Below, piece after piece: positions 1 through 64,000 of a stretch of DNA of 64,000 nt. The stretch is from an uncultured Pseudomonadales bacterium (GTDB lineage: Bacteria; Patescibacteriota; Microgenomatia; UBA1400; RBG-16-45-19). The notes beneath the pieces were generated by a model. The model was given only the letters and a program-made list of their open reading frames with translations. It did no database searches and was not told where the DNA came from. Numbering within the stretch: position 1 is the stretch's first letter; each line of letters begins with the position of its first letter. Both the position numbers and the translations under genes were made by a program. The stretch covers positions 24,393-88,392 of the forward strand of contig CAYYKL010000001.1 of the NCBI GenBank assembly GCA_964441155.1, in the 5' to 3' direction.

Positions 1-224
1 ACAGGCCAAGCGCGACCGTGCAAACCCTCAAAAGCAGTTAACTTCATGAAGTTTAGAATATGACCGTGGCAACCAATACCGGCAACCAGTGCAGTGTTGG
101 TATTGTCCCATCCTGCTTTGGTGGCGGCTTCTTTGAATGCAGTCCAGATGCCAAGGTCGCCACAACCAGGGCAAAAATTAGGTTTTACAGGAGTTTGCAA
201 TGATTTATGGGTGTGATCGGTCAT
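1..224 (-). CDS. 2-oxoacid:ferredoxin oxidoreductase beta (TPP-binding) subunit, N-terminal part only; the gene continues past the window start
   Basis: The reverse-complement translation from the ATG at 222-224 reads MTDHTHKSLQTPVKPNFCPGCGDLGIWTAFKEA... The CPGCG motif is typical of KorB/PorB-type beta subunits. The start abuts the stop of the alpha-subunit gene. Confidence 0.7.
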   Translation of the reverse strand, partial: MTDHTHKSLQTPVKPNFCPGCGDLGIWTAFKEAATKAGWDNTNTALVAGIGCHGHILNFMKLTAFEGLHGRAWP

Positions 225-1937
225 TTATTTCCCAATGCTGGCTACTTTGGTAATAATTTCTTCTGGGTAAAATGGTCGACCATCATACTTTTGCAGGGTG
301 TCCAATATCATGATGCCGGTGTGTTCGCGTATAAGCCCGCGTAATTGAGCCGAATAGTTGTTTTCTATACAAATCAGGTAGTTGGCACTCTCAAGCGCTT
401 CTTGGACAGCGAGAGTGGGAAAAGGGTTCATCCAGGTGAGGTGCAAGAAATTAACTTGGGGTAACACTCGCATGGCTTCAAGAATAGCACCCTTATTGCT
501 GCCCCAAGAAACTAGCGTAACTTCAGCATCTATGGGTCCAAACAGTTGAGGTGGTTGCATGTCTTGAGTCGCGCATACATCAAGCTTGTGCATGCGCTTG
601 TTCATTTGATCGATTCGGTTTTGAGCACTTTCGCTCGAATAGCCGTGTTCATTGTGCTCGTCGGAGTTAGCGATGAAATGATTGCCACTCCCAGGTGTTG
701 ATCGCACGGAAATGCCATCCTCACTTAAGCCATATCGGGCAAACCCTTCAACTCTCTCCCGGGTAAATTTGCCCCGATCAATCATATAGGTGCTCGTGTC
801 AAAGGGCGGCAAACTTATCTGACATTCACATATATGTTTATCAACCAAGATAATCACCGGAGTCTGGTATTTGTCTGCCAGATTAAATGCTAGAAGCGTT
901 TGATCGTAGGCTTCTTGGGCATCACCAGCTGCCAATACAATTCGGGGAAAATCGCCTTGTGAAGCATGGAGCACAAAGCGCAAGTCTGCTTGCTCAGTCC
1001 AAGTGGGCAATCCCGTCGCCGGTCCGCCACGCATGCCCACAATAATGACAATGGGTAGCTCGGTAATCCCTGCCAATCCATAGCCTTCTGCCATTAAATT
1101 AAATCCACCACCTGCTGTTGCTACCATTGCCCTAGCTCCCGCATGAGCAGCACCAAGCGCCATATTGATGGCAGAAATTTCATCCTCAGGTTGTTTATAG
1201 ATATAATTATATTTGTCCTGAAACGGGGCTAAGGTATGCAGGATATTTGACGTTGGGGTCATTGGATAAATGGCACTAAATTGCATACCAGCGGCAATTG
1301 CCCCCAATGCCACTGATTCATTAGCAGTTAAGACCATGGGAACAACATCCACGGGCCTTGGGGTGAGCACTGCCTGGCACGATTGAGGATATTGGGTTTT
1401 AACGAGATCATATCCTGCTTGAGCACATTGCTGATTAGCGCGCACAATGCGCTCAGATTTCCCCCCAAACTCCTCGTCAATGAGTGCAAAAAGCATCGAA
1501 AGCTCTCCCTCAATCAGAGCTATGAGAGCGCCCAGTGCCACCGTGTTGCGCATCAACGTTGAGCCGCCGTACTTGGTTGCAAGGGCATTAAAGGGAACAT
1601 TCACTCCATTTACGCTTACTGGTAATTCTGGCAGACTCATGCCTTTTTCGGCATCAAAAATGACCACCGAGCCATCGATCAGTTCGTCTTGATGTAAAGT
1701 AATCGTTTCTTGATTGAAAGCAACGAGAACATGCGTTGGTTGATATTGGGAGTAAACAGGTTCAGGACTAATGGTTACTTGCACTACATTATGTCCACCT
1801 CGAATAATTGAAGGATACTCGGCATAACTAAAAATCTGATAACCCGATCGAGTGGCAATTTTGGCCATTGTCAAACCGGCCGACATAATGCCAAAGCCGG
1901 CCTCACCACCGATTTTTAGGTTAAAGGGATAGGTCAT
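225..1937 (-). CDS. 2-oxoacid:ferredoxin oxidoreductase alpha subunit (KorA/PorA-like)
   Basis: 570-aa ORF with alpha-subunit architecture: an N-terminal gamma-like domain and a pyrimidine-binding domain. It is translationally coupled to the downstream beta subunit. Confidence 0.8.
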   Translation of the reverse strand: MTYPFNLKIGGEAGFGIMSAGLTMAKIATRSGYQIFSYAEYPSIIRGGHNVVQVTISPEPVYSQYQPTHVLVAFNQETITLHQDELIDGSVVIFDAEKGMSLPELPVSVNGVNVPFNALATKYGGSTLMRNTVALGALIALIEGELSMLFALIDEEFGGKSERIVRANQQCAQAGYDLVKTQYPQSCQAVLTPRPVDVVPMVLTANESVALGAIAAGMQFSAIYPMTPTSNILHTLAPFQDKYNYIYKQPEDEISAINMALGAAHAGARAMVATAGGGFNLMAEGYGLAGITELPIVIIVGMRGGPATGLPTWTEQADLRFVLHASQGDFPRIVLAAGDAQEAYDQTLLAFNLADKYQTPVIILVDKHICECQISLPPFDTSTYMIDRGKFTRERVEGFARYGLSEDGISVRSTPGSGNHFIANSDEHNEHGYSSESAQNRIDQMNKRMHKLDVCATQDMQPPQLFGPIDAEVTLVSWGSNKGAILEAMRVLPQVNFLHLTWMNPFPTLAVQEALESANYLICIENNYSAQLRGLIREHTGIMILDTLQKYDGRPFYPEEIITKVASIGK

Positions 1938-3223
1938 GCACTTACTTCCTGTTTTCCAACTACACTTTGGGGGTTACACACAGGACACGATTCACTTAAG
2001 ACTTTTCCGCTTTGGAACGCCAACCAAGCTTTTTTCCAAGGGAGAATGCTTAAAAATACTTTGAGATCCAAAAGTCTGCGCAGCCACCAGCCAACTCGTC
2101 CATAAAATTTCAAGCCTGCCCACACGGCGGCTGCCCAATTAGAACCAACGGGAATCGAATAGACGGGTGTTTTAGCAATATAGGTGGGTCGAAACTTTTT
2201 CTCAAGCCTCGCGTCTATGTCAGTGGCAATAAAGGCCCCGTCATAGAGTGCTGTTTGTGCCATGCCGGTAAATTCAGTCGCCGCTGCGTCTCCACCAACG
2301 TAGATACGAGAATTATCGGCAGTTTGCAAATGCTTGTTTACTTCGATTTGACCTTTTGGATTCAGCTTTAATCCCTCAACTTGAGCGTACAGTTTATTTG
2401 ATGCAACACCCGCAGTCCAAATAACTGTTTTGGCATTCATTTGCATATCTTTCAAAAAGACTTCTGAAACTTCTTCTTTAATGAGACGCCGGTTAAGGTA
2501 GACATTTACACCCAGTGAGCGAATACGCGCCTCAATTCGGTTCGTCACATCGTCAGGCAGCATTGGCACCAAATGCGAAGGTGATTGAATGAGTTCAACC
2601 GTGACCAAGGTGGGATCAATGCCATGTTTTTGGGCGAGCGAATCTGCATAGATTGCCAATTCAGCCGCCACTTCGGTACCACTGGCTCCTCCGCCAACCA
2701 CCACCAAATGAGTATTGCACAATGCCTCATCTTTGTTCGCTGCCACACATGAGGCAAATGATTCATGGAGGTGGCGCTTGAGTTTGAGTGCCTCTTCAAT
2801 TGACTTAAATCCAAAGGATAACTCAGGCAAACCAGGTGTGTCGTAATAGGTTGTCTCACTGCCCAAGGTTAAAACCAAATAATCATAGGGGTAGATTGAG
2901 CCCATGTCTCCGGTAACATAACGCTCAGCAGTATCGACACTCATAATGGTGTCTTGAACTACTCGAACTTGCGTGCCCTTGAATATTTCTTCAAGAAGTA
3001 TGCACACCTCCAACGGTGAGCGCCCCGTGACAACTCGATAGAGTGCAGCATGGTATTCAAAATGAGGTTTATTGCTAATGAGGGTTATCTTGGTGTGATG
3101 CGGATCGAGTTTTGCGAGCTTGAGTGCACACGCCACTCCGGCAAATCCTGCGCCAACGATAACAATATTTTTTTCGGTTGTTTCCATAGCTACTTTAGAA
3201 TCGCTTTCCCATCGACTGCCCAA
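1934..3223 (-). CDS. type II NADH dehydrogenase / FAD-dependent pyridine nucleotide-disulfide oxidoreductase
   Basis: Two Rossmann GxGxxG motifs (IVIVGAGFAGV and LVVVGGGASGTE), NDH-2-like. The likely true start is METTEK at ~3187, which then abuts the stop of the upstream gene. Confidence 0.7.
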   Translation of the reverse strand: MGSRWESDSKVAMETTEKNIVIVGAGFAGVACALKLAKLDPHHTKITLISNKPHFEYHAALYRVVTGRSPLEVCILLEEIFKGTQVRVVQDTIMSVDTAERYVTGDMGSIYPYDYLVLTLGSETTYYDTPGLPELSFGFKSIEEALKLKRHLHESFASCVAANKDEALCNTHLVVVGGGASGTEVAAELAIYADSLAQKHGIDPTLVTVELIQSPSHLVPMLPDDVTNRIEARIRSLGVNVYLNRRLIKEEVSEVFLKDMQMNAKTVIWTAGVASNKLYAQVEGLKLNPKGQIEVNKHLQTADNSRIYVGGDAAATEFTGMAQTALYDGAFIATDIDARLEKKFRPTYIAKTPVYSIPVGSNWAAAVWAGLKFYGRVGWWLRRLLDLKVFLSILPWKKAWLAFQSGKVLSESCPVCNPQSVVGKQEVSA

Positions 3224-5313
3224 GCATGTGTACGAGTGACAATCACCGGGTTAATTTCTATTTCAGCAAATTCATCTACATTCTGAGCTAATTGCGAGAG
3301 AGCGATCATGAGCTCTTGCAGTTTTTGGACTGCATACGGCTCTTCACCGCGATAGCCTTCAAGCACTTTAGCGATTTTTGCTTGCCGCACCAAAGCCGCG
3401 ATTTGAGCTGAATCTTGCGTTAATACAAGCAAGTTTCGATCGGCAACCAGCTCTGCCAGGGTTCCCCCCGCGCCAAACATCATGATGTTGCCAAAACTCG
3501 GGTCACGCTTGATGCCGATTATGACCTCCACTCCCGATTCGACTTGTTTTTGAATCTGAACGTTCGCTTGAGAATCACCCAACTTTTGGATTGATGCTTG
3601 CATTTTGGTCCACGCTTCTTTCATTTGCTCGGGAGTATGAATGTTGGTCACAACCCCACCAATGTCCTGCTTGTGCAGGGCTTTGCTTGAGGTGATTTTG
3701 AGCACCACTGGCCAATTGTGTTGGGTGACAAACGCCAAAGCATCTTCTTCACTGGCCACAATTTCTTGAGGCGGCACTGCGATTCCTGCTTGGGACAAGA
3801 GTTCGTTGGCTTCGTGCCCAGTCAACACGACTCGGTCGTCATTTCGCACATTTTTAATCAAGTTAAGCGCAAATTCGATGTTTTCAACAATTGGTTCTCG
3901 AATTACCAGGGGTGAACCCTGTTTAGACCGCCATTGTTGCCACCACCACATTGAACCCAAAGCCTTGATTGCGCGCTCGGGATAACGAAACGATGGAATT
4001 TTAGCTTTATCTAAAATCTGCTCCCCAGCCACAATTACCCCGCCGCCCATAAATGAGCAAATAATCGGCTTATGATACTTTTGCGACATTTCCTTGATAA
4101 CCTCGGCTGTTTGCTCCACTTGCGTGGTTATTTGTGGGGTCAAAATCACGATTACTGAATCTACTGACTCTTCAGCCAAAACCGCATCCATGGCAATGCG
4201 GTAGCGATCAGCCAGAGCATCGCCCAAAACATCAACCGGGTTTAGGAGGCTGGCAGCTCGGGGCAACTGCTGCTGTAGCAAGCTCTTGGTTTCTTCACTA
4301 ATTTCCGCCAGCTCTAATCCGGCTTCTTGAATAAAGTCAGTGCTAATAACCGCTGGGCCGCCAGCGTTAGAAACAACCGCCACTTTGGGGCCACTCGGAG
4401 CTTGTTCCCAGGCAAAAACCCGAGACAAGTCAAATAAATCCTCAACCCCATGGCAACGGATTATTCCAGCCTGGGCAAAGGCTTGATCCAAAACCGCGTC
4501 CTCCCCTGCAATTGAACCTGTATGTGATTGCATCGCTTTTTGAGCCGCTTTGGATTTACCTGGTTTTAACACAAACAAGGGTTGGGTTTGGGCTAGTTTT
4601 GAAGCAAGCTTAAAAAATTCTTTGCCTTTCTCAAGCGATTCTAAATACATGCCGATGGGTTGATATGGCGACAATCCTGGTTCACTGCTGGGCTGAGTGT
4701 TGCTTTGCGACCAGTAGGCCAACAACTCATTTTCACCTAGCGTTGATTTGTTGCCTAAGGTAATAAATTCACTAAAACCAATACCGGCGTATTCCGCCCA
4801 ATCAAATACACTCGAAGCAATAGCTCCCGACTGCGACATAAATCGCAAGTTCCCCAAGCTACTCGAAACCTTACCGAATGAAGCGTTGATGTGGTGATGA
4901 TTGTTCACAAAACCCAAACAATTCGGGCCCAGGAGTGCCAAATCAAATTCTTTAGCCACGGCCAACAGCTCAAGCTCTAACTGCTCACCGTCTTTGCCAA
5001 TTTCTTTAAACCCCGCACTCAAAATTACCACACTTTTGGTGCCTTTTTTTCCTAATTCCCGCAGAGATTCGATCACAAATTGCGAGGGTATGGCAATAAC
5101 CGCCATGTCTGGAATTTCGGGGAGACTTGCAATATCGGCATAACTCTGGATGTCTCCGATTAATTCAGCTTTCGGATTGACCGGAAATAATTTGCCTTGG
5201 TAGCCTGAAGTCAAAAGGTTGGCGAGGACTATGGCACCGATTTTTTTAGGATCTCTGGAAGCGCCAATAATCGCAATAGAATTAGGGTAAAAAAGTGTCT
5301 GCAAAGTGGGCAT
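3190..5313 (-). CDS. ADP-forming acetyl-CoA synthetase (acetate--CoA ligase, NDP-forming), fused alpha+beta
   Basis: 707 aa. N-terminal CoA-binding domain (IAIIGASRDPKKIGAIV), a succinyl-CoA-synthetase-like flavodoxin domain and a C-terminal ATP-grasp domain. Confidence 0.75.
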   Translation of the reverse strand: MPTLQTLFYPNSIAIIGASRDPKKIGAIVLANLLTSGYQGKLFPVNPKAELIGDIQSYADIASLPEIPDMAVIAIPSQFVIESLRELGKKGTKSVVILSAGFKEIGKDGEQLELELLAVAKEFDLALLGPNCLGFVNNHHHINASFGKVSSSLGNLRFMSQSGAIASSVFDWAEYAGIGFSEFITLGNKSTLGENELLAYWSQSNTQPSSEPGLSPYQPIGMYLESLEKGKEFFKLASKLAQTQPLFVLKPGKSKAAQKAMQSHTGSIAGEDAVLDQAFAQAGIIRCHGVEDLFDLSRVFAWEQAPSGPKVAVVSNAGGPAVISTDFIQEAGLELAEISEETKSLLQQQLPRAASLLNPVDVLGDALADRYRIAMDAVLAEESVDSVIVILTPQITTQVEQTAEVIKEMSQKYHKPIICSFMGGGVIVAGEQILDKAKIPSFRYPERAIKALGSMWWWQQWRSKQGSPLVIREPIVENIEFALNLIKNVRNDDRVVLTGHEANELLSQAGIAVPPQEIVASEEDALAFVTQHNWPVVLKITSSKALHKQDIGGVVTNIHTPEQMKEAWTKMQASIQKLGDSQANVQIQKQVESGVEVIIGIKRDPSFGNIMMFGAGGTLAELVADRNLLVLTQDSAQIAALVRQAKIAKVLEGYRGEEPYAVQKLQELMIALSQLAQNVDEFAEIEINPVIVTRTHAWAVDGKAILK

Positions 5314-5426
5314 GGGGCAACAGCAGTCTCAATTAATAATTGATACTTCATTAAAGTGTACGGGACTCGTCGGCCGCATGTCAAAAGGAATTGTGATGCC
5401 AATCACTGGAAATATGTTGGAGTGTG

Positions 5427-6503
5427 TTATTTTATTTCAATGGTTCGCTTGTGCGTTTTGCCTGTTCGCAATATCGAAAAGCACAAACCCATAAGCAAAC
5501 ACAGACTTATAAGCGAGCTGCCACCGACGGAAACAAATGGCAAGGTGATGCCAGTCACCGGCACAATCCCCATATTCATTCCCATATTGATAAACGCTTG
5601 CACCCAAATGAGCGATAGCATCATCACTGCCACGAGACTGCCTTCATCGGTCGGGGCACTTCGAGCTACCCCCAATAATCCCCATCCAAGTCCCAGATAA
5701 GCGATGATTACCAACACTCCCCCTAAAAATCCCATTTCTTCTACCAAGGACGCAAAAATAAAATCCGTGTGTCGCTCGGGCAAAAAATTAAGTTGTGACT
5801 GCGTGCCCTGCCCCAAACCCCGACCAAAAAGTTTGCCTGATCCAACCGCAATCATGGCTTGAGCAGCATTGTAACCAGTTCCTAATGGATCACTGGCAGG
5901 GCTTAAAAAACTAGTTAAGCGATTTTTTTGGTACGGCTTAAGCAAGCCAAAGCCCATAGGCACTATGAGCAATCCAACCAGCATCACTCCAAAGAGTCTT
6001 TTAAAATCCACTCCTGCAGAGACGAGTGCAACTGCGACAATAAAACCCAGAATCAGCGCCGTGCCTAAGTCAGGCTGAATAAATACGAGCAAAACAGGCA
6101 GTAAAGTGAGTGCGATAGTGATCGCTAGTTTCTTCCAGTTGCTGGGATAGTTTTTGCTTAAGACGTTGGCTAAAAACAAAATTAGCAAGGGTTTGGCCAA
6201 TTCTGACGTTTGCAACCTGACTCCAAACACATCCAGCCAACGAACACTACCACGAGCTTCTGCTCCGACCACTACGGTAACGATAAGGATAAGCATCAAG
6301 AGCGCATAGTAAGGCCAAGCCGAAAACATGAGGACGCGATAATCAACGCTTGAAACCACATACATAAGACCAATCCCCAGCACCATATACATGACTTGAC
6401 CTTGAAGGTTGGCCGGAGCGACTGAATTAATCATCAAGACACTCAAGCCAAACAAAATCAAAAGTGAAAGCACCAAAGCAAACAATTGGGTCTGTTTTGA
6501 CAT
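5427..6503 (-). CDS. SEDS family peptidoglycan polymerase (RodA/FtsW-like)
   Basis: 358 aa, polytopic. Conserved SEDS blocks (QPDLGTA, SGKLFGRGLGQGTQ, LPERHTDFIFA). It is a second SEDS copy, separate from the ftsW in the division cluster. Confidence 0.8.
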   Translation of the reverse strand: MSKQTQLFALVLSLLILFGLSVLMINSVAPANLQGQVMYMVLGIGLMYVVSSVDYRVLMFSAWPYYALLMLILIVTVVVGAEARGSVRWLDVFGVRLQTSELAKPLLILFLANVLSKNYPSNWKKLAITIALTLLPVLLVFIQPDLGTALILGFIVAVALVSAGVDFKRLFGVMLVGLLIVPMGFGLLKPYQKNRLTSFLSPASDPLGTGYNAAQAMIAVGSGKLFGRGLGQGTQSQLNFLPERHTDFIFASLVEEMGFLGGVLVIIAYLGLGWGLLGVARSAPTDEGSLVAVMMLSLIWVQAFINMGMNMGIVPVTGITLPFVSVGGSSLISLCLLMGLCFSILRTGKTHKRTIEIK

Positions 6504-6516
6504 GTAGTAACTTTAT

Positions 6517-9441
6517 CTACGCTTGTGATCGAATGATACGCAACATTTCACCATGCTTAAGCGTTTTGGCTAAGACTTTGGTTTTGATTTCAGTTTCAAA
6601 GAGTTCTGGCCACTCTGGCAATTCCACGTCGACCAATTCATCATGAGCAGTTTGCGCCACTTTCCTGGCATCCATAATCTTGCGAATGATTTCACGCGCC
6701 TTGCCTTCGGCTTCAAGTTCGGGCGACAACTCAAGATCTAGATAGGCGGTAACGACGCCCATTTTTGCCGCATCACTCGCGTGCTTCACCGTTGTCTTAG
6801 CGGCATACTCTTGAGAAATGGGTGTAAACACTTTTACATTTGCCTCAGCTTGGATCAGAGCAACCAACTGTGGTTCTTCATTCAGAATCTTGGCGAAAGG
6901 GCGATCAAGCGACCAACTGCCCAGAGGCTGACGGGCTGGTATGCCAGATTCTTTGCGCAGCGAATGAAGCAGAGAAACAATATGTTGTATTAGGTCCATA
7001 CGATTTTCAAGTTCGGGTTTGTTGGCATCAGCTCGAAATTGAGGCAAAAGTTCTAAATGAATTGATTCTTTGCCATTTATGACTATATTTTGGTACACCA
7101 ACTCTGCAAAAAATGGTGCAAACGGGGCAATGAGTAAACTCCAGCGCAACAGTGTTGCCCTAAACACCTGAAGTACTTCTTGATTGGTTGCATTGTCACG
7201 CAATCGATCTCGACTCAAGCGCAACCACCAAGTCGAAAATTCTTGCACAAACTCCATGAGTGCTCTTGATGCAGTCACCACGTCATAGCTATCCATCGCT
7301 TCAACCACCGTTTTGGTTAAGCCTTCGACTTTGGATATAAGCCATTGGTCCAATACGTGCTCTGCTTTTTGGGGAAGTGCAAAATCTTGCTGGTCGTCAT
7401 CATAGAGTTTATAGAAAGAGAGAACATTCCACATCATCACTAATACTTTTTTCCTGATTTCGTCGACTTGAACTTCGGCAAAATTGACATTTTCAGCCGT
7501 TTTCATGACAGGAGAACTAGCGAAATATAATCTCAGTGCGTCAACGCCATATTTGTCGACAAGCAACATCGGATCGGTAAAATTGCGTTTACTCTTGCTC
7601 ATTTTGGTGCCATCTGCAGCCATAATCGTGCCGGTCGTGAGCGCGTTTTCAAAGGTATGTTTGCCAAACAGTGCCACCGACATCACGTGAAGCGTATAAA
7701 ACCAGGCTCGAGTTTGAGCAATATACTCACTAATAAATTGGGCTGGGTGGCGCTTGTCAAATTTTTCTTGGTTTTCAAACGGATAATGCTCGCTTGCATA
7801 AGGCATGCTTCCCGACTCGACCCAACAATCAAAGACTTCCGCGATTCTTGTGCCTTTTATAGTCTTTGCATCATCAACCCAGACTTCAATGTCATCAATA
7901 AACTCTCGATGAATATCGGTTAATCCTTCAACACGTGTCGGATCTACTGCCCAGTCTTTAAGCTCGTCAATTGAGCCAATAACGCGGTATTTTTTTGATT
8001 TTGGATTTTGATTATCGGTTATGTGTTCTTCCCATATTGGCATTGGCGTACCCCAATAACGCGAGCGCGAGATGTTCCAATCAGGCGCCGTTTCCAATCC
8101 TTTGCCAAATCGACCGGCTTTTAAGTGCGAGGGCACCCAATTAATGGGTTCGTTGTTTGCAACTAATTGATCTTTGATGGATTGAATGTTTATAAACCAG
8201 GCTGGAATACCAGTGTAAAAGAGTGGCGTTTCACAGCGGTAGCAATGTGGGTAGGAGTGGACAAATTTTTCTTGCTTAAACAGCAACTCACGCTTGGTTA
8301 GATCATCAAGTACCCAGGCTTCTGATTTTTTGAAAAAGACGCCTGACAATGGCTCCACGAAAGGTAAAAACTTGCCTTGGTCGTCAAGCATGTCCACCAA
8401 AGGTAAATCAAGTTTCAAAGCTAATTGAAAATCATCTTCACCATACATTGCGGCCGTGTGCACTACACCGGTTCCGTCCTCCATGGACACAAAATCACCA
8501 GCGGCAACATAGTGTGCTTTTTTGTCGCCAATATCAAGATAGGTGTAGAGCGGTTCATATTCCCACCCCGACATATCAGCACCCATCAGTGTTTCAACCA
8601 CTTCATAGGGTTTTTCGATGATGCCAAGTCTCGCTTCGGCTAAATAGAAAAACTCTTCGTCAATTTTGATTTTGACATACGGCTTGTCGGGTGCCACGGC
8701 TAGACCCACATTGCCAATGAGTGTCCAGGGAGTGGTGGTCCAGGCTAATATAAATTCATTCTGATGATTTTTTCGCTTGAACTTAATAGTGATTGAATTG
8801 TCTTCGACGTGCTTGTAGCTGTTGTCCATGGCGATTTCGAAATTAGACAGTGGCGTGGAACAGCGAGGACAATAGAGGATTACTTTTCTGCCTTGATACA
8901 CCAGACCTTTTTCGTGCAGTTGTTTAAACGCCCACCACACCGATTCCATGAAACTCACGTCCATAGTTTTATATGAGTTTTTAAAATCAACCCAGCGACC
9001 GATGCGCTTGATGATTTTTTCCCACTCAGCGTCGAAGCGAAAAATGGCAGATCGACATGCTGCGTTAAATTTGTCGATGCCTAAATCTTCAATGCCTTTT
9101 TTGCCACCTTTAAGATCAAGCTCTTTTTCGACAATGTTTTCAATTGGCAAGCCATGGCAATCCCAACCCCATTTTCGCTCGACCCTGAAGCCTTTCATCG
9201 TCCAATAGCGGGGCACGATGTCTTTCATGATCGAACCTAAAAGATGGCCATAGTGCGGCAAGCCCGTGGCAAAGGGAGGGCCGTCATAGAAAACAAACGG
9301 CTTGTCAGCACTGCGCTCACTCACCGATTTTTCGAAAGCATGAATCTCATCCCAATATTTGAGCACGCGCTCTTCAAGCTCGGGCAAATTTGGTCGCTGT
9401 TTAAAATCTAGGTTTTTTATGTCTGTCATATGTTGGGTCAT
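6517..9441 (-). CDS. ileS: isoleucine--tRNA ligase
   Basis: Class I aaRS: HIGH-type motif (PHYGH) and KMSKS; length ~975 aa. The start is chosen at MTQHMTD (9441). The ORF's extension to 9528 would translate through the leader. Confidence 0.9.
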   Translation of the reverse strand: MTQHMTDIKNLDFKQRPNLPELEERVLKYWDEIHAFEKSVSERSADKPFVFYDGPPFATGLPHYGHLLGSIMKDIVPRYWTMKGFRVERKWGWDCHGLPIENIVEKELDLKGGKKGIEDLGIDKFNAACRSAIFRFDAEWEKIIKRIGRWVDFKNSYKTMDVSFMESVWWAFKQLHEKGLVYQGRKVILYCPRCSTPLSNFEIAMDNSYKHVEDNSITIKFKRKNHQNEFILAWTTTPWTLIGNVGLAVAPDKPYVKIKIDEEFFYLAEARLGIIEKPYEVVETLMGADMSGWEYEPLYTYLDIGDKKAHYVAAGDFVSMEDGTGVVHTAAMYGEDDFQLALKLDLPLVDMLDDQGKFLPFVEPLSGVFFKKSEAWVLDDLTKRELLFKQEKFVHSYPHCYRCETPLFYTGIPAWFINIQSIKDQLVANNEPINWVPSHLKAGRFGKGLETAPDWNISRSRYWGTPMPIWEEHITDNQNPKSKKYRVIGSIDELKDWAVDPTRVEGLTDIHREFIDDIEVWVDDAKTIKGTRIAEVFDCWVESGSMPYASEHYPFENQEKFDKRHPAQFISEYIAQTRAWFYTLHVMSVALFGKHTFENALTTGTIMAADGTKMSKSKRNFTDPMLLVDKYGVDALRLYFASSPVMKTAENVNFAEVQVDEIRKKVLVMMWNVLSFYKLYDDDQQDFALPQKAEHVLDQWLISKVEGLTKTVVEAMDSYDVVTASRALMEFVQEFSTWWLRLSRDRLRDNATNQEVLQVFRATLLRWSLLIAPFAPFFAELVYQNIVINGKESIHLELLPQFRADANKPELENRMDLIQHIVSLLHSLRKESGIPARQPLGSWSLDRPFAKILNEEPQLVALIQAEANVKVFTPISQEYAAKTTVKHASDAAKMGVVTAYLDLELSPELEAEGKAREIIRKIMDARKVAQTAHDELVDVELPEWPELFETEIKTKVLAKTLKHGEMLRIIRSQA

Positions 9442-9720
9442 CCTGAACGTGTTTAGTTTAACGATACAAAAAAAGCGGCACACATCCTCTCTTTCAAAAG
9501 GTCCCGTTGACGGGAGGTACCACCTCAATTAGCGATTAGGATCTAGGGTTTAGTGGCTAGAGTTTTTTGCATTTCCCTAATCACTATTCACTAGTGGCTA
9601 ACCACTGTCTCGTTCCTGCTGTCTCGGGCTTACCCGGAAGGGTCTAATGAGGATGCTTGCATCCTGTTCTTCCTTCTCCCCCACCTACTTTTGTAGTAGA
9701 TCTCCTTGCTGATAACAAGT
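9442..9720 (-). promoter_or_regulatory. T-box riboswitch-like leader upstream of ileS
   Basis: The minus-strand RNA contains AAUUGAGGUGGUACCUCCCG (plus-strand ~9503-9522), matching the T-box consensus AAUUAGGGUGGUACCGCGG. A compact antiterminator can be drawn: GAGG / 7-nt bulge UGGUACC / UCCCG-UCAA-CGGGA / CCUU. The bulge variable base U is complementary to the tRNA-Ile discriminator A73. A U8 tract follows, and upstream hairpins could form Stem I. The specifier and terminator pairing are not resolved. Confidence 0.45.
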
Positions 9721-9980
9721 GAATTCATTAGGGAATTTTCTTGAGTATATCACACAAGTATTTTACCGAACCACAGACGCAAACTTTTCAAGTTCTTCAT
9801 GCTCAACAGTTAGTCTAGCCTCATCAATTAAATGGTTTAATGCCTTCTATACGTCTGGTGAAACAATTCTATTACTTCCATATTGTTCGCGAGCATACTT
9901 CAAAACTAGCTCTTCTTGTCCTTCTTCAATCTAAGGAGCAATAGAACTGATGACAAAAACTCCAGATTCCATGGTTTAAG

Positions 9981-11258
9981 TTATTTCTTCTGCCTCAAGA
10001 AGGCCGGAATATCGAATTCGTCTTCGAAGGTGTCTTCTGCGCGAGCCGGTTTGCTTGAGTTAGTTGATTGTGGTTGTTTGTGTGTCGGCTTTGACGTAGA
10101 GAAATAATTGGGTGTTTCTATCTCTTCAGAATCATCATCAACTACAGGATCGGTCGTTTCGTCATCGTCAGTGACAGGGTCATCGGTTACGCTCGATGAT
10201 TGGCTTGATTGAAATGAGGCTTGAGGCGAATATGATTGTATTGGCTTGGAAGTGACACTCGGCGAGCGATCAATGCCACCAAATATGCCACCATGTTCCA
10301 TTCTGTCTTCAAATCCGGTGGCAATAACACTTATCTTTATTTCATCCTTCATTTCAGGTCTAATGGTGGCGCCAAAGATTATATTGGCATCGGGATCAGC
10401 GGATTGAGAAATGATTTGCGCGGCGTCGTTCACCTCGCTCATGGTCAAGTCTTCGCCGCCAATGATGTTAAACAAGATTCCTTTAGCGCCATCGATGGAA
10501 ACTTCTAGCAATGGAGAAGCCACAGCCGCCTTGGCTGCTGAGACAGCACGGTCACTACCAACACCTGTGCCAATACCCATTAATGCACTGCCTGCATCGG
10601 TCATAATCGCTCGAACATCAGCAAAGTCCACGTTAATGAGCCCTGGAACAGTTATGAGATCAGAAATGCCTTGCACGCCTTGTCCGAGCACGGAGTCGGC
10701 TACGCGAAATGCTTCGAGTAAAGACATTTGTTTGTCGATGACATCAATCAAGCGTTGGTTGGGAATAACAATCAGTGTGTCAACTTTTTCTTTGAGTTGA
10801 TCAATACCTTCTTCGGCTGTATTCATCCGCCGGTGTCCCTCGAATGAGAAAGGCTTGGTAACTACGGCCACTGTGAGCGCTCCCGTTTCTTTGGCAATTT
10901 CGGCAACCACCGCACTCGCACCTGTGCCCGTACCGCCACCCATCCCGGCAGTGATAAAAATCATGTCAGTGTTTTGGACGAGCTCCAAAATATGATCACG
11001 TGATTCTTCTGCCGCTTGGCGACCGATATCAGGATCGGCCCCAGAGCCTAAGCCCTTGGTCAAACTATCTCCGATTTGCAGCTTGGTTGTGGCTTGATTA
11101 TTAAGGAGTGCTTGAGAATCGGTGTTAATGGTTACAAACTCAACACCTTGAATTTTCTGATTGGCAACCATTGAGTTGATGGCATTGCCGCCACCCCCGC
11201 CTACACCAATGACTTTGATGTTGGCAAATGTATTGATGCTCGGTTTGACCAGTGCCAC
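9981..11258 (-). CDS. ftsZ: cell division GTPase FtsZ
   Basis: GGGTGTG tubulin signature, NTD/CTD architecture, an acidic disordered linker and a C-terminal conserved peptide (DIPAFLR). An AGGAG SD lies 6 nt upstream. Confidence 0.95.
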
Positions 11259-11388
11259 TTGAGACTCCTAACGATCGCTTTTTTAGAATTACGTTTAATA
11301 ACCATGTATATCGAGGGCAAGTTTTGCAAGCAGTATACCACGAAGTCCTTATTTGGCCATATGTACCACCTCAAGGAAAAAGAGGAGG

Positions 11389-12696
11389 TTATGGGAGCAG
11401 ATTTTTGATCATGGCCACGAGTTTTTTAACCAGGTTTTTTCCAGAAACTTTAGGCAGATTTCCCATGAGTTGGTTGTCAGTTCGCTTGGGTTCGAAGTTT
11501 CGGTTTTTGAGGCCATAATGAATAAGCCCGACAGCACATGCATATTGTGGCGAGGACAACTCATCAATGAGACCCGATAAGCCTTTGGGTTCGCCAATGC
11601 GCGCTGGGACCGACAAGACTTTTTTAGCTAAGGAGTCGGCCATAACAGTAGACGCTCCGCCACCAGTCAACACCACACCGGCGGGAATTTGATGGAGTAA
11701 ATCTTTTTGTTTAAGCTCTTCGCGGATCAAGTTGAAGAGTTCACTTAAGCGGGGTTGGATAATACCTTGAATGATTTGTTTTTTTGAGGTCGTCGATGCT
11801 TCTTCGTTAATTCCCAAAGCTTGCAAATCAAGGAGGTCAAAATCTTTGCGAAGTTTGGTAATTTCTGATGCTGACGCCTCTTTTGGAGGCATAAAAATAA
11901 GCGCTTCTTTGGACAAATGAAGTTTTACGGCTTCAGCGTCTTTGAGGCTCAAGCGCATGCCGATAGCGATATCGTTGGTAATGTTTTTTGCCCCAACGGG
12001 CACCACAAACGAATGCGAAAGCGCCCCTTCAACAAACACGGTGACGCTGGTTGTGCCGGCACCCATATCTATAAGTGCGACTCCCAATTCTTTTTCTGTT
12101 TCTGACAACGTTGCATAGGCGCTGGCATAGCCCGAGAAAACGGTGCCATCGACTTGTATACCCAATTCGGTGATACATTTGTGCAAGTTTCGAATAGCCG
12201 TCGTTGAGCCAGAAACCAAATGAGCTTCTGCCTCAAGCCGAACTCCCGACATGCCGATTGGGTCTTTAATACCTGGTTGCGAATCGACCATGAAATCTCG
12301 GGGGATAACGTGGATAAGTTCTCGTGACGAGGGCAGAGAGACTGCTCGAGCGGCTTCGATCACTCGATCCACGTCTTCGATAATAATTTCACCTTCTGGT
12401 TCAGCTACTGCCACCACCCCTTTAGAATTTTGGGCGGCAATGTGAGCGCCAGAAATTGAAATAAAAGCGGAGTTTATGTTGTATCCGGCCATGCGCTCTG
12501 CCGATTCAACACTTGCTGTTATGGCCTCAATTGCCTCTTCAATGTCAACTATTTGACTTTTGCGCAAGCCCTTGCTGGGTGTTGATGCCACACCAATAAC
12601 ATTGGTTTTTCCTGATTCACTTGATTGGGTAGCGATGATAGTGCTGATTTTGTCAGAACCGATATCGATTCCAGCAATGACTGGTCCTTTTGGCAT
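11389..12696 (-). CDS. ftsA: cell division protein FtsA (actin-like ATPase)
   Basis: 435 aa. N-terminal IAGIDIGSDKI phosphate-1 motif, actin/HSP70 fold; sits immediately upstream of ftsZ. Confidence 0.9.
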   Translation of the reverse strand: MPKGPVIAGIDIGSDKISTIIATQSSESGKTNVIGVASTPSKGLRKSQIVDIEEAIEAITASVESAERMAGYNINSAFISISGAHIAAQNSKGVVAVAEPEGEIIIEDVDRVIEAARAVSLPSSRELIHVIPRDFMVDSQPGIKDPIGMSGVRLEAEAHLVSGSTTAIRNLHKCITELGIQVDGTVFSGYASAYATLSETEKELGVALIDMGAGTTSVTVFVEGALSHSFVVPVGAKNITNDIAIGMRLSLKDAEAVKLHLSKEALIFMPPKEASASEITKLRKDFDLLDLQALGINEEASTTSKKQIIQGIIQPRLSELFNLIREELKQKDLLHQIPAGVVLTGGGASTVMADSLAKKVLSVPARIGEPKGLSGLIDELSSPQYACAVGLIHYGLKNRNFEPKRTDNQLMGNLPKVSGKNLVKKLVAMIKNLLP

Positions 12697-12798
12697 ATGG
12701 TGAAATTATCCTTACTGTGTATGTTTCATTATACCCCACAAACAACGTGGCAAGAGCAAAAAATCCACTGCCCAGAACAATATCCAAAGCTCATGTAT

Positions 12799-13578
12799 TT
12801 ACTGCAACACTGGACGCTGGGGGCGCAGGTCGATAACTCTTGGGTTTGTTTCCATTGTATCTGTCCCTAAAATTATTTGTAAAGAGGCCACCTGATGTTC
12901 TAATGATTTGAAACTGGTAAACAAGAGTTTGATTGATTGGCTCACCACTTCAATTCTTTGCGCTGACGCTACGGTGACACTTGTCATGGGAATATCGCGC
13001 TCGAGCAGCAGAGCATACAACTGTGTGGCAGCCAACAGCCCGGGATCTTTAATGACACTTCCCACTTCTGGCTGCAAAGGCTCTAAGCTTTGAATTTGAA
13101 ACAGATTTGCATAGGGAGTAGGTGAAAACTCAGTTATGACCATTTTCGTGTTAACAAGCAGAGACGCTGACTCTGATGCAGTCACAATTTGTGCCAATGG
13201 CTGGCTTTGCTCCAGATTAACCACCAATGTCGATGGCAATTGAACTGCTGCCACTACCGTTTCGAATTGGGGTAAGGCATGTGCAAAAGTGGTCTCAATA
13301 GACTTAGGGTCCAAAAACAATGCCTGCTTCCCCATATTTTGGTCGGCAATTGACTGGACTTCAGCTGAGCAGGGCACACTCTCATCAGCAAAGCATTCGA
13401 CCGTATTAATGGTCATGCGTGAAAAGCACAAAAAACTTAAAGCGATCAAAGCAAGAGGAAGTGCGTATAAAGGATTGAGCTTGGATAACATTTGAACAAT
13501 GCCAATTCGAATGCTTGGAATAGTTGAGTTTTTTACTCTAGGCGTTGATCGTTTGGCACGGGTTTGGACAAAGCGCAT
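12799..13578 (-). CDS. FtsQ/DivIB-like bitopic division protein
   Basis: 259 aa with a single N-terminal TM segment and an extracytoplasmic domain. The canonical position between murG and ftsA supports the call. Confidence 0.5.
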   Translation of the reverse strand: MRFVQTRAKRSTPRVKNSTIPSIRIGIVQMLSKLNPLYALPLALIALSFLCFSRMTINTVECFADESVPCSAEVQSIADQNMGKQALFLDPKSIETTFAHALPQFETVVAAVQLPSTLVVNLEQSQPLAQIVTASESASLLVNTKMVITEFSPTPYANLFQIQSLEPLQPEVGSVIKDPGLLAATQLYALLLERDIPMTSVTVASAQRIEVVSQSIKLLFTSFKSLEHQVASLQIILGTDTMETNPRVIDLRPQRPVLQ

Positions 13579-13582
13579 GTTC

Positions 13583-14692
13583 TCATTCTAGCAAGGATTT
13601 GACGAGCGCATAGAAACGAGCCGCACTCTGTGGGTCTTGCAAATTGGTCAGTTTTTTAGCTCGCTTGGTATATGCATCCAGATGTTTGCTTATTGTTTCA
13701 ATTGCAGCCAGGAGTGTTTGAGGTTTGAAATCAACCTGTTTGAGCAAGATACCCGCTTTTTTATCAGTGATAAATCGTGCATTTTTTTCCTGCTCACTAT
13801 TTTGAGAGCCAAAAAGTGGCACCATTACCGCGGGTACACCACAGCTCATAATTTCACTGACGGTGTTGCCTCCGGAGCGGGACAACACTATGGTTGCGTG
13901 CTGCAACAAGAAGCCAAATTCGGTAGCTGTGAGCATGTTTTTGACATACAAGTGTTTGCGTGAGTGAAGCAGCAATTGCTCTCGCATGGTGGTTACTTTG
14001 TCAAAATCAGCAAAAGCTTGCGCGTTCCCCGTTTGCAACACAATCGTGAATTTTTCCAACAATACTTCCAACACCATCATCACCACTTGGTTGATGACAT
14101 GTGATCCCTGACTTCCCCCGGTAATAAGCAGGAGAGGACGGGTAAGCCGAGGCGCAAACCACTCTGGCCGGGGTTGTTCTTGCCAAATTTCTTCACGAAT
14201 CAGGTTCCCAGTAATCACCGTTTTCTTTTTGGGAAAATATTTATATGAGCTTTCATACGACAAGGCGATCTTAGCCGCAAATTTCCCCACCAATTGATTG
14301 GCTAAACCGGCTGCGGCAGTTTGCTCGTGAATAACCACCGGAATTCCCGTAAAGTAGCCCGCCAAACATAACGGTAGTCCCACAAAAGAGCCAAAACTAA
14401 TAATCACGTCTGGTTTCTCTGCCCTAACCAATTTGATTGCTGTAATGGTAGTAAAGAGAATTTTCCAGAGCGAGAGAATCGAGGTAATTTTGTTATATCG
14501 ATCATATTTGACCGAAGAAAGGGGAATAAATCGGCAACCCAATCCTTTAGCTGTCGCTTCTTCGTTAGATGTGGTGGCGTGTACTTTGGCATATTCCCTG
14601 CCAACCACCACCACTTGGTCATCCGCTTCACGAGCGATTTTAATAAATGCGACAGCTGGAGTTATATGTCCACCTGAAACAAGATATTTCAT
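13583..14692 (-). CDS. murG: UDP-GlcNAc:undecaprenyl-PP-MurNAc-pentapeptide GlcNAc transferase
   Basis: 369 aa, GT28 fold. N-terminal GGHITPA motif and a C-terminal donor-binding region; ends in TGA. Confidence 0.9.
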   Translation of the reverse strand: MKYLVSGGHITPAVAFIKIAREADDQVVVVGREYAKVHATTSNEEATAKGLGCRFIPLSSVKYDRYNKITSILSLWKILFTTITAIKLVRAEKPDVIISFGSFVGLPLCLAGYFTGIPVVIHEQTAAAGLANQLVGKFAAKIALSYESSYKYFPKKKTVITGNLIREEIWQEQPRPEWFAPRLTRPLLLITGGSQGSHVINQVVMMVLEVLLEKFTIVLQTGNAQAFADFDKVTTMREQLLLHSRKHLYVKNMLTATEFGFLLQHATIVLSRSGGNTVSEIMSCGVPAVMVPLFGSQNSEQEKNARFITDKKAGILLKQVDFKPQTLLAAIETISKHLDAYTKRAKKLTNLQDPQSAARFYALVKSLLE

Positions 14693-14695
14693 AGA

Positions 14696-15844
14696 TTACC
14701 GCCTAGTTACCCGAGCAAACCACCCAGGATTTCGATACCGAGAGGCATTTAAATATAAGCCCACTCCTGCCATCATGGTGATTAATGTCGAGCCGCCATA
14801 GGACACAAACGGCAATGGTACACCCGTCAGGGGAACCAAAACAACCATGGCACTCAAATTAAGTAGCGTTTGAATCGTGATCCAGGTGACCACACTCAAG
14901 GATAAAAGCCGAGCAAATTGGTCTTGAATTCGGTTGGCCACACTAAACCCTCGGGTAATGAGCACGCCATACACGCCAATAACCACACTTGATCCCAAAA
15001 ACCCGAGCTCTTCAGCCACCACAGCAAAAATCGAGTCCGTTGTCGCTTCGGGTAAATATTGATATTTTTGCCTGGAGCGCCCGATGCCAGTGCCGTACCA
15101 ACCACCCGAACCCAAGCCTATAACCACTTGGCGAATATGGTACGACTTGCCTTGGGGATCAGTGGTGGGAGATAAAAAGGTGGTCAAACGGGCGCGACGA
15201 TACGGACTACCCAGGATTAACATGCTCCCCATAAAAAGCCCTAAGAGCATAATGGCTCCCAAATATTTGAGTTTTGCGCCCGACATAAAATACATAATCA
15301 GGGCAAATACCGCGAGCACGATAGCAGTACCCATATCTGGCTCGAGCAAGAGCAAGCCCATCATGAGACCCACCAAACCCAAAAATGGCTCGAACCGCTG
15401 ATGTTTGGTGAGCCAGGACGAGAAATAGACAGCTACCGCAAGCTTAGTAACTTCTGATGGCTGCAAGTTGAAAAACCCTAAAGGAATCCAGCGCCGCGCT
15501 CCCTGAACTTTGGAGCCAATTCCAGGGATTAACACTGCAACGAGCAGCACAATGGCACCGATAAACAGCGGTTTGGCCAGTTTTTTTACCAGTGTGAGTG
15601 GCGTCAACCAAGTGACACACATTACAGCAAGACTTAAGAGCACCCACAATGCATGACGCCGGGCAAAATGGAATTTATCTCCAAACTGGGCATAGGCTTC
15701 CACCACTGATGCATCAAAAACCATAAGCAAGCCAAAAGCCAATAATCCCAAAATGAGACTCAGAAAAATCCAATCCACTTTGGCTGGATACTTTCCTTTT
15801 TTAAGGGTCTTGGATGTTTTTAATTGTTGGCGTTGTCGTCTCAT
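14696..15844 (-). CDS. ftsW: SEDS peptidoglycan polymerase FtsW
   Basis: 382 aa polytopic SEDS protein between murD and murG. Confidence 0.85.
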   Translation of the reverse strand: MRRQRQQLKTSKTLKKGKYPAKVDWIFLSLILGLLAFGLLMVFDASVVEAYAQFGDKFHFARRHALWVLLSLAVMCVTWLTPLTLVKKLAKPLFIGAIVLLVAVLIPGIGSKVQGARRWIPLGFFNLQPSEVTKLAVAVYFSSWLTKHQRFEPFLGLVGLMMGLLLLEPDMGTAIVLAVFALIMYFMSGAKLKYLGAIMLLGLFMGSMLILGSPYRRARLTTFLSPTTDPQGKSYHIRQVVIGLGSGGWYGTGIGRSRQKYQYLPEATTDSIFAVVAEELGFLGSSVVIGVYGVLITRGFSVANRIQDQFARLLSLSVVTWITIQTLLNLSAMVVLVPLTGVPLPFVSYGGSTLITMMAGVGLYLNASRYRNPGWFARVTRR

Positions 15845-17187
15845 GGTGCGCTCATTTCTTTCACTAAGGTTTTGAATGCGTCCCCTCGCTGTGCATAATC
15901 GGCGAAGGCATTAAAGCTCGCTGCAGCGGGAGAAAGTAAAATCACTTCTCCAGGCTTAGTTGCGGAAAAAGCCTGCTGCACTGCTTCAGCTAAATTATTG
16001 ACCTTGATAGTGTTTTTTTGTGACATGTGCCCAAGTGACTCAAGTAATGCCCATCCTGTTTCGGGCATGCCAATAATAGTGTGGAAGTTAGAGTCAGCAA
16101 TATGGGGAACAAGCGTTTCAAAGGTTTGCCCCCGATTAAAGCCACCAACCAACAAGCAGCCTGATTTTTCGCCACAGGCAGTGATAGCCGCAATCGTCGC
16201 TTCTGGAATCGTAGCTAGCGAATCGTTAATACACTCTCTGCCCGCAAATATTCCGATCTGCTCAAATCGATGTGGCAAGCCTATAAAATCAGCCAGAGAT
16301 TCAAATAGTTGAGCTTCTGGTATGTTCTCACTTTGTGCAATCGACAAAAGCGCATGCACGGAGAGCTCGTTAATCCCAGGATGATTCGTGAGCCATGTTT
16401 TTGCTTCTGCTGAAAGGGCGCGAGTTTCGCCCCCAAAGAGCACTTTTGTGCCTGATCCCTCTCCCGAAAAATAACTCAAAACTCGGGCATCGTCGGCCAG
16501 ATAAGCAATGTCGTGAGCCTTTTGAAAGGCAACAATGTTCACTTTTGCACCAGCATAGACATCAAAAGAAGGATAATAATCAAAATGTTCTCGATATAGA
16601 TTCAGAATCACTGCCTGGTGCGGACTGACAACCACATCAAGCAATTGATGTGAGGACAGTTCATAGACGATTTTTGTGTCTGGAGTGATTTGCGCGATAG
16701 ATTCAAAAGCTGGTTTGCCAATATTTCCCAATAAAATCGTATCCGGATGAATCAGCTTAAGAGCTGTGTAGATTAAACTTGAGGTGGTACTCTTTCCTTT
16801 TGTGCCCGTGATGCCAATGGTTTGTGAGCCAAAAAGGGCCAAAAACTCATTGGTTTGGCTAGTCACTGTTTGTTGGTGAGTCAAGCGTGATTGAAAATCT
16901 GGGTTAAACGGCGATACTCCGGGTGAACGGAAAATGACGTCAAATGCACTCAGCTCATCAAGCCAGGATTCTCCCCAATACCCGCTGATTTCATATTTCT
17001 GCATTAATTCCTGAGTCTCTGGGGCAAGTGAATCGAGCGGTTTTTGGTCAGCAACAGCAATGCGTGCGCCAATCCCTTGCTCAAGCAATAGCTTTGCCGT
17101 CGACAAGCCTTCCCTGCCCATGCCCAGGACTAAGATTTGAGCATCACCGTACGTTGTTTTAAGATGATCAAGTAGAGGTGAGTTCAT
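15841..17187 (-). CDS. murD: UDP-N-acetylmuramoyl-L-alanine--glutamate ligase (MurD family)
   Basis: Mur ligase three-domain architecture with a P-loop (GITGTKGKSTT). The likely start is MNSPLL at ~17187, abutting the upstream gene. Confidence 0.85.
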   Translation of the reverse strand: MNSPLLDHLKTTYGDAQILVLGMGREGLSTAKLLLEQGIGARIAVADQKPLDSLAPETQELMQKYEISGYWGESWLDELSAFDVIFRSPGVSPFNPDFQSRLTHQQTVTSQTNEFLALFGSQTIGITGTKGKSTTSSLIYTALKLIHPDTILLGNIGKPAFESIAQITPDTKIVYELSSHQLLDVVVSPHQAVILNLYREHFDYYPSFDVYAGAKVNIVAFQKAHDIAYLADDARVLSYFSGEGSGTKVLFGGETRALSAEAKTWLTNHPGINELSVHALLSIAQSENIPEAQLFESLADFIGLPHRFEQIGIFAGRECINDSLATIPEATIAAITACGEKSGCLLVGGFNRGQTFETLVPHIADSNFHTIIGMPETGWALLESLGHMSQKNTIKVNNLAEAVQQAFSATKPGEVILLSPAAASFNAFADYAQRGDAFKTLVKEMSAP

Positions 17188-18536
17188 AGTTTGGTGATGA
17201 GATGTAATTGATTTAGTAGTGCTGGTGGCACGAGCGTGTCGTTGCCCCATGACTGCATAAAATCTTCTTGCCTGGCTTGACTATTCTGATCAGGTGGATA
17301 GTGTTTTTTTACATAAGCTAAGACTGGAGGCAAGCTTTCATTGTAGAGCTTGGAGCAAAGCTCAAATGCGAGTCGCGTCTCTTCTCGAGTACCCACACAT
17401 TCAAACGGTTTTGCTTGTGTCTCATTGAGACTCGCATCAATGAGCGGGATCAAATCTAGATTTCTAAACACATCGCCGCCAAAAAAATGGATGGTTCGGT
17501 CCAAGCCAATAAACGGCGCAAGTGCACTAAAGGTAAACAAACATTTGGGACAATTTTTGCACCATGAAGTTTTCGATCGGTTACAGCTTAAGAATGCATC
17601 AAAATATTCTGGGAATTGACTAAACACGCGCGCAATTTGCAATTCATACAGAGGCCGCAATAGTGAAAAGTAGGCAATGCTACCTGAAAGATGTTGCTTG
17701 ATGTAGGCAGCTACCTCTAATTCAAACGCAAATGACTTCGAGTATTGGTGGTTAATTTCCTGTTCTTTCCACAACACATTACCTTCATCACTGCTGCGCT
17801 CATTCCCGACAACCAGTTGATTAAAACCATGGAGGTGCGCCACCAGTGCGGACAGAAATGCCAAAAGTGCCGAAAATGGTGTGTGGCCGTTGAGATACCC
17901 TTTGGCATCAAGCTCAAGCAACTGAGAATCTATGGAGCGAGAAACCTTAATAGGATTAGTAAAACCTGCAATTCGGGAAACTTCGAGCGCAGCCGGGGTT
18001 GGATTAAGAAGCAACACTTGTGCGCTCTCCCCAGTTGCTTTAACCGTTTCGAGTGCGACAACTGAATCTTTGCCACCTCCGACTAGAATTAAGTTATCAG
18101 GTTTCAGGTTTTGGTTGTTGGCATCTGATTGTGGTGCGAATACTGTGTCACTATCGACCTGAAATTGCACTAAGTCGTCACGAGTGAAATCTATGTCATT
18201 TTGATAAAAATACTCTCCCATGCCCTGAATGAGCAAGTTTCGCCAAAAAACTAATTGTTCTGGGGTGAGCATGCCTGCTTTGATGATAATTTCGGGCGAG
18301 CACGTAGCTTTCCAATAGCTTAGTAGCTCCACCATGCCCAGTGTGAAAACGAACGCATCGATTGATTCCAGCGAGTAGTTTTCGGGCAAAGGAATGTGAA
18401 CCGTGGGACGAAACACAAGATTAGGCTCAATCGAAAATTGCCAGGTAATCAGCAATTCCCTCTCCCTAACCTCATGAGCAAAGGAGTCATACGAAAATAC
18501 GGGATGTTTTTGGCGCAAGTGTGAAAACGTATCCAT
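17184..18536 (-). CDS. PP-loop ATP-pyrophosphatase-like protein with a Cys cluster; candidate MurL-type UDP-MurNAc-L-Ala-L-Glu epimerase
   Basis: 450 aa. PP-loop motif LVGGGKDS in mid-protein and a downstream CKNCPKC cluster, giving a QueC-like adenylating core. It is translationally coupled immediately upstream of murD inside the division cluster. Confidence as a CDS is high; the functional call is an inference. Confidence 0.45.
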   Translation of the reverse strand: MDTFSHLRQKHPVFSYDSFAHEVRERELLITWQFSIEPNLVFRPTVHIPLPENYSLESIDAFVFTLGMVELLSYWKATCSPEIIIKAGMLTPEQLVFWRNLLIQGMGEYFYQNDIDFTRDDLVQFQVDSDTVFAPQSDANNQNLKPDNLILVGGGKDSVVALETVKATGESAQVLLLNPTPAALEVSRIAGFTNPIKVSRSIDSQLLELDAKGYLNGHTPFSALLAFLSALVAHLHGFNQLVVGNERSSDEGNVLWKEQEINHQYSKSFAFELEVAAYIKQHLSGSIAYFSLLRPLYELQIARVFSQFPEYFDAFLSCNRSKTSWCKNCPKCLFTFSALAPFIGLDRTIHFFGGDVFRNLDLIPLIDASLNETQAKPFECVGTREETRLAFELCSKLYNESLPPVLAYVKKHYPPDQNSQARQEDFMQSWGNDTLVPPALLNQLHLITKL

Positions 18537-18609
18537 GTGAGGTTATTGTACTAGAAGCGATTAACTTATCACACCTCACCTGATTTACTCATTTTGCTTC
18601 CAAGAAAAA

Positions 18610-19110
18610 TTAATTTCTTGAAAATTGTCCTGTCCCACCATATAAGTCGTCATCAGAGGAATGGCTTCCCGCGTCAGGATCAACTTGTGTTAAATTTCGT
18701 CTTTTTTGGAAGCCTTCTAACTGTCGCCTCGCTGATTCTATCTCCTCAGGAGAAAAGTCTTTGACAGCAATCTCAAACGCTTGTGTATAATATTGCTGAA
18801 ATTCTGCTTCGAGTTTTGGATCCATTTTTTTCCCAACAGCACTAGTTTGCTCACCTAAATACCCATTTCGCCATTGAAAAAGAGTGTCTCTTTGTAATGT
18901 CTTTTTTTGATCAAATGAGTTGGGGTCATCTGTCTCCGCTTTATTGAGCATTCTAATTTCATTATCTGCCCACGCCAATTGATCTGACGCATACAGGTCT
19001 CGCCAAGCTGTCTCACCCCATACACCATAATTTCGAGCACTTTGGATTCTGTCTGGAGGAATTATGCTTGAGTCTAAACCTGGGATATTCGCATCTACAG
19101 CATCAATCAT
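18610..19110 (-). CDS. hypothetical cytoplasmic protein
   Basis: 166 aa, no TM segment and no recognisable motif; located between mraY and the MurL-like gene. Confidence 0.6.
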   Translation of the reverse strand: MIDAVDANIPGLDSSIIPPDRIQSARNYGVWGETAWRDLYASDQLAWADNEIRMLNKAETDDPNSFDQKKTLQRDTLFQWRNGYLGEQTSAVGKKMDPKLEAEFQQYYTQAFEIAVKDFSPEEIESARRQLEGFQKRRNLTQVDPDAGSHSSDDDLYGGTGQFSRN

Positions 19111-19201
19111 AAAATATTTTCCTTCAAATTTTTTGTAATAAATCCATTCTACTATACGGCGTATCTTCTTTTCTTTATCAGTTAATTTCTACTGTGAAAA
19201 G

Positions 19202-20233
19202 TTAGATTAGTGCCAGCCACACACCAAAAATGGCAAGCATTATGCCAGCCAACCAGGCACGCATCACAATTTTTGGCTCGCCCCACCCGACCATCTGCAA
19301 CCACAAATGCACGGGAGCAACCGGCAAGATTTTTTTGTGACGCAATTTTTTGGATGAAAGCTGAATGAGGGACGAAAGAAGTTCAACCACAAACAAGCCC
19401 CCAATAATTACCAATGCCAATGTCTTGCCGAGCAGTAATCCAACCACGGCAAAGGTGGCGCCAAACGAAAGCGAGCCTACATCCCCCAAAAAAATACGTG
19501 CCGGAAAAATGTTGAAGTAGAGAAACGCTATAAGGGAGCCAAGCCAGAGAGCTAAAAAGATTGACAGTGGTGTATCAAGAATTGATGATGACAACATCCA
19601 AAACGCAAACAAGGCAATCATGAGTAATCCCGCCGCCAGCCCATCGAGACCATCGGTTATGTTGACTGCATTGGCAAACGAAACAATCACAAACGCGGCA
19701 AATGGCACATAGAGCCATCCCAGGTGAATGATGCCAATATAGTTTATGTAGACAAAATCGATGTGCAAATTGGCAAATAACAATAGGGATATAATGAGCG
19801 CTAATATCCACTGGATGACAAATTTGTGCCGCAAGCGCAAGCCAAAGAATTTGTTACTATCGACTTTGAAAAACTTCATGATGTCGTCATAGAGGCCCAA
19901 CATGCCAAAACTTAAGAACGAGAAGAACAAAATATTCACTTGTTGCGTCAGTGGATGAATGTGCGTGACTTCAACCCCAAACACTTTAAGCAAGGGGAAA
20001 AGCAGCAAAAACATCAAGGAAACTATGGCAATAATGAGCAATCCCCCGCCAATCGGTGTGCCAGCTTTTTCTTTGTGCAGTGAGTCAAAAATGGGTGTCC
20101 TTTTGCCAAACGCATCGGTCGTTTTTTGTTCGAGGCGTTGGAATTTGAGTTTGTAGAGCAAGTTGATGAAGGGAATTAGCGCAACACCGGTGATGGTGAA
20201 GGAAAAGATGAGTAGACCGATTAAAAGCAACAT
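19202..20233 (-). CDS. mraY: phospho-N-acetylmuramoyl-pentapeptide transferase
   Basis: 343 aa polytopic membrane protein with MraY conserved blocks (NAVNITDGLDGLA, GDVGS). Confidence 0.95.
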   Translation of the reverse strand: MLLLIGLLIFSFTITGVALIPFINLLYKLKFQRLEQKTTDAFGKRTPIFDSLHKEKAGTPIGGGLLIIAIVSLMFLLLFPLLKVFGVEVTHIHPLTQQVNILFFSFLSFGMLGLYDDIMKFFKVDSNKFFGLRLRHKFVIQWILALIISLLLFANLHIDFVYINYIGIIHLGWLYVPFAAFVIVSFANAVNITDGLDGLAAGLLMIALFAFWMLSSSILDTPLSIFLALWLGSLIAFLYFNIFPARIFLGDVGSLSFGATFAVVGLLLGKTLALVIIGGLFVVELLSSLIQLSSKKLRHKKILPVAPVHLWLQMVGWGEPKIVMRAWLAGIMLAIFGVWLALI

Positions 20234-20236
20234 AAT

Positions 20237-20590
20237 TTACAGTAGATACGGCAAAAAGATAATAAGTCCAATAATCACTGAGGCAAGAGATGCCACGAGC
20301 ACCATACCGGCGGCAACGTCTTTGGCCGCTTTGGCGTGGGGCGAAAATTTGAGCGTGATCATGTCGGTCAACGATTCAATGGCAGTGTTGGCGAGTTCTG
20401 CCAAAATCACCATAAAAATTGCCAGCGTAATAAACAACCATTCGATCACCGATAGCTGCACAATAAGCCCAATAATTATGACCAGTGAGGCCACGACCAA
20501 GTGAATCTTGAGATTGATTTGGGTTTTAAACGCATGCACCAAGCCATCAAGCGCATGATTAAAGCCAATTCGCTGAAAGAGTGATGCCAT
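20237..20590 (-). CDS. dgkA: DgkA-family lipid kinase (diacylglycerol/undecaprenol kinase)
   Basis: 117 aa, three TM segments, with the ELANTAIE motif of prokaryotic DAGK family proteins. Confidence 0.8.
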   Translation of the reverse strand: MASLFQRIGFNHALDGLVHAFKTQINLKIHLVVASLVIIIGLIVQLSVIEWLFITLAIFMVILAELANTAIESLTDMITLKFSPHAKAAKDVAAGMVLVASLASVIIGLIIFLPYLL

Positions 20591-20660
20591 AAGATTATTG
20601 TACCAGTAAATGATAGTGAGTTATCTAAGAAACAACTCTAGTGAAAGCTTGCTCTTAAAC

Positions 20661-21023
20661 TCAGTTTGTTGAGTCAGTAATAAAATCAATTTGTGCGTGC
20701 AAAGCATACTTTGGAATTTGACCATCTGTCATCTCAACTATCGAGGCAATGGCAATCGAAGGACGTGTTAGATGCACAAATGAAATAACGTTCCTGCCCG
20801 TATGGGGATCATTCAGAGTGAGCGCGCCTTCAATCATGCCATGATGATCTGATTTCCAAGTTGCAAGGCGAACCTCTTTTGGCGTTGCCAAATCCAGCTC
20901 TATATCCTGATCAAAACCTATCTCTGTTGGAACTAGTCCGGCCAAAGTTGATTTGAGCGCAGCCAAATCTGTCCCGATTAAAGGTGGATTGGCGATACGA
21001 ACTTCAAGTGCTCGTGTACTCAT
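20661..21023 (-). CDS. hypothetical protein
   Basis: 120-aa ORF, no recognisable motif; it lies at the low-GC edge of the high-GC vWA gene. Confidence 0.5.
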   Translation of the reverse strand: MSTRALEVRIANPPLIGTDLAALKSTLAGLVPTEIGFDQDIELDLATPKEVRLATWKSDHHGMIEGALTLNDPHTGRNVISFVHLTRPSIAIASIVEMTDGQIPKYALHAQIDFITDSTN

Positions 21024-21259
21024 GGTAAAAGTTTTCCCTTTCGTCCTGTGTTTATATTACTAAACCGGACTCATCAGTCCCGACATAATCGGGAGAGGGG
21101 CAAAGCGGTACGGGGTCAGAAAATCGATTGGAGCTGATAAATCAGCAAAAATGACAGGTGTCATTTTCCAAAAGATGTTCGTCTCCCATACAGCTTCGCG
21201 CCCTTTACAAAATGCTAGTTGAAACTAGCGTTGATCCTAAAGCGAACTAAAGTGTTGGC

Positions 21260-22273
21260 CTAACGATGACCGTGATGGCCGGCCGGCTCGTGGTGATCCT
21301 CGTCCTCGTGGTCCTCTTCGCCATGGCCGTGGTCGTCATCGGCGTCCAGTTCGACTTCCCACTGCTGGCCTTGCGCCTTGAAAACGATGTGCTCGACATC
21401 CGACGGAATCTTCAACTCAATGAAGACCGGGACGTCATCTTCCCAGGAGGCCAGCAGGTTGCCCTGGTCGTCTTCGATGACCGCCCCGCCTTGGAAGGCA
21501 TACATCTGCGCGTCGGCCAAATGGGCGACGATCCCGGCGAGATCCGGCAATTCGCTGAGCATGTTGTAGCAGAAGGCCGCGCTGGGCGCATCCTCATGCT
21601 CGGTGTCATGCAACAGCTCCTCCAACATATCCTCGCTGACCTGATCGCCCACACCGACAACGCTGACCACCAGCTTGGGCAGGTCGCCGCGCGCGATGGC
21701 GGCTTCCAGCTGCTCGACATACTCGCCAACTTCGTGGAGGTCATGCCACTGGCCATCCGTGACCACGCAGAGCAGGGCTTTATCGATGCGCTCGCCGTTG
21801 CCGATCCGGAGTTTGAGGTGCGTGATGAACTCGCGCAACGCGGGGAGGAAATAGGTGGCGCCGCCGAAGTCGCCGTTCGGACCGTCGAACCGGTGGGATA
21901 ACGCTTCCTCAGCGGTCATCTCATCGGGATCGACGACAGCGATCTTCGTACCACTTTCCCCCACCGCCCAGTAGGTGACCCAGACGGACTTCGTCGAGTC
22001 CATCTTGACCAGATAAGGCAGGATGACGCCCATCGCCTGATCGACTTGGTTAGCCGCCAGACCCAGGAGTCGGCTGATACCGCCCTTGCCGTACTCGTCC
22101 TGGAAGGACTTGCTCGCGTCGATAGCCATACCCACGGCGAGATTCTCGATGGTGTCGAACGGGAGGACCCCCTCGAGATGGTAGTAGCCGTCGGAGCCGA
22201 GGCCGCAGTGAACGTCAACGAACGGAAGTTGGGCTTGGTGCTTGTGGGCACCATGATTAACGTGACTAGACAT
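21260..22273 (-). CDS. von Willebrand factor type A (vWA) domain protein with a His/Asp/Glu-rich C-terminal tail
   Basis: MIDAS motif DASKS after a hydrophobic beta-strand (LAVGMAIDASKS) and a downstream VVTDG motif. The C-terminus is DADDDHGHGEEDHEDEDHHEPAGHHGHR. The gene is markedly GC-rich (~60%+) with a GC3-rich codon bias, unlike its flanks. Confidence 0.75.
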   Translation of the reverse strand: MSSHVNHGAHKHQAQLPFVDVHCGLGSDGYYHLEGVLPFDTIENLAVGMAIDASKSFQDEYGKGGISRLLGLAANQVDQAMGVILPYLVKMDSTKSVWVTYWAVGESGTKIAVVDPDEMTAEEALSHRFDGPNGDFGGATYFLPALREFITHLKLRIGNGERIDKALLCVVTDGQWHDLHEVGEYVEQLEAAIARGDLPKLVVSVVGVGDQVSEDMLEELLHDTEHEDAPSAAFCYNMLSELPDLAGIVAHLADAQMYAFQGGAVIEDDQGNLLASWEDDVPVFIELKIPSDVEHIVFKAQGQQWEVELDADDDHGHGEEDHEDEDHHEPAGHHGHR

Positions 22274-22693
22274 TTCGATTTACCTCTTTTTTTTGAATTT
22301 CGTATCTGTGTCGTCCCAAGCCATCCAAGTTGACCTTGAAGGTTTTTTTGCCTCAGTTAGCCAGAAGTCTCGCGACTTTCTGTTTCTTTCTCCTAAAAAG
22401 ATTTTCTCTAACTTCAGCTGATGGCTCGCTGGATAAAACTATTTTTACCCACTGAGCCACCGCCGAAGAAAGCAAAATCTTTCAATTGGAGTGCTTTAGA
22501 ATCAATTTGTAAAGGTGCAAAAATGCACTTTTAATCCCTCACACAAAACAAGCAATTTGCTTTAGGAGTGACTAAAAGCGCGAACTTAAAATGTTAGTGT
22601 TCAAATCAATGAACAAAGTATTATATGTTATAGGTTTATATATTTCAACAACTATATTTGTCATCTAATCTAGCGAGAATTCAGAATTTAAAA

Positions 22694-22729
22694 AACTATA
22701 GACTCTCCTTCTCTGAATGAGAAGGATCA
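22694..22729 (-). terminator. candidate intrinsic terminator after the 512-aa gene
   Basis: An 8-bp stem (UCCUUCUC / GAGAAGGA) with a 7-nt loop starts at the stop codon. A U6 run follows after a ~10-nt spacer, which is longer than ideal. Confidence 0.3.
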
Positions 22730-24265
22730 AGTCTCAAAATCATTAGTCCAATCATCAACCTTTGATGTTCGGGGTTGGATTGGTTCAAATTCTGCTGAAT
22801 AATCAGGCTCAGTTTTTTTCTTCTTAGGCTTCACTACCGGATCGGACTGCTTTGTTTTTGGTTTATGGGTTGCGGCCTCAAAATCCGCCGCCCAGTCAGA
22901 TGCGTCAGAAATTGTATTTGTAGGTTTAGAGCTAGTGGCAGCAAAGTCATTTCGCCAATCCTGTGCATCCACTTGAACTGGCGGCCTGACGAGTGGCGCG
23001 AAATCAGCAGAATAATCTGGTCTAACAGGTTCTGTGGGACGCTTTTTTGGTTTGGGTTTTGGTTGTCCACCCGGCCTTGATTCTGGTCTTGTGACAGGTG
23101 AAGGAGCAATAGGTCGAGGAGTTGGTGTTATTGGTTTTGGCAATTGTTGAGCAGGAACTATCACTTTTGGTTTCAACTGGTCAAATGAAACATCACTCAA
23201 TGTGCTAAATAATCGTTTATCATCGGGTGTAGAAATAACCAGCAAGACTTCACGTATCAATTGCACATAATCTTCGGGAGTTGCTTGCGGAGGGATTTGT
23301 ATTTGCTCTTGACTCCATGAAGGAAGAAGTTGACGCAGTTTATCAATGAATGATCCTGAAGCAGGAGTAGTAGATTTTTTAGTGGATCGTGTCGCCGTGT
23401 CATCTTTGATCACATATCCTTCAGCTTCAAGTTCCCTTTCTACGCGTTCGCGATTGGGCAGAGGAAGTATTGCACTAACAAATGGGTGTGTGATTCCCTG
23501 ATCCAACATATCTTTTTGTAAAAATGCGAGTAAATCATGCGTGACGCGCATCATGATGTGATTATTTCCCATTTGTTCGATAGTGCCTGCATCAATGATC
23601 GGATACACCAATCCTATACCCTGACGTTTTTCCACTGCCTGGAGTGGACGGGTGGCGACTATCAATTGGTTAATCTGGGCATGATTTTCTCCAAAGGTAG
23701 AAATAGGAAACTGACTCGATGCATATGCATGGAGTAAATCAAGTCGTCCGACAGTCAATTCACCTTGGTGTAAGACTTTTTTTATTTCCAATTTACCAAG
23801 CACTATTTTTGCCCGAGCACTGACGCGCGCTCGCAAGGTGATCGGATCATTGAAGCCCTGATGATCAGTTTGTTGACTGATATTGGAAATAGAATAAAAA
23901 TCCATTTCTGCAGCTTCGATGTAGCGGAATTTGTCGCGCTTACTAACCCGCGCCTGCTGATAACTTCCTTGAAGAGAGGGATGTAAATCTCCGACTGGCA
24001 CGACATCGATCACATCATCGACGCAGCCTACCACTGCCAACGTATGCACGGTATCCGAATTTGGATCTTTCAAATGAAATACATCCAACAATACTTGCTG
24101 GACTCGAGCTAGTTCGCTTGAAACCGGAGTTTCATTACCTGAAGCTCGGAAAAAATCCGGCCATTGATTTGGTATTGGTGTGCGTGCTTCTCTTGTCATA
24201 TATTTTTTATTACCTTTTTTTGCGCTCAAGACATAAACGCAAAAAGAGGCAAACAAGAACATCAT
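22727..24265 (-). CDS. hypothetical protein: ~330-aa globular N-domain, a Pro/Lys-rich linker, and a C-terminal tail with 5 repeated acidic-aromatic motifs
   Basis: Low-GC ORF between the two high-GC genes. The tail motifs are PDYSADFAP, DWRNDFAAT, DWAADFEAAT, PDYSAEFEP and DDWTNDFET, the last at the extreme C-terminus. The N-domain has a Cys...His pair (VVGCVDD ... NNHIMM) that could indicate a papain/NlpC-like fold; this is speculative. The start is ambiguous: ATGATG at 24265 is embedded in a hairpin, and MTREAR at ~24199 is the alternative. Confidence 0.7.
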   Translation of the reverse strand: MMFLFASFCVYVLSAKKGNKKYMTREARTPIPNQWPDFFRASGNETPVSSELARVQQVLLDVFHLKDPNSDTVHTLAVVGCVDDVIDVVPVGDLHPSLQGSYQQARVSKRDKFRYIEAAEMDFYSISNISQQTDHQGFNDPITLRARVSARAKIVLGKLEIKKVLHQGELTVGRLDLLHAYASSQFPISTFGENHAQINQLIVATRPLQAVEKRQGIGLVYPIIDAGTIEQMGNNHIMMRVTHDLLAFLQKDMLDQGITHPFVSAILPLPNRERVERELEAEGYVIKDDTATRSTKKSTTPASGSFIDKLRQLLPSWSQEQIQIPPQATPEDYVQLIREVLLVISTPDDKRLFSTLSDVSFDQLKPKVIVPAQQLPKPITPTPRPIAPSPVTRPESRPGGQPKPKPKKRPTEPVRPDYSADFAPLVRPPVQVDAQDWRNDFAATSSKPTNTISDASDWAADFEAATHKPKTKQSDPVVKPKKKKTEPDYSAEFEPIQPRTSKVDDWTNDFET

Positions 24266-24306
24266 TTTTTTACAGCGCCCGAACTGCGCAAAAATGATGT
24301 TCTTGT
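24254..24306. repeat. ~16-bp (near-)perfect inverted repeat with a GC-rich 20-nt loop
   Basis: CAAGAACATCATTTTT ... AAAAATGATGT(T)CTTG flanks the loop ACAGCGCCCGAACTGCGC. On the minus strand it is followed by a U-rich stretch. It sits exactly at the junction between the PspA-like gene stop and the 512-aa gene start. Confidence 0.5.
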
Positions 24307-24321
24307 CGAACCTACAGAAAA

Positions 24322-25248
24322 CTAATTCTGGCTCTTCTCACCCTCCTTGAGCTGCTTGACAACCATCGCCGGATCTTGCTGCAGACCGCGCTCGGCCAGG
24401 AGCTCTTCGATTCGGCCGGTCCGCGCCGCGGGGGTCAAGAGAAGCAGTTCGCGCTGAACAGCTGCGCTGCTGGGCACACGTTGGAACGTGTCCCGTGCCG
24501 CATTCGCAGCTGCGACCGCACGATTTGCCTGGGATTCCAGGTCCCGCAACTCGCGCGTTGCTGAGTTATCCGTACCGACCCCGCTAGACGCGTGGTAAAA
24601 GTCTTTTGCAGCCTGGCCAGCAGTCGACTTCCCCGCAGCAACTTGCGCTTTCCGAATGGTTTCGGCCTTGAGAGTCTGGACGAGTTCCTTCAGTCTGCTC
24701 GCTTCATCAATCATCCTGAGTGCGGCCTCATAGTCGGGCTGCATATCCTGCAAGGATGATTCGAAACCTTGAATCTTAGCATCGGCTTGTAAAGCCGCGC
24801 TTTCGTTCATCCCGATTTCTTGATTTTGCCGAGCGTCGTCGATGCCATCGCCCATCAATTGCTTGAGGTTGTTCAACGCCAGTTCACGAATTTCAAGTTG
24901 TTCTTCACGTTGCCGCTGAAGCAGCATGTACGCATCGACCACTTGTGCATTGTGAACCTGCGCTTGCTCTAGCTGCCGCAGACGCTGTTGCGCCTCCGCC
25001 TCAGCTTTGGTTTCGATCGTCTGAGCTCGTAGTTGCGCATTATAGACGCTGTCAGCCGTTTTATCGGCTTTGGCGCCAAACGCGTTCATGAGTTTCCGAA
25101 GGGCATTCCGTCCCATCGGAGTCGCTACCAACACAAGCCCAACAAGCAGAATACCAATCAAACCAATCACAGTCGGATCCATCTTTACTATTCTCCTTAA
25201 GTTGTTTAGAGCATTACCTCGGACGTGGTCTGCTCGCTCGACGCACAA
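24322..25248 (-). CDS. membrane-anchored coiled-coil protein, PspA/IM30 (ESCRT-III-like)-resembling
   Basis: The likely start is MDPTVIGLIGILLVGLVLVA (TM helix, ~25182). It is followed by ~260 aa of heptad-rich, Ala/Gln/Glu/Arg-rich helix (LRKLMNAFGAKADK..., QRLRQLEQAQ...). GC is elevated (~55-60%) relative to flanks. The family assignment is tentative. Confidence 0.55.
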   Translation of the reverse strand: MCVERADHVRGNALNNLRRIVKMDPTVIGLIGILLVGLVLVATPMGRNALRKLMNAFGAKADKTADSVYNAQLRAQTIETKAEAEAQQRLRQLEQAQVHNAQVVDAYMLLQRQREEQLEIRELALNNLKQLMGDGIDDARQNQEIGMNESAALQADAKIQGFESSLQDMQPDYEAALRMIDEASRLKELVQTLKAETIRKAQVAAGKSTAGQAAKDFYHASSGVGTDNSATRELRDLESQANRAVAAANAARDTFQRVPSSAAVQRELLLLTPAARTGRIEELLAERGLQQDPAMVVKQLKEGEKSQN

Positions 25249-25506
25249 AATTTATGCGACCAGCGAGCAAACCACTTTCGTTAATTTTTCTGTAGGTGTT
25301 AATGTGCAAAAAATAACCACAAAAAATCCGCAGCTTAGGCGAATTTGTAATTATCTTCTTCAAATCAATCGTTACGATTAATTAAGACCGGAATTATAGC
25401 CTTGGGACTAAAATATGTCAAAGTTATAGGGTATAAATAACCAAATCGAAATTGCTACGCAGAAGCTATAAACACAATCACTTCTCGTTTTCAGAGCCTG
25501 TGGCGT

Positions 25507-27150
25507 TTATTGCTTGATGAAGTCGCTCACCACAACGTTGAAGTCAAATATATCTACTTGCCCGTCGTCATTGAGATCGCCAGTTTCGAGCTGAGAACTA
25601 AAAAGTAATTCAATAATTGTTCGGATATCGTTGCTATCGACCACTCCCCAAGGCTCGGTAATATCACCTCGAAGAATCGGGGTGGGAAGTGGAGAAGGAT
25701 TATCTGTAGGCAAGGGAGTTGGCAAAGGGGAAACTGAGGGGTAATCCAATTTGGTGTAGGCATTGGTTCTCTGCAGGTTTCCGCCTGCAATTGGCCAGAG
25801 CATGGTTTGATCGTGATAGTCACCAGACAAAAGAGTGAATTGCGCGGATTTATTCGGCAGTGTATAAAACAGCGCAGTCTTTCCCCCGCTCTCCCCTAAT
25901 GAAATGGAGGAAGCGCCACATGCTTCATCGATTGTTTGCGTGATTTCTCCCCAAACGGAATACACAACTGGAGCACAATCGGTGCTGGCAATTATCTCTG
26001 GCTGCAAATGCGCATCAGTATTACCCACTAGTATTGGACTTGCCGGTTTCGTAGATATGTTTGGCAGAGCAACTGGCCAACCTGGACGCACATTCCCTTG
26101 ATGATCAACCACCTTAAGTTCTCCCTTCTTTGGAGAATAAATCAAATCAAGTGTACCGTCATAGTCCAAATCTGCTGGAGTGGCTGTCGTTACTACTGAC
26201 TCGGTGATTGGTTGTTGAGCTAGTGGTTGTAACAAATGATCGAAGACTGTTATTGAAAGCGTGTTCAAACCTTGATTTTCTGTGGTTAAGAGTATCTCTT
26301 TTTTAGTATCACCGTCAAGATCGGCGAGTTTGATGTCTCTCGCTCTTTTTCCTTTCATTTGAGCTGAAGCAGTCGCGACATCTCCCAAATGATCATAAAC
26401 GGTTAAAACTGTGTCCCAGTTAGGCGAAACACCTGGCTCATCCATAACCCCTATGACGACTTCAGTATCACCATCTGCATCGATATCACTCAAAGCTGGA
26501 ATCGAAAATTCTGTAGAATAAACGAAGCCACTTCCCCAAATGCTTTTCAGACTAGTATCATTCCACTCAGAAATGCCAAATGATGAATCGAGATGATTAT
26601 TTACTCGTATTAACTCGTACTCTTCATCTTGATCAACATTGGTAAGACTATAGAAGTTGCTCGTGGTTCCTGCGGCTGTATATGCAAATACATACGGGTT
26701 CACACTGTTCTGTTGAAAAATGAGCGTGCTTTTTGACGTGCCCACCACAATATCGGCACGATCGTCTCCCGTGAAATCACCAATCAAGGGTGGATTCACC
26801 TCAGTCTCTCCAGCAAATGCTCGGCTCCATATTGTTTCCCCAGACTCGCTAATTAATTTGACTATGAGCTCATTGTAGGTAGACTTGCCTGTTAAGAGGT
26901 ACGTTGAAGGTTGCTCTTTGTTATCGATAGGCACTATGTGTTCAGCGGAATAGATGAATTGATGCGGCCATGACTCACCTGCAACTCGCTGTGGTTGATT
27001 GCAGCTTGCGTGAAGCCAATAGAAAACACAACCATCTGGGCCTCCATACAATCCCATATCGGATCGGCTTGCATCAGCATCAATTAAGGTCGGGTCTCCA
27101 GCGTCAATTGCGGGGGATGTGGGTAGCGGAGAATATGGCAGAATGTTCAA
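25507..27150 (-). CDS. C-terminal portion of a large surface protein: FG-GAP/VCBS beta-propeller repeats plus a C-terminal dockerin-like Ca-binding repeat pair
   Basis: FG-GAP motifs (GDFTGDDRADIVVG, SDIDADGDTEVVIG, ADLDGDTKKEILL, ADLDYDGTLDLIY). Dockerin-like repeats (GDITEPWGVVDSNDIRTIIELLF; GDLNDDGQVDIFDFNVVVSDF). The ORF begins with a TTG directly in frame with the upstream ORF and has no signal peptide of its own. Confidence 0.7.
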   Translation of the reverse strand: MNILPYSPLPTSPAIDAGDPTLIDADASRSDMGLYGGPDGCVFYWLHASCNQPQRVAGESWPHQFIYSAEHIVPIDNKEQPSTYLLTGKSTYNELIVKLISESGETIWSRAFAGETEVNPPLIGDFTGDDRADIVVGTSKSTLIFQQNSVNPYVFAYTAAGTTSNFYSLTNVDQDEEYELIRVNNHLDSSFGISEWNDTSLKSIWGSGFVYSTEFSIPALSDIDADGDTEVVIGVMDEPGVSPNWDTVLTVYDHLGDVATASAQMKGKRARDIKLADLDGDTKKEILLTTENQGLNTLSITVFDHLLQPLAQQPITESVVTTATPADLDYDGTLDLIYSPKKGELKVVDHQGNVRPGWPVALPNISTKPASPILVGNTDAHLQPEIIASTDCAPVVYSVWGEITQTIDEACGASSISLGESGGKTALFYTLPNKSAQFTLLSGDYHDQTMLWPIAGGNLQRTNAYTKLDYPSVSPLPTPLPTDNPSPLPTPILRGDITEPWGVVDSNDIRTIIELLFSSQLETGDLNDDGQVDIFDFNVVVSDFIKQ

Positions 27151-27210
27151 CGGGTCGAGTTGTGCATCAGCATTCAGAAGATTGTTTTCGGCAACTATGA
27201 TTCCTTGCCC

Positions 27211-28155
27211 TTAGGTTTGATCGCTGACTTCTTGATTATATTTGAAGAGAGAATATTTAACGCTCACATGAGCTTTTTCTAATGCGACTAAGGGAGAATG
27301 CAATATGCTATTTGTGACATTAGCTCTGGTGTCTTGCCGAGCAATAATCGGATTTGTGCTATACATGTTTGTTTTTGCAAATACTGAGTTCGCCACTTCT
27401 ATAGTTGATAAAGAAGCACCTGACTCCAATAGGCCTTGGGAAACGATATCGGCATTTCCATTGTTTACAAACAAACTATTAGTCACATTCACTTGACCTC
27501 TAACATTATTTATTCCAGCAATCTCATTCTGAGCAAAACGCACGCCCTTAATGTTCACTCGAGCATCTTTATCTACAAACAATCCATGCCCCAATGAACA
27601 AGGTTGAACTAGATCATTTATTTGGCAATTGTAGTCCATGTTAAAGCCAGAAAATTCCAATCGCTCAAGCTTGACGCTCCCTCCAATGATCGCCATTCCC
27701 GAAGCATTAGTGCTGGCAGCTCCATCGAATTGGGAGATTCTCGTTTCGGGCACAATCGTTACATGTTTATTTAAAATTACGAGAAGTGCTTTTCTCTTAT
27801 GCTGACTGCCGTCGCCTGGATCAAACAAGTATTCTTCAAAAGTTTGACGGCGCCATTGCTCACCCCGCAATACAATTATGGTTTTGTCTTCGAATGATCC
27901 CTCGGGAGCACTATTGATTGCTTCTTGGATCACGTCCATATTATTAGCAAAGTTTTGGGCTTTCAAGTCACATTGGCCACTGGTTTGCGTTTGATCGCAG
28001 ACAATAATCTGTTCTTGAGCAGCAGAAGCGGGGCTTATAGTAAAAACTAGCAACACCCACAAGCTTATTGCGAAAATAGAAATTTGCTTCATATATGCTT
28101 TAAGTATAGCGAGATTGTTTTCACGAGCGCAATGTGCAGTGCTTCGTCGAGGCAC
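27211..28155 (-). CDS. N-terminal portion of the same surface protein: signal peptide plus right-handed parallel beta-helix (pectin-lyase-like) repeats
   Basis: The likely start is MKQISIFAISLWVLLVFTISPASA at ~28092 (signal peptide). Repeated N[ST]xF beta-helix rungs follow (VTNSLFVNNGNA, VANSVFAKTN, VTNSILHSP). It ends at TAA 27211-27213, which is in frame with the downstream ORF. Confidence 0.7.
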   Translation of the reverse strand: MPRRSTAHCARENNLAILKAYMKQISIFAISLWVLLVFTISPASAAQEQIIVCDQTQTSGQCDLKAQNFANNMDVIQEAINSAPEGSFEDKTIIVLRGEQWRRQTFEEYLFDPGDGSQHKRKALLVILNKHVTIVPETRISQFDGAASTNASGMAIIGGSVKLERLEFSGFNMDYNCQINDLVQPCSLGHGLFVDKDARVNIKGVRFAQNEIAGINNVRGQVNVTNSLFVNNGNADIVSQGLLESGASLSTIEVANSVFAKTNMYSTNPIIARQDTRANVTNSILHSPLVALEKAHVSVKYSLFKYNQEVSDQT

Positions 28156-28259
28156 TGACGTTTATTTGTGAAGGACCTTACGCCAATTTTTTAAATAATA
28201 AAAGGCTTACAAAGCCTATTTTGTTTGCAACCTGAAAGTAACTGCTTACAATCAACATA

Positions 28260-29948
28260 ATGTTCTTAAAACAAGCTGCTTCAAAATCTCAGAAATCTAG
28301 CGCCTATAACATGGGGTTAGGGTTGCCTAACATTTTAAATGTCCTGAAAATAATTACTCCGCCAACGGTGGTCTATGTTCTGTCATATCTTGTGCTAACC
28401 TATCCTTTAGTTCGTGAATTCGGCACTGGCCTTATGGCCTCAAGCGAAGATGCGCTTCAAAATATGTGGGGCCTGTGGTGGTTCAAGCAAGCACTGACAA
28501 ATCAATCCCTTGAACTTTGGTATACCAACCATCTGATTGCCCCACATGGCGTAAGCCTCTATACCCATGCTTTGTCTCCCTTAAACGGCGCGCTAGCCTT
28601 TCCCTTGCTTCACTTCACCACACTTACCAAGACCTACAACATTCTCACCCTGTTTCACGCAGTTGCCTCAGGTCTAGTTTTGTTCGGCTTCGCGTTCAGT
28701 CTCACTAAGTCCTATAAAGCTTCGTTGTTAGCGGGACTTTGGCTCACTATTTCCCCATTTCGCATTGGACATTCTCGAGGCCATATTGAAATGATGGCTA
28801 TGGAATGGCTCATTCTTTTTGCCTGGAGCTATTGGAATCTACTAAAAGTTCCGACATTCAAAAAAGCGATTTTGGCCGCACTACTCCTTCGCCTCGCCTT
28901 GTTAAATACCCCCTATCATTTTTTGCACGGAACTATCTTTGCGTTTTTTGTGACACTTGTCTCATTTTTGTTAATAAAAAGTAAAAAACGATTCATTCGT
29001 CAGCGATTGTTACCATTTCTTGCATTTGGCATCGTTACCGTGATTACCTCGTTTGGATTTTTGCTGGAAATTAACTACATAAATGCGCTTGGACCCTTGG
29101 GAAATTCTCATGAACCAACCGACTATTCTCTCGATGCCACAAGCCTTTTAGCACCAGGAAAGTGGTGGCGATTAGGAGAGACTATTAGACCATTTTGGGA
29201 ACCCATTACTCGAAGCAATGAAGCAATCGCTTATCTCGGTTGGTCAACCATGATTTTTCTGACTATTGTGGTAATCAGCGCAACAAGAAACAAGCAGAGT
29301 CGCTTGGCAATAACCTCTCTATTTGTCGTGTTGATTGGCTCAACTCTCATTGCAATGGGACCTCAATTGCAAATTCGCGGGGTATCCCATGAAATGCTGA
29401 CGCCGTATGACGTGGCTAGTCAATTGATTTCAGCAATAAACATGTCCGGCGTACCACTACGCATGATGTCACTCGCCACGATTGCCAGCTCACTTTTGTT
29501 GGCTATTGCAGTTGCTCACCTATTCAAAAGTCGCAAGAGTATTTTGGTTACTTTGCTAGCAGTAGTCTATGTGATAGAAGTTTTGCCCGCACCTCTTTCG
29601 CCAATTAATATCGAGCCTCCTGCTTTTGTCAGTGTTTTGGCAAAACAACCTCCAGGCATTTTCTTTGATACGGTCAATGCTCCGGCAGTTGCTATGTACC
29701 ACCAAACAATACACGGGCAAAAGCTCGCCAATAGTTATTTGTCTCGCACACCCGCCGCCGCTAATCTCTATCAAGGTAAACTTAACGCAGCCTGGGAAGT
29801 CCGCCGTGACTTATCGAGCCTTTGCCATGATTTTAAAGTTAGGTATCTATTAACCAACACGCTTGACACGGAATTAACTCCTCTATTTAGTGGCAATCAA
29901 ACTTATCTCTATGACCTTGATAATTGCCAGGGATTGAGCTTGCTTTAG
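28260..29948 (+). CDS. polytopic membrane protein, possibly a GT-C-fold glycosyltransferase (YfhO/ArnT-like)
   Basis: 562 aa, >10 predicted TM helices with large extracytoplasmic loops and a C-terminal soluble domain. It is the only long plus-strand gene in the window. The function is an inference. Confidence 0.45.
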   Translation: MFLKQAASKSQKSSAYNMGLGLPNILNVLKIITPPTVVYVLSYLVLTYPLVREFGTGLMASSEDALQNMWGLWWFKQALTNQSLELWYTNHLIAPHGVSLYTHALSPLNGALAFPLLHFTTLTKTYNILTLFHAVASGLVLFGFAFSLTKSYKASLLAGLWLTISPFRIGHSRGHIEMMAMEWLILFAWSYWNLLKVPTFKKAILAALLLRLALLNTPYHFLHGTIFAFFVTLVSFLLIKSKKRFIRQRLLPFLAFGIVTVITSFGFLLEINYINALGPLGNSHEPTDYSLDATSLLAPGKWWRLGETIRPFWEPITRSNEAIAYLGWSTMIFLTIVVISATRNKQSRLAITSLFVVLIGSTLIAMGPQLQIRGVSHEMLTPYDVASQLISAINMSGVPLRMMSLATIASSLLLAIAVAHLFKSRKSILVTLLAVVYVIEVLPAPLSPINIEPPAFVSVLAKQPPGIFFDTVNAPAVAMYHQTIHGQKLANSYLSRTPAAANLYQGKLNAAWEVRRDLSSLCHDFKVRYLLTNTLDTELTPLFSGNQTYLYDLDNCQGLSLL

Positions 29949-29952
29949 CCGA

Positions 29953-31737
29953 CTACTTCACCGTCACCGACTTGGCTATGTTGCGCGGTTTGTCGACGTT
30001 GTTTCCCAAATCGACTGCCATGTAATAGGCGAGCAATTGCAGTGGCACAATCGCGGCAAGCGCACTCGCATCACCTAAGTCTGGAATCGGATTATGGACG
30101 TCAAAGGAATCGCTTGCTTCAGGAGCAAACCCAATAATCTCTCCCCCACGCGCCTTGACTTCGTGCACCGCACTCATCATATCCCGCGCATTGGTATCGT
30201 TTGCAATCACAAAGATAACCGGCACTCCTTTTTCGATGATAGTAATCGCATAATGTTTGAGATCTCCCGCGGCAATGGCATGGGCATGCCTATAGCTTCC
30301 CTCAACGATTTTGACCATCCCTTCGTGCACCGTTGCCCTATTTTGGCCTTTGCCGAGTAAGAATATATGCTCTTTGACAACCAGTGTGTGGGCCAATTTT
30401 TTCAATCGATTGTGTTGCGCCTCATCTAAAAGCATGGCTTGAATCGATTGCTCCACCTTTGTCAGTTGGTCAAGCCCTAGGTCTATATTTCCCTCCACTG
30501 CATGAGCAAGCAGAAATCCAAAAGCTTGCATGGCGCTATAGACTTTGGTCGACATGACACAAATTTCCGGTCCTGCTTGGGCCAAAAACGCATGATTAGC
30601 CATGCGTTCCATGCTGCTCCCGGGCATATTGGTAAACGTGGCAATGGTCACACCTATGGCTTTGGCAGCTTCCAAAATTTCCAAAACATCTGCTGTTTCG
30701 CCACTTTGAGAAGGGGCAATGATAATATCTCTGCTAGTGAATAAATCAACATACTCCTTTGCTTCGGCACCAATCAAGCTTTTGGTATTTATTTTGGCGA
30801 TTGAGCGCAAGAAAAATGCTGTTTGAGCTGCAGCAATCCCTGCGGTTCCTGAGCCGATGGTGTAGACAGTACGAGCTTTGAGTATTGCACTTGAAAGTTT
30901 TATTAATTTTTTTTGATCAATCACACTCACTGCCTGAATTGCCCTGGGAGTTTCGAAAATCTCCTTGAGCATATAGTGGTCATAGCCCTTTTTATCGATA
31001 ACTGTTTTGTCAAGTGCTAGCGGGGTGAATTTGAAAGCAACTGGCTTATCGGTGATGATATCCACCAGCTTCAAAACACCTGCATGAATAATCACCATTT
31101 GGTTATTTTCGATAGTGAGTATTTCAGTTGCAAACGGCGCAAGAGACAGGGTGTCCGAGGCAACGAAAAAATCATGATCATTTTTGCCCACCACCAAAGG
31201 TGAGCCGTTGCGCGCCGCCAAAATCTCACCGTATTTGGTGAGAACGATAATCGTATTTCTCCCCTCCAAGCGCTTGAAAATCGTTCGCACAGCCTGCGCT
31301 CTTCCTTCCAAAGAATCACCTAGTCTTAGTAATTTCTGCTCCAATAATCCCACAATTACCTCGGTGTCCGTTTGTGAAACGAATCTTCTGCCTTTTTTAG
31401 CGAGTTCCTGTTGAAGTGCCTCATAATTTTCCAGAATTCCGTTATGAGCCAGACAAAACGAGCCATCTTGGACTTCGTGTGGATGCGCATTAACTTGAGT
31501 TACTCCCCCATGTGTTGCCCAACGAGTATGCCCAATGCCCACTCTTACTTTTGGCAACTCTTTGGGCAAGCTGTCAGGAATTGAACCTACAAGCTTTAGT
31601 GTCATTATTTGGTCAGCATTGAGAACTGAAATTCCCCAAGAATCATAGCCACGATATTCCAAACGCTTCAAGCCATCACGAATAATTTGCGCCGCATTAA
31701 CTTTGTTTCGAGACGAAATACCAAAAATTCCGCACAT
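29953..31737 (-). CDS. glmS: glutamine--fructose-6-phosphate aminotransferase (isomerizing)
   Basis: Begins MCGIFG (Ntn-hydrolase catalytic Cys2), two SIS domains, C-terminal ...AKSVTVK; 594 aa. GAGGTG lies 7 nt upstream of the ATG. Confidence 0.95.
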   Translation of the reverse strand: MCGIFGISSRNKVNAAQIIRDGLKRLEYRGYDSWGISVLNADQIMTLKLVGSIPDSLPKELPKVRVGIGHTRWATHGGVTQVNAHPHEVQDGSFCLAHNGILENYEALQQELAKKGRRFVSQTDTEVIVGLLEQKLLRLGDSLEGRAQAVRTIFKRLEGRNTIIVLTKYGEILAARNGSPLVVGKNDHDFFVASDTLSLAPFATEILTIENNQMVIIHAGVLKLVDIITDKPVAFKFTPLALDKTVIDKKGYDHYMLKEIFETPRAIQAVSVIDQKKLIKLSSAILKARTVYTIGSGTAGIAAAQTAFFLRSIAKINTKSLIGAEAKEYVDLFTSRDIIIAPSQSGETADVLEILEAAKAIGVTIATFTNMPGSSMERMANHAFLAQAGPEICVMSTKVYSAMQAFGFLLAHAVEGNIDLGLDQLTKVEQSIQAMLLDEAQHNRLKKLAHTLVVKEHIFLLGKGQNRATVHEGMVKIVEGSYRHAHAIAAGDLKHYAITIIEKGVPVIFVIANDTNARDMMSAVHEVKARGGEIIGFAPEASDSFDVHNPIPDLGDASALAAIVPLQLLAYYMAVDLGNNVDKPRNIAKSVTVK

Positions 31738-32030
31738 AGATGCACCTCATTTTTTTCTAATTAAAGAATATGTTGTGAAAATTAAACTTTATGCAAGCTG
31801 GAGAATTGCTTGCTTCAAGATCCAAGCTGACTTTGTTTTCTGTAATTACTCACAGGATTTGATCAGGTTGGTTAGTGGATGCTTGACTCACCCAGAAGGT
31901 TTCCGCTGATACTTACTGAAGGCAGCCGTCTAGGCGCCGAAAGTAGTCCGATTTCTTGAAGCTGACTTCAAGACCTTCTTCCTCGTATCCCTAAATCGTC
32001 AAATGACGATGCAGGACCACACGCTCTTTT
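31738..32030 (-). ncRNA. structured 5' leader upstream of glmS; weak candidate glmS-ribozyme-like element
   Basis: A 332-nt gap between murA and glmS. The minus-strand RNA carries, in order: AGAGCG..., a P1-like hairpin (UCGUCAUUUGACGA), GAUACGAGGAAGAAGGU, a 7-bp hairpin (CUUGAAG-UCAG-CUUCAAG), AAUCGG...UUUCGGCGCC, and ACGGCUG...CAGCGG. These resemble glmS-ribozyme core blocks (GACGAGGA, AUCGAAUUUUCGGCGG, CGGCUG), but the P2 topology and the 5' GCGCC are not matched. Low confidence. Confidence 0.2.
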
Positions 32031-32069
32031 TTTGGTTATCCCTCCATAAACCTCCTTTCAAAATACACC

Positions 32070-33398
32070 TTATTCAATTCGCTCAATCATCGCTCCCATC
32101 GAGCGCAACCTCACGTCCAACTCTTCATAGCCTCGGTCAATTTGCTCCACATTGTGTAAGACGGTTGAACCTTGCGCAATAATTCCAGCAATGACCAAAG
32201 TTGCCCCGTGGCGCAAATCTTTGACCGTGAATTCGCCTCCATGAAGCTCTGCTTTGCCATATATCCTCACCGCATGGAAGTCTTTGTCGGTTTCTGCTAC
32301 TACATCAAAGTTATATGTTTTATCGGGATCATCAAGCTCTGGATTAAAGAGTTCTGCTCGCAAGCCCATGCTTTGCAATTGCTCGACATATTGAAACCGA
32401 GAGGGAAAAATGGTTTCGTGAATAATGCTTTCTCCTTGAGCTTGGGTTGCCAACACTGCCCACAATGGTTGCCAATCGGTCATAAAACCAGGATGGGGCG
32501 AGGTCACGATATCAGCACTCGTGAGTTCACCTTTGTAATAAAACCGAATGCCGTATGGGCCAATTTCATAGCCACCGCCCATTTCATCCAGTTTTTCCAA
32601 GAAAGCTTCGAGGTGTTCTCGCTTAGCATTTTCGACAATGATGTCGCCTTTGGTGGCAATGGCGGCACAAGCATACGACACGGCTTCATTGCGGTCACTC
32701 ATAATGCGATGAATCGTGCCATTAAGCTTGTCGACGCCATCAATTTCGATAATGCGGTGATAACGCCGCCTAATCCGAGCACCCATGTTGTTTAAAAAGG
32801 TAATCAAATCATCAACCTCAGGCTCGAGAGCGCTGTTTCGCAAAACGGTCTTTCCTTTTGCCAGCACTGCCGCCATCAATACCGTTTCCGTGCCCGTGTG
32901 TGAATTTTTTTCAAAGGTGTAATCAACGCCGTTCAATTCTTTTGCTTTTGCGACAATGAATTCACCACGTTGTTCGATTGAGGCGCCCATTTGCTTTAAT
33001 GCCCCCCACTGTCGCTCCATTGGTCGTTTGCCGATTTTGTCTCCTCCAGGATTCGGAACAATTGCCGCACCAAAGCGATGCAATAGCACGGGTACAAACA
33101 TGGGTGCAGAGCGTGATTGCGGCCCATATTTTTCGTCAATTTCAAATCGATTCATGGTGGCGGCACTAATAAATAGGGTTCGCTCACCGCGCTGCTCCAC
33201 CTTGCCGCCCAAAGAGGTGATCATTTCGCCGACCGCAGCCACATCTGAAATTCGTGAAAAATTGAGCAAGCGAGATTCGTCATCGGACAAAAGCGATGCA
33301 ATCATGAGCTTAAAGCTTGCATTTTTAGCACCTCCCAAGCGAACTGAGCCAAATAATGGAGTGCCACCGGTGATTTTGAAAGAAGACATAGGTAACAA
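32070..33398 (-). CDS. murA: UDP-N-acetylglucosamine 1-carboxyvinyltransferase
   Basis: 442 aa EPT-fold protein with conserved MurA blocks (GGAKNA, GERTLFISAA). Confidence 0.9.
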   Translation of the reverse strand: MLPMSSFKITGGTPLFGSVRLGGAKNASFKLMIASLLSDDESRLLNFSRISDVAAVGEMITSLGGKVEQRGERTLFISAATMNRFEIDEKYGPQSRSAPMFVPVLLHRFGAAIVPNPGGDKIGKRPMERQWGALKQMGASIEQRGEFIVAKAKELNGVDYTFEKNSHTGTETVLMAAVLAKGKTVLRNSALEPEVDDLITFLNNMGARIRRRYHRIIEIDGVDKLNGTIHRIMSDRNEAVSYACAAIATKGDIIVENAKREHLEAFLEKLDEMGGGYEIGPYGIRFYYKGELTSADIVTSPHPGFMTDWQPLWAVLATQAQGESIIHETIFPSRFQYVEQLQSMGLRAELFNPELDDPDKTYNFDVVAETDKDFHAVRIYGKAELHGGEFTVKDLRHGATLVIAGIIAQGSTVLHNVEQIDRGYEELDVRLRSMGAMIERIE

Positions 33399-33486
33399 AT
33401 TTCTAAGGTCTAATTAATCTAATTTCTAACAAAGTCATATTCAAGTTTTTCCTAGGTCAATTAGTCATTAGATCAATTAGGTTAAT

Positions 33487-34557
33487 TTAAACAACGTTTA
33501 CTTCTGCTTCTAATTCTATACCAAAATTATTGCGTACATCAGTCTGCATTGCTTGCGTGAATGCAAGAACGTCCTGGCCTGAGGCTTGGCCATCATGAGT
33601 CACAATTGATGCCCATTGATTGTAGGTGTGCACGTGGCCTATTTTTTTGTCTGCCCACCCAAGCTCGTCTAACAATCGGCCTGCGGGCACTTTGACAAAG
33701 TCAGCTTGATTAAACAACTCATCGGTTTCCTGTTTATAGGTGAGGCTGTCAGCTGGATAAAGTTGCAAATCCTCAATCTTGGCTTGGAGTTGGGCTGCTT
33801 CTTTGTGTGCAAGAAGTGGGTTTTTGAAAAAACTGCCGAAAGTGGGTGTCGTATGCCAATTAGGCAGCTTCTTTTCTCGAATCGATACGACGGCTTCGTA
33901 GACTTGTGCAATCGTATAGGGCGGCTCACCCTTTTTAGCTAATTCCGACTGAATAGAATCACGCCGACGACCAATAGAGTAGTAATTGACTGCCAGATTT
34001 GGCCTCAATGAAAGCTTTAATCGAACCGAAGTAATGATTACTTTATTCAGATCATGTTTAAAAATACTATCGCGATAGCCAAACTGACAGGCAACGTTTG
34101 TCAGGATTGTGGATTGGTTTGAAACAGGGTCAAAATAGATCACCGTTTCAATCACATCCGAGACCGACTGACCATAGGCCGCAATGTTTTGCACGGGCGC
34201 TGCCCCAACGGTGCCAGGAATCAACGCAAGATTTTCAATGCCCGCCCACCCAAGGTTTACGCAATGCTTTACTAAATTCGGCCAATCTTCACCCGCAGCC
34301 ACATCTAGCACCACCGAATCCTGATCAATTGACGCGGTAGTTATGCCTTTGGTTGCCATATGCACTACCACACCATCAAAATTTTTGGTGAATAATATGT
34401 TGCTGCCACCTCCAAGAACCATCCACTGCTTTGCGCTAATTTCTGGAGAAAGTTGGCTTAAATCTGCTTCCGATTCAATAGTAATTAAACGCTGCGCTTG
34501 TACGTCAATCTGCATGGTATTTAGTTTTTTAAGGGAATAGCTATCAAAGCGCTGCAT
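33487..34557 (-). CDS. murB: UDP-N-acetylenolpyruvoylglucosamine reductase
   Basis: 356 aa, FAD-binding domain (LGGGSNILF), long-form MurB. Confidence 0.9.
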   Translation of the reverse strand: MQRFDSYSLKKLNTMQIDVQAQRLITIESEADLSQLSPEISAKQWMVLGGGSNILFTKNFDGVVVHMATKGITTASIDQDSVVLDVAAGEDWPNLVKHCVNLGWAGIENLALIPGTVGAAPVQNIAAYGQSVSDVIETVIYFDPVSNQSTILTNVACQFGYRDSIFKHDLNKVIITSVRLKLSLRPNLAVNYYSIGRRRDSIQSELAKKGEPPYTIAQVYEAVVSIREKKLPNWHTTPTFGSFFKNPLLAHKEAAQLQAKIEDLQLYPADSLTYKQETDELFNQADFVKVPAGRLLDELGWADKKIGHVHTYNQWASIVTHDGQASGQDVLAFTQAMQTDVRNNFGIELEAEVNVV

Positions 34558-36062
34558 TATTTGCTCTCTCCGCTTAGTTGCTCGTGAAGCTTGTAGATAT
34601 CCCCTGCTCCCATGGTTATCACCACATCACCCGCTTGGACAAGGTTATTCACTGCTGACGCAAGGCTTGAATCTTGGACAAAACGCGCATTATGAGAAAC
34701 AGTGTTCACTTCATCAACCAGCATGGAAGCCGAAATAGTCGGATCAAAGTGCTCTCGGGCTGAGCTAAAGATGTCAGTAATTATTGCCAGATCAGCTTGA
34801 ACAAAACTCTGGGCAAACTCGGTGAGCAGTGTTTTAGTTCGCGAATATGTGTGGGGCTGAAACACAACAAGCAAGCGTCTACCCTCAAACCATTCTTTGG
34901 CAGCGTTTAGAGTTGCCCGAATTTCGCTGGGGTGATGCGCGTAATCATCAACAAACGTGACTCCATCGAGCTCTCCAATAATCTCAAATCGCCGCTTCGT
35001 TCCTCTAAATGCATTACTACTTGCAATAACATTGTCTCGAGAAATTCCATATGATTCTGCCACAACACACGCTGCTAGCGCATTGAGGGCATTATGTTGG
35101 CCTGGCACTTTCAGCGCGAGTTCAAATGTAGATCCTTGCGGGTCTTTGATCGTTACCGTTTGTTGTTGGTTATGCGTTGCTTGTACCACAATCTGCCAAT
35201 CGTTATGTGACTGTGTGCCATAGGTGATTCGTTTCGCCTGATCAACGTCAGCTAAGATTTCTTGCAACGCCTCGTTATCTCCACAAGCAATCAGTTTTCC
35301 TGTGGGGGGCAATAGTTCAAAAAAACGTGCAAAAGCCTTTTTAACTTCTGCTAATGTCGGGTAAATATCCGGGTGATCATGAGCAATACCCGTGCAAATA
35401 ATGGTTTCGGGTGAAAGTGACATAAACCGAGGAGTCGAATCGGTTCCAGGAGACGTTGCATATTCATCAGCCTCGACAATAAAATGCTCGCCATCGTTGT
35501 TCCAACAACCTGGAAAGGCAAGTGTGCTCACGCCACCGACACCGATAGCATATGAAGGATTTTTTTTAGCGTGATCAAAAATTGTCGCCAGCATAGCACT
35601 CGAAGTGGTTTTGCCACCGACGCCACAAACAGCTATAGTTTTTTTGGCGTGGCTGAGTAGTCCTAATGCTTTTGCATGAGAAAAAATGGGAATTCCTAAA
35701 CTTTGTGCTGACAATACTTGAGGATTTTGTGCGCCGCCGTGTGAGCCAGTATAAACCAAGCCGTCGATTTTATTTGTGGCATCAAATGGCTCAAACCCCT
35801 TACTCACTAAAATGTCTCGACGCGCTAAAACGTTACTCGTCACAAATGCTTCACCGGTATCACTTCCAGACACACTCACACCTTTGTCTTGCAAACACAG
35901 GGCTAGGGCGGTCATCCCCACACCACAAATACCAGTGAAATGGATGGATTGTGAAGACAAAAAAGGATCTGGATGCATCGTGACTTCGTTTACTTTTTTT
36001 ACGTATACGACTGTATTGTAACGGGAAAATGGCGAAAAAGATCTATTCTTCTTCGAATTCAA
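34557..36062 (-). CDS. murC: UDP-N-acetylmuramate--L-alanine ligase
   Basis: Mur ligase with N-terminal IHFTGICGVGMTALA and a P-loop (GVGGKTTSSAM). The likely true start is MHPDPF at ~35978. Confidence 0.9.
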   Translation of the reverse strand: MNSKKNRSFSPFSRYNTVVYVKKVNEVTMHPDPFLSSQSIHFTGICGVGMTALALCLQDKGVSVSGSDTGEAFVTSNVLARRDILVSKGFEPFDATNKIDGLVYTGSHGGAQNPQVLSAQSLGIPIFSHAKALGLLSHAKKTIAVCGVGGKTTSSAMLATIFDHAKKNPSYAIGVGGVSTLAFPGCWNNDGEHFIVEADEYATSPGTDSTPRFMSLSPETIICTGIAHDHPDIYPTLAEVKKAFARFFELLPPTGKLIACGDNEALQEILADVDQAKRITYGTQSHNDWQIVVQATHNQQQTVTIKDPQGSTFELALKVPGQHNALNALAACVVAESYGISRDNVIASSNAFRGTKRRFEIIGELDGVTFVDDYAHHPSEIRATLNAAKEWFEGRRLLVVFQPHTYSRTKTLLTEFAQSFVQADLAIITDIFSSAREHFDPTISASMLVDEVNTVSHNARFVQDSSLASAVNNLVQAGDVVITMGAGDIYKLHEQLSGESK

Positions 36063-36828
36063 GCTCGGTTTCGCCGATGATCTTTTTGGGTTCGGCGATG
36101 GTTTTAATGATTTTCACAATTACGGCACAGCGACCCTCGTCGATGTTTTCAGCTTTGCTTTGAGTGTGGGAGAAAAAGTCAGGAGATTCAATGGTGCATA
36201 CACCAGATGTGGTCATGTTTTTTTTGAGCAATCCCTCATTGCTCAAACTAGCGAACACATAGCCAGGCAAATCAATATGCCACTTACCTTTGCTTTTGCT
36301 TATGAATTCCTTCCAGGCAGGGTCTTTGGCTTGGGTGGGCTCAGTATCAAATGCATAACTGGCTTTTTGCGCGCACGGGCTAATCCAAACCATTAGCTCT
36401 CGAGGGTCAGTTTCATAATGCTTGATCATTTGACGCACACCTTCAAGTTGAATGCCTTGGGCAATACCCTTCCAGCCAGCGTGAAAAACACCAATTGCTG
36501 TGTGGATGGAGTCATAAAAGACTAAGGCGGCACAATCAGCTACTCGCAACATCAGAGCAATTGAGTCTTGGTCGGTCACAAAGCCGTCAACACCGGTTAC
36601 ATTCATGCCCTTCCACATTTTGGAGTTCTCTTCGTTTAAGGGCAAAATTCGAGTTGAATGAATTTGTTGGCCTTCAATGAGGTTTGCTGCTTGGATATCG
36701 AGGGTTTTCAAGATTTTTTTGCGGTTCGCACGAACTTCGTTTTTGGAAGAAAAGCGTAAATCGATATTACCGTCTGATTTGTCAGTTAGGGCTAATAACA
36801 CGTTGTCGTGAAAGGAAATGTTTTGCAT
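36043..36828 (-). CDS. pgeF: YfiH/PgeF family purine-nucleoside phosphorylase / peptidoglycan editing factor
   Basis: 261 aa with the DUF152 signature VFHAGWKG and a conserved Cys (ISPCAQ). Confidence 0.8.
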   Translation of the reverse strand: MQNISFHDNVLLALTDKSDGNIDLRFSSKNEVRANRKKILKTLDIQAANLIEGQQIHSTRILPLNEENSKMWKGMNVTGVDGFVTDQDSIALMLRVADCAALVFYDSIHTAIGVFHAGWKGIAQGIQLEGVRQMIKHYETDPRELMVWISPCAQKASYAFDTEPTQAKDPAWKEFISKSKGKWHIDLPGYVFASLSNEGLLKKNMTTSGVCTIESPDFFSHTQSKAENIDEGRCAVIVKIIKTIAEPKKIIGETELEFEEE

Positions 36829-36888
36829 AGATTACCATTATCTCACATCTGGTATTTTTTCAGAAGTGTCAAGTTTTTTGCCTACACC

Positions 36889-37641
36889 TCAGGCATTTCT
36901 TTGGCGCATGAGCGAATCGGCTTCTACCAACTGCTCCCGAGTGTTCACGCCAAACCAACAGTCAGCGTTATCTGCTTGAATGGTTGTGATTTTCAACTTT
37001 TGCGCACATGCCAATTCAATGAGATCGGTAAGATAATATTCTCCTGAAACGGGGTTAATTTTGACCTGAGGTAAAAAGTTTTGCGCGAATACTCGATCAA
37101 AACAATACAAACCGGTATTCACTTCAGTGATCAACTTTTGCTCAGGGGTAGCATTTTTTTCTTCTACAATCGCCACCACATTTCGGGCATCATCGCGAAT
37201 AATTCTGCCTAAGCCCGAGGGGTCAGTTGCCACCACCGTTAAAAAGGTAACGACAGCTGCTTGTTGCTTATGTTGATCCACCAGTTTTTCAATAAGCTGC
37301 GGCGTATAGAAAGCTGAGTCATCACCATACATTGAAACAACATGTGAAAACTCAGGAGGAACTTGCTTCAAGCCCGCTGCCAGCGCATGGCCTGTTCCCA
37401 ATGGTTCTCCTTGATCAGCGTAAATAACTGTATCCTCTAACACTGCCATCACTGATTCTTTGGCATACCCCACAACGACCACGATCGTGTTGATGCCACT
37501 TTTTCGCACGTTATCGACTGAATATGCGACCATCGGGCGATTATTGAGGGCGAAAGTAACTTTGTTTTGGTTGGCAGGAGCTTGCACGCGCTTGCCCTTG
37601 CCTGCAGCCAATATCACTGCGGCAGTATCTTGTAAGGACAT
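36889..37641 (-). CDS. sugar-1-phosphate nucleotidyltransferase resembling the GlmU uridyltransferase domain only (no LbH acetyltransferase domain)
   Basis: The likely start is MSLQDTAAVILAAGKGKR at ~37641. Motifs AAGKGKR and GTGHAL; ~250 aa. It abuts yvcK. Confidence 0.65.
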   Translation of the reverse strand: MSLQDTAAVILAAGKGKRVQAPANQNKVTFALNNRPMVAYSVDNVRKSGINTIVVVVGYAKESVMAVLEDTVIYADQGEPLGTGHALAAGLKQVPPEFSHVVSMYGDDSAFYTPQLIEKLVDQHKQQAAVVTFLTVVATDPSGLGRIIRDDARNVVAIVEEKNATPEQKLITEVNTGLYCFDRVFAQNFLPQVKINPVSGEYYLTDLIELACAQKLKITTIQADNADCWFGVNTREQLVEADSLMRQRNA

Positions 37642-37642
37642 A

Positions 37643-38623
37643 TTAGAGAATCCTGGTAAATAGTAGGCTAAGTTTTTTTGGATCGTGGCGCAAAAAGCTT
37701 CTGGGCAAAACGTCACTTTGCGACTTTTCAATCATCGATTCACGAATTAAATCCGCACGAATCACGCGAGAATCACTTTCGAAATCATCTTGAACAGGAA
37801 ACTCTTCAAACTGAGCATAACGCGCTTCAATATCATTTGGGATTGATTTATTGTTAATGATGATCACGTCGAGTGACCTACCAATCTGCTTTTCTAAAAT
37901 CCCCACGTGGTCGCGAGCAGATAGTCCATGCGTTTGACTGCGACGAGTCATAAGGTTTGTGATATACACAAGCTTTGCGCTTGATTCTCGAATTGCTTTG
38001 GCCACACCACCCACCACTAAATTGGCCATTAAGCTTGAATATAAGTCTCCAGGGCTTAACACAATAGTATCTGCACCTAAAAGTGCCGCACGCGCTGGTG
38101 GATGAATGGTTGCCTTGGGAGAGGTGCGAATTCTTTTGACTCTTTTTCCCGAATGCTTGGATTCATCCATAATGTGCTCACCTATTTCAATCGTGCCATC
38201 GGTATACTCGATTACCAGCTGAATGTCCTTGCTGGTTATAGGATAAACAGCACCATGAAGTCGAAATATTTTAGCGGCCACATCGAGAGCTTGCGCTGTG
38301 TTGTCGCACATATCTTGCAGTGCGGTGAGAATCAAATTCCCGAGATTATGACCTTCAAGGCCAGAGCCTTTCGTGAACCGATAGAGTAATAGCTTTTGAA
38401 TCCAATCTTGGTTTTTGCCGTGAGCCATGGCGGCCAATGCCTGGCGCAAATCCCCTACCGGCAAGAATCCGAACTCGTCACGCAAGCGACCGGTTGAACC
38501 ACCTGAATCGGCAACAGTTACCACTGCCTCGAGAGAATAGTTGGGGTGATGTAGCGCGGACAAGGTCACATACGTTCCCGTGCCACCACCCATCACAACG
38601 ATTTTTTTGTTTGATGTATCCAT
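37643..38623 (-). CDS. yvcK: YvcK/CofD-like (UPF0052) gluconeogenesis-factor family protein
   Basis: 326 aa; N-terminal IVVMGGGTGTYVTLSAL; conserved ADSGGSTG block. Confidence 0.8.
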   Translation of the reverse strand: MDTSNKKIVVMGGGTGTYVTLSALHHPNYSLEAVVTVADSGGSTGRLRDEFGFLPVGDLRQALAAMAHGKNQDWIQKLLLYRFTKGSGLEGHNLGNLILTALQDMCDNTAQALDVAAKIFRLHGAVYPITSKDIQLVIEYTDGTIEIGEHIMDESKHSGKRVKRIRTSPKATIHPPARAALLGADTIVLSPGDLYSSLMANLVVGGVAKAIRESSAKLVYITNLMTRRSQTHGLSARDHVGILEKQIGRSLDVIIINNKSIPNDIEARYAQFEEFPVQDDFESDSRVIRADLIRESMIEKSQSDVLPRSFLRHDPKKLSLLFTRIL

Positions 38624-38653
38624 AGCGCAATCTACTTGACCTGTTATAAAGTC

Positions 38654-39829
38654 TTATGCCCTCGATTGCAAGAGTTTCTTGATGTGAGCTTGATCAGACC
38701 AAGGCGTTTCGTGCTTGCCATCCAAGTTCATTGATTGTTCATGACCCTTGCCAAAAATGCCAACGGTATCACCTGCTTTTGCCAATCGATTGATCGCCCA
38801 ATCAATTGCTTCGCCTCGATCTGGAATGGATATGAGTTTATCGTGACCTGTTTTGATCCCTTGCTTCATTTGATAGATAATTGATTCCACGTTTTCGCCC
38901 CTCGGGTCTTCACTGGTCAAAATGACCACGTCTGCAATTTTTGCCCCGATTGAGCCCATTAAAGGTCGCTTGAGGACATCACGCTCCCCAGCAGCTCCGT
39001 AGACGGCAATCAATTTGCCTTGAGTAGAAGCCCGCAATGACCTGAGAGCCGATTCCAGTGCATTGGGCGTGTGAGCGAAGTCCACCACAATCCGAACATT
39101 GCGCGTATTGGGGATTTCTTCCATTCTCCCAGGGATTCCCGCAAAGGATTGCAGACCTTGATCGATAATTGCTTCATCGATATTTAACAGTTTGGCAACC
39201 GTTCGTGCCGCCTGGGCATTGGCTTGGTTATACGATTCCGAAAATTGTTTTTTAATGTACTGCGGCACGTCATCGATGCTATATGAATAAAGCTTTGAAT
39301 GGTTATGCGTGATTGCGCGCATTTGCTCGAAGGAAGCATCGTTGGCATTGAGCGCTGATTGTTTTGATGAGCGAAATAATTTTGATTTAGCCTTTAGATA
39401 GTTGTCGTAGGTTTCATGATAATCCAAATGCTCGTGAGTCACGTTAGTGAGGACACTTACTTCAGGATTAATTCCCAACAAGCGGTGTTGATCAAGTCCA
39501 TGCGATGTCGCTTCTAGTACTACATGGGTGTAACCATCATGTTTAATTTTTTTGAGCAGGCGTTGCAGTGCCCATGGGGTGGGTGAGGTAACGTGAAACC
39601 CGGTGTCGATGTGTTTGTCGCCAATGAAAGCGGCCACGGTGCTAATGAGTGCAACTTTGTATTTTGCTTGCTTGAGGATGGAGTAAATCAGTGTGCTGGT
39701 GGTGGTTTTCCCGTCAGTTCCGGTTACTCCGATGATGGTTAAGCTTTTCGCAGGATTTCCATTAAGTAATAATGCTACAGAAGCATTAATGAAATGGCCG
39801 ATATTTTTTAGGGATTGAAGCGTAGGCAT
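38654..39829 (-). CDS. murE: Mur ligase family protein, MurE-like (lacks the usual N-terminal UDP-binding domain)
   Basis: 391 aa. P-loop GVTGTDGKTTTS ~30 aa from the N-terminus; C-terminal EDPRGE resembles the MurE DNPR motif. Positioned directly after ftsI. Confidence 0.65.
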   Translation of the reverse strand: MPTLQSLKNIGHFINASVALLLNGNPAKSLTIIGVTGTDGKTTTSTLIYSILKQAKYKVALISTVAAFIGDKHIDTGFHVTSPTPWALQRLLKKIKHDGYTHVVLEATSHGLDQHRLLGINPEVSVLTNVTHEHLDYHETYDNYLKAKSKLFRSSKQSALNANDASFEQMRAITHNHSKLYSYSIDDVPQYIKKQFSESYNQANAQAARTVAKLLNIDEAIIDQGLQSFAGIPGRMEEIPNTRNVRIVVDFAHTPNALESALRSLRASTQGKLIAVYGAAGERDVLKRPLMGSIGAKIADVVILTSEDPRGENVESIIYQMKQGIKTGHDKLISIPDRGEAIDWAINRLAKAGDTVGIFGKGHEQSMNLDGKHETPWSDQAHIKKLLQSRA

Positions 39830-39841
39830 ACTGCCCTGTCA

Positions 39842-41629
39842 TTATATGCCATCTTGTGCATTTGCATCCAAATGATTAAACACATCTTTAACCAGGCCAA
39901 ACCATAAGGGTGCCGCGGTTTCGCTTGCCCACTGTGAGGCTTGCGGTTCGCGAAGTTTTACGAGCATCACAAATTGCGGATCGTCATAGGGGGCAAAGCC
40001 GATGAATGACGCCATGGTTTTCTCGGCATCGTAGTATCCGGCAATGGGGATTTGAGCCGTACCTGTTTTTCCCGCCAGCTTGAAACCTTTGGGAACAGCG
40101 AACTTGGCTTCACCTTCTTCTCCGGCTGCGCGCAACATCAAAGCCACTTTTTCTGCAGCCTCTTTGCTAATGGGCTTGTTCACAATTTTTGGCTTTATGT
40201 CAATTTCACCCTGTTCTGCCAGCACGGTATCTACAACCTGCGGTTGCATCATAACCCCTTCGTTGGCGATTGCCCCCATGGCTTGCACCATTTGGATTGA
40301 AGTCACTGCCAGTCCTTGGCCAAAGGAGCCCGTGGCTAAATCAATATCTCCCCATTTTTCACGAAATTGCGGCACTGTTTCTCCTTCTAGATCGATGCTC
40401 GTCGCTTGTCCAAACCCAAAATCATCCAAATACTGCTCAAATTTGTCTTTGCCTAATTTTTGAGCAGCGAAAATCATACCAGTGTTATCAGAGCGTCTGA
40501 GCACTTCGGTCATGTTCAAGTTGGGATGATATTCGTTATTCCAAGTTTTTATGGTGTATTTACCAATGGTCACCGGACCATTACAGGTCGAGTCACAGGT
40601 GGTATCCGGTTCAACCACTCCTTCATTGATTGCTGCAGCCATCACCAGAGCTTTAAAGGTACTCCCTGGCTCATAGGCATCAGCAATCGAACCCAAGCGG
40701 TAGTGTTCAGGTTCATAGAGTTTGTGACGGGAAGGATCATATGAAGGAAATGATGCCATGCTTAAAATGGCTCCGTCACTTGGGCGCATAATAACCACTT
40801 CACCGCTAACTGCTTGATAACGCTCAATCCCTTTTTGCAATTCTCGCTCCACGATTAATTGCAACCCTCGGTTTAAGTGTGTTTTAAGCGACCTTCCGTG
40901 TCGCACGCCAACTGTTTCAAAGTCACCTACGGTTATGGGATTTCCCAGAGCATCCCGTTCTTGACTTAAAAGCCCATCTTTGCCTCGAAGTTCTAAATCA
41001 TACTCACCTTCTAAGCCAAAATATCCCTCAGGTAAGCCCGTTCCATCTGAGCCCACAAATCCTAATAGTTGCGCTGCCATTGATGCTTCAGGATAGGCTC
41101 TGACTTGATATTCATCAAACCCAATGCCTTTTATGCTTAAGTTAGTAATCGCTGTTTTGGTGGCTTCATTTACTCGCTGACTCAACGGGATCCAGCTAGT
41201 TTTGGGATTAGTGAGCTTGGCACTTAACGTAGCTCCAGTTAGCTCGGTCAATTGAACGGCTAATTCAGCGCTTGGCGTTGCTCCCAAATCCAGCGCATTA
41301 GGTGCAAGCAAGACTTTAAGCTTGTCAACCAGGTCCAGTGGTGCAATCTCAAGATCAGGTGTATAGGCGAAGACCAAATACGCTGGTTGATTGGTGACTA
41401 AGGGAAATCCATCGCTACTTAAAATCTCTCCGCGCATAGCAGGAATGGTAACTCTAGATTGCCGTTGCAGCGTTGCCAGTGTCTGCAACCTGCCATGAGC
41501 CAACACTTGCCAATAAAACAGCCTGCCCAAAACGACGAATAAAAAAAGGAGAAATCCTATATGGATGACATGGATCCGGCTAAATTTCACGATGTTTTTC
41601 AAGTATAACGGTTTACTCAATTGAAGCAA
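39842..41629 (-). CDS. ftsI: class B penicillin-binding protein (transpeptidase) FtsI/PBP2-like
   Basis: N-terminal TM segment, a dimerisation domain, and transpeptidase motifs STFK, SDN and KTGT. Confidence 0.85.
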   Translation of the reverse strand: MLQLSKPLYLKNIVKFSRIHVIHIGFLLFLFVVLGRLFYWQVLAHGRLQTLATLQRQSRVTIPAMRGEILSSDGFPLVTNQPAYLVFAYTPDLEIAPLDLVDKLKVLLAPNALDLGATPSAELAVQLTELTGATLSAKLTNPKTSWIPLSQRVNEATKTAITNLSIKGIGFDEYQVRAYPEASMAAQLLGFVGSDGTGLPEGYFGLEGEYDLELRGKDGLLSQERDALGNPITVGDFETVGVRHGRSLKTHLNRGLQLIVERELQKGIERYQAVSGEVVIMRPSDGAILSMASFPSYDPSRHKLYEPEHYRLGSIADAYEPGSTFKALVMAAAINEGVVEPDTTCDSTCNGPVTIGKYTIKTWNNEYHPNLNMTEVLRRSDNTGMIFAAQKLGKDKFEQYLDDFGFGQATSIDLEGETVPQFREKWGDIDLATGSFGQGLAVTSIQMVQAMGAIANEGVMMQPQVVDTVLAEQGEIDIKPKIVNKPISKEAAEKVALMLRAAGEEGEAKFAVPKGFKLAGKTGTAQIPIAGYYDAEKTMASFIGFAPYDDPQFVMLVKLREPQASQWASETAAPLWFGLVKDVFNHLDANAQDGI

Positions 41630-41927
41630 CGTTGCCAGTTTGCAAGTTAAGATAGGTTACATCAGCATTGAAACCTTGATTAAGGGCTTCTTGCTCAAGG
41701 GTGTGCAGCGAACCACTTTTATGCAAATACGTTTCTAATTGCTGGTTTTGTAATTCAAGCGTTTCGGTTTGACTTTGCACATTCTTTAAATGAATTCCCA
41801 AATTCGACAAGCGGGTGGTCAAAAACACGTTTGCCAAAACAAGCATGCCCACTCCACAACAAATAGTAAAAAGAATGAGCTTAAGATGATGTTTCGGTTG
41901 GTCTGGTTCGGTGTGGTGGTGTCTCAT
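41613..41927 (-). CDS. FtsL-like small bitopic division protein
   Basis: 104 aa with one TM segment followed by a coiled coil (LELQNQQLETYL). The position between rsmH and ftsI supports the call. Confidence 0.55.
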   Translation of the reverse strand: MRHHHTEPDQPKHHLKLILFTICCGVGMLVLANVFLTTRLSNLGIHLKNVQSQTETLELQNQQLETYLHKSGSLHTLEQEALNQGFNADVTYLNLQTGNVASIE

Positions 41928-42808
41928 AGTTTTTCAATAATTCTCAAGCGGGCGCTTCTTGAGCGTGGGTTTTTTATAATTTCTTCTCTTGAGGCCGCAA
42001 GAGGTTTTTTTGTAATTGCTAAGGCTTTTTTTTCGGTAACTGCCTGGGACATAAAATTTTTGACCAGGCGGTCTTCGGTTTCATGGAACGCAATAACCAC
42101 GAGCCTGCCGCCCGCATCAAGTAATTGCAGTGCTTGAGGCAGTGCTGCCTTCAAATGCTCCATTTCTTGATTCACTTCCATGCGCAGTGCTTGAAACGTC
42201 TTGGTTGCCGGGTGAATCGAATCGTGGCGCGAGTTCGATATGCCCTCGATTAAATGTGCCAACTCAAGTGTGGTTTCGATCGGCTTTTCACTCCGTTTCT
42301 CCACAATTGAGCGAGCAATGGAACGAGCATTTCGTTCCTGGCTATGTAATGTTAAAAGTGCAAACAATTCGTCTTCGCTAAACGTATTCACGATGTGGGC
42401 AGCGGTGATTTCTGCCTGCTGGTCCATGCGCATGTCAAGCTTTGACTGCGCTTGAAACGAGAACCCTCTTTCTGACGTATCAAGCTGCAAGCTCGATACG
42501 CCTAAGTCCATTAAGATGCCAGATACTTGATCAACTTCATTTTCTCGTGCTAAAGCATCGAGATGGTTAAAGTTGCCATAAACAGGCACAAAATGGTTAT
42601 CGTTAATGATGCTTCTGACATACGCTAATATCTCCTGATCGCAATCAATACCTAAGACCCGTCCACCTCGTTTTAAGATCTCTTGCGTGTGGCCGCCGGC
42701 TCCGAGTGTGGCATCGACATACCACTTGTTTGCTTGAACCGCCAATGCTTCAATCGCTTCTTCTAATAACACCGGTATATGCGGTCGATCTTCTCGTTTG
42801 TTATTCAT
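41924..42808 (-). CDS. rsmH: 16S rRNA (cytosine1402-N4)-methyltransferase
   Basis: 294 aa. N-terminal HIPVLLEE, the SAM motif DATLGAGGH; canonical position after mraZ. Confidence 0.9.
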   Translation of the reverse strand: MNNKREDRPHIPVLLEEAIEALAVQANKWYVDATLGAGGHTQEILKRGGRVLGIDCDQEILAYVRSIINDNHFVPVYGNFNHLDALARENEVDQVSGILMDLGVSSLQLDTSERGFSFQAQSKLDMRMDQQAEITAAHIVNTFSEDELFALLTLHSQERNARSIARSIVEKRSEKPIETTLELAHLIEGISNSRHDSIHPATKTFQALRMEVNQEMEHLKAALPQALQLLDAGGRLVVIAFHETEDRLVKNFMSQAVTEKKALAITKKPLAASREEIIKNPRSRSARLRIIEKL

Positions 42809-43235
42809 GTTTAGTTTCTATTCCTTCGACGATCGACTCAACATTGGCCGAAACGTGCTCGAGATAACGGTGATAGGTATCTTGATCCCAAATTTCGACC
42901 CGGTTTAATGAGCCAACTACCACTATTCTTTTGCTTAAGTGAGCAAACTGTTGCATGTAATCTGGAATCAAAATCCGTCCCAGACTGTCGGGCTCACTCA
43001 AAACGGCAGTGTTACTCAAATATCGGGCCCAATCACGACTTTTTTTGGTGGTAAGTGGTTGCTTGGCCACCGTGCTCACCGTTGCTTCCCACTCAAGTTT
43101 GCTAAACAGAAACAAGCAACCTTCAAGCCCTTGGGTGAGAACAGGCTCTTTTCCCAACGAATCGCGAAATGATTTAGGTACCGACAGGCGACCTTTTTGT
43201 TCAAGTGCGTGGTAGTAGCGGCCGATTAAATACAT
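42801..43235 (-). CDS. mraZ: transcriptional regulator MraZ
   Basis: 144 aa with two tandem DXXXR-containing MraZ repeats (GRLSVPKSFRD and GRILIPDYMQQ). Confidence 0.9.
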   Translation of the reverse strand: MYLIGRYYHALEQKGRLSVPKSFRDSLGKEPVLTQGLEGCLFLFSKLEWEATVSTVAKQPLTTKKSRDWARYLSNTAVLSEPDSLGRILIPDYMQQFAHLSKRIVVVGSLNRVEIWDQDTYHRYLEHVSANVESIVEGIETKHE

Positions 43236-43246
43236 ACTATAAGTTT

Positions 43247-43275
43247 CTTTACCACTTTATACCACTCATCTTTGT
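43247..43275 (-). promoter_or_regulatory. MraZ-box-like direct repeats in the mraZ 5' region
   Basis: The minus strand reads GAGTGGTATA-AAGTGGTAAA: two AGTGG cores spaced 10 nt apart, ~16 nt upstream of the mraZ ATG. This resembles the GTG-containing direct-repeat operators bound by MraZ. Confidence 0.3.
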
Positions 43276-43544
43276 CTAGTAAACACCCATGAACGGTCGA
43301 GCGCAACGAGAAAAATACCCGAATATACGAGGAATAAAATCATTTCTGCTTAAAAAAATTGCGACCGAAAATATTGTTCGAGGCAGAATTAACGAGAACT
43401 TTGGTAGACTAATTTCTAGTCCTCCCTCACAAACATCTCGCTTGATCACCAGCTTTGGAAAACTACAAACTTCTCATTTCATTCGAAGAATATTCTTTGC
43501 AATGGGAAATTGACAACAGACGCGCTCGCACGCGAAGTATTGAA

Positions 43545-44354
43545 TTATTTCAACACCACAAATGATTGATATGTTGTCGTATTGGCTGTGATCGATCGAC
43601 CAGAGACTTCAGCCTCAATTTCTTGCCACTCTACTCCATCCCAGCCCAAAAGCTTGGCAGTTGAGCTCTCCTCGCTGGCACGAAAGGTCAAGTTGACATT
43701 GGCCTCAGGAAGACTTCCCACGCCTCTGAAAAGGTAGGGGCCGGCAATGACATCACCATCAAGCTCTCCGGGATACCCCGGGCTTTTCATGACCACAATT
43801 TTGCTGGTTTGATACGGCTTATCGAGCTTAACTTGAAAAAATCCGTCGCTGGTAGAAAATTCCGTGTATGATTTTTCCGCATCACTATACCGCCAGGATT
43901 CCTTGAGAGCATAATCTTCGTCTTCGAAGTTTAGGGTATAGGTACCGCCAATGACGTCTTCATGGTAGGTAATGTGCCCGCCCGCTGACTTGGATCCCAA
44001 AAATATTTCTTCTTTTTGCAAATCACTTGTCAGGGGAAATTCTTTTAGGACAGCGTCCATAACACCTTTATTGCGATCATATTCCAAAACCACTTCAACT
44101 GTTTCAGCTGCTTTTTTGCGCTCGTGGATGACCATCTGGAGTTTATTTCTATCTGCCAGAGGAATAATTTCAACATAGGGGCGATCTTCAATCGCGATCA
44201 AATTTACTGGAGCTTGCACTTTCTTAGGTTGTTGCACTTGCTCTGTTGGTTTGTTGCCTCGCGATCGCATCCACATAAAGCCCACCAAACCGACCACCAC
44301 CAAAACAATAATTCCCACTAGTGCCATCGGCTTATTATTATTGTTCTTTTTCAT
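43545..44354 (-). CDS. hypothetical membrane-anchored protein with an extracytoplasmic domain
   Basis: 269 aa with a single N-terminal TM segment (MALVGIIVLVVVGLVGFMWM); no recognisable catalytic motif. Confidence 0.6.
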   Translation of the reverse strand: MKKNNNNKPMALVGIIVLVVVGLVGFMWMRSRGNKPTEQVQQPKKVQAPVNLIAIEDRPYVEIIPLADRNKLQMVIHERKKAAETVEVVLEYDRNKGVMDAVLKEFPLTSDLQKEEIFLGSKSAGGHITYHEDVIGGTYTLNFEDEDYALKESWRYSDAEKSYTEFSTSDGFFQVKLDKPYQTSKIVVMKSPGYPGELDGDVIAGPYLFRGVGSLPEANVNLTFRASEESSTAKLLGWDGVEWQEIEAEVSGRSITANTTTYQSFVVLK

Positions 44355-44455
44355 GGGAACAGCTCCAAATCAAATTTCTACTACCAAGGACCAGGATACC
44401 AAAGGAACAGCGCACTCACAACTTAAACAATGCTTTCCACCTGAATGCAATTATC

Positions 44456-45856
44456 TTACCTCTTCATTTTCTGGGTTAAATAGTCGATGAGCTTTTCCAC
44501 GCCAACTCGCTCTTGCTTGGTCGTGTCGCGATAGCGCACGGTGACACTCTCGTCAGAAAGCGAATCAAAATCAATGGTCACGCAAAAAGGCGTACCTATT
44601 TCATCCTGATACAAATATCGCTTGCCAATATTGCCTCGATCATCCCAAGTGGTGCGGAAATCTTTCTTAAGTGACGCATACACGTCTCGAGCTTTGGCAA
44701 CTAACTCCGGTTTATTTTTAAGCAGCGGGAATACGGCCACTTGATGAGGCGCAAGGCTTGGTTTAATCTTGAGTACAATTCGATTGTTCTCGGAATCTTC
44801 CCAATAAGCGTTGGTGAGCACCATCAAAAAGGCTCGGCCAATCCCCAGTGCCGGCTCAATCACATGCGGCACAAAGATATTGTTAGTCTGTGGATCACGA
44901 TATTCAAGCTTCGTGCCTGATGCTGTTGCGTGAGCATTGAGATCAAAGTCAGTGCGATAAGCAACTCCCCACAGTTCCTTCCATCCAAACGAAAATTCGT
45001 AATCCAAGTCATAGGTGTCTTTGCTATAGTGACTGCGCTCTTTATCAGTGTGTTGTCGCCATCTGAGCGATTGCTCATCGACTCCCAAAGTATTAGTTAC
45101 AAAGCTCCACATCGCCTGTTTCCACTGCTCAAATAGTTCTTGCCAAACACTTGATTGCGGATCAAAGAAGTATTCAATTTCTGCTTGTTCAAGTTCCAGA
45201 GTGCGGAAAATAAATTGTCCCGTAGTAATTTCGTTCCGAAAACTTTTACCCATTTGACCTATACCAAAGGGCAACTGAACGCGAGTGGAATCCAGCACTT
45301 GCTTAAAGTTGGTGAAAATCCCTTGAGCGGTCTCACCTCGCAAGTAGATTTTTGACTTGTCTCCTGAGACCGCACCAATAGAGCTTTCAAAAAGCAAGTT
45401 AAAGGTTTTCGGTTCGGTTAAGGGATTTCCTTCAGGACTCATTATTCGATGATCGAGCATAAGTTGCTTCATTTCATCGAGCGTCATATTTTCAACTACC
45501 AGATTTTTAAGTGAATCCTCTGCTTGCTTTTGCAACCATGCTTCAATTACATGGTCGGCACGATAGCGTTTTTTGGTTTTGGTGTCTTCAACCAACGGAT
45601 CAGAAAACGAAGCGACATGTCCTGAAGCTACCCAAGTTTGCGGGTGCAATAGAATTTGAGAATCTAGCCCCACCATATCTTCACGCTGCTCCACAAATAC
45701 CTGCCACCACGCATCACGGATGTTTTTTAATAGCTGTGCTCCAAGCGGACCGTAATCGTAACTATTTGCCAAGCCTCCATATATTTCGGAGGTTGGATAC
45801 ACAAATCCTCGGCGTTTAGCGAGAGCCACAATTTGATCTAGCGTTGGTTTTGACAT
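44456..45856 (-). CDS. glyQS: glycine--tRNA ligase, dimeric class II (GlyQS type)
   Basis: The likely start is MSKPTLDQIVALAKRRGFVYPTSEIYGG at 45856, and the ORF's extension upstream of this start would run through the leader. Class II motifs and a C-terminal anticodon-binding domain. Confidence 0.9.
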   Translation of the reverse strand: MSKPTLDQIVALAKRRGFVYPTSEIYGGLANSYDYGPLGAQLLKNIRDAWWQVFVEQREDMVGLDSQILLHPQTWVASGHVASFSDPLVEDTKTKKRYRADHVIEAWLQKQAEDSLKNLVVENMTLDEMKQLMLDHRIMSPEGNPLTEPKTFNLLFESSIGAVSGDKSKIYLRGETAQGIFTNFKQVLDSTRVQLPFGIGQMGKSFRNEITTGQFIFRTLELEQAEIEYFFDPQSSVWQELFEQWKQAMWSFVTNTLGVDEQSLRWRQHTDKERSHYSKDTYDLDYEFSFGWKELWGVAYRTDFDLNAHATASGTKLEYRDPQTNNIFVPHVIEPALGIGRAFLMVLTNAYWEDSENNRIVLKIKPSLAPHQVAVFPLLKNKPELVAKARDVYASLKKDFRTTWDDRGNIGKRYLYQDEIGTPFCVTIDFDSLSDESVTVRYRDTTKQERVGVEKLIDYLTQKMKR

Positions 45857-46075
45857 ATTTTTCCTTTTCTTGTCATCCTTGCGTAAAATAAGGATGACAC
45901 TAAAAAACCGTCCTTCATACAAAAACGCTCTACGTTTATTGTACAAGGGACGGCTCTGTATATTCGAGTCGCGGTTCCACCCTCGTTCCTTTTGCTTTAT
46001 AAAGCAAAAGACTCTTTGTCTTCACTTGTTTTTTCCGCTTGCCAAAGACGGACTATATTAGTGCAATTCTAAATT
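45857..46075 (-). promoter_or_regulatory. T-box riboswitch leader (Gly) with intrinsic terminator upstream of glyQS
   Basis: The minus-strand RNA contains AACGAGGGUGGAACCGCGAC (plus-strand ~45968-45987), a near-consensus T-box. Antiterminator: A1 ACGAGGG/CCCUUGU and a 7-nt bulge UGGAACC whose A matches the tRNA-Gly discriminator U73. A mutually exclusive terminator follows: CCGUCC...GGACGG plus U6 (plus-strand ~45902-45953). A GGCA candidate specifier and a perfect 22-nt palindrome (CUUUUGCUUUAUAAAGCAAAAG, Stem III-like) lie upstream. Confidence 0.6.
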
Positions 46076-46621
46076 TTATTGATGAATAGTCAAGTAGGCT
46101 TTGGAGCGCAGGGAGTGCGCTGCCAGTTCTTCAATGTATTCCTTGAGTGAGGTTTCGCTAAACTGTTTGTCATGGGTAAAGCCCAAGAATTGCAACAGCA
46201 ACCGAAATTGCTCTAACATCACACTCTTGCCAACCTGAGCTTGTGCCAATTGATCCAACATCTGGCTCAAGTGCGTGAAAACATATTCATTTTCTTCATG
46301 CTCCACCGTCAGCGCATCAATAATTTCCAAGACTTGATGAGCCTTAACCAGTGTTTGCAAGTTAGTGCTCAAATACGGCCGACTACAAATAAGCTGGCAT
46401 TGTGTGAGCAGGGTAAACCCCTTAGTGGTTACAAATTGAAAACGAGCTTGCGTGCCGGGTTCCAGCAAACTTCGCTTGCTCGAGTTTAAGCGTCTAGCTC
46501 CCTTTGCAACAGCCGTTACTTTGCCCAAAGCATCGGTATAAACGGTCACCATGCGATCAGCTTCTCCCCAATTCCGGCGTTTCAATACAATTCCTTGGCA
46601 AGAAAATGACTTAGAGGGCAT
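46076..46621 (-). CDS. recO: DNA repair protein RecO (short form)
   Basis: 181 aa. N-terminal OB-fold block GIVLKRRNWGEADRMVTVYT; no C-terminal Zn finger. Confidence 0.8.
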   Translation of the reverse strand: MPSKSFSCQGIVLKRRNWGEADRMVTVYTDALGKVTAVAKGARRLNSSKRSLLEPGTQARFQFVTTKGFTLLTQCQLICSRPYLSTNLQTLVKAHQVLEIIDALTVEHEENEYVFTHLSQMLDQLAQAQVGKSVMLEQFRLLLQFLGFTHDKQFSETSLKEYIEELAAHSLRSKAYLTIHQ

Positions 46622-46624
46622 AGG

Positions 46625-48751
46625 TTATTGCAGCTTAATTGACAGTGTTTTGTCAGTTGCGAGCGCGAATTCTTCGCGGAAATAATCATTGAGGCTTACG
46701 GTATATTCAGGTGCATTCTTGCCTGGCTGTTTTTGCACATACAGGATATATGTGCCTTGCGGTTTATAGGGAATGGAATAGGTCAAAATAATTTTGGCTT
46801 GCGACTCCGGATTAAGCTTGAAAAAACCTTCGATCACCGTCTTGTCTAAATCCTCACTCACTGCCACCGTGCCATCATCGAAACCCAATGCTTCGGTGAG
46901 CTGGCTGCCCTTAGGGAGGTAAATCCTGGTATAGCTTGGGAGCACGCCATTGAGACACAGTTGGCCAGCCTCAAGGTTGCAATTGTCTCCTTTGCGCGGG
47001 TTTTTGTAGGCAATGGTTACTTTTTTAGATACTGCTCCATCGGCACCAACGGTTATTTCTTGCTCCACCTCTTCGGTGACAAACATATTACTTTTTGCCC
47101 CACCAAAATTCGCATCATTCACATGGATAAAATCTCCCTCAAACGCTCTCATCCTCCCGGCAACATTAATCGTTTCGGCAGCAGCTTGAGCTTGAGGATC
47201 ATTAAAGTAAAAAAGCACATGCTTGCGGCTAATTGCATCTGAAGCAGTTTGAAACAGAGCTGGATAGACTTGCTTGGGCGCACCGAAGGCTTTTTGCAAG
47301 ATCGTTTGCATTAGGGGCCCAAGCACTCCTTTGCGGTCTGAGCGATGATACGGCGTGGGCCTGGTAATCATGTTTTCCAGTTGATATACCACTTGCGGGC
47401 AATCACAAGCAGCGACTGTTTCGTTGGTAAACGTCCCAAACCCAGGCACCTCAACCGGACCGAGGGTTTCAATGAGTTTGGTGAGCACGTTGGTATCAAC
47501 TGCAATGATGCCATCAATTGTTGGTTCACCCTTAATTGTGACGTAGTGCTTAACAAACTCATCCATCGAAACTTTGAAGTCTGGCGACAAATTCATGTCT
47601 CTCAAATTCCACACCGGGACTGCGGGCAAATACTTCTTGATTGCTGGAGGAGGCGTAATCGTACTTCGAAAGGCATTATCAAGCTCATAAATATCATCGG
47701 ACTTTACTGGCTCAATCTTACCCTTGTCTACTTTCAACACCGCATAAGCAGTCATAAAACCACCTGTCGGGCGCAATTCCCCGTCGTTTTGAAAGAGCAC
47801 TAAATACGTTTTGGGTTGGTCAACTCCAGCGACTTTAGGCAATTGTTCAATTGCTGGTCGAGCTTGGTCGAGCGCCACTTCAGCCTGAGCTATTTGAGTC
47901 CGAGCTATTTCTATTAGCTCGCTCACGGTCTGGGCTTCGACCGGCAATTTTCCTTTGACTGATTCAGGCAGAGCGAATGGGTAGCGTTTGGGATTTATCC
48001 CCGCCAATTCCTGATTAACGACATGCAATTTTTGCTCCACTGCATCAAGACTTGGCGTAACTTTGTCTAACGTTTCGACCACCTTAACAATGCGCTCTTC
48101 CGCCGTGCCACCCATAAAACTACCCTCACCAGTGAAGCCAATGACATCTGCATAGGGTTCAATTGCCTCCACCATGATTTGGGCTGCTTCAACCCCTGCA
48201 AGCGCGGCATTCAAAGCGCGCTTACCATCTTGATAATGCCATCGAGCGGGTGTCGCCGACCAAAAACCCAAAGAGGCATAGGACGACTGCAATTCCATAA
48301 TCTTTTCATGGGTATTATTCAGGTTTTGCTTGCCAGTTGCCAAGTCTTGACCTTTTAAGGAAGCATAGGTACTCATGGCTTCGAACTGGGCTTGCTTGGC
48401 GGTTTTTATCATTGCTGTAGCCTTAACTGCAGTAACCGCCACCATAACAAGCATTACGAGCAGGAAAACCACAAAAATTCCCAGAGCAATAAACAACATT
48501 TTTTTACGCTTACTTTTCCCCTTCCAGGAGAAAAGTTTGCCGCGAATCTTTTTGGGCTTTGTTATCGTGTCGCTCAATTGAGGAATTTCGTCGCCTGCTT
48601 CGAGACCCACTTTTTTAAAGTAAGAGCCTTCTTCAAGCTTTTCCTGTTTTTTGCCTTCAGGCAACTTGACCACTTCTTTCGGCTCGTTGCTCGGCAGAGT
48701 GTTAGTGGAATCGTTACTATCTGGCTTAGGCTGTAGATCATCTGGTTGCAT
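46625..48751 (-). CDS. DUF4012-like membrane-anchored extracytoplasmic protein
   Basis: 708 aa. A Lys-rich N-terminus, one TM segment, and a large periplasmic domain with the FQNDGELRPTGG motif characteristic of DUF4012 proteins found in polysaccharide loci. Confidence 0.6.
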   Translation of the reverse strand: MQPDDLQPKPDSNDSTNTLPSNEPKEVVKLPEGKKQEKLEEGSYFKKVGLEAGDEIPQLSDTITKPKKIRGKLFSWKGKSKRKKMLFIALGIFVVFLLVMLVMVAVTAVKATAMIKTAKQAQFEAMSTYASLKGQDLATGKQNLNNTHEKIMELQSSYASLGFWSATPARWHYQDGKRALNAALAGVEAAQIMVEAIEPYADVIGFTGEGSFMGGTAEERIVKVVETLDKVTPSLDAVEQKLHVVNQELAGINPKRYPFALPESVKGKLPVEAQTVSELIEIARTQIAQAEVALDQARPAIEQLPKVAGVDQPKTYLVLFQNDGELRPTGGFMTAYAVLKVDKGKIEPVKSDDIYELDNAFRSTITPPPAIKKYLPAVPVWNLRDMNLSPDFKVSMDEFVKHYVTIKGEPTIDGIIAVDTNVLTKLIETLGPVEVPGFGTFTNETVAACDCPQVVYQLENMITRPTPYHRSDRKGVLGPLMQTILQKAFGAPKQVYPALFQTASDAISRKHVLFYFNDPQAQAAAETINVAGRMRAFEGDFIHVNDANFGGAKSNMFVTEEVEQEITVGADGAVSKKVTIAYKNPRKGDNCNLEAGQLCLNGVLPSYTRIYLPKGSQLTEALGFDDGTVAVSEDLDKTVIEGFFKLNPESQAKIILTYSIPYKPQGTYILYVQKQPGKNAPEYTVSLNDYFREEFALATDKTLSIKLQ

Positions 48752-48873
48752 ATGTCCCCATGATATACAAAGTTTTTCTAAAATGCCAATTTTTTAAGTA
48801 AACTATTAGCAAGAAATAAAGACTTCCTGAAATTAAGATTGTGTTCGGGCAAATCAAGCGCATCAGAAATAAC

Positions 48874-49509
48874 TTACCATTTACTCAGCATCGCCACGGG
48901 TGTTTTAAACAGTATGAGAATGTCCTGGGAAATTGTGGCGCATTGTGCATAGTCGGCATCAAGCTCTGCCCGTTTCACAAACGGAATCTCATTGCGCCCC
49001 GATACTTGCCAAGGCCCAGTTATACCTGGTTTGACAGACAAAATTGTTGCAAGCAAAGGTTTAGTTTGCGGATAGCGCTTGGTTTGCTCATCAAGCTCAG
49101 TTTTCATATAGGCTCGGGGACCCACCATGCTCATTTCACCTCGAATTACGTTCAAAAGTTGCGGAAACTCATCGATAGTCAGCGAGCGCAAAATCTTGCC
49201 GACTTTGGTGATGCGAGGATCATGTTCCAGCTTCCAATCTTTGGCCTTAAATTCTTGCAGCAGTGGATTTGAGCCATTATGCAGAAGATCATGAGCGCCA
49301 TCGACCATGGAGCGAAATTTATACATAAAAAAAGGTTTGCCATTTACCCCGATTCGTTTGTGGCGGTAGATTACTGGCCCCTTTGAATCAAGCTTAATGA
49401 GGATTGGCACCACCACCCAAAATGGCAAAAACACAACCAATAAACAAAATGCCACCGCTAAATCTAAGACTCTTTTGGCGGCATTATAATATGAACTTTG
49501 AGTGCTCAT
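48874..49509 (-). CDS. small (PglC/WbaP C-domain-like) initiating phosphoglycosyltransferase
   Basis: 211 aa with a re-entrant N-terminal helix; bacterial sugar transferase motifs DEFPQL and MSMVGPRA. Confidence 0.85.
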   Translation of the reverse strand: MSTQSSYYNAAKRVLDLAVAFCLLVVFLPFWVVVPILIKLDSKGPVIYRHKRIGVNGKPFFMYKFRSMVDGAHDLLHNGSNPLLQEFKAKDWKLEHDPRITKVGKILRSLTIDEFPQLLNVIRGEMSMVGPRAYMKTELDEQTKRYPQTKPLLATILSVKPGITGPWQVSGRNEIPFVKRAELDADYAQCATISQDILILFKTPVAMLSKW

Positions 49510-49516
49510 TGTTTCT

Positions 49517-50620
49517 TTATGTGTAATTTTCCAGCGGTGTATCTTTAAATGTGGCTAACATCTTTTTAATTTCCGGAATCGATTGCTGCCTGGTCACCAA
49601 AATGGCGTCATCAGTCACCACGACCACTAGTCCTTCCACGTCGATCGCAGTCACCAATTGATCAGTTGTTGAGTAGACAAGATTGTTGGTGGCTAAGTGC
49701 GTATGAACATTGCCTTTGACCACATTTTCAGCTGGATGGGTTTGCAATGCTTCTTTAAGTGCTTCCCAAGCCCCAATATCACTCCAGCCAAGGTCAACTG
49801 GTAAAACGACTGCCTCATTTGAAGGCACATGCGCAATAACAGCATCATCAAAGGAAATTTTTTCCATGCGCGAATACAGTTCTTTTAATTTTTGCTCGTG
49901 CTCTGGTTTTCCATAGGTCGATTGAAGTTCCATAAGTGTTGCATGCATTTCTGGCGCGTGTTGCTCAAATTTACTCAAACAAAATCGTGGAGTCACAATA
50001 AAATATCCTGGATTCCAGGCATGTTTGCCATCACGAAGATATTTTTTCGCCGTTGCCAAATCGGGGCGGTAATGCCACGAAGTGAAACTTTTTACCTGCG
50101 TGCCATTGAGGTTATCGATAGTGTCACCAAACTCAATCCACCCTAAATTTTGATTAGCGAATCGTGGGCGTTGCCCCAAAAATACAAAGTTGTTGGGGTG
50201 TTTGTGTAAATATTCAGTACCAGCAATAAGTGCTTGTTTAAATTTATCCTCGTTGTCGACTAAATGATCGCTCCACAAAATTGCCACTGGCACATCGGGG
50301 TCTTCTAGTGCCAAAATCGACATAAGATAACCAACTGCCGGGCCAACATCGCGCATCTCAGGTTCACCAATAACATTCTGGGGTGGAATTTCGGGGGCTT
50401 GGTGGAGAATTATGTCTCGATAACGCTCACCAGTTGACACATAGATATTTTCCCATTCAAATTCAGGTCGGATTCGATCAACCGCCATTTGCAGTGTTGA
50501 TTTGTCTCCCACTATTGCTTCAAATTGTTTTGGGGTGGACGAGCGGGATAATGGCCACATCCGCGTGCCAATGCCTCCAGCGAAAATGATTGCTTTCATT
50601 GGTTTATATGCGTCTGCCAT
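49517..50620 (-). CDS. manC: mannose-1-phosphate guanylyltransferase-like nucleotidyltransferase
   Basis: N-terminal AIIFAGGIGTRMWPLSR...PKQF. The likely start is MKAIIF at ~50599. Confidence 0.75.
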   Translation of the reverse strand: MADAYKPMKAIIFAGGIGTRMWPLSRSSTPKQFEAIVGDKSTLQMAVDRIRPEFEWENIYVSTGERYRDIILHQAPEIPPQNVIGEPEMRDVGPAVGYLMSILALEDPDVPVAILWSDHLVDNEDKFKQALIAGTEYLHKHPNNFVFLGQRPRFANQNLGWIEFGDTIDNLNGTQVKSFTSWHYRPDLATAKKYLRDGKHAWNPGYFIVTPRFCLSKFEQHAPEMHATLMELQSTYGKPEHEQKLKELYSRMEKISFDDAVIAHVPSNEAVVLPVDLGWSDIGAWEALKEALQTHPAENVVKGNVHTHLATNNLVYSTTDQLVTAIDVEGLVVVVTDDAILVTRQQSIPEIKKMLATFKDTPLENYT

Positions 50621-51702
50621 GCTTCCTCCACAGTTCGCGAGAATACTTGCTTAAATCGGGCGGTATCAAAGCGCCTCGCGTGGGCACTAATTTTTTTACT
50701 ATACCATGTCTTTGCCTCAAACTCTTTTATCGTGTGCTGCATCGCCTCGCTTGATTGCTCACTAAAAAATACACCCGTCTCACCCTCGATTACCGTTTCG
50801 CACGCGGCTCCTTTTTGAAAAGCGATCACTGGCGTTCCGGCTGCTTGAGCTTCAAGTGCAGTAATTCCAAAATCTTCTTCTTGAGGAAAAATCAATGCTT
50901 GAGCTTGCTGATAATACGTTGGCAGTGCTTTATCGGACACAAAACCTAATACATGAACATTTGGTGTCGATATGGATGTGAGTCTGGCTAACTCGCTGCC
51001 CGTGCCAATAATCAATAGCTCTCTATCCGGCATCAAGGCAAATGCTTCGACAACTAAATCTACCCGCTTATAAGGCACCATTCGAGAGACCACTAAGTAA
51101 AATGGTTTTGGATGCACTAAAAGATCTCGAGTTGAGTTTGGCAAAAATCGCTGAGTTTCGACTGGTGGATATAAAACGTTAGACTCGCGGCGATAATATT
51201 TCTTCGCTCGTTGAGCCACTGTTTCGGAAATTGTAATTATTTTATCCGCCCTCTGTGCAGCCAGAAAATCCCACTGACGCAATAGTGATAACAATGGTGC
51301 AAGCAATGCTTTTCGCCAACCAGCACCCGAATATTCATGAGCATGGCTCCACAAATAGCGCGTGGGCGTGAGCAGATAATTGATGTGCAGTTGATTGGGT
51401 TTAGTCATTATTCCCTTGGCTTCGGCACTGGTCACTGAAATCACCACATCAAACTCGTCAAAATTAAATGACTCAAAAGCATAAGGCATAAGCCAAAAAA
51501 ATAATTCGTGATGATTTTTTGCAAACGGTATTTTGTTTATAAAACTGGGCCGCACATCCCATTCCTTTGCCCACGTCGCTCCACTTGGATCATAAACGGC
51601 AGTGAACAAGGGTGCGTTAGGGTAAAGTTCATGCAAAGCCTGCAGCACTCGCTCTGCTCCACCGAATTTATTGACGCGATCATATACCAGAGCAATCTTC
51701 AT
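50596..51702 (-). CDS. glycosyltransferase family 4 (GT-B)
   Basis: Begins MKIALVYDRVNKFGGAERV; a C-terminal E-x7-E-like donor-binding region. Confidence 0.8.
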   Translation of the reverse strand: MKIALVYDRVNKFGGAERVLQALHELYPNAPLFTAVYDPSGATWAKEWDVRPSFINKIPFAKNHHELFFWLMPYAFESFNFDEFDVVISVTSAEAKGIMTKPNQLHINYLLTPTRYLWSHAHEYSGAGWRKALLAPLLSLLRQWDFLAAQRADKIITISETVAQRAKKYYRRESNVLYPPVETQRFLPNSTRDLLVHPKPFYLVVSRMVPYKRVDLVVEAFALMPDRELLIIGTGSELARLTSISTPNVHVLGFVSDKALPTYYQQAQALIFPQEEDFGITALEAQAAGTPVIAFQKGAACETVIEGETGVFFSEQSSEAMQHTIKEFEAKTWYSKKISAHARRFDTARFKQVFSRTVEEAWQTHINQ

Positions 51703-52850
51703 ACCAGGGTATTATAGACTGCTTCAGTCTTGAGCGCGGTTTTTTCCCACACAAAGTCTCGAGCATGTGCTTTTGCCTTTGTTTTTAGCTCATCCCACAA
51801 AGGATTAGATTTCGATGCTTCTAGCATGGAAAAGGCCAACAGGTGAGGATTTAAGGGGTCTTCTAAAAACACAGCACACTTACCATAAATTTCTGGCAGA
51901 GAACCTTTGCTTGAAGCAACCACCAAACACCCATGCTTCATGGCCTCAAGGCCAGTTAATCCAAAACCCTCTGACAGCGATGGATGAACCAGAGCAATTG
52001 CCCGGCGATAAAGAGACTGCAAAACATCATCTGATAATTTGCCCGCAAAAATTACTTGACCTTCTAATCCAAGTTCAATAACTTGAGCTTCTAACTTGTT
52101 CACAAATACATTTCTGGAGCTGACGATAACCAACTTGTGGGTATTTCCACTGTCTTTTAGTTCCTTCATCGCCTGAATCAACGTAGACACATTTTTATGC
52201 GGATAACACGAGCCGACATAAAGATAGAATTTGGAAGTAGGAATTTGAAATGTAGCTTTGCTGTTTGTGTTGGTCTCGCTTGCTTCTTGCTCCTTACTCC
52301 CTACTCCCAAGTGGTCTGCGCCTTCATAAATCACCTGAATTTTATTCTGATTTAATTGACTATACTCTTGCAATAATTGCGTCTTCACCCAATTGCTGGG
52401 AACAATAATTTTTTTTGACGCACCTATCGCGTGAGCCACTACTCGTTTGTATCCTTGATATTTAAGTGCGTATTTCCAACCAGAAAGTGTCGTCACCTCA
52501 CCGCCGCGAACTTGATGCCACAAAATGTCATGAATCGTGACCACAAATGGTTTGCTATAAAGCAGTGGCACGTTGAAATGAGGAAAATGCATCAAGTCGA
52601 CTGGGTGTTTGCGCAAAAGCAATGGAAGTTGCACTTGTTCAAGCAGCGAATAGTGTGTGATGTTAGTCTGAATCAGCGTGAATTTGTGGTGGAGGCTCGA
52701 TGGAATATCGAGCTTGATTTGGTTCGGACCAAAAAGCACATAGTGATTGTCGCTCTCGGCTTGCAAAAGATTAACAACCAAATTCAACACATACCGGCCA
52801 ATCCCTGCGTGTGTGAGGCCCCATAATCTCGCATCAATGCCAATGGTCAT
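51699..52850 (-). CDS. glycosyltransferase family 4 (GT-B)
   Basis: Begins MTIGIDARLWGLTHAGIGRY, with a C-terminal GT4 domain. Confidence 0.8.
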   Translation of the reverse strand: MTIGIDARLWGLTHAGIGRYVLNLVVNLLQAESDNHYVLFGPNQIKLDIPSSLHHKFTLIQTNITHYSLLEQVQLPLLLRKHPVDLMHFPHFNVPLLYSKPFVVTIHDILWHQVRGGEVTTLSGWKYALKYQGYKRVVAHAIGASKKIIVPSNWVKTQLLQEYSQLNQNKIQVIYEGADHLGVGSKEQEASETNTNSKATFQIPTSKFYLYVGSCYPHKNVSTLIQAMKELKDSGNTHKLVIVSSRNVFVNKLEAQVIELGLEGQVIFAGKLSDDVLQSLYRRAIALVHPSLSEGFGLTGLEAMKHGCLVVASSKGSLPEIYGKCAVFLEDPLNPHLLAFSMLEASKSNPLWDELKTKAKAHARDFVWEKTALKTEAVYNTLV

Positions 52851-52919
52851 ATATTTGTGTCATCTCGAGCGAAGTCGAGGAATCTCTTCGATTGCAGTAC
52901 TAAAACTGAAGTTAGCACA

Positions 52920-53771
52920 TCATTTCAATAATTTTTTAATTCCAATACCTAGCTGAACAAGCTTTTTTACTAATTTTGGATATTTGTCAGCATAATGCTT
53001 ATCATAAAACTGCAACATAGTGTCAAAGAAATATTTTTTTGCAGTTTTCTCTTTTGCTTTGTCCATCGTGTTCCTTTTCCCCGACTGGCTTTTCAAGTGA
53101 ATCACCACTGATTCAGGAAAATAGACAATTTTCCAACCAGCTTGTCTAATGCGCAAACACCAATCCAGATCCTCAGCATAGAAAAAGAAGCGCTCATCTA
53201 ATAACCCCACTGCATCAATGACTTCACGTCGGACTATCATGGCTACTCCCGACACTGCTTCGACTTCATGAGCTACATTAAAATCTTCATGAGTTAAGTG
53301 ATATCCGCCAAAAAGTCTTGAGCCGGGAAACAATTGCTCGAGCTTGGCGAAGTAGGTGAAGGCTCGCCAAAGTGTCGGCATACCCCGGTGACACGCCAGG
53401 TCAATTGCTCCGTCTGGCAAAACCACCTTTGGAGTAATCACGCCAATGTTTTTATCTTGTTCGATTTGTTGAAGCAATCGCTCGAGAGCGTTTTTTTGGA
53501 CAATCGTGTCCGAGTTGAGCAAAAGCACATATTCTCCCGTTGCAATTTTGATGGCCTGATTGTTGCCCGCGGCAAAACCGACGTTTTTCGCATTGACTGT
53601 TAATTTTACCTGAGGAAAATCACGCTTGACCATGCCTACCGAGTCATCGCTTGAGGCATTGTCGACGACCAAAATTTCCCAATTGGAATGTTGAGGAACT
53701 GATGCAAGCGTTTGCTTGAGCAGATCGCGCGTATTGTAGCTCAAAATGATAATTGAAAGTTTTGTTTTCAT
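52920..53771 (-). CDS. glycosyltransferase family 2 (GT-A)
   Basis: LSIIILSYNTRDLL ... VVDNASSD ... LLNSDT (DxD) motifs. Confidence 0.8.
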   Translation of the reverse strand: MKTKLSIIILSYNTRDLLKQTLASVPQHSNWEILVVDNASSDDSVGMVKRDFPQVKLTVNAKNVGFAAGNNQAIKIATGEYVLLLNSDTIVQKNALERLLQQIEQDKNIGVITPKVVLPDGAIDLACHRGMPTLWRAFTYFAKLEQLFPGSRLFGGYHLTHEDFNVAHEVEAVSGVAMIVRREVIDAVGLLDERFFFYAEDLDWCLRIRQAGWKIVYFPESVVIHLKSQSGKRNTMDKAKEKTAKKYFFDTMLQFYDKHYADKYPKLVKKLVQLGIGIKKLLK

Positions 53772-53817
53772 TTTTGTTCACTATTGCCTAATCACTAACC
53801 GCTAGCCACTAGTTTCC

Positions 53818-55026
53818 CTATTCACTTTCTTTCGTGCTCCCTAATTCTTGATAGACGCGATTCAAGTCAGCTGAGATTGCCTTCCAATCGTAGTTGGAGG
53901 TGACCAAGCGCTTGCTATTGTCTGCCAGCTTTTTTTGCAATGCCGCATCCTGCAGCACTCTCACTGTGTGCTTGGCTAATTCCATCGGTCCTTTGGCCAG
54001 AAGTGCATGCTTGCCATCAACCACACCGGCAATACCCTCAACCGCTAATGGAGTCGCTACAATCGGCGTGCGTGTGGCCATAGCTTCCAGAATCTTATAG
54101 CGCGTGCCTTTGCCCGATTTAACGGGTGCCAAAAGGACATGGGCTGTGGCATACGCCGAGCGAATATCATCAAGATTCCCGCTCACGGTGATGCTTGGAT
54201 CTTTGCCATATGACAAAATCTTTTCGGTGGGGCTGTAGCCCACAATATGCAATTTGGCTGTCGGCATGTTAGCCAGCACCATCGGCCAAATCTGCTCAAC
54301 CAAATACGTCACTGCCTCAATGTTCGGCAACCACTTAAACGTTCCTACAATCAAAACAGTTGGGCTTTGGGGCAATTTTTTCGTCACGGCATCAAAAAAT
54401 TCGGAGTCCACTCCGTTGGCAACCACATCGATTTGACTCAAATGCTGATGACGCGAACGGATATAGTCTCGGTCATTGTCGCTCATCGTGATCAAGCGGT
54501 CGCAATGCTGCCAATAGAATTGTTCCCAATATTTAATCTTGGCGATATCCATATAAAGCAGTGGTTTTATTGGCCACAACTTGGAAGCTTTGGCGTAGCT
54601 TTGATAGCCCAGATATTCAATCGTTTGCTCAACTAAAATAATGGGCACTTTGGTTTTCGGGATATTCGGCATCATATAAAACGTTTCAGCGTGTATGAGA
54701 TCGTAGTGATTCTTGGACAGTTCTTCTTTAACTGCCTCGAGTGTTTCGGTCACCAAATTCCGCGTCACCACAAAGGGGTAGCTCGTGAAACCGGCCTTGA
54801 CGATATTGCGAACGGTGAACGGGTGCTGAGAGCGCTTGAATACTTCAACTTTGGTGCAAAATTTTTTAAGATGTGGCACATTCTTTTTCTCGGCATCATC
54901 CTTGATCAAAGAAAACAAGGTGATGTCATAATCATCTTTGAGGTTTTTTAAAAGATTGTAGGTGCGAATTTGCCCACCAGAAAGCAAAGGGTAAGGGAGA
55001 TAGGGCGTGAGCATGAGGATTTTCAT
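53818..55026 (-). CDS. glycosyltransferase family 4 (GT-B)
   Basis: Begins MKILMLTPYLPYPLLSGGQIR, with a C-terminal GT4 domain. Confidence 0.8.
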   Translation of the reverse strand: MKILMLTPYLPYPLLSGGQIRTYNLLKNLKDDYDITLFSLIKDDAEKKNVPHLKKFCTKVEVFKRSQHPFTVRNIVKAGFTSYPFVVTRNLVTETLEAVKEELSKNHYDLIHAETFYMMPNIPKTKVPIILVEQTIEYLGYQSYAKASKLWPIKPLLYMDIAKIKYWEQFYWQHCDRLITMSDNDRDYIRSRHQHLSQIDVVANGVDSEFFDAVTKKLPQSPTVLIVGTFKWLPNIEAVTYLVEQIWPMVLANMPTAKLHIVGYSPTEKILSYGKDPSITVSGNLDDIRSAYATAHVLLAPVKSGKGTRYKILEAMATRTPIVATPLAVEGIAGVVDGKHALLAKGPMELAKHTVRVLQDAALQKKLADNSKRLVTSNYDWKAISADLNRVYQELGSTKESE

Positions 55027-55251
55027 AGGGTTGACTGAACCATTATACTGGCAACTAAACCAACTTACATGTCACTTGAATTAATTGTCAGCGTACCGCC
55101 ATACCTTTGTGCAAATGCTTACGAGCTATTTAACCATGGTCAGGCATTTCCATTGGGCAAGTTTATCGCAATTGGAGCCCAATTACTTGAATCAGATTTC
55201 CAAGCATATTCAACTTAATCAACCGTCTTACAAGCTTTAACTCATTTTGAT

Positions 55252-55539
55252 TTGATACAGGGAGCAGGAAGATCAGTAGTCCGAGTTGTCATGACTACTG
55301 ATCAATTACCCCCATTAAATCAAGCACGCGAAATTGCAATGAGAGAATTCGGCGTTAATAGCCTTCATAGCGCAGCCACACTATCACTTACTGAATTGCT
55401 TATTCATGCACAAAACAGAACCGATGATCAGGGTGAAAATCCAGATGTACCGCCGGAGTTTTTTGCTGACTATCTACCGCTTAACAATGGATCATTTATC
55501 TTAATAGAACCACACAAGCCACCTCGGCTTGAGCATTAG
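55252..55539 (+). CDS. small hypothetical ORF in a 0.5-kb gap of the glycan locus
   Basis: 95-aa plus-strand ORF with no motif and no clear RBS. It may be spurious, and the gap may instead hold divergent promoters. Confidence 0.25.
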   Translation: MIQGAGRSVVRVVMTTDQLPPLNQAREIAMREFGVNSLHSAATLSLTELLIHAQNRTDDQGENPDVPPEFFADYLPLNNGSFILIEPHKPPRLEH

Positions 55540-57162
55540 CTAGCGCAATCGTAAAATAAGAAAGTGGTCATGCATCACTGCTGTTTCGTATTTCAACATT
55601 AAAGCTTTAGCTTCATTGTCTAAGCTTGTGGTCACGTAGTAATCCGCACCTGAGGCAATTTTTTGCTCAATTGCTCCACCAATCGGCCAGCCTCGGCGAT
55701 TGGTTTGATAAAGAAAGGCTGTATCGCCGCCATAAGGAGCGATCACCAGCGCATCTGGTTCTGTGAGAGCGTCCACAGCTTTGCCTGCTTCCACCATTTC
55801 AGGGTTATTAACATTAAAAAAACCTTTAACCTCATACCAACTGAATGTGAGCATAAAAATTACGGAAATCAGTGCTAAACCTGCTGATTGCACTGTTTTT
55901 ATTGACAAAAGCTTGATAATTCCTACCGCCACAATCAGTGCAATAGAGGGCACGATAATAACTTGATAATAATCGTGCTGGACATTACCGGTAGCAAAAA
56001 TAGTTAGATACGCCAACACTCCACCGAGGCTGCCATACATAAACAAATCCAGATCAGAATAATTTGATAATCCAATGAATAAATCTGCTGGTTTAAATCG
56101 TTTCATGAAACTTTGAATTTTTTCGATAAATCCAAACTTGGCTCCAATTTGTTTCTCTGTTTGAGCTCCAAGCAAGCCGACGCCAAATGGTATTAAGCCC
56201 CAGTAGCCAAGTAGCAACCTGCCCATGCGATCGGCAAACAACCACCGAAACCACGCGGGTCGCAAACGAATCCCATTGCCATTAAATAACCAGCGATTGG
56301 CCGGAATGCCCTCGGGGAACTGCTGAATCCACGAGCGCCATAATGCCAAAGGCGAAAACATCGCTACTGCGGCTAGCAAATGTTTTGGCTGCATTATCCA
56401 GCGAATGCCATGATGCTTGAGTGCTAGCAATAGTATTGGTAGCCAAAAAAATAATGCGATGGGTTTGAGAAGTAGCGCGATAAAAGCGGCACCAATGCCG
56501 GCAAGCAACCAGCCCATACTTTTGGAGTAAACATATCTGAGAAACAAAAAGGTTGCTAGCAAGGTGAAGAATGCCAAGGGTACTTCAGGCAAAATTGCTT
56601 GCGAATAAAAAACACTAAACGGCATGAATGCCAATGTGGAAGCGGCCACTAACGGCACATAGGCAAAGATCCCCTCAAGTTTGCTTTTTGTTACCAGCAA
56701 TTTGGTGAGTAAAAAGAGTAATAAGATAGAGCCCAATGAAAATTTTACTGAAGCTAGGCGCATAAATAGGGTGAGGTCGATATGGGTGAAAGGAGATGTT
56801 AGGCGATATGCGAACGCTGTCAGGGCGTTAATAATTGGAAACTCAACCATACGCCAGCCTTGAGGATTATCCAAACCATTGGGAATCGAGGACAAATCGT
56901 GGAATTGAGGACGAAGTAAGTCGACATCGTGCTTTACATACTCTCGTGTCACCGAAGCCGTATCAGCTTGTCTCCAAGAGTGCCAATCAGCAATAGGGCG
57001 ATCGATTCGATACAGACGGACACTGAAAGCTAAAAGCATCATGAAGGCCAGGAATGAGAGCTCTATGAATGTTCTGGATGGGTGTAGTTTTTTCACTTGA
57101 GACTCTTTTTTGATTGTAAAGCGAGGACACTTACCGCAACCGCGATTCCAGCCATTGCCCAA
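55540..57162 (-). CDS. GT-C membrane glycosyltransferase (GT39/GT83, ArnT/PMT-like)
   Basis: Polytopic, with an N-terminal loop motif ADWHSWRQADTASVTREY typical of the ArnT/PMT family. The start is uncertain because the ORF overlaps the upstream gene by 70 nt. Confidence 0.6.
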   Translation of the reverse strand: MGNGWNRGCGKCPRFTIKKESQVKKLHPSRTFIELSFLAFMMLLAFSVRLYRIDRPIADWHSWRQADTASVTREYVKHDVDLLRPQFHDLSSIPNGLDNPQGWRMVEFPIINALTAFAYRLTSPFTHIDLTLFMRLASVKFSLGSILLLFLLTKLLVTKSKLEGIFAYVPLVAASTLAFMPFSVFYSQAILPEVPLAFFTLLATFLFLRYVYSKSMGWLLAGIGAAFIALLLKPIALFFWLPILLLALKHHGIRWIMQPKHLLAAVAMFSPLALWRSWIQQFPEGIPANRWLFNGNGIRLRPAWFRWLFADRMGRLLLGYWGLIPFGVGLLGAQTEKQIGAKFGFIEKIQSFMKRFKPADLFIGLSNYSDLDLFMYGSLGGVLAYLTIFATGNVQHDYYQVIIVPSIALIVAVGIIKLLSIKTVQSAGLALISVIFMLTFSWYEVKGFFNVNNPEMVEAGKAVDALTEPDALVIAPYGGDTAFLYQTNRRGWPIGGAIEQKIASGADYYVTTSLDNEAKALMLKYETAVMHDHFLILRLR

Positions 57163-58700
57163 TAGGTCTCTGCCACCTTTGATGCCGTAAAGACATCAAT
57201 GTAGGCCGCATTGATAAGTAAACCTATAGAGGCGGCCACAAACCCGGCTAAATAAGCTCTGATTAAAAGATCTTTGCTTGCAAAAGCACCTTTAAGTGAA
57301 ATCACCATTACCGCTAACACGACACCAAAAAAGCTAACAAAACCCAAAATCCCCGTTTCGCCCAGTGAGCGCAAGAATTCATTGTCGGTGGATTCTGCCT
57401 CGGTAAATTGACCCACTTCTTCCTTGGTGAGGGTTGAGTAACCACTACCAAGAAGTGGATTAGATTTCAATCCAGCCAAGGCACGTGGCCACAAAGTGTC
57501 ATAGCGAATGGCTGCTGACAAACCGTACGTATGCGCGGCATCAGAATACGTTCTATCCTGCAACTCATATTCCCCCGTTTCATTGCCCTGCTCATCAACC
57601 ACGGCAACAGGTAGCGGAATATTTTCATAGACATCTGGAGGTAAATTATTGTCAGCTTGGGTACGTGGATCAACGGGTGAAGGTGGCTCATCAGTAACAC
57701 TGGTTACCATAGAAAGCTCGCTGACGCTCAAATAGTGTTGCGGAGTGTCAATTCCTGGATTATATAAGCCAAACTTAGGATGAAAATTCTCTCGAAAACT
57801 AATTAAATTTTTCACTCCTGGAACTTGCTCAAATCGATCAATAAAATCGCTGGAATACAGTGCGAGGATAAGTGTGAATACGCCCACAATTCCCCAATAC
57901 ACGAGCGTCTTTATTAAGTTTTTGGACAGTAGCCAATAGCCAAACAACAAAATGTGCATGGCCGCTAAAAACGCTAAAAATGAGGTTCGTGAGGCAGTTA
58001 GAATCAGCAAATAATAACCAAGCCCGAAGGAGATAAAACTAGCAATCTTTAGGAGCTTATGTTTGGTAAATAATGCCACTGACAAGGCGATAGTGATGAT
58101 CATCATGGCAAAGGCAGCAGCATCGTAGTGACCACCAAAAGTGCTTGGCACCCGTGCATGCTCGGTCAAATACAACCGCCAGCCTTTGGCAAATTCTCGA
58201 TTCATAGTGGAATAGACCGGCCAATACAGAAATTTTTGACCAAAACCATACACTGAAGCAATTGACAAAACCGCAAGCAATGAAATTACATACGTTTTTG
58301 CCAACTTAATCGATTTTATTGAGGCAAAAAAGATAAAAAACAAACTAAAATATTCTATGCGTCTCACGAAATGAAGGGCAATTTTTGCAATGTGCAGAGC
58401 ACTTAACGGCACCGTTTTAGTAATAAATATGGCACTAACGACCGAAAGAAATCCAATCACCACATACGCCAAGATTGCCTTAGAGACCAACGGATGAATA
58501 GTTACCTTTTTGCGCCGCCACTGAATCAGAAAAACTATTGCGGTAATCAAAATCAAAAAGTCTTCCAGCCGAACCCGAACGATATATCCTGGAATAGCAT
58601 CGAATAATGGTAGTTTGGGATAGAGCGGAATAAAAACTAAAAGGATTCCAGCTAAAAGACCCAAACTATGCTGATCAAACCATTGTGCTAATTTCTTCAT
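57093..58700 (-). CDS. O-antigen ligase/polymerase (Wzy_C)-like membrane protein
   Basis: 535 aa, >10 TM helices, a large extracytoplasmic loop (residues ~290-420) and a TASRTSFLAF block. Confidence 0.6.
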   Translation of the reverse strand: MKKLAQWFDQHSLGLLAGILLVFIPLYPKLPLFDAIPGYIVRVRLEDFLILITAIVFLIQWRRKKVTIHPLVSKAILAYVVIGFLSVVSAIFITKTVPLSALHIAKIALHFVRRIEYFSLFFIFFASIKSIKLAKTYVISLLAVLSIASVYGFGQKFLYWPVYSTMNREFAKGWRLYLTEHARVPSTFGGHYDAAAFAMMIITIALSVALFTKHKLLKIASFISFGLGYYLLILTASRTSFLAFLAAMHILLFGYWLLSKNLIKTLVYWGIVGVFTLILALYSSDFIDRFEQVPGVKNLISFRENFHPKFGLYNPGIDTPQHYLSVSELSMVTSVTDEPPSPVDPRTQADNNLPPDVYENIPLPVAVVDEQGNETGEYELQDRTYSDAAHTYGLSAAIRYDTLWPRALAGLKSNPLLGSGYSTLTKEEVGQFTEAESTDNEFLRSLGETGILGFVSFFGVVLAVMVISLKGAFASKDLLIRAYLAGFVAASIGLLINAAYIDVFTASKVAETYWAMAGIAVAVSVLALQSKKSLK

Positions 58701-59568
58701 AGATTTTTTTGCGCTCTCTATTACCCACTATACCAAAGATTAAAATTCTCAATAGTGCTGCAAAACGCAACTCTAGCAATGACAATGACTTGTTGAATCC
58801 GGTAAAGTGTTTAGTAATTAGGTATTTAAGACCAATAAATTCTCCCACCAATGATGCTTTTGAAGAGGAGCTTGCTTGTCCCAGATGAGTAATGTTTGGT
58901 TTGGCGAAATAGTCGACTAAATAACCAGCCTGGCGCAAGCGAATGCACAATTCCACATCTTCGCCATACATAAAAATATTTGGATCAAAGCCACCAATAT
59001 CATCAAACACTTGACGCTTGATTGCCAAAGCAGTCCCACCGATCCATCCTACTTGGTGATTTTGATCAAAATAACCTCTGTTTCTGTGTTGATACGAGGT
59101 AATCAGAGAATTTATGAGTGGCAGATCATCGATACCTGTTGCCCAAACCAGTAGACTCAAAAGATTCGGCAGCGCTCCACCTTGGGGCTGAATAGAGCCA
59201 TCCACATTAAGTAATTTGCAAGTTGCTACGGTTGACTTGTGGCGCTTAATATCTTCAAAAAGCAAGGCGAGAGTATCAATTTTAAGCAAGGTGTCTGAAT
59301 TCAAAAATAATAAAAAATTGCCATGTGCTTTTTCAGCACCTTGATTATTCGCAACACCAAAACCAACGTTGGTTTTGTTGGCAATAAGCATGATATTAGG
59401 GAAAGCGCTCTTTAGCTTTTCAACTGACGAATCGTTTGAAGCATTATCAATGACGATAATTTCTTTGTGGAGTGAATCAGTTGATTTGGCAATGCTTTTC
59501 AAGCACGCCAAAGTAATCGGGAGTGTTTTATAGTTGACGATAATAATCGACACATCGGGAGTAGACAT
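58675..59568 (-). CDS. glycosyltransferase family 2 (GT-A)
   Basis: VSIIIVNYKT ... VIDNASND ... LNSDT motifs. Confidence 0.8.
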   Translation of the reverse strand: MSTPDVSIIIVNYKTLPITLACLKSIAKSTDSLHKEIIVIDNASNDSSVEKLKSAFPNIMLIANKTNVGFGVANNQGAEKAHGNFLLFLNSDTLLKIDTLALLFEDIKRHKSTVATCKLLNVDGSIQPQGGALPNLLSLLVWATGIDDLPLINSLITSYQHRNRGYFDQNHQVGWIGGTALAIKRQVFDDIGGFDPNIFMYGEDVELCIRLRQAGYLVDYFAKPNITHLGQASSSSKASLVGEFIGLKYLITKHFTGFNKSLSLLELRFAALLRILIFGIVGNRERKKIYEEISTMV

Positions 59569-59580
59569 AAGGCAAAGTGC

Positions 59581-60186
59581 TTACTGAAACAATCGAAAAC
59601 GACCTAATCGATATGCATATGAATCAAGTTTTCTATGCGAAATTTCTTTTGCAGGCACTCCGCCCACAATCATTCGAGGCGCCACGTCCTTAGTTACCAC
59701 CGCTCCAGCGGCAACTACTGCACCATCACCAATTGAAACTCCAGGCAAAATTATGGCTCTGGGACCAATAAACACATAGTCACCAATGATTACTGGGGCT
59801 TCAATTGCTTTAAATGATTCATCACTCAAGTCGTGTTCGCTGTTGTAAATCATGACTTGCGAAGCCAGTGATGTGTGATTGCCTATCGTTAACGGTGCAC
59901 GACCATCCAAAAAAACATGATCGCCAACAATGGTGCCATCACCAATTGAAATAAGTTTTGGATTGTAAAATCGCGCACCCATGTGAATAGTAGATTTGAT
60001 GCCGATTGAAATCCCAGCCAACGCATAGAAAAAGCGGCGGACAAAATGCAATGGAATGTAGCCAATAATCCACAAGAGCAACAGTTCAAAATCTAAAAAA
60101 TAGTGAAAAATGCGCGTCTGACCCTTAGAGATCACCTGAGAAACGTCGAGTTCATTTCCTAACTTATCTTTCAATGGTGTTTTCAT
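59581..60186 (-). CDS. hexapeptide-repeat (LbH) acetyltransferase, WcaF/CysE-like
   Basis: An N-terminal membrane-associated helix followed by repeated [LIV]G-x4 hexapeptides ([40 protein letters not shown]). Confidence 0.75.
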
Positions 60187-60222
60187 ATCTTGTTTGCATT
60201 CTACCTTTCGTTAAAGCGATTC

Positions 60223-61428
60223 TTAATCACTATTATCCAAGGCGATTTTCTCAAGGTTAGAGAGAATTATACCCGCACTTATGTACCAATCAAATTTTTT
60301 TATGTGTTCTTGTCCCAAAGTAATCCGTTTTGCTCGAGAAGCATCATCGAGCTCAAGCGATCGTTTAAGCCCATGTCGAATGGAAGTAACTGAGTAGGGG
60401 TCAACCAAAATGCCCCCATTACCCACCACTTCTGGCAAAGAGGAATTGTTGGATACGACTGGCAACGTGCCACAGGCAAAACTTTCGGCAGCGGGCATAC
60501 CAAAGCCTTCGTGAAGACCGATTAGGACTGAGCATTTGGCCAATGAATACAGTGCAGGAATTTCGGAATCTGGCACAAAACCTAATATTTTTATGCGCTC
60601 CCTTGCTTTAGAAAAAGCGAGCGCATGGTCAAAATCTTGCGTCAGCCAGCCACGTTGACCAGCAATAACCAGATCAAATCCATCAAAAGCTGGAGGCAGA
60701 GAGCTAAACGCTTCAAGTAATCGAACTAAATTTTTTCGAGGTTGTATAGTGCCCACAAATAAGGCAAATGGGTTCTGTAACTTGTATTTTTTGGCTATGT
60801 TTTTTTGCATCGACACACTAGACTGTTTGAAAGTTTGAGCATCAACCCCCGGATAAGCCACAACCACGTCTGAGGATTTCTTATCATAGCTTTTAATCAC
60901 GTCTTGCCGAGTGTGTTCTGAAATTGCTACCACTTTCGCTGCTTGTTTAACTGAATATGCCGTCCATTGTTCAAGTTGAGCGGTACCGCGTTTGTGTTTC
61001 AAAAACAGATTGGGGTAGTGCAAAAAAGCCAGGTCCATAATTGATATGACCGTTGGCACAGGAGATTTTCGCGGTGCATAGTGACCAGGTGTAAAGAAAA
61101 CGTGCGGCCTGGGTCGATGCACAAAAAGATCGGCAGGTAGTCGCGCCTGCGTCCATAATTTTTGTGGTTTAATGACTCTGTATTGCCAAGTTTTAGTTGC
61201 TTTGGGCATGTCATCCAACGGCTCTGATTTTAGGTAAATTCTAAATGTATGATTTGATTCAATTGAGTAAAATGCTTTGAGAATATGGAAAGCAAACTGA
61301 TTGCTGCCCACGCGATTGGAAACATTGGCTTCGTTGCCGTCAATGCCGATAAGAAGGTGTTTAGCTTGACTCATGCCTGCATTGCTTTCTCGTAAACTGC
61401 ATAAGTTTCTCTGGCAGCTTTTTGCCAT
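60223..61428 (-). CDS. glycosyltransferase family 4 (GT-B)
   Basis: LLIGIDGNEANVSNRVGSNQFAF N-terminal block; the likely start is MSQAKH. Confidence 0.8.
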   Translation of the reverse strand: MAKSCQRNLCSLRESNAGMSQAKHLLIGIDGNEANVSNRVGSNQFAFHILKAFYSIESNHTFRIYLKSEPLDDMPKATKTWQYRVIKPQKLWTQARLPADLFVHRPRPHVFFTPGHYAPRKSPVPTVISIMDLAFLHYPNLFLKHKRGTAQLEQWTAYSVKQAAKVVAISEHTRQDVIKSYDKKSSDVVVAYPGVDAQTFKQSSVSMQKNIAKKYKLQNPFALFVGTIQPRKNLVRLLEAFSSLPPAFDGFDLVIAGQRGWLTQDFDHALAFSKARERIKILGFVPDSEIPALYSLAKCSVLIGLHEGFGMPAAESFACGTLPVVSNNSSLPEVVGNGGILVDPYSVTSIRHGLKRSLELDDASRAKRITLGQEHIKKFDWYISAGIILSNLEKIALDNSD

Positions 61429-62456
61429 GAAAACTCATGAAGTCTTCTTTTACCATGCTCAATTAAGATCGATGAAGTATCTAATGCAGCTTGTAGACCC
61501 TCTTTAATTGATTGAACATCGTGTGGGTCACTTTTGACTACGGCTGTTGATCCTATTTCTGACATGGCTGATGTATTTGCAGTCACAACGGGCAAGGCAT
61601 GATAAAACGCCTCTAAAATAGGCAACCCAAAACCTTCGTAGAGCGAGCAATACAACAAAAGCGAAGCGCCTTTATACAATGCTGCTAACTCGAATGCGCT
61701 TGCATCAGAAATTCGAATGATATGCGTATCAGTCGGTAAATGCTCCCATCCAATTGATCCGACAATGACTAAATCAAAATCATTTTCGTACTGCTTCCAG
61801 GCTTCAATTTGACGAATAAAATTCTTGCGCGGCTCTGCTGTTCCCACCATAAGCATAAATGGTCGCTTTAGCGAGTATTTTTCTTTGACGCTGTTCAACT
61901 CAATATCTTGGATCTCAATCTGATGCTCGAGAGGAATTGCTTCATGCACCACATGAATTGAGTCGGGAGGCAAATCACATACTTCGATGAGATCGTTCTT
62001 GGTACTTTCTGATACGGCGATGATTGTGGGTTTGAATTTTCTAATTCGCTCCATCACCTCTCGATGTTGTTTTTCGATTGCAGGGTGCGACAACTTTGGA
62101 AACTTGAACAACGCCACATCATGCATAGTGATAACTACCTTTGATGTGCGAGAAGTGGGCAGATACCATTCCCAGGTGTGGAAAATATCAGAATCGTTGA
62201 TAAGTGTATCAATCGGCAATCCTGCCGAATGAAACGCAAATGAAGCGAGCGAGGGTGGCACCGGATAGAGCTTCGAAACTGCGCCAATAGAATGCGAAAA
62301 TTTCTTTAGAACATTGTAGTTGCCAAAGCTTGCCCCAAACAGCGACAGGGTATCTGAATCACTTAAAACTTTTTTTATATTTCTAACTAAGTTTGTCGTG
62401 TAAAACGAAACTCCTCGATTGTAGACGATCGAAGAAATGTCCATGGTGATACGCAT
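61371..62456 (-). CDS. glycosyltransferase family 4-like (GT-B)
   Basis: 361 aa with a two-Rossmann architecture and a C-terminal EGFGLPILEA block. Confidence 0.75.
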   Translation of the reverse strand: MRITMDISSIVYNRGVSFYTTNLVRNIKKVLSDSDTLSLFGASFGNYNVLKKFSHSIGAVSKLYPVPPSLASFAFHSAGLPIDTLINDSDIFHTWEWYLPTSRTSKVVITMHDVALFKFPKLSHPAIEKQHREVMERIRKFKPTIIAVSESTKNDLIEVCDLPPDSIHVVHEAIPLEHQIEIQDIELNSVKEKYSLKRPFMLMVGTAEPRKNFIRQIEAWKQYENDFDLVIVGSIGWEHLPTDTHIIRISDASAFELAALYKGASLLLYCSLYEGFGLPILEAFYHALPVVTANTSAMSEIGSTAVVKSDPHDVQSIKEGLQAALDTSSILIEHGKRRLHEFSWQKAARETYAVYEKAMQA

Positions 62457-62501
62457 ATCCTTAATTGTACCTGTGAAGCACCTCTCTAAACAAACACCAT
62501 A

Positions 62502-63890
62502 CTAAATTCCAGCAAAAATCTGCTTACGCTCGAAAACGCGTACTTTCCCCACCCCATTAAAGTCTCGAAATCCAATTTCGCTATAGCCAGCTTGTTCAAT
62601 TTTATTCTGAATGACATTTTGTGGATCAAATAGCTCGCGCGCGTAGTCAACATAATAAATTCTTGGGGCTCTCAAATCCAGCTGTTCATCGAGCAATTGC
62701 ATTCCTACAGCAAGTAAGTTCTCGCTTGTGTAGTAAACCCACGGATCAGGCACTCCTGGAAAACTAAACACAATGCTATCGGTCACATTTGCCTGAGCTT
62801 CAATATATGCGACTACCTCTTTCCAATTTTCCCGGTGATATCGGGGCGTGCCAATGTACGTTTGCCAGGAAAAAAGAGATATGCTAAAAGCCACCATAAG
62901 TGCTGTAGTTCTGGCTTTAATACTCGAGAGGCTCCCAATTCCCAAGCTCGTAATTAACACAAATGAAGGCAGGACAAACAACAGCCGAAAGTATTGAATT
63001 ACGGGTGAAAAAAATGCTAAACCGATAGTCAGAAGAATGGGAATTGCCAACCAAGCAACAAGCTTGCTAAATACTTTTTTGTGGTTTTTTTTAAGTGCGG
63101 CAACTAAGTACAACCACAGATAACAAGCAATTGCAGAAACAATCAAATAAACCCACAGCGGATCAAGTCCGATCCTACCCCAAAAGAATTTAAGTGGAAT
63201 CAAGGCTACATTCTTAATGGTTAATGCTCCGATGACACTGCTCCATGCTGGTGATAGATTTGCTCTGGCAAATTCGAGTTGCTTGATAACTACTGGTATC
63301 CAAAGAAAAAATGGCACCATGCTTCCCACAAGGTATTTCCAGGACTTTGCCTTTTGTTTTAAAAAGATTGCGTAGACAGGAATCATAAACAACGCAAAGT
63401 AGTGCGTGAGAAAAGAAGTTGCTGCAAAGACCATAAAATAAATCATTTTTTTATGCATGAGTGCCAAAACTGCTGCAGTTACGAGCAGAGTAACGAGTGC
63501 ATACATCCGCGCTTCCATTGCATAATAGATAAAGAGTGGCGAACAACTCATAAGGGCCGCCGCTATATCTGCTTGCTTGGCATCGAGTTTTTTGGCGATA
63601 AAGTACACGCACACAATGGTGAGCATGCTGGCAAGCAGTGAAGGAATTCGCAGATTGAGATCGTTTACACCAACCAATTGAGCAAAACCTTTGGTGGTGA
63701 GGTAATACACAGGCGGATGGAAATCAGTAGGCGCAAAATCACGAAAGTAATAAGCAAGTGAGCTTTGAGCTACTTTACCCGTAGTTGCCTCATCCAACCA
63801 CAAGCTTTCTTGCCATTGCATCAAGGCCAAAATGCAAAATGCGAACATGATAATCATCAACGACCAATGGGATGTAAATGTTTTAAACAT
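62502..63890 (-). CDS. GT-C membrane glycosyltransferase (GT39-like)
   Basis: 462 aa, polytopic. N-terminal loop with LWLDEATTG (Asp-Glu catalytic-type motif) and a C-terminal soluble domain. Confidence 0.6.
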   Translation of the reverse strand: MFKTFTSHWSLMIIMFAFCILALMQWQESLWLDEATTGKVAQSSLAYYFRDFAPTDFHPPVYYLTTKGFAQLVGVNDLNLRIPSLLASMLTIVCVYFIAKKLDAKQADIAAALMSCSPLFIYYAMEARMYALVTLLVTAAVLALMHKKMIYFMVFAATSFLTHYFALFMIPVYAIFLKQKAKSWKYLVGSMVPFFLWIPVVIKQLEFARANLSPAWSSVIGALTIKNVALIPLKFFWGRIGLDPLWVYLIVSAIACYLWLYLVAALKKNHKKVFSKLVAWLAIPILLTIGLAFFSPVIQYFRLLFVLPSFVLITSLGIGSLSSIKARTTALMVAFSISLFSWQTYIGTPRYHRENWKEVVAYIEAQANVTDSIVFSFPGVPDPWVYYTSENLLAVGMQLLDEQLDLRAPRIYYVDYARELFDPQNVIQNKIEQAGYSEIGFRDFNGVGKVRVFERKQIFAGI

Positions 63891-64000
63891 AGTCGTTATC
63901 TAGCGGCTTTTAGGCAGATTTTTAATCGACATAAGGATTCCAATAGTTAGCCCTGCATTATAGACATGCTTAAACACAACATAATGCAGCTCCATGAAAT

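Follow-up and report, generated by a model that had tools for sequence, protein, structure and literature searches.

A conserved module of two genes, one encoding a divergent vWA protein and the other a partner protein encoded directly upstream of it, lies in the 64-kb window of DNA that constitutes the whole stretch analyzed here. A preliminary description had joined these genes to a third, encoding a PspA-like coiled-coil protein, in a three-gene module. That grouping is not supported: the coiled-coil gene lacks homologues, is missing from beside the pair in relatives whose upstream sequence is available, and carries a promoter and a terminator of its own. The explanation that we favor, with moderate confidence, is that the pair has a cytoplasmic transition-metal role, that the coiled-coil gene is separate from it, and that the GC-richness of the vWA gene is old and maintained.

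Organization of the locus

The three ORFs lie at 21260-22273, approximately 22727-24265, and 24322-25248, all on the minus strand, and are flanked by MurC/MurB/MurA/GlmS on one side and by MraY/MurL/MurD/FtsW/MurG/FtsA on the other. These coordinates and neighbors agree with the earlier placement of three same-strand genes inside a division/cell-wall cluster. Nine contigs from eight runs match the window at 99.98-100% identity and are gap-free over all junctions. Since they reproduce every junction, the stretch is not chimeric, and the possibility of an assembly artefact, for which the preliminary description had proposed a check of junction continuity, is ruled out. A search of the region for an integrase, a transposase, a tRNA, or flanking direct repeats found none. 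The gene content of the window, which includes pyruvate:ferredoxin oxidoreductase, ADP-forming acetyl-CoA synthetase, DUF4012, and many orphan ORFs, could be that of a small fermentative organism.

Two of the gene starts likely differ from those of the longest ORFs. The strong hairpin between the coiled-coil and partner genes has perfect 17-nt arms (24253-24269 and 24290-24306) and covers the ATG that opens the 512-aa partner ORF. Because this ATG, at 24265, falls within the 3' arm, and because homologues begin at the equivalent of M23, the partner protein likely starts at the ATG at 24199 (490 aa). The mechanical ORF of the coiled-coil gene reaches a TTG at 25248 (308 aa), and its start is likely the ATG at 25182 (286 aa), which has an AGGAG sequence 9 nt upstream. 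The strong hairpin probably serves the coiled-coil gene as an intrinsic terminator. Both this hairpin and the terminator-like one after the partner gene had been noted in the preliminary description, and both are present when structures are computed. The leader of the vWA gene shares the blocks TTGCACCTTTACAA, CCATCAGC, and TCTTTYTC-AGGAG-AAAGA with two other low-GC lineages, across which a short leader hairpin varies by paired changes. No Rfam family matches this leader.

Table 1. Features of the locus, in window coordinates.
Feature	Position	Strand	Evidence
Weak terminator-like hairpin 3' of vWA gene	21214-21229	-	z = -1.0, like shuffles
vWA protein, 337 aa	21260-22273	-	GC 0.609, GC3 0.784; model and family evidence
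His/Asp/Glu-rich C-terminal tail, residues 309-337, putative metal-binding	21263-21349	-	pLDDT <50
MIDAS loop 3, T172-D173-G174	21752-21760	-	Conserved in family
MIDAS loop 1, D52-A-S54-K-S56	22106-22120	-	Conserved in family
AT-rich leader of vWA gene, ~340 nt	22274-22612	-	Conserved blocks
Near-consensus promoter of vWA gene, TTGAAA-17-TATAAT	22620-22648	-	Similar one in L031
Terminator-like hairpin over partner stop codon, then U run	22700-22734	-	-18.3 kcal/mol, z = -2.1
Partner protein, 490 aa (512 aa from ATG 24265)	22727-24199	-	GC3 0.33; homologues upstream of vWA family
Tail region with five D-[WY]-x-x-[DE]-F motifs	22736-23017	-	Motif reading of ORF
Five tail motifs	23000-23017, 22943-22960, 22880-22897, 22787-22804, 22736-22753	-	
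Strong hairpin and U-rich tract	24240-24306	-	-33.6 kcal/mol, z = -6.1, 0/200 shuffles as stable
Membrane-anchored orphan, 286 aa, one N-terminal TM helix, then Ala/Leu/Gln/Glu-rich region	24322-25182	-	GC 0.557
Terminator-like hairpin in ~200-nt coiled-coil leader	25324-25346	-	-14.4 kcal/mol, z = -3.67
Sigma-70-type promoter of coiled-coil gene, TTGACA-17-TATAAT	25393-25421	-	12/12 hexamer matches

The vWA protein

Fold and family-level evidence, without a direct HMM match, show the product of 21260-22273 to be a genuine, very divergent TerF/copine-type vWA protein with a complete MIDAS. Its AlphaFold2 model (pTM 0.68) has N-terminal beta strands at residues 11-36, a vWA alpha/beta domain at 45-252, a C-terminal beta-sandwich at 258-308, and a disordered tail at 309-337. 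The DASKS sequence occupies residues 52-56, and T140 and T172-D173-G174 are also present. A profile search with the protein recovered 280 relatives; in the 120 family members examined, each of the MIDAS residues D52, S54, S56, T140, and D173 is kept by 93-112 (D52 in 105, S54 in 108, S56 in 100, and D173 in 112, with the adjoining G174 in 117). A Pfam scan of 120 relatives matched vWA-TerF-like in 24, Copine in 10, VWA in 8, and VWA_2 in 2. The window protein itself gives no match in Pfam or NCBIfam. Thus, of the earlier claim of a bona fide vWA domain with a MIDAS, the fold and the conserved site stand, and the direct HMM match that had been proposed as a check was not obtained. The His/Asp/Glu-rich C-terminal tail was described correctly; the protein also has a His-rich N-terminus, and its closest relatives carry similar tails. 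Only approximately 5-10 of the 120 family members have His-rich termini.

The partner protein and its tail motifs

The partner protein belongs to a family without annotation and consists of an N-terminal domain of approximately 330 aa followed by a Pro/Lys-rich disordered tail. All five acidic-aromatic motifs that had been reported on this tail were located, at residues 417, 436, 457, 488, and 505 of the 512-aa ORF, and the last stops two residues short of the C-terminus. Across the family W-x-x-D-F is nearly invariant. Thirteen tails are complete at the C-terminus, and in all of these except that of L031 (NTKDFE) a copy lies at or near the extreme end. The usual C-terminal form is PDWMKDF plus one residue; the L016 tail has EWMRDF and then seven residues.

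In 14 lineages (the window, L013, L015, L016, L017, L020, L021, L022, L023, L031, L036, L040, L042, and L046), the gene immediately upstream of the vWA gene encodes a partner homologue. The identities of the two proteins drop roughly in parallel, at 54, 39, and 38% for vWA and 40, 31, and 27% for the partner. This adjacency and the conserved tail motif support a functional tie between the partner and the vWA protein, and they make the proposed interaction between the MIDAS and the tail a reasonable one.

Metal-pump neighbors in relatives

In nine lineages (L016, L018, L020, L021/L034, L022, L023, L036-38, L039, and L042) there are two vWA copies, followed by an E1-E2 ATPase with an HMA domain, which is a divalent-metal P1B ATPase. 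All six ATPases examined in full (L016, L018, and L020-L023) have SPC, DKTGT, and HEGST sequences and long His-rich N-termini, and both of the two that were scanned, from L021 and L020, score above the cut-off for TIGR01525 and TIGR01512. The determinants of the P1B-4 class are SPC plus HEGGT(X)5N (PMC10800456). In L013 the gene immediately upstream encodes a MerR/SoxR/CueR-like regulator. Since a P1B ATPase with a poly-His N-terminus follows the pair in nine lineages, we infer that the pair is a cytoplasmic metal-homeostasis accessory module. There is no P1B ATPase in the 64-kb window, and none adjoins the other single-vWA relatives that have enough flanking sequence. Because the pump is not adjacent in the window clade, the case for a metal role there is made by homology, by the His-rich tails, and by a single MerR neighbor.

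Inspection of the N-termini revealed no signal peptide on either the vWA or the partner protein. Given this, together with the cytoplasm-facing metal pumps that are the linked neighbors in relatives, the adhesion role suggested earlier is not supported. No kinase, phosphatase, or nuclease neighbors were found in any locus examined, and the earlier statement that neither a kinase, a phosphatase, nor a MoxR ATPase accompanies the genes holds.

The coiled-coil gene

The coiled-coil protein has one hydrophobic segment, at residues 27-45 of the 308-aa ORF (Kyte-Doolittle 2.6), and the region after it is rich in Ala, Leu, Gln, and Glu with few prolines, a composition consistent with helix. Searches of Pfam, NCBIfam, PADLOC, PHROG, and PDB sequences gave no match, and its sole match among 5.8 billion protein clusters is itself. 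In particular, PspA_IM30 was not detected at E <= 0.1, nor was any PDB sequence at E <= 10. The missing Pfam, NCBIfam, and PDB sequence signal and the true TM helix leave the PspA/IM30 likeness unsupported; the N-terminal TM segment of the earlier account is confirmed, and the region that it described as coiled coil is compatible with helix. In all relatives whose upstream sequence is available, the gene is missing from beside the pair. It is a lineage-specific orphan, linked to the pair by adjacency and a milder compositional bias only.

Composition of the genes

Window GC is 0.449, and the 45 other window genes have a mean GC3 of 0.435 (sd 0.052). Relative to these genes, the vWA gene has z scores of 6.8 for GC3 and 8.6 for GC, and the coiled-coil gene (GC 0.55-0.56, GC3 0.59) has z scores of 3.1 and 5.8. 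The partner gene between them has a GC of 0.44 and the low GC3 given in Table 1. These values bear out the earlier observation that two GC- and GC3-elevated genes bracket a low-GC gene, and no further compositional outliers occur among the genes of the window. The RSCU of the coiled-coil gene correlates with that of the vWA gene at r = 0.54 vs 0.09 with background, so the partly common codon bias could reflect a real link between the two.

In three low-GC lineages the vWA gene has a GC3 of 0.78, 0.92, and 0.89, against 0.33, 0.25, and 0.22 for the respective partner genes; thus, three of four low-GC relatives keep a vWA GC3 of 0.78-0.92. In the fourth and closest relative, L053 (62-64% identity), it is an ordinary 0.37, indicating that GC-rich coding is not obligatory. 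In a neighbor-joining tree, (((window, L053), L015), L031), the four low-GC-host genes form one clade with no high-GC-host member within it, and the AT-rich leader is conserved across the low-GC lineages. Synonymous sites are saturated between these lineages: at identical residues, the same codon is used as often as would be expected if codons were drawn independently. Such saturation is not what a single recent transfer would leave, and the simple acquisition from a high-GC donor put forward earlier is not sustained. GC-rich vWA coding appears instead to be an old, maintained trait of the low-GC clade, with GC3 presumably kept up by selection or a biased process.

Alternative explanations

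It is also conceivable, though we consider it rather unlikely, that the vWA coding sequence, and here also the coiled-coil one, was replaced recently and independently in each lineage from different high-GC donors, with the partner and leader native. In codon usage, the GC-rich vWA genes resemble Myxococcota genes, including a homologue (r = 0.8-0.9), and most named genome loci of the family belong to high-GC phyla. In L015 and L031 the GC-rich stretch extends approximately 150 nt beyond the stop codon, as a transferred segment would, and the L031 tract contains a GC-rich hairpin. The normal GC3 of L053 and the presence of a second GC-elevated orphan gene 2 kb away point the same way. However, such replacement would require at least three independent events, each placing a coding sequence behind the same conserved leader, in a region free of the mobility signatures sought above. 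It is also at odds with the single low-GC-host clade and with the roughly parallel divergence of partner and vWA. Neither a word-seeded search of 5.8 billion clusters nor a profile search of 1.84 billion representatives found a closer high-GC homologue, or any homologue closer than 52-64%.

The preliminary description had envisaged a membrane-associated stress or adhesion complex of the vWA, acidic-repeat, and PspA-like ESCRT-III proteins, co-acquired from a high-GC donor, perhaps the actinobacterial host of an epibiont. The genes are indeed adjacent and on one strand, both flanking genes are GC-elevated with a partly common codon bias, the vWA domain and acidic motifs are real, and the gene content would suit a small fermentative organism. 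Nevertheless, we find this model improbable. No PspA_IM30 or PDB match was obtained, inspection of the N-termini showed no signal peptide on the vWA or the partner protein, and the coiled-coil gene lacks homologues, is nowhere else seen beside the pair, and is set apart by its own promoter and a strong terminator. The low GC of the middle gene shows that the three did not arrive together in a compositionally uniform block. Of the 16 named genome loci, none is actinobacterial (the 12 metagenome loci come without taxonomic labels), which tells against an actinobacterial host as the source.

Highly improbable, in our estimation, is a TerY-like signaling or anti-phage conflict module in which the vWA protein is a sensor or adaptor in defense and the metal-pump link is incidental. 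TerY-like vWA proteins are found in the context of defense, and a role as metal-sensing switches has been put forward for TerY-P triads (PMC11090510). Family members match the TerF-type vWA model, and single members of the 120 relatives are fused to TIR and to STAND-type or AAA ATPase domains. Unlike the kinase/phosphatase vWA systems of the TerY-P triads, however, the window pair has no kinase or phosphatase neighbor, nor were nucleases found at the loci examined. PADLOC gives no match for any of the three proteins, no relatives occur in viral contigs, and gene order with the P1B ATPase is kept in nine lineages.

Proposed role of the pair

Under the favored explanation of a two-gene module with a metal role, the partner would be a cytoplasmic scaffold whose disordered tail presents several copies of a [DE]-W/Y-x-x-[DE]-F motif, including one at the extreme C-terminus. 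A tail motif would contribute its conserved Asp to complete the MIDAS-bound cation of the vWA domain, and the Trp and Phe on either side would dock alongside, so that each scaffold molecule might recruit one to several vWA molecules. The module most probably acts in the buffering, sensing, or hand-off of Zn/Co/Cd/Ni-type metals in the cytoplasm. In the window clade, the linkage to the pump would have been lost, and the vWA protein itself would bear the His-rich segments.

Gene layout and composition of the region

The three genes occupy the minus strand from 25248 to 21260, within a block of approximately 10 kb of non-division genes. This block is flanked on one side by MurC, MurB and MurA, the glmS ribozyme and GlmS, and on the other side by diacylglycerol kinase, MraY, MurL, MurD, FtsW, MurG and FtsA. 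The cell-wall cluster includes a MurL epimerase and MurD2-type ligase pair (Pfam MurL_N and MurL_epimerase_C) and, between MraY and MurL, a 166-aa ORF of unknown function. Elsewhere, the window encodes pyruvate:ferredoxin oxidoreductase, ADP-forming acetyl-CoA synthetase and a DUF4012 protein, and many of its ORFs have no family match; this gene content is suggestive of a fermenter whose lineage has been little sampled.

As the preliminary description had noticed, the vWA and coiled-coil genes are elevated in GC. When compared with 45 other genes of the window, whose GC3 is 0.435 ± 0.052, they deviate with z = 8.6 and 5.8, respectively, for total GC and with z = 6.8 and 3.1 for GC3, and the window's own codon preferences would lead one to expect a GC3 of approximately 0.44 for both proteins. 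That description had also allowed for the high-GC segments being chimeric. Across every junction, the window is reproduced without gaps and at 99.98-100% identity by nine contigs, the products of independent assemblies of eight sequencing runs, and thus the GC steps are not assembly chimeras.

The coiled-coil gene most likely begins at ATG 25182, with AGGAG nine bases upstream. It is preceded by a perfect TTGACA-17-TATAAT promoter and followed on its 3' side by a hairpin with perfect 17-nt arms (-33.6 kcal/mol, z = -6.1) and a U-rich tract. Since the first ATG of the 512-aa partner ORF falls within this hairpin, and since partner homologues start at the position equivalent to Met23, the partner gene probably starts at 24199 and encodes 490 aa. 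A second hairpin with a U run overlaps the partner gene's stop codon, and the vWA gene has its own near-consensus promoter and a leader of approximately 340 nt.

Coordinates and base composition of features in the window and in loci of relatives (L-numbers) that carry members of the vWA family
Feature	Sequence	Coordinates	Strand	GC	GC3
Entire stretch	window			0.449	
vWA gene (337 aa)	window	21260-22273	-	0.609	0.784
vWA gene	L011	12850-13917			
Partner gene (probable start)	window	22727-24199	-	0.44	0.33
Coiled-coil gene (286 aa, most likely start)	window	24322-25182	-	0.55-0.56	0.59
Promoter of coiled-coil gene	window	25421-25393	-		
Leader of coiled-coil gene	window	25183-25392	-		
Terminator-like hairpin in that leader	window	25324-25346			
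Promoter of vWA gene	window	22648-22620	-		
vWA leader	window	22274-22612	-		
vWA leader	L015	1449-1688			
vWA leader	L031	1040-1274			
Candidate type III hammerhead ribozyme	window	21033-21102	-		
glmS ribozyme	window	31813-32036	-		
MurL epimerase	window	17184-18536	-		
MurD2-type ligase	window	15841-17250	-		
166-aa ORF	window	18610-19110			
Fermentation and DUF4012 genes	window	225-5313, 46625-48751			
P1B ATPase beside pair	L016	9245-12325			
P1B ATPase beside pair	L018	2949-5807			
P1B ATPase beside pair	L021	11020-13647			
P1B ATPase beside pair	L022	10869-14168			
P1B ATPase beside pair	L023	10979-14005			
Locus of closest relative of vWA gene (JGI Ga0604629_0472987)	L053	1-1372			
tRNA gene downstream of that relative	L053	1178-1250			

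A divergent vWA domain

The vWA protein has no match in Pfam or NCBIfam at E ≤ 0.1, all vWA models included, no significant match in PADLOC and none among PDB sequences in a phmmer search; PHROGs yields for it no more than a marginal hit (E = 0.0017) on a family without known function. Indeed, Pfam, NCBIfam, PADLOC and PHROG returned nothing usable for any of the three proteins. The preliminary description had itself named a failure of HMMs to detect the domain as grounds for refutation, but for the vWA protein this silence is overturned by its predicted structure and by its relatives. An AlphaFold2 model built on four homologues (pTM 0.68) predicts an alpha/beta Rossmann-like vWA fold, together with short N-terminal beta strands, a C-terminal beta-sandwich (residues 258-308) and a disordered His/Asp/Glu tail. 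Searching 1.84 billion representative proteins with a profile identified 280 relatives, and when 120 of these were scanned singly against Pfam, they matched vWA-TerF-like (24/120; best E = 1.8e-7), Copine (10/120), VWA (8/120) and VWA_2 (2/120). The MIDAS positions D52, S54, S56, T140 and D173 are kept in 93-112 of the 120 members. On the strength of the model and of this family-level sequence evidence, the 337-aa protein is a real, very divergent vWA domain. The earlier description of it as a bona fide vWA domain therefore stands with respect to fold, MIDAS site and family, but the window protein itself is recognized by no curated vWA HMM, and its link to the Pfam vWA families is transitive, by way of its relatives.

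Among the matches listed, a metagenome scan returned distant relatives only. A search of viral contigs found no relatives, so we dropped a phage origin, and the PADLOC and viral-contig searches argue against a role in defence.

The vWA gene is also misannotated: one public assembly called antisense ORFs of 95 and 211 aa in its place, and the exact 337-aa protein is recorded only from Logan assemblies and not in the NCBI genome that holds its neighbours. Genes rich in GC3 can be expected to carry long shadow ORFs, and the antisense frame is broken into these two pieces; a functional antisense ORF is therefore rejected as an artefact.

Comparison of the vWA protein with known systems

The vWA protein belongs structurally to the MIDAS-bearing vWA superfamily and works like its members, and its nearest branch is TerF/TerY/copine. 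With proteins of the TerF-C/TerY type (PF10138), which is the top Pfam family for its relatives, it shares a cytoplasmic vWA domain and a complete DxSxS...T...D MIDAS. TerF has a TerD domain at its N-terminus, joined to the vWA domain, whereas the window protein has no TerD match and possesses instead approximately 40 aa of beta strands and a His-rich stretch. The window protein further differs from TerF and TerY by its C-terminal beta-sandwich and by a dedicated partner whose tail bears motifs. In eukaryotes, vWA domains of the copine type are intracellular and serve protein-protein contacts, and in copines they are preceded by two N-terminal C2 domains. The likeness to this type (RGLG1/2, BONZAI1, copines; PF07002) lies in the Copine matches among family members; in contrast, the window protein is bacterial, has no C2 match and no RING, is only 337 aa long and is single-domain save for the beta-sandwich, with an identity too low for HMM detection.

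BatA-E/MoxR-vWA systems combine an AAA+ MoxR ATPase with membrane-anchored vWA proteins, whereas no AAA+ gene is present in the window neighbourhood and inspection of the vWA sequence reveals no TM segment. In the TerY-P triad, which like the window module has a proposed connection to metal stress, the vWA gene by definition stands together with genes for a PP2C phosphatase and a Ser/Thr kinase (PMC11090510). The window pair lacks both of these partners, and kinase and phosphatase domains are found neither among the window neighbours nor in related loci. The preliminary description was thus correct in matching the genes to neither TerY-P nor BatA-E, given that kinase, phosphatase and MoxR partner are all absent near the pair. 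The novelty of this vWA module lies in its partner family and its genomic association, to which a conserved GC3 island confined to a single gene is added.

The vWA protein and its partner form a conserved pair

A word-seeded search with the partner protein reached three clusters only. Translated searches of the vWA-family loci revealed a partner homologue directly upstream of the vWA gene in the window and in 13 more lineages (L013, L015, L016, L017, L020, L021, L022, L023, L031, L036, L040, L042 and L046); pair loci that bear organism titles come from Myxococcota, Melainabacteria and one MAG labelled Gammaproteobacteria. None of the 14 members of the partner family matches Pfam, and the family has no match among PDB sequences. 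[DE]-W-x-x-D-F occurs two to five times in each partner protein, within a Pro/Lys/Ser-rich segment, and in almost every full-length partner one W-x-x-D-F copy lies at or near the extreme C-terminus, typically as P-D-W-M-K-D-F plus one residue. The exceptions are L016, in which seven further residues follow the motif, and L031, in which the tail ends in NTKDFE. The window has a W-x-x-D-F-tailed partner in this same position, directly upstream of its vWA gene. The five acidic motifs previously noticed in the middle protein are thus, judging from conservation of the tail motif across the family, real and not a chance pattern. We consider the existence of a vWA protein with a conserved partner highly probable; literature searches found nothing on such a pair.

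The coiled-coil gene is a neighbour of the pair

The coiled-coil protein begins with one clear TM helix (Kyte-Doolittle 2.6), followed by approximately 260 aa that are rich in Ala, Leu, Gln and Glu and contain few prolines. The size of this region is similar to that of PspA/IM30/Vipp1 proteins, and membrane association is plausible for the coiled-coil protein. PspA-family proteins carry an amphipathic helix at the N-terminus, whereas this protein has a true N-terminal transmembrane helix and no homologues. In Pfam and NCBIfam it does not match PspA_IM30 (PF04012) at E ≤ 0.1, no PDB chain of a solved PspA or Vipp1 matches it at E ≤ 10, and among 5.8 billion protein clusters it matches itself only. 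These sequence searches lend no support to its earlier designation as PspA-like.

The three genes had also been proposed to form one module. Where relatives have sequence upstream of the pair, no comparable gene lies beside it, and the coiled-coil gene has its own promoter and its own strong terminator-like hairpin. It is tied to the pair by no more than its neighbouring position and some overlap in codon bias (RSCU r = 0.54 against the vWA gene, 0.09 against the background). We dropped an exact 11-mer and a 14/16 match as cis-elements common to the coiled-coil and vWA leaders, since the chained alignment of the two leaders scores 57.8, inside the range of 18-66 for other intergenic regions, of which four score 52.6-66 and two exceed 57.8. 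Given the lack of homologues and of conserved flanking, its own signals and a leader likeness that does not rise above the intergenic range, we treat the coiled-coil gene as a lineage-specific neighbour and the module as comprising two genes. Its own leader, approximately 200 nt behind the perfect consensus promoter, contains a terminator-like hairpin (z = -3.7) that could act as an attenuator.

Association of the pair with metal pumps in relatives

In nine lineages, the genes for partner, vWA and vWA are followed, in this order, by one for a large protein that combines E1-E2_ATPase, HMA and hydrolase domains. The six ATPases analysed in full all possess SPC (in a TM helix), DKTGT and HEGST(X)5N, and their N-terminal extensions are rich in His-Gly, His-Asp or H-V-H-G-P-x-C repeats, with HVHGPDCKH units and HGHGD runs as examples of these arrays. 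Two scanned ATPases exceed the NCBIfam cut-offs for TIGR01525 and TIGR01512 (heavy-metal and Cd-family P-type ATPases). SPC and HEGGT(X)5N are determinants of P1B-4 pumps, which mainly export Co2+, Zn2+ or Cd2+ and typically lack a cytoplasmic N-terminal domain (PMC10800456). The pumps of the relatives resemble P1B-4/P1B-2 pumps (CzcP, CtpD/CtpJ, PfeT, ZntA) in carrying SPC and HEGST(X)5N, but differ from P1B-4 in having an HMA domain and poly-His extensions of roughly 50-300 aa. The combination of SPC/HEGST, an HMA domain and a very long His-rich N-terminus is an unusual architecture for P1B-4-type pumps. Literature searches found no vWA or scaffold accessory proteins described for P1B-4/P1B-2 pumps. 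A MerR/SoxR/CueR-like regulator whose C-terminus is rich in Cys is encoded immediately upstream of the pair in one locus (L013).

The nine relatives have both tandem vWA paralogues and an SPC/HEGST P1B ATPase, whereas the 64 kb of the window encode a single vWA protein and lack a P1B ATPase. The vWA protein of the window and its nearest relatives have His-rich N- and C-termini, a sub-clade trait found in 5-10 of the 120 members. For the window organism, we regard a metal role of the pair as a tentative proposal, falling somewhat short of an even chance.

Leader RNA and ribozymes

The vWA leaders of the window, L015 and L031 share blocks of nucleotide identity, although their proteins are only 39-54% identical. 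A short hairpin in the leader varies by paired substitutions (GTC-GCGA-GAC, GACC-GCGA-GGTC and GTCA-CAA-TGAC), and RNAalifold, applied to just these three leader sequences, found some compensatory pairs with a covariation term of +0.33, which is not favourable. No Rfam family was detected in the leaders, in the window or in related loci, at either gathering or E-value thresholds, and a riboswitch of an Rfam family was rejected there. The leader may be a new cis-regulatory RNA. The sequence TTGCACCTTTACAA, considered as a window-wide operator, was rejected because its matches occur at chance level only.

Between the vWA stop codon and the start of the downstream 120-aa ORF (ATG 21023) lies a candidate type III hammerhead ribozyme, a full-length match to RF00008 (model 1-54) with a CUGAUGA and GAAA core and a CUC cleavage triplet. 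At 25.9 bits it stays below the gathering score of 48.5, with E = 0.024 when 4.6 kb were searched, and its minimum-energy fold is the three-way junction. The glmS ribozyme upstream of GlmS (RF00234) scores 53.2 bits, above the gathering score.

Origin of the GC-rich vWA gene

The preliminary description took the GC skew to suggest acquisition from a high-GC donor and considered an actinobacterial host a plausible source if the organism were an epibiont. The same contrast between a GC-rich vWA gene and its partner recurs in relatives: vWA and partner GC3 are 0.78 and 0.33 in the window, 0.92 and 0.25 in L015, L008 and L009 (three assemblies; 52-54% amino acid identity to the window vWA protein), and 0.89 and 0.22 in L031-33 (three sources; 39% identity). 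At identical residues, the observed fractions of identical codons (0.54, 0.54 and 0.59, and 0.38 against L053) equal those expected from independent draws (0.54, 0.50 and 0.58, and 0.35), and thus synonymous sites between the orthologues are fully turned over. Divergence of the partner genes roughly parallels that of the vWA genes, and the AT-rich leader, promoter included, keeps its blocks of identity across the three lineages. In a neighbour-joining tree, the genes from low-GC hosts form one clade, (((window, L053), L015), L031), whose sister consists of genes from hosts of 55-61% GC. The nearest homologues of the vWA protein belong to low-GC hosts, with identities of 52-64%, and no closer homologue from a high-GC host was found among 5.8 billion clusters or 1.84 billion representatives. 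The host-derived idea is likewise unsupported, since Actinobacteria are not represented among the 16 loci that carry organism names. Of the hallmarks of a genomic island, the region displays compositional deviation but not mobility genes, a tRNA target, repeats or a near-identical donor: there is no integrase or transposase among the Pfam-scanned window neighbours, no tRNA or rRNA gene in the window and no flanking direct repeat at the region.

A single old transfer is disfavoured because amelioration would be expected by now, and recent independent transfers would require three precise replacements from unsampled donors. Maintenance of GC-rich coding, through selection or some biased process, is the more parsimonious account, but several observations speak against it. 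The closest relative, L053 (62-64% identity over 206 aa), has an ordinary vWA GC3 of 0.37 in a contig of 42% GC, and therefore one branch of the clade either lost the GC-rich state or did not acquire it at all. Moreover, the GC-rich tract overshoots the vWA stop codon by approximately 150 nt in L015 and L031, the codon usage of the GC-rich vWA genes resembles that of a generic high-GC genome, and relatives from Melainabacteria, with genomes of 48% GC, show no contrast. That gene-specific selection or a gene-specific biased process has kept the clade's vWA gene GC-rich through complete synonymous turnover, in genomes of 36-45% GC, is a proposition that we consider less likely than not. One possibility is that the gene's codons can still be read, or its mRNA remains intact, at times when metal stress impairs tRNA modification that depends on Fe-S or metals, or induces AU-directed RNA decay; the sensor might then be the long AT-rich leader, which is conserved.

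Proposed mechanism and role

From the observed synteny and motif conservation, together with the fold and MIDAS site, we infer the following mechanism and role. Acidic residues complete MIDAS coordination in integrin I-domains and in the Rea1 MIDAS. By analogy with these, we propose a contact between the MIDAS, which is complete in the window protein, and the partner's tail: the Asp of W-x-x-D-F would complete the coordination sphere, the aromatic residues of the motif would supply affinity, and a tail with several motifs would gather one or several vWA molecules. The putative ligand is a repeated linear motif in a disordered tail and not a folded domain, which differs from integrins and from Rea1/Midasin with the UBL domains of Rsa4/Ytm1, and the window system also lacks the AAA+ partner of Rea1/Midasin.

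Both proteins of the pair look cytoplasmic, because no signal peptide or TM segment is visible from their probable starts. The poly-His domains of the linked pumps also face the cytoplasm, and we therefore favour the view that the pair helps to buffer or sense divalent metals in the cytoplasm or to deliver them to exporters. Within the clade of the window, the pump linkage may have been lost, after which the vWA protein would have gained its own His-rich segments. We place the overall picture, a conserved pair with a metal accessory role, at about even odds.

The pair defines a new conserved unit, which in many bacteria belongs to a four-gene cluster with a poly-His P1B ATPase, and it offers a testable idea, namely that of a bacterial MIDAS domain that reads a repeated linear motif. 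It also poses a practical annotation problem, in that gene callers misread the GC-rich vWA gene, and the standard inference from atypical GC to recent transfer would mislabel this gene, whose GC3 is approximately 0.8-0.9 in AT-rich genomes. If the stress-linked maintenance suggested above is true, the vWA gene would offer an exceptionally clear example from nature of one bacterial gene whose coding has been tuned to stress, and it would be attached to an accessory vWA/scaffold system of metal pumps that has not been described before.

Follow-up and report, generated by a model that had tools for sequence, protein, structure and literature searches.

Integrin I-domains and other vWA domains bind acidic linear motifs, among them RGD, LDV and the Glu of GFOGER. 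The vWA domain of Ku80 is the docking site for the Ku-binding motifs (KBMs) of APLF, XLF and MRI, which are basic-hydrophobic and are bound on a surface other than the MIDAS. Single docking peptides are also found at the ends of other proteins, such as the SSB tip DDDIPF and the FtsZ C-terminal peptide D-I-P-x-F-L, each with one copy per chain, and repeated short motifs in the carboxysomal protein CsoS2 bind Rubisco. In bacteria, MoxR-vWA chaperone and ternary systems have been described, and peptide capture at the MIDAS site has been put forward as the general vWA mode (Kaur et al. 2020, PMC7159879).

The window analysed here (the whole stretch of DNA, 64 kb) encodes a protein with a repeated acidic-aromatic motif in its tail and, beside it, a putative vWA-fold partner. 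Like the ligands of integrin MIDAS sites, the motif is short, lies on a flexible segment and has an obligatory acidic residue, and the partner resembles the integrin-type receptor through its predicted vWA domain, whose DxSxS-T-D metal site is complete. In contrast to integrins, this pair is cytoplasmic and bacterial, W-x-x-D-F is present two to five times with a copy at the free C-terminus, and one operon encodes both the candidate ligand and the candidate receptor, whose MIDAS is the putative binding site. KBMs likewise are short, lie in disordered tails, in some cases at the very C-terminus, and recruit a vWA protein, but the motif here is acidic-aromatic and the sequences are unrelated. 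MoxR-vWA systems share with our locus a cytoplasmic bacterial vWA protein with an intact MIDAS, placed beside the gene of the peptide proposed to be captured; however, in place of effector domains, the vWA proteins of our module have a beta-domain and a tail rich in His and Asp. Membership of these systems was rejected, as no MoxR AAA+ gene is conserved with the module across 80 loci, and a Pfam scan found no MoxR-type AAA+ domain among the Obscuribacter neighbours. CsoS2 offers a parallel, as a disordered basic protein whose repeated motifs multivalently bind a folded partner from a nearby gene; motif, partner and biology differ, and nothing points to a compartment or condensate in our system.

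The sequence-only reading had compared the motif with the SSB tail, and this comparison holds as an analogy of principle only. SSB and FtsZ tips are also acidic and aromatic peptides that end a disordered linker and act as docking handles, but consensus, spacing and host domains differ, and the motif here is repeated internally as well. An SSB-type tip was rejected, given five D[WY]xx[DE]F copies and an N-terminal domain with no SSB or OB-fold match in Pfam or by fold; a mimic of the FtsZ C-terminal peptide (D-I-P-x-F-L-[RK]) was rejected too, as the motif lacks Pro and its spacing (aromatic residue at i, Phe at i+4) is another one. The gene and its parts are as follows.

22727..24265, minus strand: gene of the motif-tail protein, longest open reading frame 512 aa
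23171..24199, minus strand: conserved N-terminal globular domain (N-domain), residues ~23–365, pLDDT >90 over most of 30–360
22730..23170, minus strand: predicted disordered Pro/Lys-rich C-terminal tail, residues 366–512, with five motifs
23000..23017 (core), minus strand: motif 1, DYSADF (RPDYSADFAPL)
22943..22960 (core), minus strand: motif 2, DWRNDF (AQDWRNDFAAT)
22868..22918 (core 22880–22897), minus strand: motif 3 (ASDWAADFEAA) with its flank, TISDASDWAADFEAAT, residues 450–466
22787..22804 (core), minus strand: motif 4, DYSAEF (EPDYSAEFEPI)
22736..22753 (core), minus strand: motif 5, DWTNDF (VDDWTNDFET, then stop), the C-terminal copy

The longest reading frame starts with 22 additional hydrophobic residues that are missing in relatives (alignment with 30 relatives), and M23 (window position 24199) is therefore the likely true start, giving a protein of ~490 aa. 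Positions 22727–23170 comprise tail residues 366–512 plus the stop codon, and the core of motif 5 is followed by ET and then the stop. All Trp and Tyr residues of the tail, together with five of its six Phe residues, fall within the motifs, and a six-frame scan of the 64-kb window gave one further D[WY]xx[DE]F match, an unrelated one at 5227–5244. The window holds neither tRNA nor rRNA genes.

We defined the family by a profile of the N-domain alone, with the tails left out of the profile. This yielded 194 representative proteins from Acidobacteriota, Melainabacteria, Myxococcota and other lineages. In the motif-tail protein, an N-domain of ~340 aa is followed by a Pro-rich, basic, flexible tail of 110–150 aa. 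W..DF is present in 156 of 164 family tails, from at least three named phyla and the window's own lineage, with two to five copies per tail and three as the usual number; it occurs 22 times per 1000 aa of tail, while the values for N-domains and unrelated ORFs are 0.019 and 0.014, an enrichment of more than 1000-fold over background. The last copy lies at most four residues from the C-terminus in 140 of these 156 tails, the commonest end being KPDWMKDFE and the stop. Linkers between the motifs are unalignable among relatives, while the motif itself is near-invariant and is kept at ~22–30% N-domain identity in several phyla. Loci of the distant clade were retrieved with an alignment of the PDWMKDFE clade and were thus chosen partly through the motif itself, so that the N-domain-only search serves as the independent test of conservation. 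As judged from these sequences, the acidic-aromatic motif is a family-wide hallmark of the tail and not a peculiarity of one protein.

The tail of the window protein is compositionally biased (18.4% Pro, 11% Lys, linkers with a net charge of +16), which would suit an origin of the motifs as a functionless by-product of low complexity or of recent repeat expansion. Against such an origin, none of 100,000 shuffles of the tail gave more than two copies, compared with the five present, and the enrichment, the conservation across phyla and the fixed C-terminal position speak the same way. A DNA-level repeat under the motifs is also absent: the one array that Tandem Repeats Finder reports is a TTTTGG run unrelated to them, and synonymous as well as flanking positions vary among the five copies, whose mean column identity is 66%. 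We regard a by-product as effectively refuted, its probability being close to nil.

In the AlphaFold2 single-chain model, the pLDDT of the tail is ~47–68 except at residues 450–466, and with its unalignable linkers the tail is best modelled as a multivalent linear-motif array in a disordered region, with no folded domain. The claims of the sequence-only reading on this point, namely a five-fold motif in a Pro-rich tail that forms a multivalent array rather than a folded domain and that belongs to no named family, are borne out. The motif-tail protein has no match in Pfam, NCBIfam or PADLOC, PDB sequence and profile searches give no relative, and Foldseek finds no match for the N-domain model in the PDB or BFVD, leaving the N-domain of this family without a detectable known fold. 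Source records name the members 'hypothetical protein' only, and a literature search found no paper with the motif strings. The motif-tail protein thus represents an unnamed bacterial family of ~200 representative clusters, and its short linear motif, now defined, is sharply conserved, with one copy in a fixed place at the C-terminus. Few conserved bacterial linear motifs come with a candidate receptor that can be identified; the candidate in this case is the product of the adjacent gene.

21260..22273, minus strand: partner gene, encoding a 337-aa cytoplasmic protein of predicted vWA fold with a C-terminal beta-domain
22106..22120, minus strand: MIDAS of the partner, D52-A-S54-K-S56, with T140 and D173 completing the site
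21263..21343, minus strand: acidic, His-rich C-terminal tail of the partner, DADDDHGHGEEDHEDEDHHEPAGHHGHR, net charge −11, eight His
22620..22648, minus strand: promoter-like site TTGAAA-17-TATAAT, an 11/12 consensus match only

The AlphaFold2 model of the partner (mean pLDDT 80) has 59 PDB matches at E ≤ 1e-3 in Foldseek, and among the matches listed all are vWA/MIDAS proteins or complexes with one, including ITIH1, BON1, RGLG, C2a and integrin I-domains as well as TRAP, Ku80 (6tyu), Rpn10, NorD and MDN1. In two partner alignments (A6 and A7), D52, S54, S56, T140 and D173 show no or almost no variation. The window partner has no match to Pfam VWA (PF00092) at E ≤ 0.1, and Obscuribacter paralog A scores 20.2 bits against the same model, which has a gathering cut-off of 23.8. 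Because the Pfam VWA gathering threshold is not reached, the partner is recognised by its modelled fold, as a divergent vWA subfamily.

A vWA-like gene adjoins the motif-tail gene in 80/80 informative loci with a motif tail (75/75 in the distant clade, 5/5 in the close clade), with one vWA gene in the window and two paralogs in most other lineages. Conversely, a separate vWA gene is found in none of the four tail-less contexts. In two of the tail-less proteins, P0025 and P0036, a vWA-like domain homologous to the 337-aa partner is fused where the tail would be (E = 3e-18 and 3e-3), and their loci lack a separate vWA gene; the tail-less members without a fused vWA domain, a LamG form (L090) and a short form (L096/L097), also lack a vWA neighbour. 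The association of tail and vWA gene (80/80 vs 0/4) gives Fisher p = 5e-7, with kinship not corrected for. At locus L098, a member reduced to a single motif lies beside two vWA gene fragments that look like a decayed copy. The vWA-like genes are the sole genes that co-occur universally with the motif-tail gene, and the two are strictly linked in genomes. The PspA-like linkage raised in the sequence-only reading is not supported: the upstream 308-aa ORF (24322–25248) has no PspA/IM30 match in Pfam or NCBIfam at E ≤ 0.1 or among PDB sequences, and its homologs are confined to contigs of the same organism (0/81 other loci).

On these grounds, we give an even chance that the motifs are multivalent sites through which the tail docks on the vWA partner, the invariant Asp probably sitting at the MIDAS metal. 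The cytoplasmic, scaffold-type protein displays two to five copies of [DE]-W-x-x-D-F (D[WY]xx[DE]F in the window) on its tail, and these would dock on the vWA-fold protein encoded with it. The classic MIDAS mode appears most likely, in which the metal ion of the MIDAS would gain its remaining ligand from the carboxylate of the invariant Asp, while Trp and Phe on either side would fill pockets next to it. With several motifs per tail, one scaffold could hold several vWA molecules, and the basic linkers (median net charge +11 across the family) could add electrostatic attraction to the acidic, His-rich tails of the vWA proteins (median −8). In the sequence-only reading, the adjacent vWA MIDAS was the obvious candidate receptor; fold, MIDAS residues, adjacency, fusions and the lack of vWA genes beside tail-less members give the pairing indirect support, from which we infer physical binding, use of the MIDAS and metal dependence. 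Adjacency and fusion establish a functional link but do not tell which surface binds which.

Some observations count against docking at the MIDAS of the partner. The number of motif copies per tail (three to five) does not match the number of vWA genes (one or two), and some vWA domains bind linear motifs off the MIDAS site, Ku80 (6tyu) being an example. In the window, the vWA gene lies 453 bp downstream of the motif-tail gene, and the promoter-like site listed above falls within this spacer, upstream of the vWA-like gene, so that co-transcription is not assured here.

Motif 3 and its flank also count against docking on the partner. This segment, the sole ordered part of the tail in the single-chain model, is predicted to form a strand (450–453) and a helix (455–466) that runs through the motif, at a pLDDT of ~79–86, and its flank is kept as x[IL]T[ST]..DDWxxDFLAE in several relatives. 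A beta-strand needs a pairing partner, a hint that one or more of the copies may bind the N-domain of the protein itself. The motifs in general could bind the N-domain, either within one chain (in cis, as autoinhibition) or between chains (in trans, as a head-to-tail oligomer or condensate), with the vWA protein binding the N-domain or acting downstream. Consistent with more than one receptor site, the first copy in the distant clade has its own extended consensus, P[DE]WMQDF[ILV]xAH..PG, unlike the middle and last copies. However, the model gives order to a single copy out of five, and N-domains without a tail exist (fusions, LamG forms, short forms), so the N-domain needs no motif; the loss of the tail together with loss or fusion of the vWA gene is also left unexplained. 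Docking of the motifs on the N-domain seems unlikely to us, at perhaps one chance in five.

The preferred reading, docking on the vWA partner, can be set against the wider gene neighbourhood. A His-rich P1B-4-type metal ATPase is the fourth and last operon gene in other clades, and follows on the same strand in 54/56 distant-clade loci; the window and the close-clade loci L001 and L093–L095 lack it, and at L098 a P1B ATPase lies ~2 kb downstream. P1B-4 signatures in the P1B classification are SPC in TM6, HEGxT in TM8 and the DKTGT site. SPC upstream of DKTGT is present in 53/53 ATPases scored (53 of 55 found) and HEGxT in 40/53, and the Pfam domains are E1-E2_ATPase, Hydrolase and HMA, by which signatures we class the ATPase of the operon as a P1B-4-type heavy-metal ATPase. 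Clustering of all ORFs from the 80 loci gave the scaffold, the vWA paralogs and the P-type ATPase as the only families common across loci. The N-terminus of the ATPase was rejected as a third vWA domain, as it clustered with the vWA proteins only via common His-rich segments. The motif-tail gene of the window is surrounded by a dcw cluster, whose FtsA and FtsZ genes lie at 9981–12696; a dcw function was rejected, since this location is not conserved in other loci.

These neighbours raise the possibility that the motifs recruit a partner that is not adjacent, be it the His-rich ATPase, a general hub or a dcw division or cell-wall protein in the window. C-terminal acidic-aromatic tips such as those of SSB and FtsZ are classic hub-docking signals, and the placement of the window gene among dcw genes and of the ATPase downstream in the distant clade would fit. 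Yet the dcw location is kept in no other locus, the ATPase is absent from the window and four close-clade loci, and W-x-x-D-F spacing is unlike that of the FtsZ tail of the same genome and of SSB tips and clamp-binding motifs, while vWA-like genes alone co-occur universally. We hold recruitment of such a partner to be improbable, about on a par with docking on the N-domain.

A tie of the module to metal homeostasis is suggested because, in other lineages, not only the His-rich P1B-4-type ATPase but also MerR and YHS genes adjoin it, with MerR-family regulators near the loci L001 and L098; the motif gives a handle on an uncharacterised operon, probably in transition-metal handling. A literature search found no paper that combines vWA with P1B-4, and a broader search gave general works only. 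More speculatively, and with odds that we would place well below even, W-x-x-D-F may be a MIDAS ligand of a kind not recognised before, one that depends on metal and parallels RGD and LDV in the bacterial cytoplasm. The multivalent basic tail would then gather several vWA proteins, whose Asp/His-rich tails would form a high-capacity transition-metal assembly that senses or buffers Co, Zn, Ni or Fe and, in most lineages, feeds or gates the His-rich P1B-4 exporter, with metal occupancy of the MIDAS switching the assembly on and off. Motif and candidate receptor make up a directly testable peptide-domain pair, for which KPDWMKDFE and MIDAS mutants can serve as reagents. The family occurs in the cultivable model bacteria Myxococcus and Corallococcus, among others.

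The repeated motif lies in the predicted disordered C-terminal tail of the motif-tail protein, encoded next to a vWA-fold partner:

22727-24265, minus strand: motif-tail gene; longest ORF, 512 aa
21260-22273, minus strand: partner gene, next downstream of the motif-tail gene; 337 aa

The region singled out in the sequence-only reading as a Pro-rich tail with repeated motifs (22727-23170, residues 366-512 plus the stop codon) contains 18% proline and five copies of D[WY]xx[DE]F, starting at residues 417, 436, 457, 488 and 505, the fifth of which, DDWTNDFET*, ends one residue short of the stop. All tail Trp and Tyr, and five of the six tail Phe, are motif residues, and none of 100,000 shuffled tails held more than two matches against the real five; the observation stands. 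A six-frame scan of the rest of the window returned a single, unrelated match. The motif residues are acidic, and the linkers between them carry a net charge of +16. No nucleotide-level repeat was found beneath the five motifs, and synonymous and flanking positions vary among the copies, showing that the motifs are kept at the protein level; the alternative that the array is an artefact is effectively excluded. Since relatives all begin where M23 stands in the window protein, translation probably starts at 24199, giving a protein of ~490 aa. The 22 hydrophobic residues that the longest ORF adds ahead of this conserved start (MMFLFASFCVYVLSAKKGNKKY; 24200-24265, minus strand) are absent from relatives and, if translated, would resemble a membrane anchor.

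A word-index search returned only two relatives, one of which, at 30% identity, shows TAWADDFAT, KWWADFPT and ADWSQDFTL in a Pro-rich tail that ends in AAKWRDDFA*. To keep the tail from biasing the outcome, we then searched 1.84 billion representative proteins with an N-domain-only profile; 194 matched at E<=1e-3, 155 of them also at E<=1e-10. Tails at least 30 aa long occur in 164 of these representatives and the family proteins of fetched loci, and W..DF is present in 156 of them (three copies in 105, two in 35, four or five in 10, one in 6), at a density of 22 per 1000 aa, compared with 0.019 in N-domains and 0.014 in unrelated ORFs (648,000 residues). The last copy lies within four residues of the C-terminus in 140/156. 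Inter-motif linkers do not align across relatives; in the distant clade (Acidobacteriota, Melainabacteria and Myxococcota), the flanks of the three copies each have their own consensus: P[DE]WMQDF[ILV]xAH..PG for the first, PDWMxDF[ADE] for the middle and KPDWMKDF[ED]* for the last. The W-x-x-D-F motif is a signature of the whole family, and the core of the earlier interpretation, a motif array, is upheld. Some members of 660-1210 aa (P0077, P0091 (Planctomycetota) and P0112, P0126, P0140 and P0151) have large extra regions in place of the tail, among them a C-terminal LamG domain and a common C-terminal segment ending ...VALHG[LM] for which Pfam gave nothing, so the N-domain also serves in other architectures.

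An AlphaFold2 model built from a family alignment of 31 sequences has pLDDT >90 over most of residues 30-360 and about 47-68 in the tail, except for residues 450-466, a predicted strand and helix running through motif 3 (pLDDT about 79-86). Foldseek found no match for the N-domain in the PDB at E<=1e-3 (TM-scores <0.2) or in BFVD, and sequence and profile searches of the PDB were likewise empty. Pfam, NCBIfam and PADLOC gave no match for the motif-tail protein or for ten long multidomain relatives, in agreement with the earlier suggestion that the repeat belongs to no named family, and members are called only 'hypothetical protein' in their sources. The family, its motif and the operon appear undescribed.

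The partner likewise has no Pfam match, vWA proteins here scoring under the Pfam threshold; however, its AlphaFold2 model (mean pLDDT 80) matched 59 PDB entries at E<=1e-3, those listed being either vWA/MIDAS proteins or complexes with such a member: ITIH1, copine BON1, RGLG, complement C2a, integrin I-domains, TRAP, Ku80, Rpn10, NorD and MDN1. The MIDAS residues D52, S54, S56, T140 and D173 show little or no variation within the partner family. The vWA domain is followed by a beta-domain and an acidic, His-rich tail (DADDDHGHGEEDHEDEDHHEPAGHHGHR; net charge -11, 8 His).

A scan of reference genomes yielded 80 loci in Blastocatellia and other Acidobacteriota, Obscuribacterales/Melainabacteria and Myxococcota (including Myxococcus, Corallococcus, Cystobacter, Hyalangium and Archangium); the C-terminal motif was among the search patterns, so these loci are no independent test of motif conservation. 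Directly downstream on the same strand, 75/75 loci extending past the gene have a pair of vWA-like paralogs, about 323 and 342 aa long; the remaining five loci end at a contig edge. A same-strand P-type ATPase comes next in 54 of the 56 loci with enough downstream sequence, always as the fourth operon gene where present in the distant clade. It has HMA, E1-E2 and HAD domains, SPC and HEGxT signatures, which mark the P1B-4 subgroup in the classification of P1B ATPases, and, at the N-terminus, some 300-470 additional aa with up to 23% His, made of (HEHEH..GSCGHDHGH)n repeats (for example L047 11472-14690). The window's own clade has a single adjacent vWA-like gene in 5/5 contexts (the window and loci L001, L093, L094 and L095), divergent in L095. 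At L093 1557-2687, the plus-strand frame encodes a clear vWA-like protein (E = 2.5e-110), and the public call, an antisense ORF at 1665-2627 on the minus strand, is for this reason a probable mis-annotation in that MAG. Genes related to metals turn up repeatedly near the module: L001 and L098 both have MerR, L098 also has a metal-resistance island, and L095 has a YHS-domain gene.

Four contexts of members without the tail lack the separate gene. P0025 and P0036 end instead in a domain with homology to the partner (E = 3e-18 over residues 44-309, and E = 3e-3), with no separate vWA gene in their loci; no vWA-like gene accompanies the LamG form P0077 (12.7-kb contig) or, within 17 kb of context, the short form P0004. 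A separate adjacent vWA gene is thus present in 80/80 cases with a motif tail versus 0/4 tail-less ones (Fisher p = 5e-7, uncorrected for shared ancestry). In P0012 the tail is down to one terminal motif, adjoining two vWA gene fragments, each aligning with just a part of the profile (L098 9151-9521; positions 21-48 and 193-250), which looks like a decayed partner in a decaying module. It lies beside a PemK toxin gene, inside a MerR/MerB/ChrB/ArsR/P1B-ATPase island.

The reading with most support takes the W-x-x-D-F copies to be peptides that dock on the co-encoded vWA protein(s), the receptor proposed earlier, which the 80/80 adjacency supports indirectly. In the likeliest mode, for which integrins offer precedents of peptide capture at a MIDAS, the invariant Asp would sit at the metal of the MIDAS, and Trp and Phe would occupy pockets next to it. 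This mode would accord with the capture of extended peptides that is general for MIDAS sites (PMC7159879). Multiple motifs and basic linkers (median net charge +11) facing acidic vWA tails (median -8) could then build a multivalent assembly. Gene link, fold, MIDAS site and motif conservation are established by the data, while binding, the surface used and any metal dependence are inferred. Against docking on the vWA protein, motif copy number does not equal vWA gene number, and the window vWA gene stands behind a spacer of 453 bp that includes a promoter-like site of its own. The motifs may instead serve a different partner. Motif 3 may, in the model, dock on the N-domain, which would favour intramolecular or homotypic docking over the vWA-linked reading. 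Integrin-type MIDAS ligands, Ku-binding motifs on the Ku80 vWA domain and multivalent scaffolds such as CsoS2 share the working principle, but the motif-tail system is a member of none of them. The same holds for SSB, whose tail had been invoked earlier, and FtsZ acidic-aromatic tips; here, consensus and spacing differ, and the protein lacks the OB fold of SSB. No MoxR AAA+ partner is conserved with the module. The system is present in cultivable Myxococcota, and the proposed peptide-domain pair is directly testable.

The other window neighbours, including the FG-GAP protein and the ORFs of 308, 120 and 166 aa, occur in none of 81 other-organism loci. The 308-aa ORF (24322-25248, minus strand) has no family match and is found only in this organism, leaving the suggested PspA-like neighbour without support; it has an N-terminal hydrophobic helix, then a long stretch rich in Ala, Gln and Glu whose sequence suggests a helix, and ends 57 bp ahead of the motif-tail gene's longest-ORF start. 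Upstream of it is a perfect sigma-70 consensus (TTGACA-17-TATAAT; 25393-25421, minus strand), and just upstream of the module lies a lineage-specific 547-aa protein with FG-GAP repeats and a C-terminus weakly resembling dockerin (25507-27150, minus strand). Location within a dcw cluster is likewise peculiar to this organism. The cluster runs on one strand (9981-41629, minus) in the order PBP, Mur ligase, MurB, MurA, GlmS, MraY, MurL epimerase, MurD, FtsW, MurG, FtsA and FtsZ, broken by about 9 kb of lineage-specific genes that include the motif-tail/vWA pair. The presence of MurL (PF26299, PF26298) implies an L-Glu to D-Glu epimerisation route, and a glmS ribozyme (RF00234; 31813-32036, minus strand), scoring 53 bits where the gathering score is 37, stands immediately upstream of the glmS ORF (29953-31737).

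Follow-up and report, generated by a model that had tools for sequence, protein, structure and literature searches.

The locus raises the question whether two adjacent open reading frames on the minus strand, ORF-A (28092..27211) and ORF-B (27150..25507), are two genes or the separated parts of a single one. Both lie in the same frame within the window, by which the whole analysed stretch of 64,000 nucleotides is meant, and the TAA at 27213..27211 stands between them. This minus-strand layout bears out what a sequence-only reading had noticed, namely two ORFs in one frame that are split only by this stop codon. The features are as follows.

20600..29950, no strand assigned: variable island between glmS and dagK-mraY, the gene content of which differs in four relatives.
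27211..28092, minus strand: ORF-A, 293 codons plus TAA, encoding a signal peptide and the first ~276 residues of a ~340-residue beta-helix module.
28021..28092, minus strand: start ATG 28092 and Sec-type signal peptide MKQISIFAISLWVLLVFTISPASA with predicted cleavage after ASA, assigned from sequence and hydrophobicity.
27211..27213, minus strand: in-frame TAA in the context ACC TAA G, cutting the beta-helix module between two predicted strands.
27151..27210, minus strand: spacer of 20 sense codons after the stop, GQGIIVAENNLLNADAQLDP, encoding the next beta-strand of the helix.
27025..27183, minus strand: cap that closes the beta-helix module at its C-terminus, ..DPLNILPYSPLPTSPAIDAGDPTLIDADASRSDMGLYGGPDG, more conserved than any other motif of the family and located 3' of the stop.
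25507..27150, minus strand: ORF-B, from TTG 27150 to TAA 25509..25507, 547 aa, with no signal peptide of its own.
25738..26952, minus strand: FG-GAP-repeat beta-propeller, assigned by Pfam, AlphaFold and Foldseek.
25672..25737, minus strand: proline-rich linker, ..SVSPLPTPLPTDNPSPLPTPIL, assigned from sequence, with low pLDDT in the model.
25510..25671, minus strand: dockerin-like C-terminal module with one canonical loop, DLNDDGQVDIFD, and one degenerate loop, DITEPWGVVDSND, matching Dockerin_1 below threshold.

At its longest, ORF-A extends over 28155..27211; its likely start is the ATG at 28092, and the resulting protein of 293 aa matches the public gene calls. For ORF-B, some gene callers choose the ATG at 27057 as an alternative start, which gives 516 aa. 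The spacer (27210..27151) has no stop, ATG or GTG across its 20 in-frame codons, as had been stated, and TTG is missing there too. The shared frame by itself is not significant, as it is common in such a compact window: about 7-8 adjacent gene pairs in the window are divided by a single in-frame stop, and 20 stop-free codons have a chance of P ~0.42. The feature that goes beyond chance is a conserved protein module running straight across the stop.

AlphaFold modelled the joined module as one confident beta-helix (pLDDT 86.9, pTM 0.89) with strands on either side of the stop, which is positioned between strands 272-274 and 280-284. Foldseek matched the joined module to pectate lyases and PL6/alginate lyases with a probability of 1.0. 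The right-handed parallel beta-helix is shared with the pectate lyase-like and PL6 structures (PDB 7xks, 7dmk, 3zsc, 1jrg) at a TM of ~0.5, but the identity to these is ~10-14%, no catalytic residues were identified and there is no family match at the sequence level; the lyase-like fold predicted by the model does not imply enzymatic activity. A sequence search of the PDB returned nothing. The beta-helix that had been assigned to ORF-A holds at the level of the fold and of the homologues, 10 of 12 of which have a Beta_helix/NosD Pfam match in the alignment, but not for the window protein itself, which gave no match to Beta_helix (PF13229) or NosD (PF05048), whether split or joined. Since only the first ~276 of ~340 residues are encoded before the TAA, the beta-helix domain is truncated in ORF-A. 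The family-invariant cap residues S326, P327, G332, D340, G347, G350 and G351 are all kept and are encoded after the stop, and stretches of the cap are 45-56% identical to the multi-copy cap motifs of P0016 and P0061. The choice-of-anchor Q model of NCBIfam (NF041518) matches PYSPLPTSPAIDAGDP with 13.7-14 bits, which does not reach the required 25 bits; 6 of the 13 members of alignment A2, the window protein included, match this model at E up to 0.1, with 3e-4 as the best value.

An exhaustive HMMER search covered 1.84 billion representatives, and the best 150 matches were examined. Among these are 22 homologues with the N-terminal module; every one of them also has the cap (query 325-355) in that chain, 17 of the 22 match in one continuous stretch over position 293|294, and none is split at the site of the stop. 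In alignments A1 and A2, invariant columns occur before as well as after the stop. The hallmark of the family is helix and cap in one chain, and the window keeps every invariant residue, but the TAA at 27213..27211 parts them. The homologues of the module include one from Candidatus Dojkabacteria and one from Portnoybacteria. No orthologue was found in 15 billion proteins, the best non-self identity being <=36%; word-indexed searches returned only the gene itself, and the profile search only generic beta-helix proteins. The comparison with orthologues that the sequence-only reading had proposed found none in the searched data to compare.

Closest in architecture are beta-helix proteins that end in a dockerin (Dojkabacteria MBD3362928.1, which is P0029, as well as P0009, P0027, P0054 and P0010), with 25-36% identity over query ~10-366. 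The window protein has in common with them a signal peptide, conserved N-terminal cysteines, the right-handed beta-helix, the cap SPAxDxGDP..D.DGSRSDMG.YGGP and a dockerin-type C-terminus. They differ from it in that they have no FG-GAP propeller between helix and dockerin and are uninterrupted, and no member diverges further than the window protein, which has no Beta_helix/NosD match, unlike 10 of 12 homologues. P0009, P0027, P0054 and P0010 combine Beta_helix/NosD and a significant C-terminal Dockerin_1 match in a single chain, and from this architecture it follows that the N-terminus of ORF-A and the C-terminus of ORF-B belong together.

The FG-GAP repeats that had been read in ORF-B are clearly supported, as FG-GAP_3 (PF13517) scores 39.7 bits against a cut-off of 26.9 and FG-GAP (PF01839) 34.9 bits against 22.1. 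In the AlphaFold model of ORF-B the residues 36-440 are all-beta (pTM 0.74), and the top Foldseek matches of this core are Bap1, CRTAC1 and lectin propellers. The ORF-B core thus has its closest structural counterparts in the propellers of Vibrio cholerae Bap1 (6mlt), CRTAC1 (9etn) and Photorhabdus lectins, but these are only ~11-14% identical to it and stand in another domain context. Concerning the C-terminal dockerin-like pair, the tail can be called dockerin-like and has one canonical Ca-binding loop, the second (DLNDDGQVDIFD), but the first (DITEPWGVVDSND) is degenerate, model confidence is low in this part, and as Dockerin_1 (PF00404) it stays below threshold (E 0.02, 15.5 bits, cut-off 22.9), as it does with NCBIfam dockerin_GC (E 0.057, 13.8 bits, cut-off 29). 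A cohesin domain was not found in any of the window ORFs scanned.

The two ORFs also differ with respect to export. The N-terminus of ORF-A (MKQISIFAISLWVLLVFTISPASA|AQ) reaches a 12-residue Kyte-Doolittle maximum of 2.9, a hydrophobic core that agrees with the signal peptide proposed for it, and in the alignment similar signal peptides open the homologues. With either start, ORF-B reaches 0.4-0.6 and has no hydrophobic stretch at its N-terminus, in line with the earlier statement that the downstream ORF lacks a signal peptide. ORF-B is therefore not exportable alone. FG-GAP and dockerin are extracellular Ca-binding modules. When ORF-B is modelled in isolation, its first 35 residues are disordered.

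The TAA itself is real. It is present in all of 11 independent Logan assemblies from 11 sequencing runs, which agree throughout this region, and NCBI lists the products of 293 aa and 547 aa from a 309-kb contig as well. The runs are SRR8893622/23/25, SRR13214015, SRR30362386, SRR30303806, SRR35759032/38/39 and SRR34646263/74. It is extremely improbable that the TAA arose through faulty sequencing or assembly, or that it represents the majority allele while an intact sense allele goes unseen: the evidence consists of consensus assemblies, one of which has a single mismatch at 27509 near a contig end, and the chimeric end of another (L011) reveals a co-occurring relative, but exactly the same TAA was assembled separately from all 11 runs, with neither a sense codon nor a contig break at the site, and the split products of the NCBI contig agree. 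All 32 differences of L011 lie in its 230-bp chimeric contig end, within the neighbouring membrane-protein gene, and none is in the interrupted gene; the use of L011 as a divergent allele for dN/dS was rejected, since its differences belong to this chimeric end outside the gene. Of the explanations offered by the sequence-only reading, a sequencing or assembly error is thus effectively excluded, and strain heterogeneity is unsupported, as no assembly has a sense codon or a break at the site. Furthermore, 24 of 47 long ORFs in the window end in TAA, including murA, murB, mraY, ftsZ, ftsA, ftsW and the PBP gene, and the terminator context of murA is TAA-G, the same as that of the interrupting stop. 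An alternative code with TAA as a sense codon was rejected, because TAA terminates conserved genes. The TAA is genuine and the code is standard.

A verified in-frame stop therefore lies inside a sequence that is contiguous coding in the homologues, which is one mark of a pseudogene made by nonsense mutation. The claim of one ancestral gene of ~860 codons that carries a nonsense codon is supported by the homologue alignments, the structure prediction and the family architecture, and we consider it likely that the locus as a whole is an accessory surface-protein gene disrupted by this codon, most likely a pseudogene of recent origin. The ancestral protein would have had, in this order, a signal peptide, a right-handed beta-helix, an FG-GAP propeller, a proline-rich linker and a dockerin-like tail, and it may have been secreted and probably located at the cell surface as a carbohydrate-binding or carbohydrate-active protein. 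A point mutation would then have created the TAA within the last turns of the beta-helix. As TAA is a genuine terminator and the commonest one in this organism, translation can be assumed to end there, which would yield a secreted beta-helix that has lost the conserved cap at its C-terminus and is probably unstable. The other 567 codons would either not be translated at all or give a product that has no signal peptide and is kept in the cytoplasm. Since the downstream frame is open and its conserved residues are intact, the mutation is presumably recent on an evolutionary scale, and the stop seems to have become fixed in the clonal population that all available assemblies sampled. From these data we infer that function was lost, that the shortened product is unstable and that the protein acted at the surface or on carbohydrates; it may likewise have been an adhesin, in line with the term adhesin-like in the sequence-only reading, and its bearer an epibiont, a case which that reading had considered.

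Against a pseudogene stand the 567 fully open codons and the retention of all family-invariant cap residues. An intact downstream frame fits a very recent mutation as well as continued selection, either via readthrough or via independent use of the downstream part. Low-level readthrough of the TAA would give the full-length secreted protein of ~860 aa, and the stop would dampen the output of an abundant surface protein, as an attenuator that is either tolerated or regulatory. This is quite unlikely. The 567 downstream codons and their conserved residues are indeed intact, and, as no promoter or terminator was found between ORF-A and ORF-B, both halves are presumably on one transcript. However, UAA is the least leaky bacterial stop and is here the preferred genuine terminator, no RNA structure that could stimulate readthrough was found 3' of the stop (z = +0.9), the window contains no tRNA genes of any kind, and no orthologue was found that shows conservation of the stop. 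The leaky context and the stimulatory structure of programmed readthrough are thus lacking, as the UAA-G is that of murA and the downstream RNA is unstructured, and nothing favours the readthrough that had been proposed. Still more improbable is the variant in which the TAA is a tolerated or selected attenuator, with rare readthrough or a suppressor tRNA giving little beta-helix/FG-GAP/dockerin protein and the bulk ending as a short secreted fragment; if it were true, a bacterium with a small genome, possibly living attached to a host, could use it to adjust or conceal an attachment factor.

Independent use of the downstream part would mean a fission into two working genes, a shorter secreted beta-helix and an ORF-B that is translated independently from TTG 27150 or ATG 27057, e.g., by reinitiation. 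Public gene calls do contain two CDS, of 293 aa and of 516 or 547 aa, and the products of 293 and 547 aa at NCBI suggest that the record calls two ordinary coding genes. Shine-Dalgarno motifs are weak across the genome and most genes, including ORF-A, have no clear one, so a motif is not required and an ORF-B without it is still compatible with independent initiation; for the same reason the Shine-Dalgarno motif was rejected as a test of independent translation, being uninformative here. Nevertheless, we regard a fission as quite improbable, because the break is inside a single folded domain, ORF-A would be deprived of the family's most conserved motif, ORF-B would open with an orphan cap fragment that is disordered when modelled alone and would have no signal peptide although its FG-GAP and dockerin modules are extracellular, and none of the 22 homologues is split at this site. 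As an error is effectively excluded, heterogeneity is unsupported and readthrough has nothing in its favour, a pseudogene is the one explanation remaining of the four that had been offered. With nonsense-mutation pseudogenes of bacterial accessory surface genes, the locus shares one stop that falls in frame within a domain, a downstream part lacking an export signal and the location in a variable island; it differs from them in that the downstream frame shows no decay and no intact allele was found.

Besides the interrupted gene, which is lineage-specific, the variable island contains three more ORFs of this kind (286, 512 and 337 aa) and a membrane protein of 562 aa. Four relatives lack the interrupted gene in the syntenic interval, and tblastn of the island genes in these four found none except the membrane-protein family. 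In a genome-collection scan of species representatives, the adjacent 562-aa membrane protein had relatives of 24-32% identity only, and a metagenome scan with GlmS gave a best match of 45% identity and no close relative. No duplicated glmS 3' end that could mark the island boundary was found in the window. Accessory genes in variable islands are often lost, and because it is located in such an island next to glmS, the gene is a plausible strain-specific surface factor.

For annotation, the finding means that two unrelated-looking hypothetical proteins, one of 293 aa and one of 516 or 547 aa, are most likely the halves of one disrupted gene, and no other protein among 15 billion showed the combination of beta-helix, FG-GAP propeller and dockerin-like tail. 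The event calls for no new mechanism; it is an ordinary one that is well documented here. The inactivation, apparently fixed in a clone recovered unchanged from 11 runs, would be a small data point on how uncultured bacteria with small genomes gain and lose surface proteins.

On the minus strand, two open reading frames in the same frame are divided by one TAA, as the sequence-only reading had described:

28155..27211, minus strand: ORF-A, the upstream half, in its longest form, ending in TAA 27213..27211
from ATG 28092, minus strand: signal peptide of ORF-A, MKQISIFAISLWVLLVFTISPASA before AQEQ
27210..27151, minus strand: spacer of 20 codons, GQGIIVAENNLLNADAQLDP, in the same frame as ORF-A, with no stop, ATG, GTG or TTG
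TTG 27150 to stop 25509..25507, minus strand: ORF-B, the downstream half, 547 aa

For ORF-A the start at ATG 28092, giving 293 aa, is favoured by public gene calls and the signal peptide, and some gene callers begin ORF-B at ATG 27057 (516 aa, protein P0001). In this compact window, with nearly all genes on the minus strand, a single in-frame stop separates 7-8 neighbouring gene pairs, and the probability of 20 codons without a stop is ~0.42. The frame coincidence by itself is not beyond chance, and therefore the case depends on one protein domain crossing the stop.

The joined 860-aa sequence (ORF-A, spacer and ORF-B) was the query of an exhaustive HMMER search against 1.84 billion cluster representatives, which gave its own two halves and then only distant relatives with at most 36% identity. 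The N-terminal module occurs in 22 of the best 150 matches, and all 22 homologues also have in the same polypeptide query residues 325-355, which here are encoded after the stop; in 17 of them one HMMER stretch crosses position 293/294. Candidatus Dojkabacteria and Portnoybacteria are the source of some homologues. In the alignment, family-invariant residues are located before the stop (C32, C41, K109, G124, G168, N235, N261) as well as after it (S326, P327, G332, D340, G347, G350, G351), where the conserved C-terminal end of the module is also found:

27183..27025, downstream of the TAA: cap, with the family's most conserved motif SPAxDxGDP..D.DGSRSDMG.YGGP

Using the homologue alignment, AlphaFold modelled the joined module as one confident right-handed beta-helix (pLDDT 86.9, pTM 0.89), in which the stop falls between model residues 276 and 277, flanked by strands 272-274 and 280-284. 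Foldseek against the PDB returned pectate lyases and PL6 alginate lyases (probability 1.0, TM ~0.5). Pfam Beta_helix and NosD are matched by 10 of the 12 aligned homologues, and the window protein, which is too divergent, matches neither. The earlier claim of one gene of ~860 aa with a nonsense codon is supported, since homologues and model are both continuous across the stop. We consider it likely that this is a young pseudogene: one gene, encoding a secreted surface protein, whose beta-helix domain would have acquired the TAA by point mutation. The product of ORF-A would be a truncated helix without the conserved cap, and ORF-B would either stay silent or, when translated, give a mislocalised protein. 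The mutation would be young, because the downstream frame is untouched and the conserved residues are intact.

The FG-GAP repeats claimed for ORF-B are confirmed by FG-GAP_3 and FG-GAP matches above the Pfam cut-offs. Residues 36-440 of P0001 were modelled as a confident all-beta domain (pTM 0.74), whose closest structures are FG-GAP/lectin beta-propellers (Bap1, CRTAC1, Photorhabdus lectins); residues 1-35, where the cap's orphaned end is left, come out as disordered when modelled alone. The C-terminal dockerin-like pair stands only in part: the tail is dockerin-like with one canonical loop (DLNDDGQVDIFD), but Dockerin_1 remains under its cut-off (E 0.02) and the other loop is degenerate. Four proteins homologous to the N-terminal module (P0009, P0027, P0054, P0010) terminate in significant Dockerin_1 domains, so that the usual family architecture is signal peptide, beta-helix and dockerin in one chain, which links the front of ORF-A with the tail of ORF-B. 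These four share beta-helix and dockerin with the interrupted gene but are devoid of the propeller, and since no homologue found has an FG-GAP propeller between helix and dockerin, the domain combination is unique to this gene. Fold and domain analogies, the sole basis of the predicted role, suggest that the intact protein binds or cleaves carbohydrates at the cell surface, anchored via its dockerin-like tail. No cohesin domain was found within the window.

The 47 long ORFs terminate with TAA (24), TGA (13) or TAG (10), and TAA ends murA (with G next, as here), murB, mraY, ftsZ, ftsA, ftsW and the PBP gene; the genetic code is standard. The RNA that follows the stop shows no excess of structure over shuffled sequence (z = +0.9), no promoter-like or terminator-like sites are present between ORF-A and ORF-B, and the window contains no tRNA genes. 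Low-level readthrough of the UAA, one of the explanations proposed earlier, has as its main argument that the downstream frame is untouched and the conserved residues intact; it is nevertheless improbable, as UAA is a standard terminator here, the RNA past the stop is unstructured and nothing speaks positively for it. The Shine-Dalgarno motif is missing at both candidate starts of ORF-B, but also at ORF-A and most window genes, and its lack therefore says nothing either way. ORF-B has no hydrophobic N-terminus, in agreement with the claim that it lacks its own signal peptide; translated alone, its extracellular-type Ca-binding modules would remain cytoplasmic. Functional fission into two working genes draws on the same intact frame and residues, but we regard it as unlikely, because the stop splits one beta-helix domain and ORF-B starts without a hydrophobic segment.

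Contigs carrying the exact ORF-B protein come from 11 sequencing runs, each assembled separately. All 11 assemblies match the window exactly across the gene, TAA included, with no contig break at this position; protein records from a 309-kb NCBI contig also list the 293-aa and 547-aa products. Because the TAA is identical in 11 separately assembled runs, a sequencing or assembly error, also proposed before, is excluded for practical purposes. An artefact, or a polymorphism hiding a minor sense allele within samples, is very improbable, as all 11 carry the TAA unbroken at consensus level. The identity of assemblies L001-L013 exempts two contig ends: a single mismatch at 27509 in L004, 15 nt from the end, and 32 differences in L011 (SRR34646263), all in 28586-28814 in the neighbouring membrane-protein gene. 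The latter stretch, the last 230 bp, is ~14% different, mostly synonymously, with the remainder of the contig identical, and is where the contig was chimerically joined to sequence from a related, co-occurring population. The window sequence recurs in several differently numbered run series without difference over up to 21.5 kb; the sampled population is therefore remarkably clonal, or one source was sampled repeatedly.

The window holds a cell division/peptidoglycan cluster (mraZ-side genes, PBP, murE/C/B/A, glmS with ribozyme, and after glmS dagK, mraY, murL, murD, ftsW, murG, ftsA, ftsZ), an envelope-glycan cluster and fermentative genes. This content fits a small-genome fermenter; an 'epibiont' lifestyle is a guess.

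31813-32036, minus strand: glmS ribozyme/riboswitch (Rfam RF00234, 53 bits, full length), directly upstream of glmS (31737..29953)
28260-29948, plus strand: gene for a ~560-aa polytopic membrane protein, no Pfam match
25393-25421, minus strand: perfect sigma-70 consensus (TTGACA-17 nt-TATAAT, 12/12), just downstream of ORF-B
22727-24265, minus strand: 512-aa protein, no Pfam match, absent from all relatives examined
17184-18536 and 15841-17250, minus strand: adjacent MurL-type epimerase and MurD-like ligase genes in the division/cell-wall cluster

The MurL-type/MurD-like pair is kept in all relatives; the MurL domains are those annotated publicly for the identical locus and were not matched with the Pfam copy used. 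The promoter-like site lies upstream of the next gene (25248/25182..24322) and is followed by a terminator-like hairpin at 25346-25324. The C-terminal half of the 512-aa protein is proline/lysine-rich with a repeated DW..DF motif (DAQDWRNDF, DASDWAADF, VDDWTNDF).

Four relatives, reached via cluster members, were compared at the glmS to dagK-mraY interval, and all four differ there from the window:

L037: single Bro-N protein (GlmS 81%, MraY 96% identical)
L032/L040: AAA ATPase and 563-aa membrane protein
L041: integrase directly upstream of dagK; contig ends before glmS
L036: two membrane-protein paralogues and an unrelated FG-GAP protein upstream of dagK; contig stops short of glmS

In these four relatives tblastn found neither the joined protein nor any of the next three ORFs, and together with the other interval content this identifies the interrupted gene as a lineage-specific accessory gene. 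It lies in a variable island of ~9 kb (roughly 20600-29950). Among close relatives the interval stands out as a gene-turnover hot spot. The ~560-aa membrane-protein gene, the sole plus-strand member of the 47 tabulated long ORFs, belongs to a family that adjoins the island in relatives too (31-37% identity; L036 52-1722 and 1682-3370, a tandem duplication; L040 688-2379). L032 19395-19463, equal to L040 607-675 (Ga0498930_0000003), duplicates 23 codons from the 3' end of glmS, with 83% identity to the C-terminus of the window's GlmS; it lies 2.35 kb downstream of glmS, beyond the AAA-ATPase gene. No such copy is present in the window. In the relative it resembles the trace that site-specific insertion at the 3' end of glmS would leave.

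Accessory genes disrupted by a nonsense mutation are commonplace, and functional UAA readthrough, if true, would be the sole reading to raise interest in this one. What is new is that two 'hypothetical proteins' are correctly read as one gene, with a domain combination not seen elsewhere.

Follow-up and report, generated by a model that had tools for sequence, protein, structure and literature searches.

A compact leader with T-box features precedes glyQS in a CPR-like genome and belongs to a family conserved in Patescibacteria and Chloroflexota

A glyQS-type (alpha2) glycine-tRNA ligase gene and, upstream of it, recO lie in the same orientation on the minus strand of the window, by which we mean the whole stretch of 64,000 nucleotides that was analysed. 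The ligase comprises 466 amino acids and scored 594 bits against NF003211, for which the cut-off is 312. The two genes are separated by 219 nt, the exact interval between the recO stop codon and the glyQS ATG, and this leader carries the T-box with competing antiterminator and terminator that the first-pass annotation had placed before glyQS (Table 1). Its fold amounts to -65.3 kcal/mol, compared with -42.8 +/- 4.2 kcal/mol for shuffled sequences (z = -5.4), and none of the 200 shuffles was as good. A comparison of strain variants revealed identical leaders across four sequencing runs and was thus uninformative.

A sigma-70-like promoter candidate covers the 3' end of recO and the beginning of the spacer. 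It matches the consensus at 10 of 12 positions and is the sole promoter-like site within positions 45600-46400, a count that is not significant by itself (shuffled sequences are expected to hold 1.4 +/- 1.3 such sites). Boxes resembling a -10 element are found in relatives 10-30 nt 5' of the hairpin that bears the putative specifier codon, and the promoter candidate of the window fits this arrangement. The predicted transcription start would thus be located around 46059, about 6 nt 5' of this hairpin.

Table 1. Features of the recO-glyQS spacer, its flanking genes and the second T-box of the window (positions refer to the window).
Feature	Position	Strand	Details
recO, gene upstream of the leader	46076..46621	minus	RecO_N, 75 bits (Pfam); stop codon 46078-46076
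Sigma-70-like promoter candidate	46066..46093	minus	TTGACT 46093-46088; TAGAAT 46071-46066; 16-nt gap
Leader spacer	45857-46075	minus	219 nt, recO stop to glyQS ATG
Specifier hairpin ('ultrashort Stem I')	46034..46052	minus	5 bp; UCCGU 46052-46048 / GCGGA 46038-46034
Apical loop of the specifier hairpin	46047-46039	minus	9 nt, CUUUGGCAA; codon-bearing loop
Putative specifier	46043-46041	minus	GGC, followed by the purine A 46040 (GGCA 46043-46040); inside the apical loop
Purine-rich single-stranded linker	46011..46033	minus	23 nt; 3' end AAAGAG; unstructured in the minimum-free-energy fold
Stem III	45989..46010	minus	22-nt perfect palindrome CUUUUGCUUUAUAAAGCAAAAG; 9 bp, loop UAUA; -9.7 kcal/mol; directly 5' of the core
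T-box core	45987-45970	minus	AACGAGGGUGGAACCGCG; sequence match
Antiterminator (T-box domain)	45944..45985	minus	-12.8 kcal/mol; loop 45967-45955
Helix A1	45985-45980 with 45949-45944	minus	97.7 % paired (Infernal), 98.4 % (MAFFT)
Helix A2	45972-45968 with 45954-45950	minus	92.6 % paired (Infernal), 86.3 % (MAFFT)
Bulge of 7 nt	45979-45973	minus	UGGAACC, between A1 and A2; UGGA 45979-45976
Intrinsic terminator	45902..45956	minus	stem 45956-45905; CCGUCC 45953-45948 / GGACGG 45913-45908; U6 45907-45902
Extra hairpin	45871..45899	minus	10 bp, 9-nt loop; -12.8 kcal/mol; between terminator and Shine-Dalgarno sequence
Shine-Dalgarno sequence and start codon	45854..45865	minus	AGGA 45865-45862; glyQS ATG 45856-45854; neither pairs with the T-box
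glyQS, predicted regulated gene	44456..45856	minus	glycine-tRNA ligase (Pfam)
Second T-box, ileS leader	9495-9737	minus	leader 9440-9745; IleRS TIGR00392, 812 bits

The near-consensus T-box sequence, the UGGA bulge and the overlapping terminator (CCGUCC/GGACGG followed by U6) of the first-pass annotation are all present. The T-box sequence AGGGUGGAACCGCG forms the antiterminator, in which the helices A1 and A2 are arranged on either side of the UGGAACC bulge and covary in relatives. Each GGTGGNACC site adjacent to glyQS has A as the variable base of the bulge. U73 is the discriminator base of bacterial tRNA-Gly, which the UGGA bulge fits. The palindrome suggested earlier as a Stem III candidate lies at the right place; it is preceded by the purines AAAGAG, aligned to the Stem III of Rfam with high posterior probability, and its pairs covary, the seven modelled ones being 94 % paired and each showing compensatory changes.

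Taken alone, the terminator is a 23-bp hairpin of -26.0 kcal/mol directly followed by the U6 tract. The 5' arm of this hairpin draws on the nucleotides that make up the 3' strands of the antiterminator (45954-45944), so that the two folds are mutually exclusive. The terminator state (-48.4 kcal/mol) is 8.2 kcal/mol more stable than the constrained antiterminator state (-40.2 kcal/mol); therefore, termination would be the default and the antiterminator would need stabilisation from outside.

The core string as such is less informative. The bare 9-mer GGTGGNACC is not rare in the window, where three copies were found and 0.96 are expected, and the evidence for a T-box thus has to come from the context and not from the core string. 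The third copy (GGTGGCACC, plus strand, 62254) lies antisense within an ORF and was dismissed as a chance occurrence. The sole GGTGGCACC strings in relatives (L064 and L073) are located farther upstream and represent specifier hairpins.

Further 5' in the leader, the GGCA specifier candidate noticed in the first-pass annotation was located in the apical loop of the small specifier hairpin. With GlyRS encoded downstream, the GGC (followed by A) specifies the expected amino acid. The likeness to the minimal glyQS T-boxes of Firmicutes that had been drawn for it does not hold, as a 5-bp hairpin presenting the codon in its apical loop takes the place of a Stem I of about 90 nt. The recO stop codon lies 23 nt and the end of the predicted -10 box 13 nt 5' of the hairpin; a long Stem I would consequently need recO coding sequence. 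On the other side, only about 23 nt separate the hairpin from Stem III and leave no room for a K-turn, an elbow-docking platform or a Stem II. In agreement, neither a Stem II nor a Stem IIA/B pseudoknot was found in the leader of the window, whose linker is too short for them, and the GA-motif (K-turn) frame is absent from the window and its Patescibacteria sub-lineage.

Eighty loci were gathered via GlyRS from Patescibacteria (Woesebacteria, Pacebacteria, Microgenomates and similar groups) and Chloroflexota. The string GGTGGAACC was found upstream of glyQS in 45 of these loci, and the compact architecture in about 46. In almost all T-box-bearing leaders, a small hairpin precedes the T-box core by 44-128 nt, and UGGC followed by A, C or G is present in 46 of 47 leaders. 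The apical loop of relatives reads C(U/C)UUGGCAA or has a shorter form of 6-8 nt such as CUGGCAA, and the flanking stems are wholly different in sequence (UCCGU/GCGGA, UCAC/GUGA, GUUUC/GAAAC, GAGCU/AGCUC and CUUGG/CCAAG). The linker has a median length of 23 nt across the family with a conserved 3' end AAAG(N)G, and the distance from the hairpin to the end of the antiterminator, 111 nt in the window, has a family median of 107 nt.

The stems flanking UGGC have a mean length of 4.04 bp. In a best-of-k null, for which the same register optimisation was run on 3,496 background TGGC sites of the same loci, the mean was 2.96 +/- 0.22 bp and none of the 2000 simulations reached the observed value; the real flanking stems were also longer than those of the background sites in a direct comparison (Mann-Whitney p = 2e-13).

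A cross-lineage MAFFT alignment lost the register of Stem III, and a covariance model, designated as R1, was therefore bootstrapped from a homogeneous Chloroflexota subset. Its seed consisted of nine Chloroflexota glyQS leaders and excluded the window; the model contains a specifier hairpin of 3 bp, a Stem III of 7 bp and the helices A1 (6 bp) and A2 (5 bp). R1 matched the window over its full length (model positions 1-106; 45944-46054, minus strand) with 65.9 bits and E ~1e-15, which is the best match outside Chloroflexota. A canonical Thr T-box that carries the same loop string by chance scored only 24 bits.

In an Infernal alignment of 51 R1 matches, 95.2 % of the cells were paired versus 62.1 % in shuffles, none of 500 reaching the observed value; registers slid along the alignment gave 40-51 %, and changes on both sides were found in 20 of the 21 pairs. 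This alignment had been fitted to the structure of R1, and the window's own pairs were projected onto a plain MAFFT alignment as a control. Here, 82.3 % of the cells were paired versus 64.3 % in shuffles (again 0 of 500) and 29-50 % in slid registers. The three inner pairs of the specifier hairpin were 96.6 % paired in the Infernal alignment, with double-sided changes in all of them, and 72.9 % paired in the MAFFT alignment despite the varying loop length; the outer two pairs are lineage-specific and not conserved (33.9 %, MAFFT). The check by covariance over homologous leaders that had been proposed for the specifier fold thus yielded a conserved GGC hairpin, in its 5-bp apical-loop form. A K-turn-like frame GAUGA...GGAGC (GGAG/UGAG) together with a basal helix around the hairpin is kept in about 29 of the 51 aligned rows.

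These results bear on the simplest alternative, namely that an ordinary intergenic terminator stands beside a GGUGGAACC string by chance. The frequency of the 9-mer in the window speaks in its favour, but the match to an independently built model, the fold z-score and the recurrence of the same arrangement before orthologous genes in more than half of the relatives (about 46 of 80) render it extremely improbable.

Searches with the Rfam T-box model RF00230 gave a different picture. The leader was matched in permissive mode with 30.6 bits, the gathering score being 93 (E = 3e-5 when the leader was searched, 0.0057 when the entire window was), and the alignment comprises Stem III and the antiterminator only; the Stem I states are deleted and its nominal 5' end falls inside recO. 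At the gathering threshold, the window gave glmS only and 20 related loci gave no T-box. The cmsearch that the first-pass annotation had proposed consequently fell far short, and its description of the T-box as canonical-looking has to be abandoned. That annotation would have given up its reading upon a score below gathering combined with the absence of a foldable GGC-bearing Stem I; the score is indeed below gathering, whereas a conserved GGC-bearing hairpin does fold.

It might still be argued that the leader is a canonical glyQS T-box with GGC in the internal loop of a Stem I of about 90 nt reaching into recO, as the Rfam alignment nominally starts from 46143 with an AUUGAA resembling the K-turn sequence GAUGAA. 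We consider this very unlikely: the Stem I part of that alignment is unpaired besides being deleted and the score is less than a third of the gathering score, recO is encoded directly upstream of 46075, a promoter-like site is located at 46093-46066, relatives with unrelated upstream genes keep only the local hairpin, and R1 attains its high score for the window with a hairpin of merely 3 bp. The compact glycine T-box is a conserved family across CPR and Chloroflexota that is missed by current curated models.

According to a strict rule demanding a hairpin and then a U-tract, 34 of 47 leaders, including that of the window, are of the terminator type. Inspection of the folds added L030, L031 and L041 as terminators and assigned L050 as a Shine-Dalgarno sequestrator, resulting in about 36 terminator-type leaders. 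About 10 of the 47 family leaders have no U-tract, and a UCCCU strand pairs with the Shine-Dalgarno sequence instead. Together with the literature, which ties a short Stem I to translational control (PMC7583486, PMC7778990), these members suggest that the window leader might act mainly on translation or mRNA stability like the short-Stem-I (class II) T-boxes, and that the unexplained hairpin between its terminator and its Shine-Dalgarno sequence might take part. This is unlikely, as the window possesses the strong hairpin with a U6 tract, and its Shine-Dalgarno sequence is unpaired in the minimum-free-energy fold about 40 nt past the U-tract. The extra hairpin leaves the Shine-Dalgarno sequence free and is not conserved: it is a singleton of the window, absent from 172 loci, and stands outside the conserved family. 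A dispersed palindromic repeat was likewise rejected as its origin, no further copies being found in the window and the 172 loci.

Specificity for glycine was assessed from the genes that follow the leader. A pattern scan of metagenomes returned 92 matches, about half of which were chance occurrences inside unrelated genes; R1 confirmed about 41. The confirmed members precede glyQS, an SHMT(glyA)-...-glyQS operon or a purU-like-glyQS operon, in which the SHMT gene was assigned by PF00464 (224 bits) and the purU-like gene by an ACT domain and Formyl_trans_N. All three arrangements are linked to glycine, and the regulon of the family is centred on this amino acid. Seven loci contain tandem copies of the whole leader unit. 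A cluster of ThrRS loci was inspected as a counter-example and rejected: L128 and L154 are canonical long-Stem-I Thr T-boxes with an ACC specifier, which show the pattern in Stem II, and L109 is a chance match within a coding region.

The window contains a second T-box in the leader of ileS, which bears out the earlier statement that two T-boxes occur in one CPR-like window. In this leader, a CUUG-UUAUCAG-CAAG hairpin presents AUC at its apex, and the bulge reads UGGU, which fits A73. Apical triplet and bulge base thus track the amino acid of the gene, with GGC and UGGA before glyQS versus AUC and UGGU before ileS. On the side of the tRNA, positions 33-37 of tRNA-Gly(GCC) typically read UGCCA in bacteria and should thus be able to pair with the near-invariant UGGCA of the glycine leaders. 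A scan of the window and of about 110 related loci detected no tRNA-Gly gene, a tRNA-Arg and a tRNA-Ser gene being the only tRNA genes present.

In the relatives whose GlyRS is most similar to that of the window (87 % and 71 % identity), recO adjoins glyQS and no leader is present, which indicates that the leader is patchily distributed and dispensable. The loss of the entire leader in these nearest relatives would agree with a decayed relic that has lost Stem I and either serves only as a terminator, constitutive or leaky, or reacts to the tRNA 3' end without codon specificity; likewise, a truncated Stem I alone was reported to bind tRNA very weakly (PMC7583486). A relic, however, would not keep covarying helices, a near-invariant loop and the link to glycine genes. 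Compensatory changes are seen in every helix of the compact form, which is conserved over two phyla and in many environments; the UGGC loop hardly varies, a GGC loop occurs solely with glycine-related genes, and the whole unit has been duplicated in tandem. We therefore regard decay as quite unlikely.

Judged from its sequence elements and alternative folds, the leader is most probably a compact, two-contact, terminator-type T-box transcription attenuator specific for glycine. As K-turn, long Stem I platform and Stem II are missing, recognition of the tRNA would be left to its anticodon and its NCCA end as the sole contacts. That the leader binds tRNA, distinguishes charged from uncharged tRNA and functions co-transcriptionally is inferred. 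After initiation at the predicted start, the 5-bp hairpin would be the first structure made, and its apical loop would offer GGC and a purine in the manner of an anticodon loop for pairing with the GCC anticodon of tRNA-Gly. The purine-rich linker, Stem III and finally the T-box domain would be made next. A bound tRNA that is uncharged could pair through its 3' end (U73-C-C-A) with the UGGA of the 7-nt bulge and stabilise the antiterminator, allowing RNA polymerase to read through into glyQS. With a glycylated tRNA, or with none at all, the more stable terminator would take the CCGUCCCUU strand and transcription would stop at U6.

The glycine glyQS/glyS T-boxes of Bacillota (Bacillus subtilis, Geobacillus kaustophilus and Oceanobacillus iheyensis; RF00230) share with the window leader a GGC and purine specifier, the absence of Stem II, and the order of purine-rich linker, Stem III and an antiterminator with a 7-nt UGGA-ACC bulge competing with an intrinsic terminator before glyQS. 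The logic is also alike, in that uncharged tRNA-Gly stabilises the antiterminator, as is predicted for the window leader. In the Bacillota T-boxes, Stem I measures about 90-100 nt and includes a K-turn; its codon resides in an internal loop containing an S-turn, and the tRNA elbow is docked by an AG bulge together with a distal loop (PMC11404447, PMC7583486), whereas Stem I of the window leader is a 5-bp hairpin with an apical-loop codon and neither K-turn nor platform.

The short or ultrashort Stem I T-boxes of actinobacterial ileS genes likewise carry an apical-loop specifier on a short hairpin without an elbow platform, as far as the work of Sherwood, Grundy and Henkin (2015) is relayed in PMC7583486. 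According to the same account, they are isoleucine-specific and translational, sequestering the Shine-Dalgarno sequence, and hold the anticodon by Stem II and a Stem IIA/B pseudoknot; the window leader, in contrast, is predicted to be glycine-specific, ends in a terminator and has a 23-nt unstructured linker in the place of Stem II. The ileS leader of the window itself appears to be closer to the actinobacterial class. Finally, loops of the family such as CUGGCAA fit the anticodon-loop pattern Y-U-NNN-R-N of tRNA anticodon stem-loops. The loop of the window has 9 instead of 7 nt and belongs to an mRNA leader, and any kissing-loop geometry of it would be hypothetical.

According to published work, transcriptional T-boxes generally need a long Stem I, longer than that of translational ones, and all characterised glycyl T-boxes possess a classical Stem I (PMC7583486, PMC11297988, PMC7778990, PMC11404447); short Stem I variants are translational and rely on Stem II (PMC7583486, PMC11297988, PMC7778990). 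The elbow-docking platform was reported to be essential for transcriptional T-boxes, and tRNA binding of truncated Stem I RNAs without Stem II was barely detectable (PMC7583486). The two-contact co-transcriptional switch proposed here is a prediction that runs against these biophysical data (PMC7583486). The same source poses the function of a T-box without K-turn as an open question and suggests glycine T-boxes as a plausible case, and TBDB mentions a re-scan of class I matches with 'truncated Stem I'. Our literature search yielded no paper joining T-boxes with Patescibacteria or CPR; an earlier description may exist in older T-box surveys or in TBDB.

We would give about even credence to the wider proposal that the leader represents a natural two-contact T-box of about 110 nt, in which the specifier hairpin and the NCCA-binding domain alone would sense tRNA-Gly co-transcriptionally without K-turn, platform or Stem II. 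The compact form occurs broadly among CPR/Patescibacteria and Chloroflexota, and up to five pairs between its near-invariant UGGCA loop and tRNA positions 33-37 may make up for the missing contacts.

The leader family combines a terminator with an apical-loop specifier and has no Stem II, and the sub-lineage of the window also does without the K-turn. The interest of this combination hinges on real tRNA sensing without contacts by elbow, K-turn or Stem II. If the two-contact reading is true, elbow contact and K-turn are not universal for terminator-type T-boxes. A functional leader would mark the minimum required of a tRNA-sensing attenuator, and could serve structural studies and the engineering of tRNA sensors as a very small natural scaffold. 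It would also mean that an entire T-box branch in CPR and Chloroflexota escapes curated models (Rfam gathering score 93) and that riboswitch censuses underestimate T-boxes there. For the reduced genomes of CPR bacteria, predicted amino-acid-responsive regulation of glyQS, ileS, glyA and purU is hereby documented.

The T-box was absent from the closest GlyRS relatives of the window's glyQS locus (L001–L005, L010, L015, L018, L019 and L024), and recO adjoins glyQS in most of these leaderless loci, though not in L001. The lack of the leader in loci which have mostly kept the recO-glyQS adjacency implies that it was gained or lost recently inside the CPR lineage of the window. In sequence, the antiterminator of the window (GCGACUCGAA...GCCGUCCC) resembles the Chloroflexota type most closely. 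The region spanning recO, the leader and glyQS was 99.95–100 % identical across loci L173–L176, which derive from four independent, publicly available runs (SRR8893622, SRR8893623, SRR22392803 and SRR32799349), indicating that the source organism recurs across samples. A predicted hairpin (−12.8 kcal/mol) lies between the terminator of the glycine T-box and the glyQS Shine-Dalgarno sequence; no second copy of it was found in the window and none in 172 related loci.

In seven metagenome loci (L119, L125, L127, L131, L148, L161 and L163) the compact glycine T-box is present as two tandem copies, and each of these has a separate terminator. A downstream gene was called in five of them (L119, L125, L127, L131 and L148), in each case an SHMT (glyA)-like gene, which is followed by glyQS wherever the contig reaches far enough. 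In metagenome loci L084, L116, L133 and L149, the T-box occurs as a single copy upstream of a purU-like-glyQS operon.

A second T-box, likewise non-canonical, is located in the window 5′ of ileS, whose product was identified as IleRS (TIGR00392, 812 bits). The leader scored only 21 bits with the Rfam T-box model. Its T-box bulge reads UGGU, which fits A73. The hairpin presenting AUC-A belongs to a 5′ domain that is branched and has Stem II-like hairpins on its 3′ side. In the minimum-free-energy fold, the GUGCCGC segment preceding the U7 tract pairs with the T-box sequence itself. This organisation resembles that of the actinobacterial short-Stem-I ileS class.

Features on the minus strand of the window
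Feature	Position	Strand	Detail
ileS leader	9440-9745	minus	5′ of ileS
AUC-A	9713-9710	minus	apex of hairpin
Hairpin CUUG-UUAUCAG-CAAG	9719-9705	minus	within branched 5′ domain of ileS leader
ileS T-box core	9526-9516	minus	GAGGUGGUACC
U7 tract	9474-9468	minus	preceded by GUGCCGC
Hammerhead_3 match	21033-21102	minus	
glmS ribozyme/riboswitch	31813-32036	minus	
Hairpin 5′ of glyQS	45871-45899	minus	10 bp, 9-nt loop
CRISPR-DR33 match	58392-58425	minus	

Among the other RNA matches, the glmS ribozyme/riboswitch covers the full length of the Rfam model, with a 56-nt insertion in one loop, and exceeds the gathering score (53.2 versus 37 bits). Hammerhead_3 (25.9 versus 48.5) and CRISPR-DR33 (23.9 versus 39) fall below theirs, and these weak matches are probably due to chance.

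Ten members of the compact glycine family lack the U-tract (glyQS loci L013, L021, L022, L032, L050, L057, L062, L069, L070 and L080). In the five of the ten whose folds were inspected in detail (L022, L050, L062, L069 and L080), the UCCCU strand of the antiterminator pairs with an AGGG/AAGGA Shine-Dalgarno sequence. The absence of a U-tract together with this pairing suggests that in some lineages the same compact glycine aptamer is coupled to control of translation.
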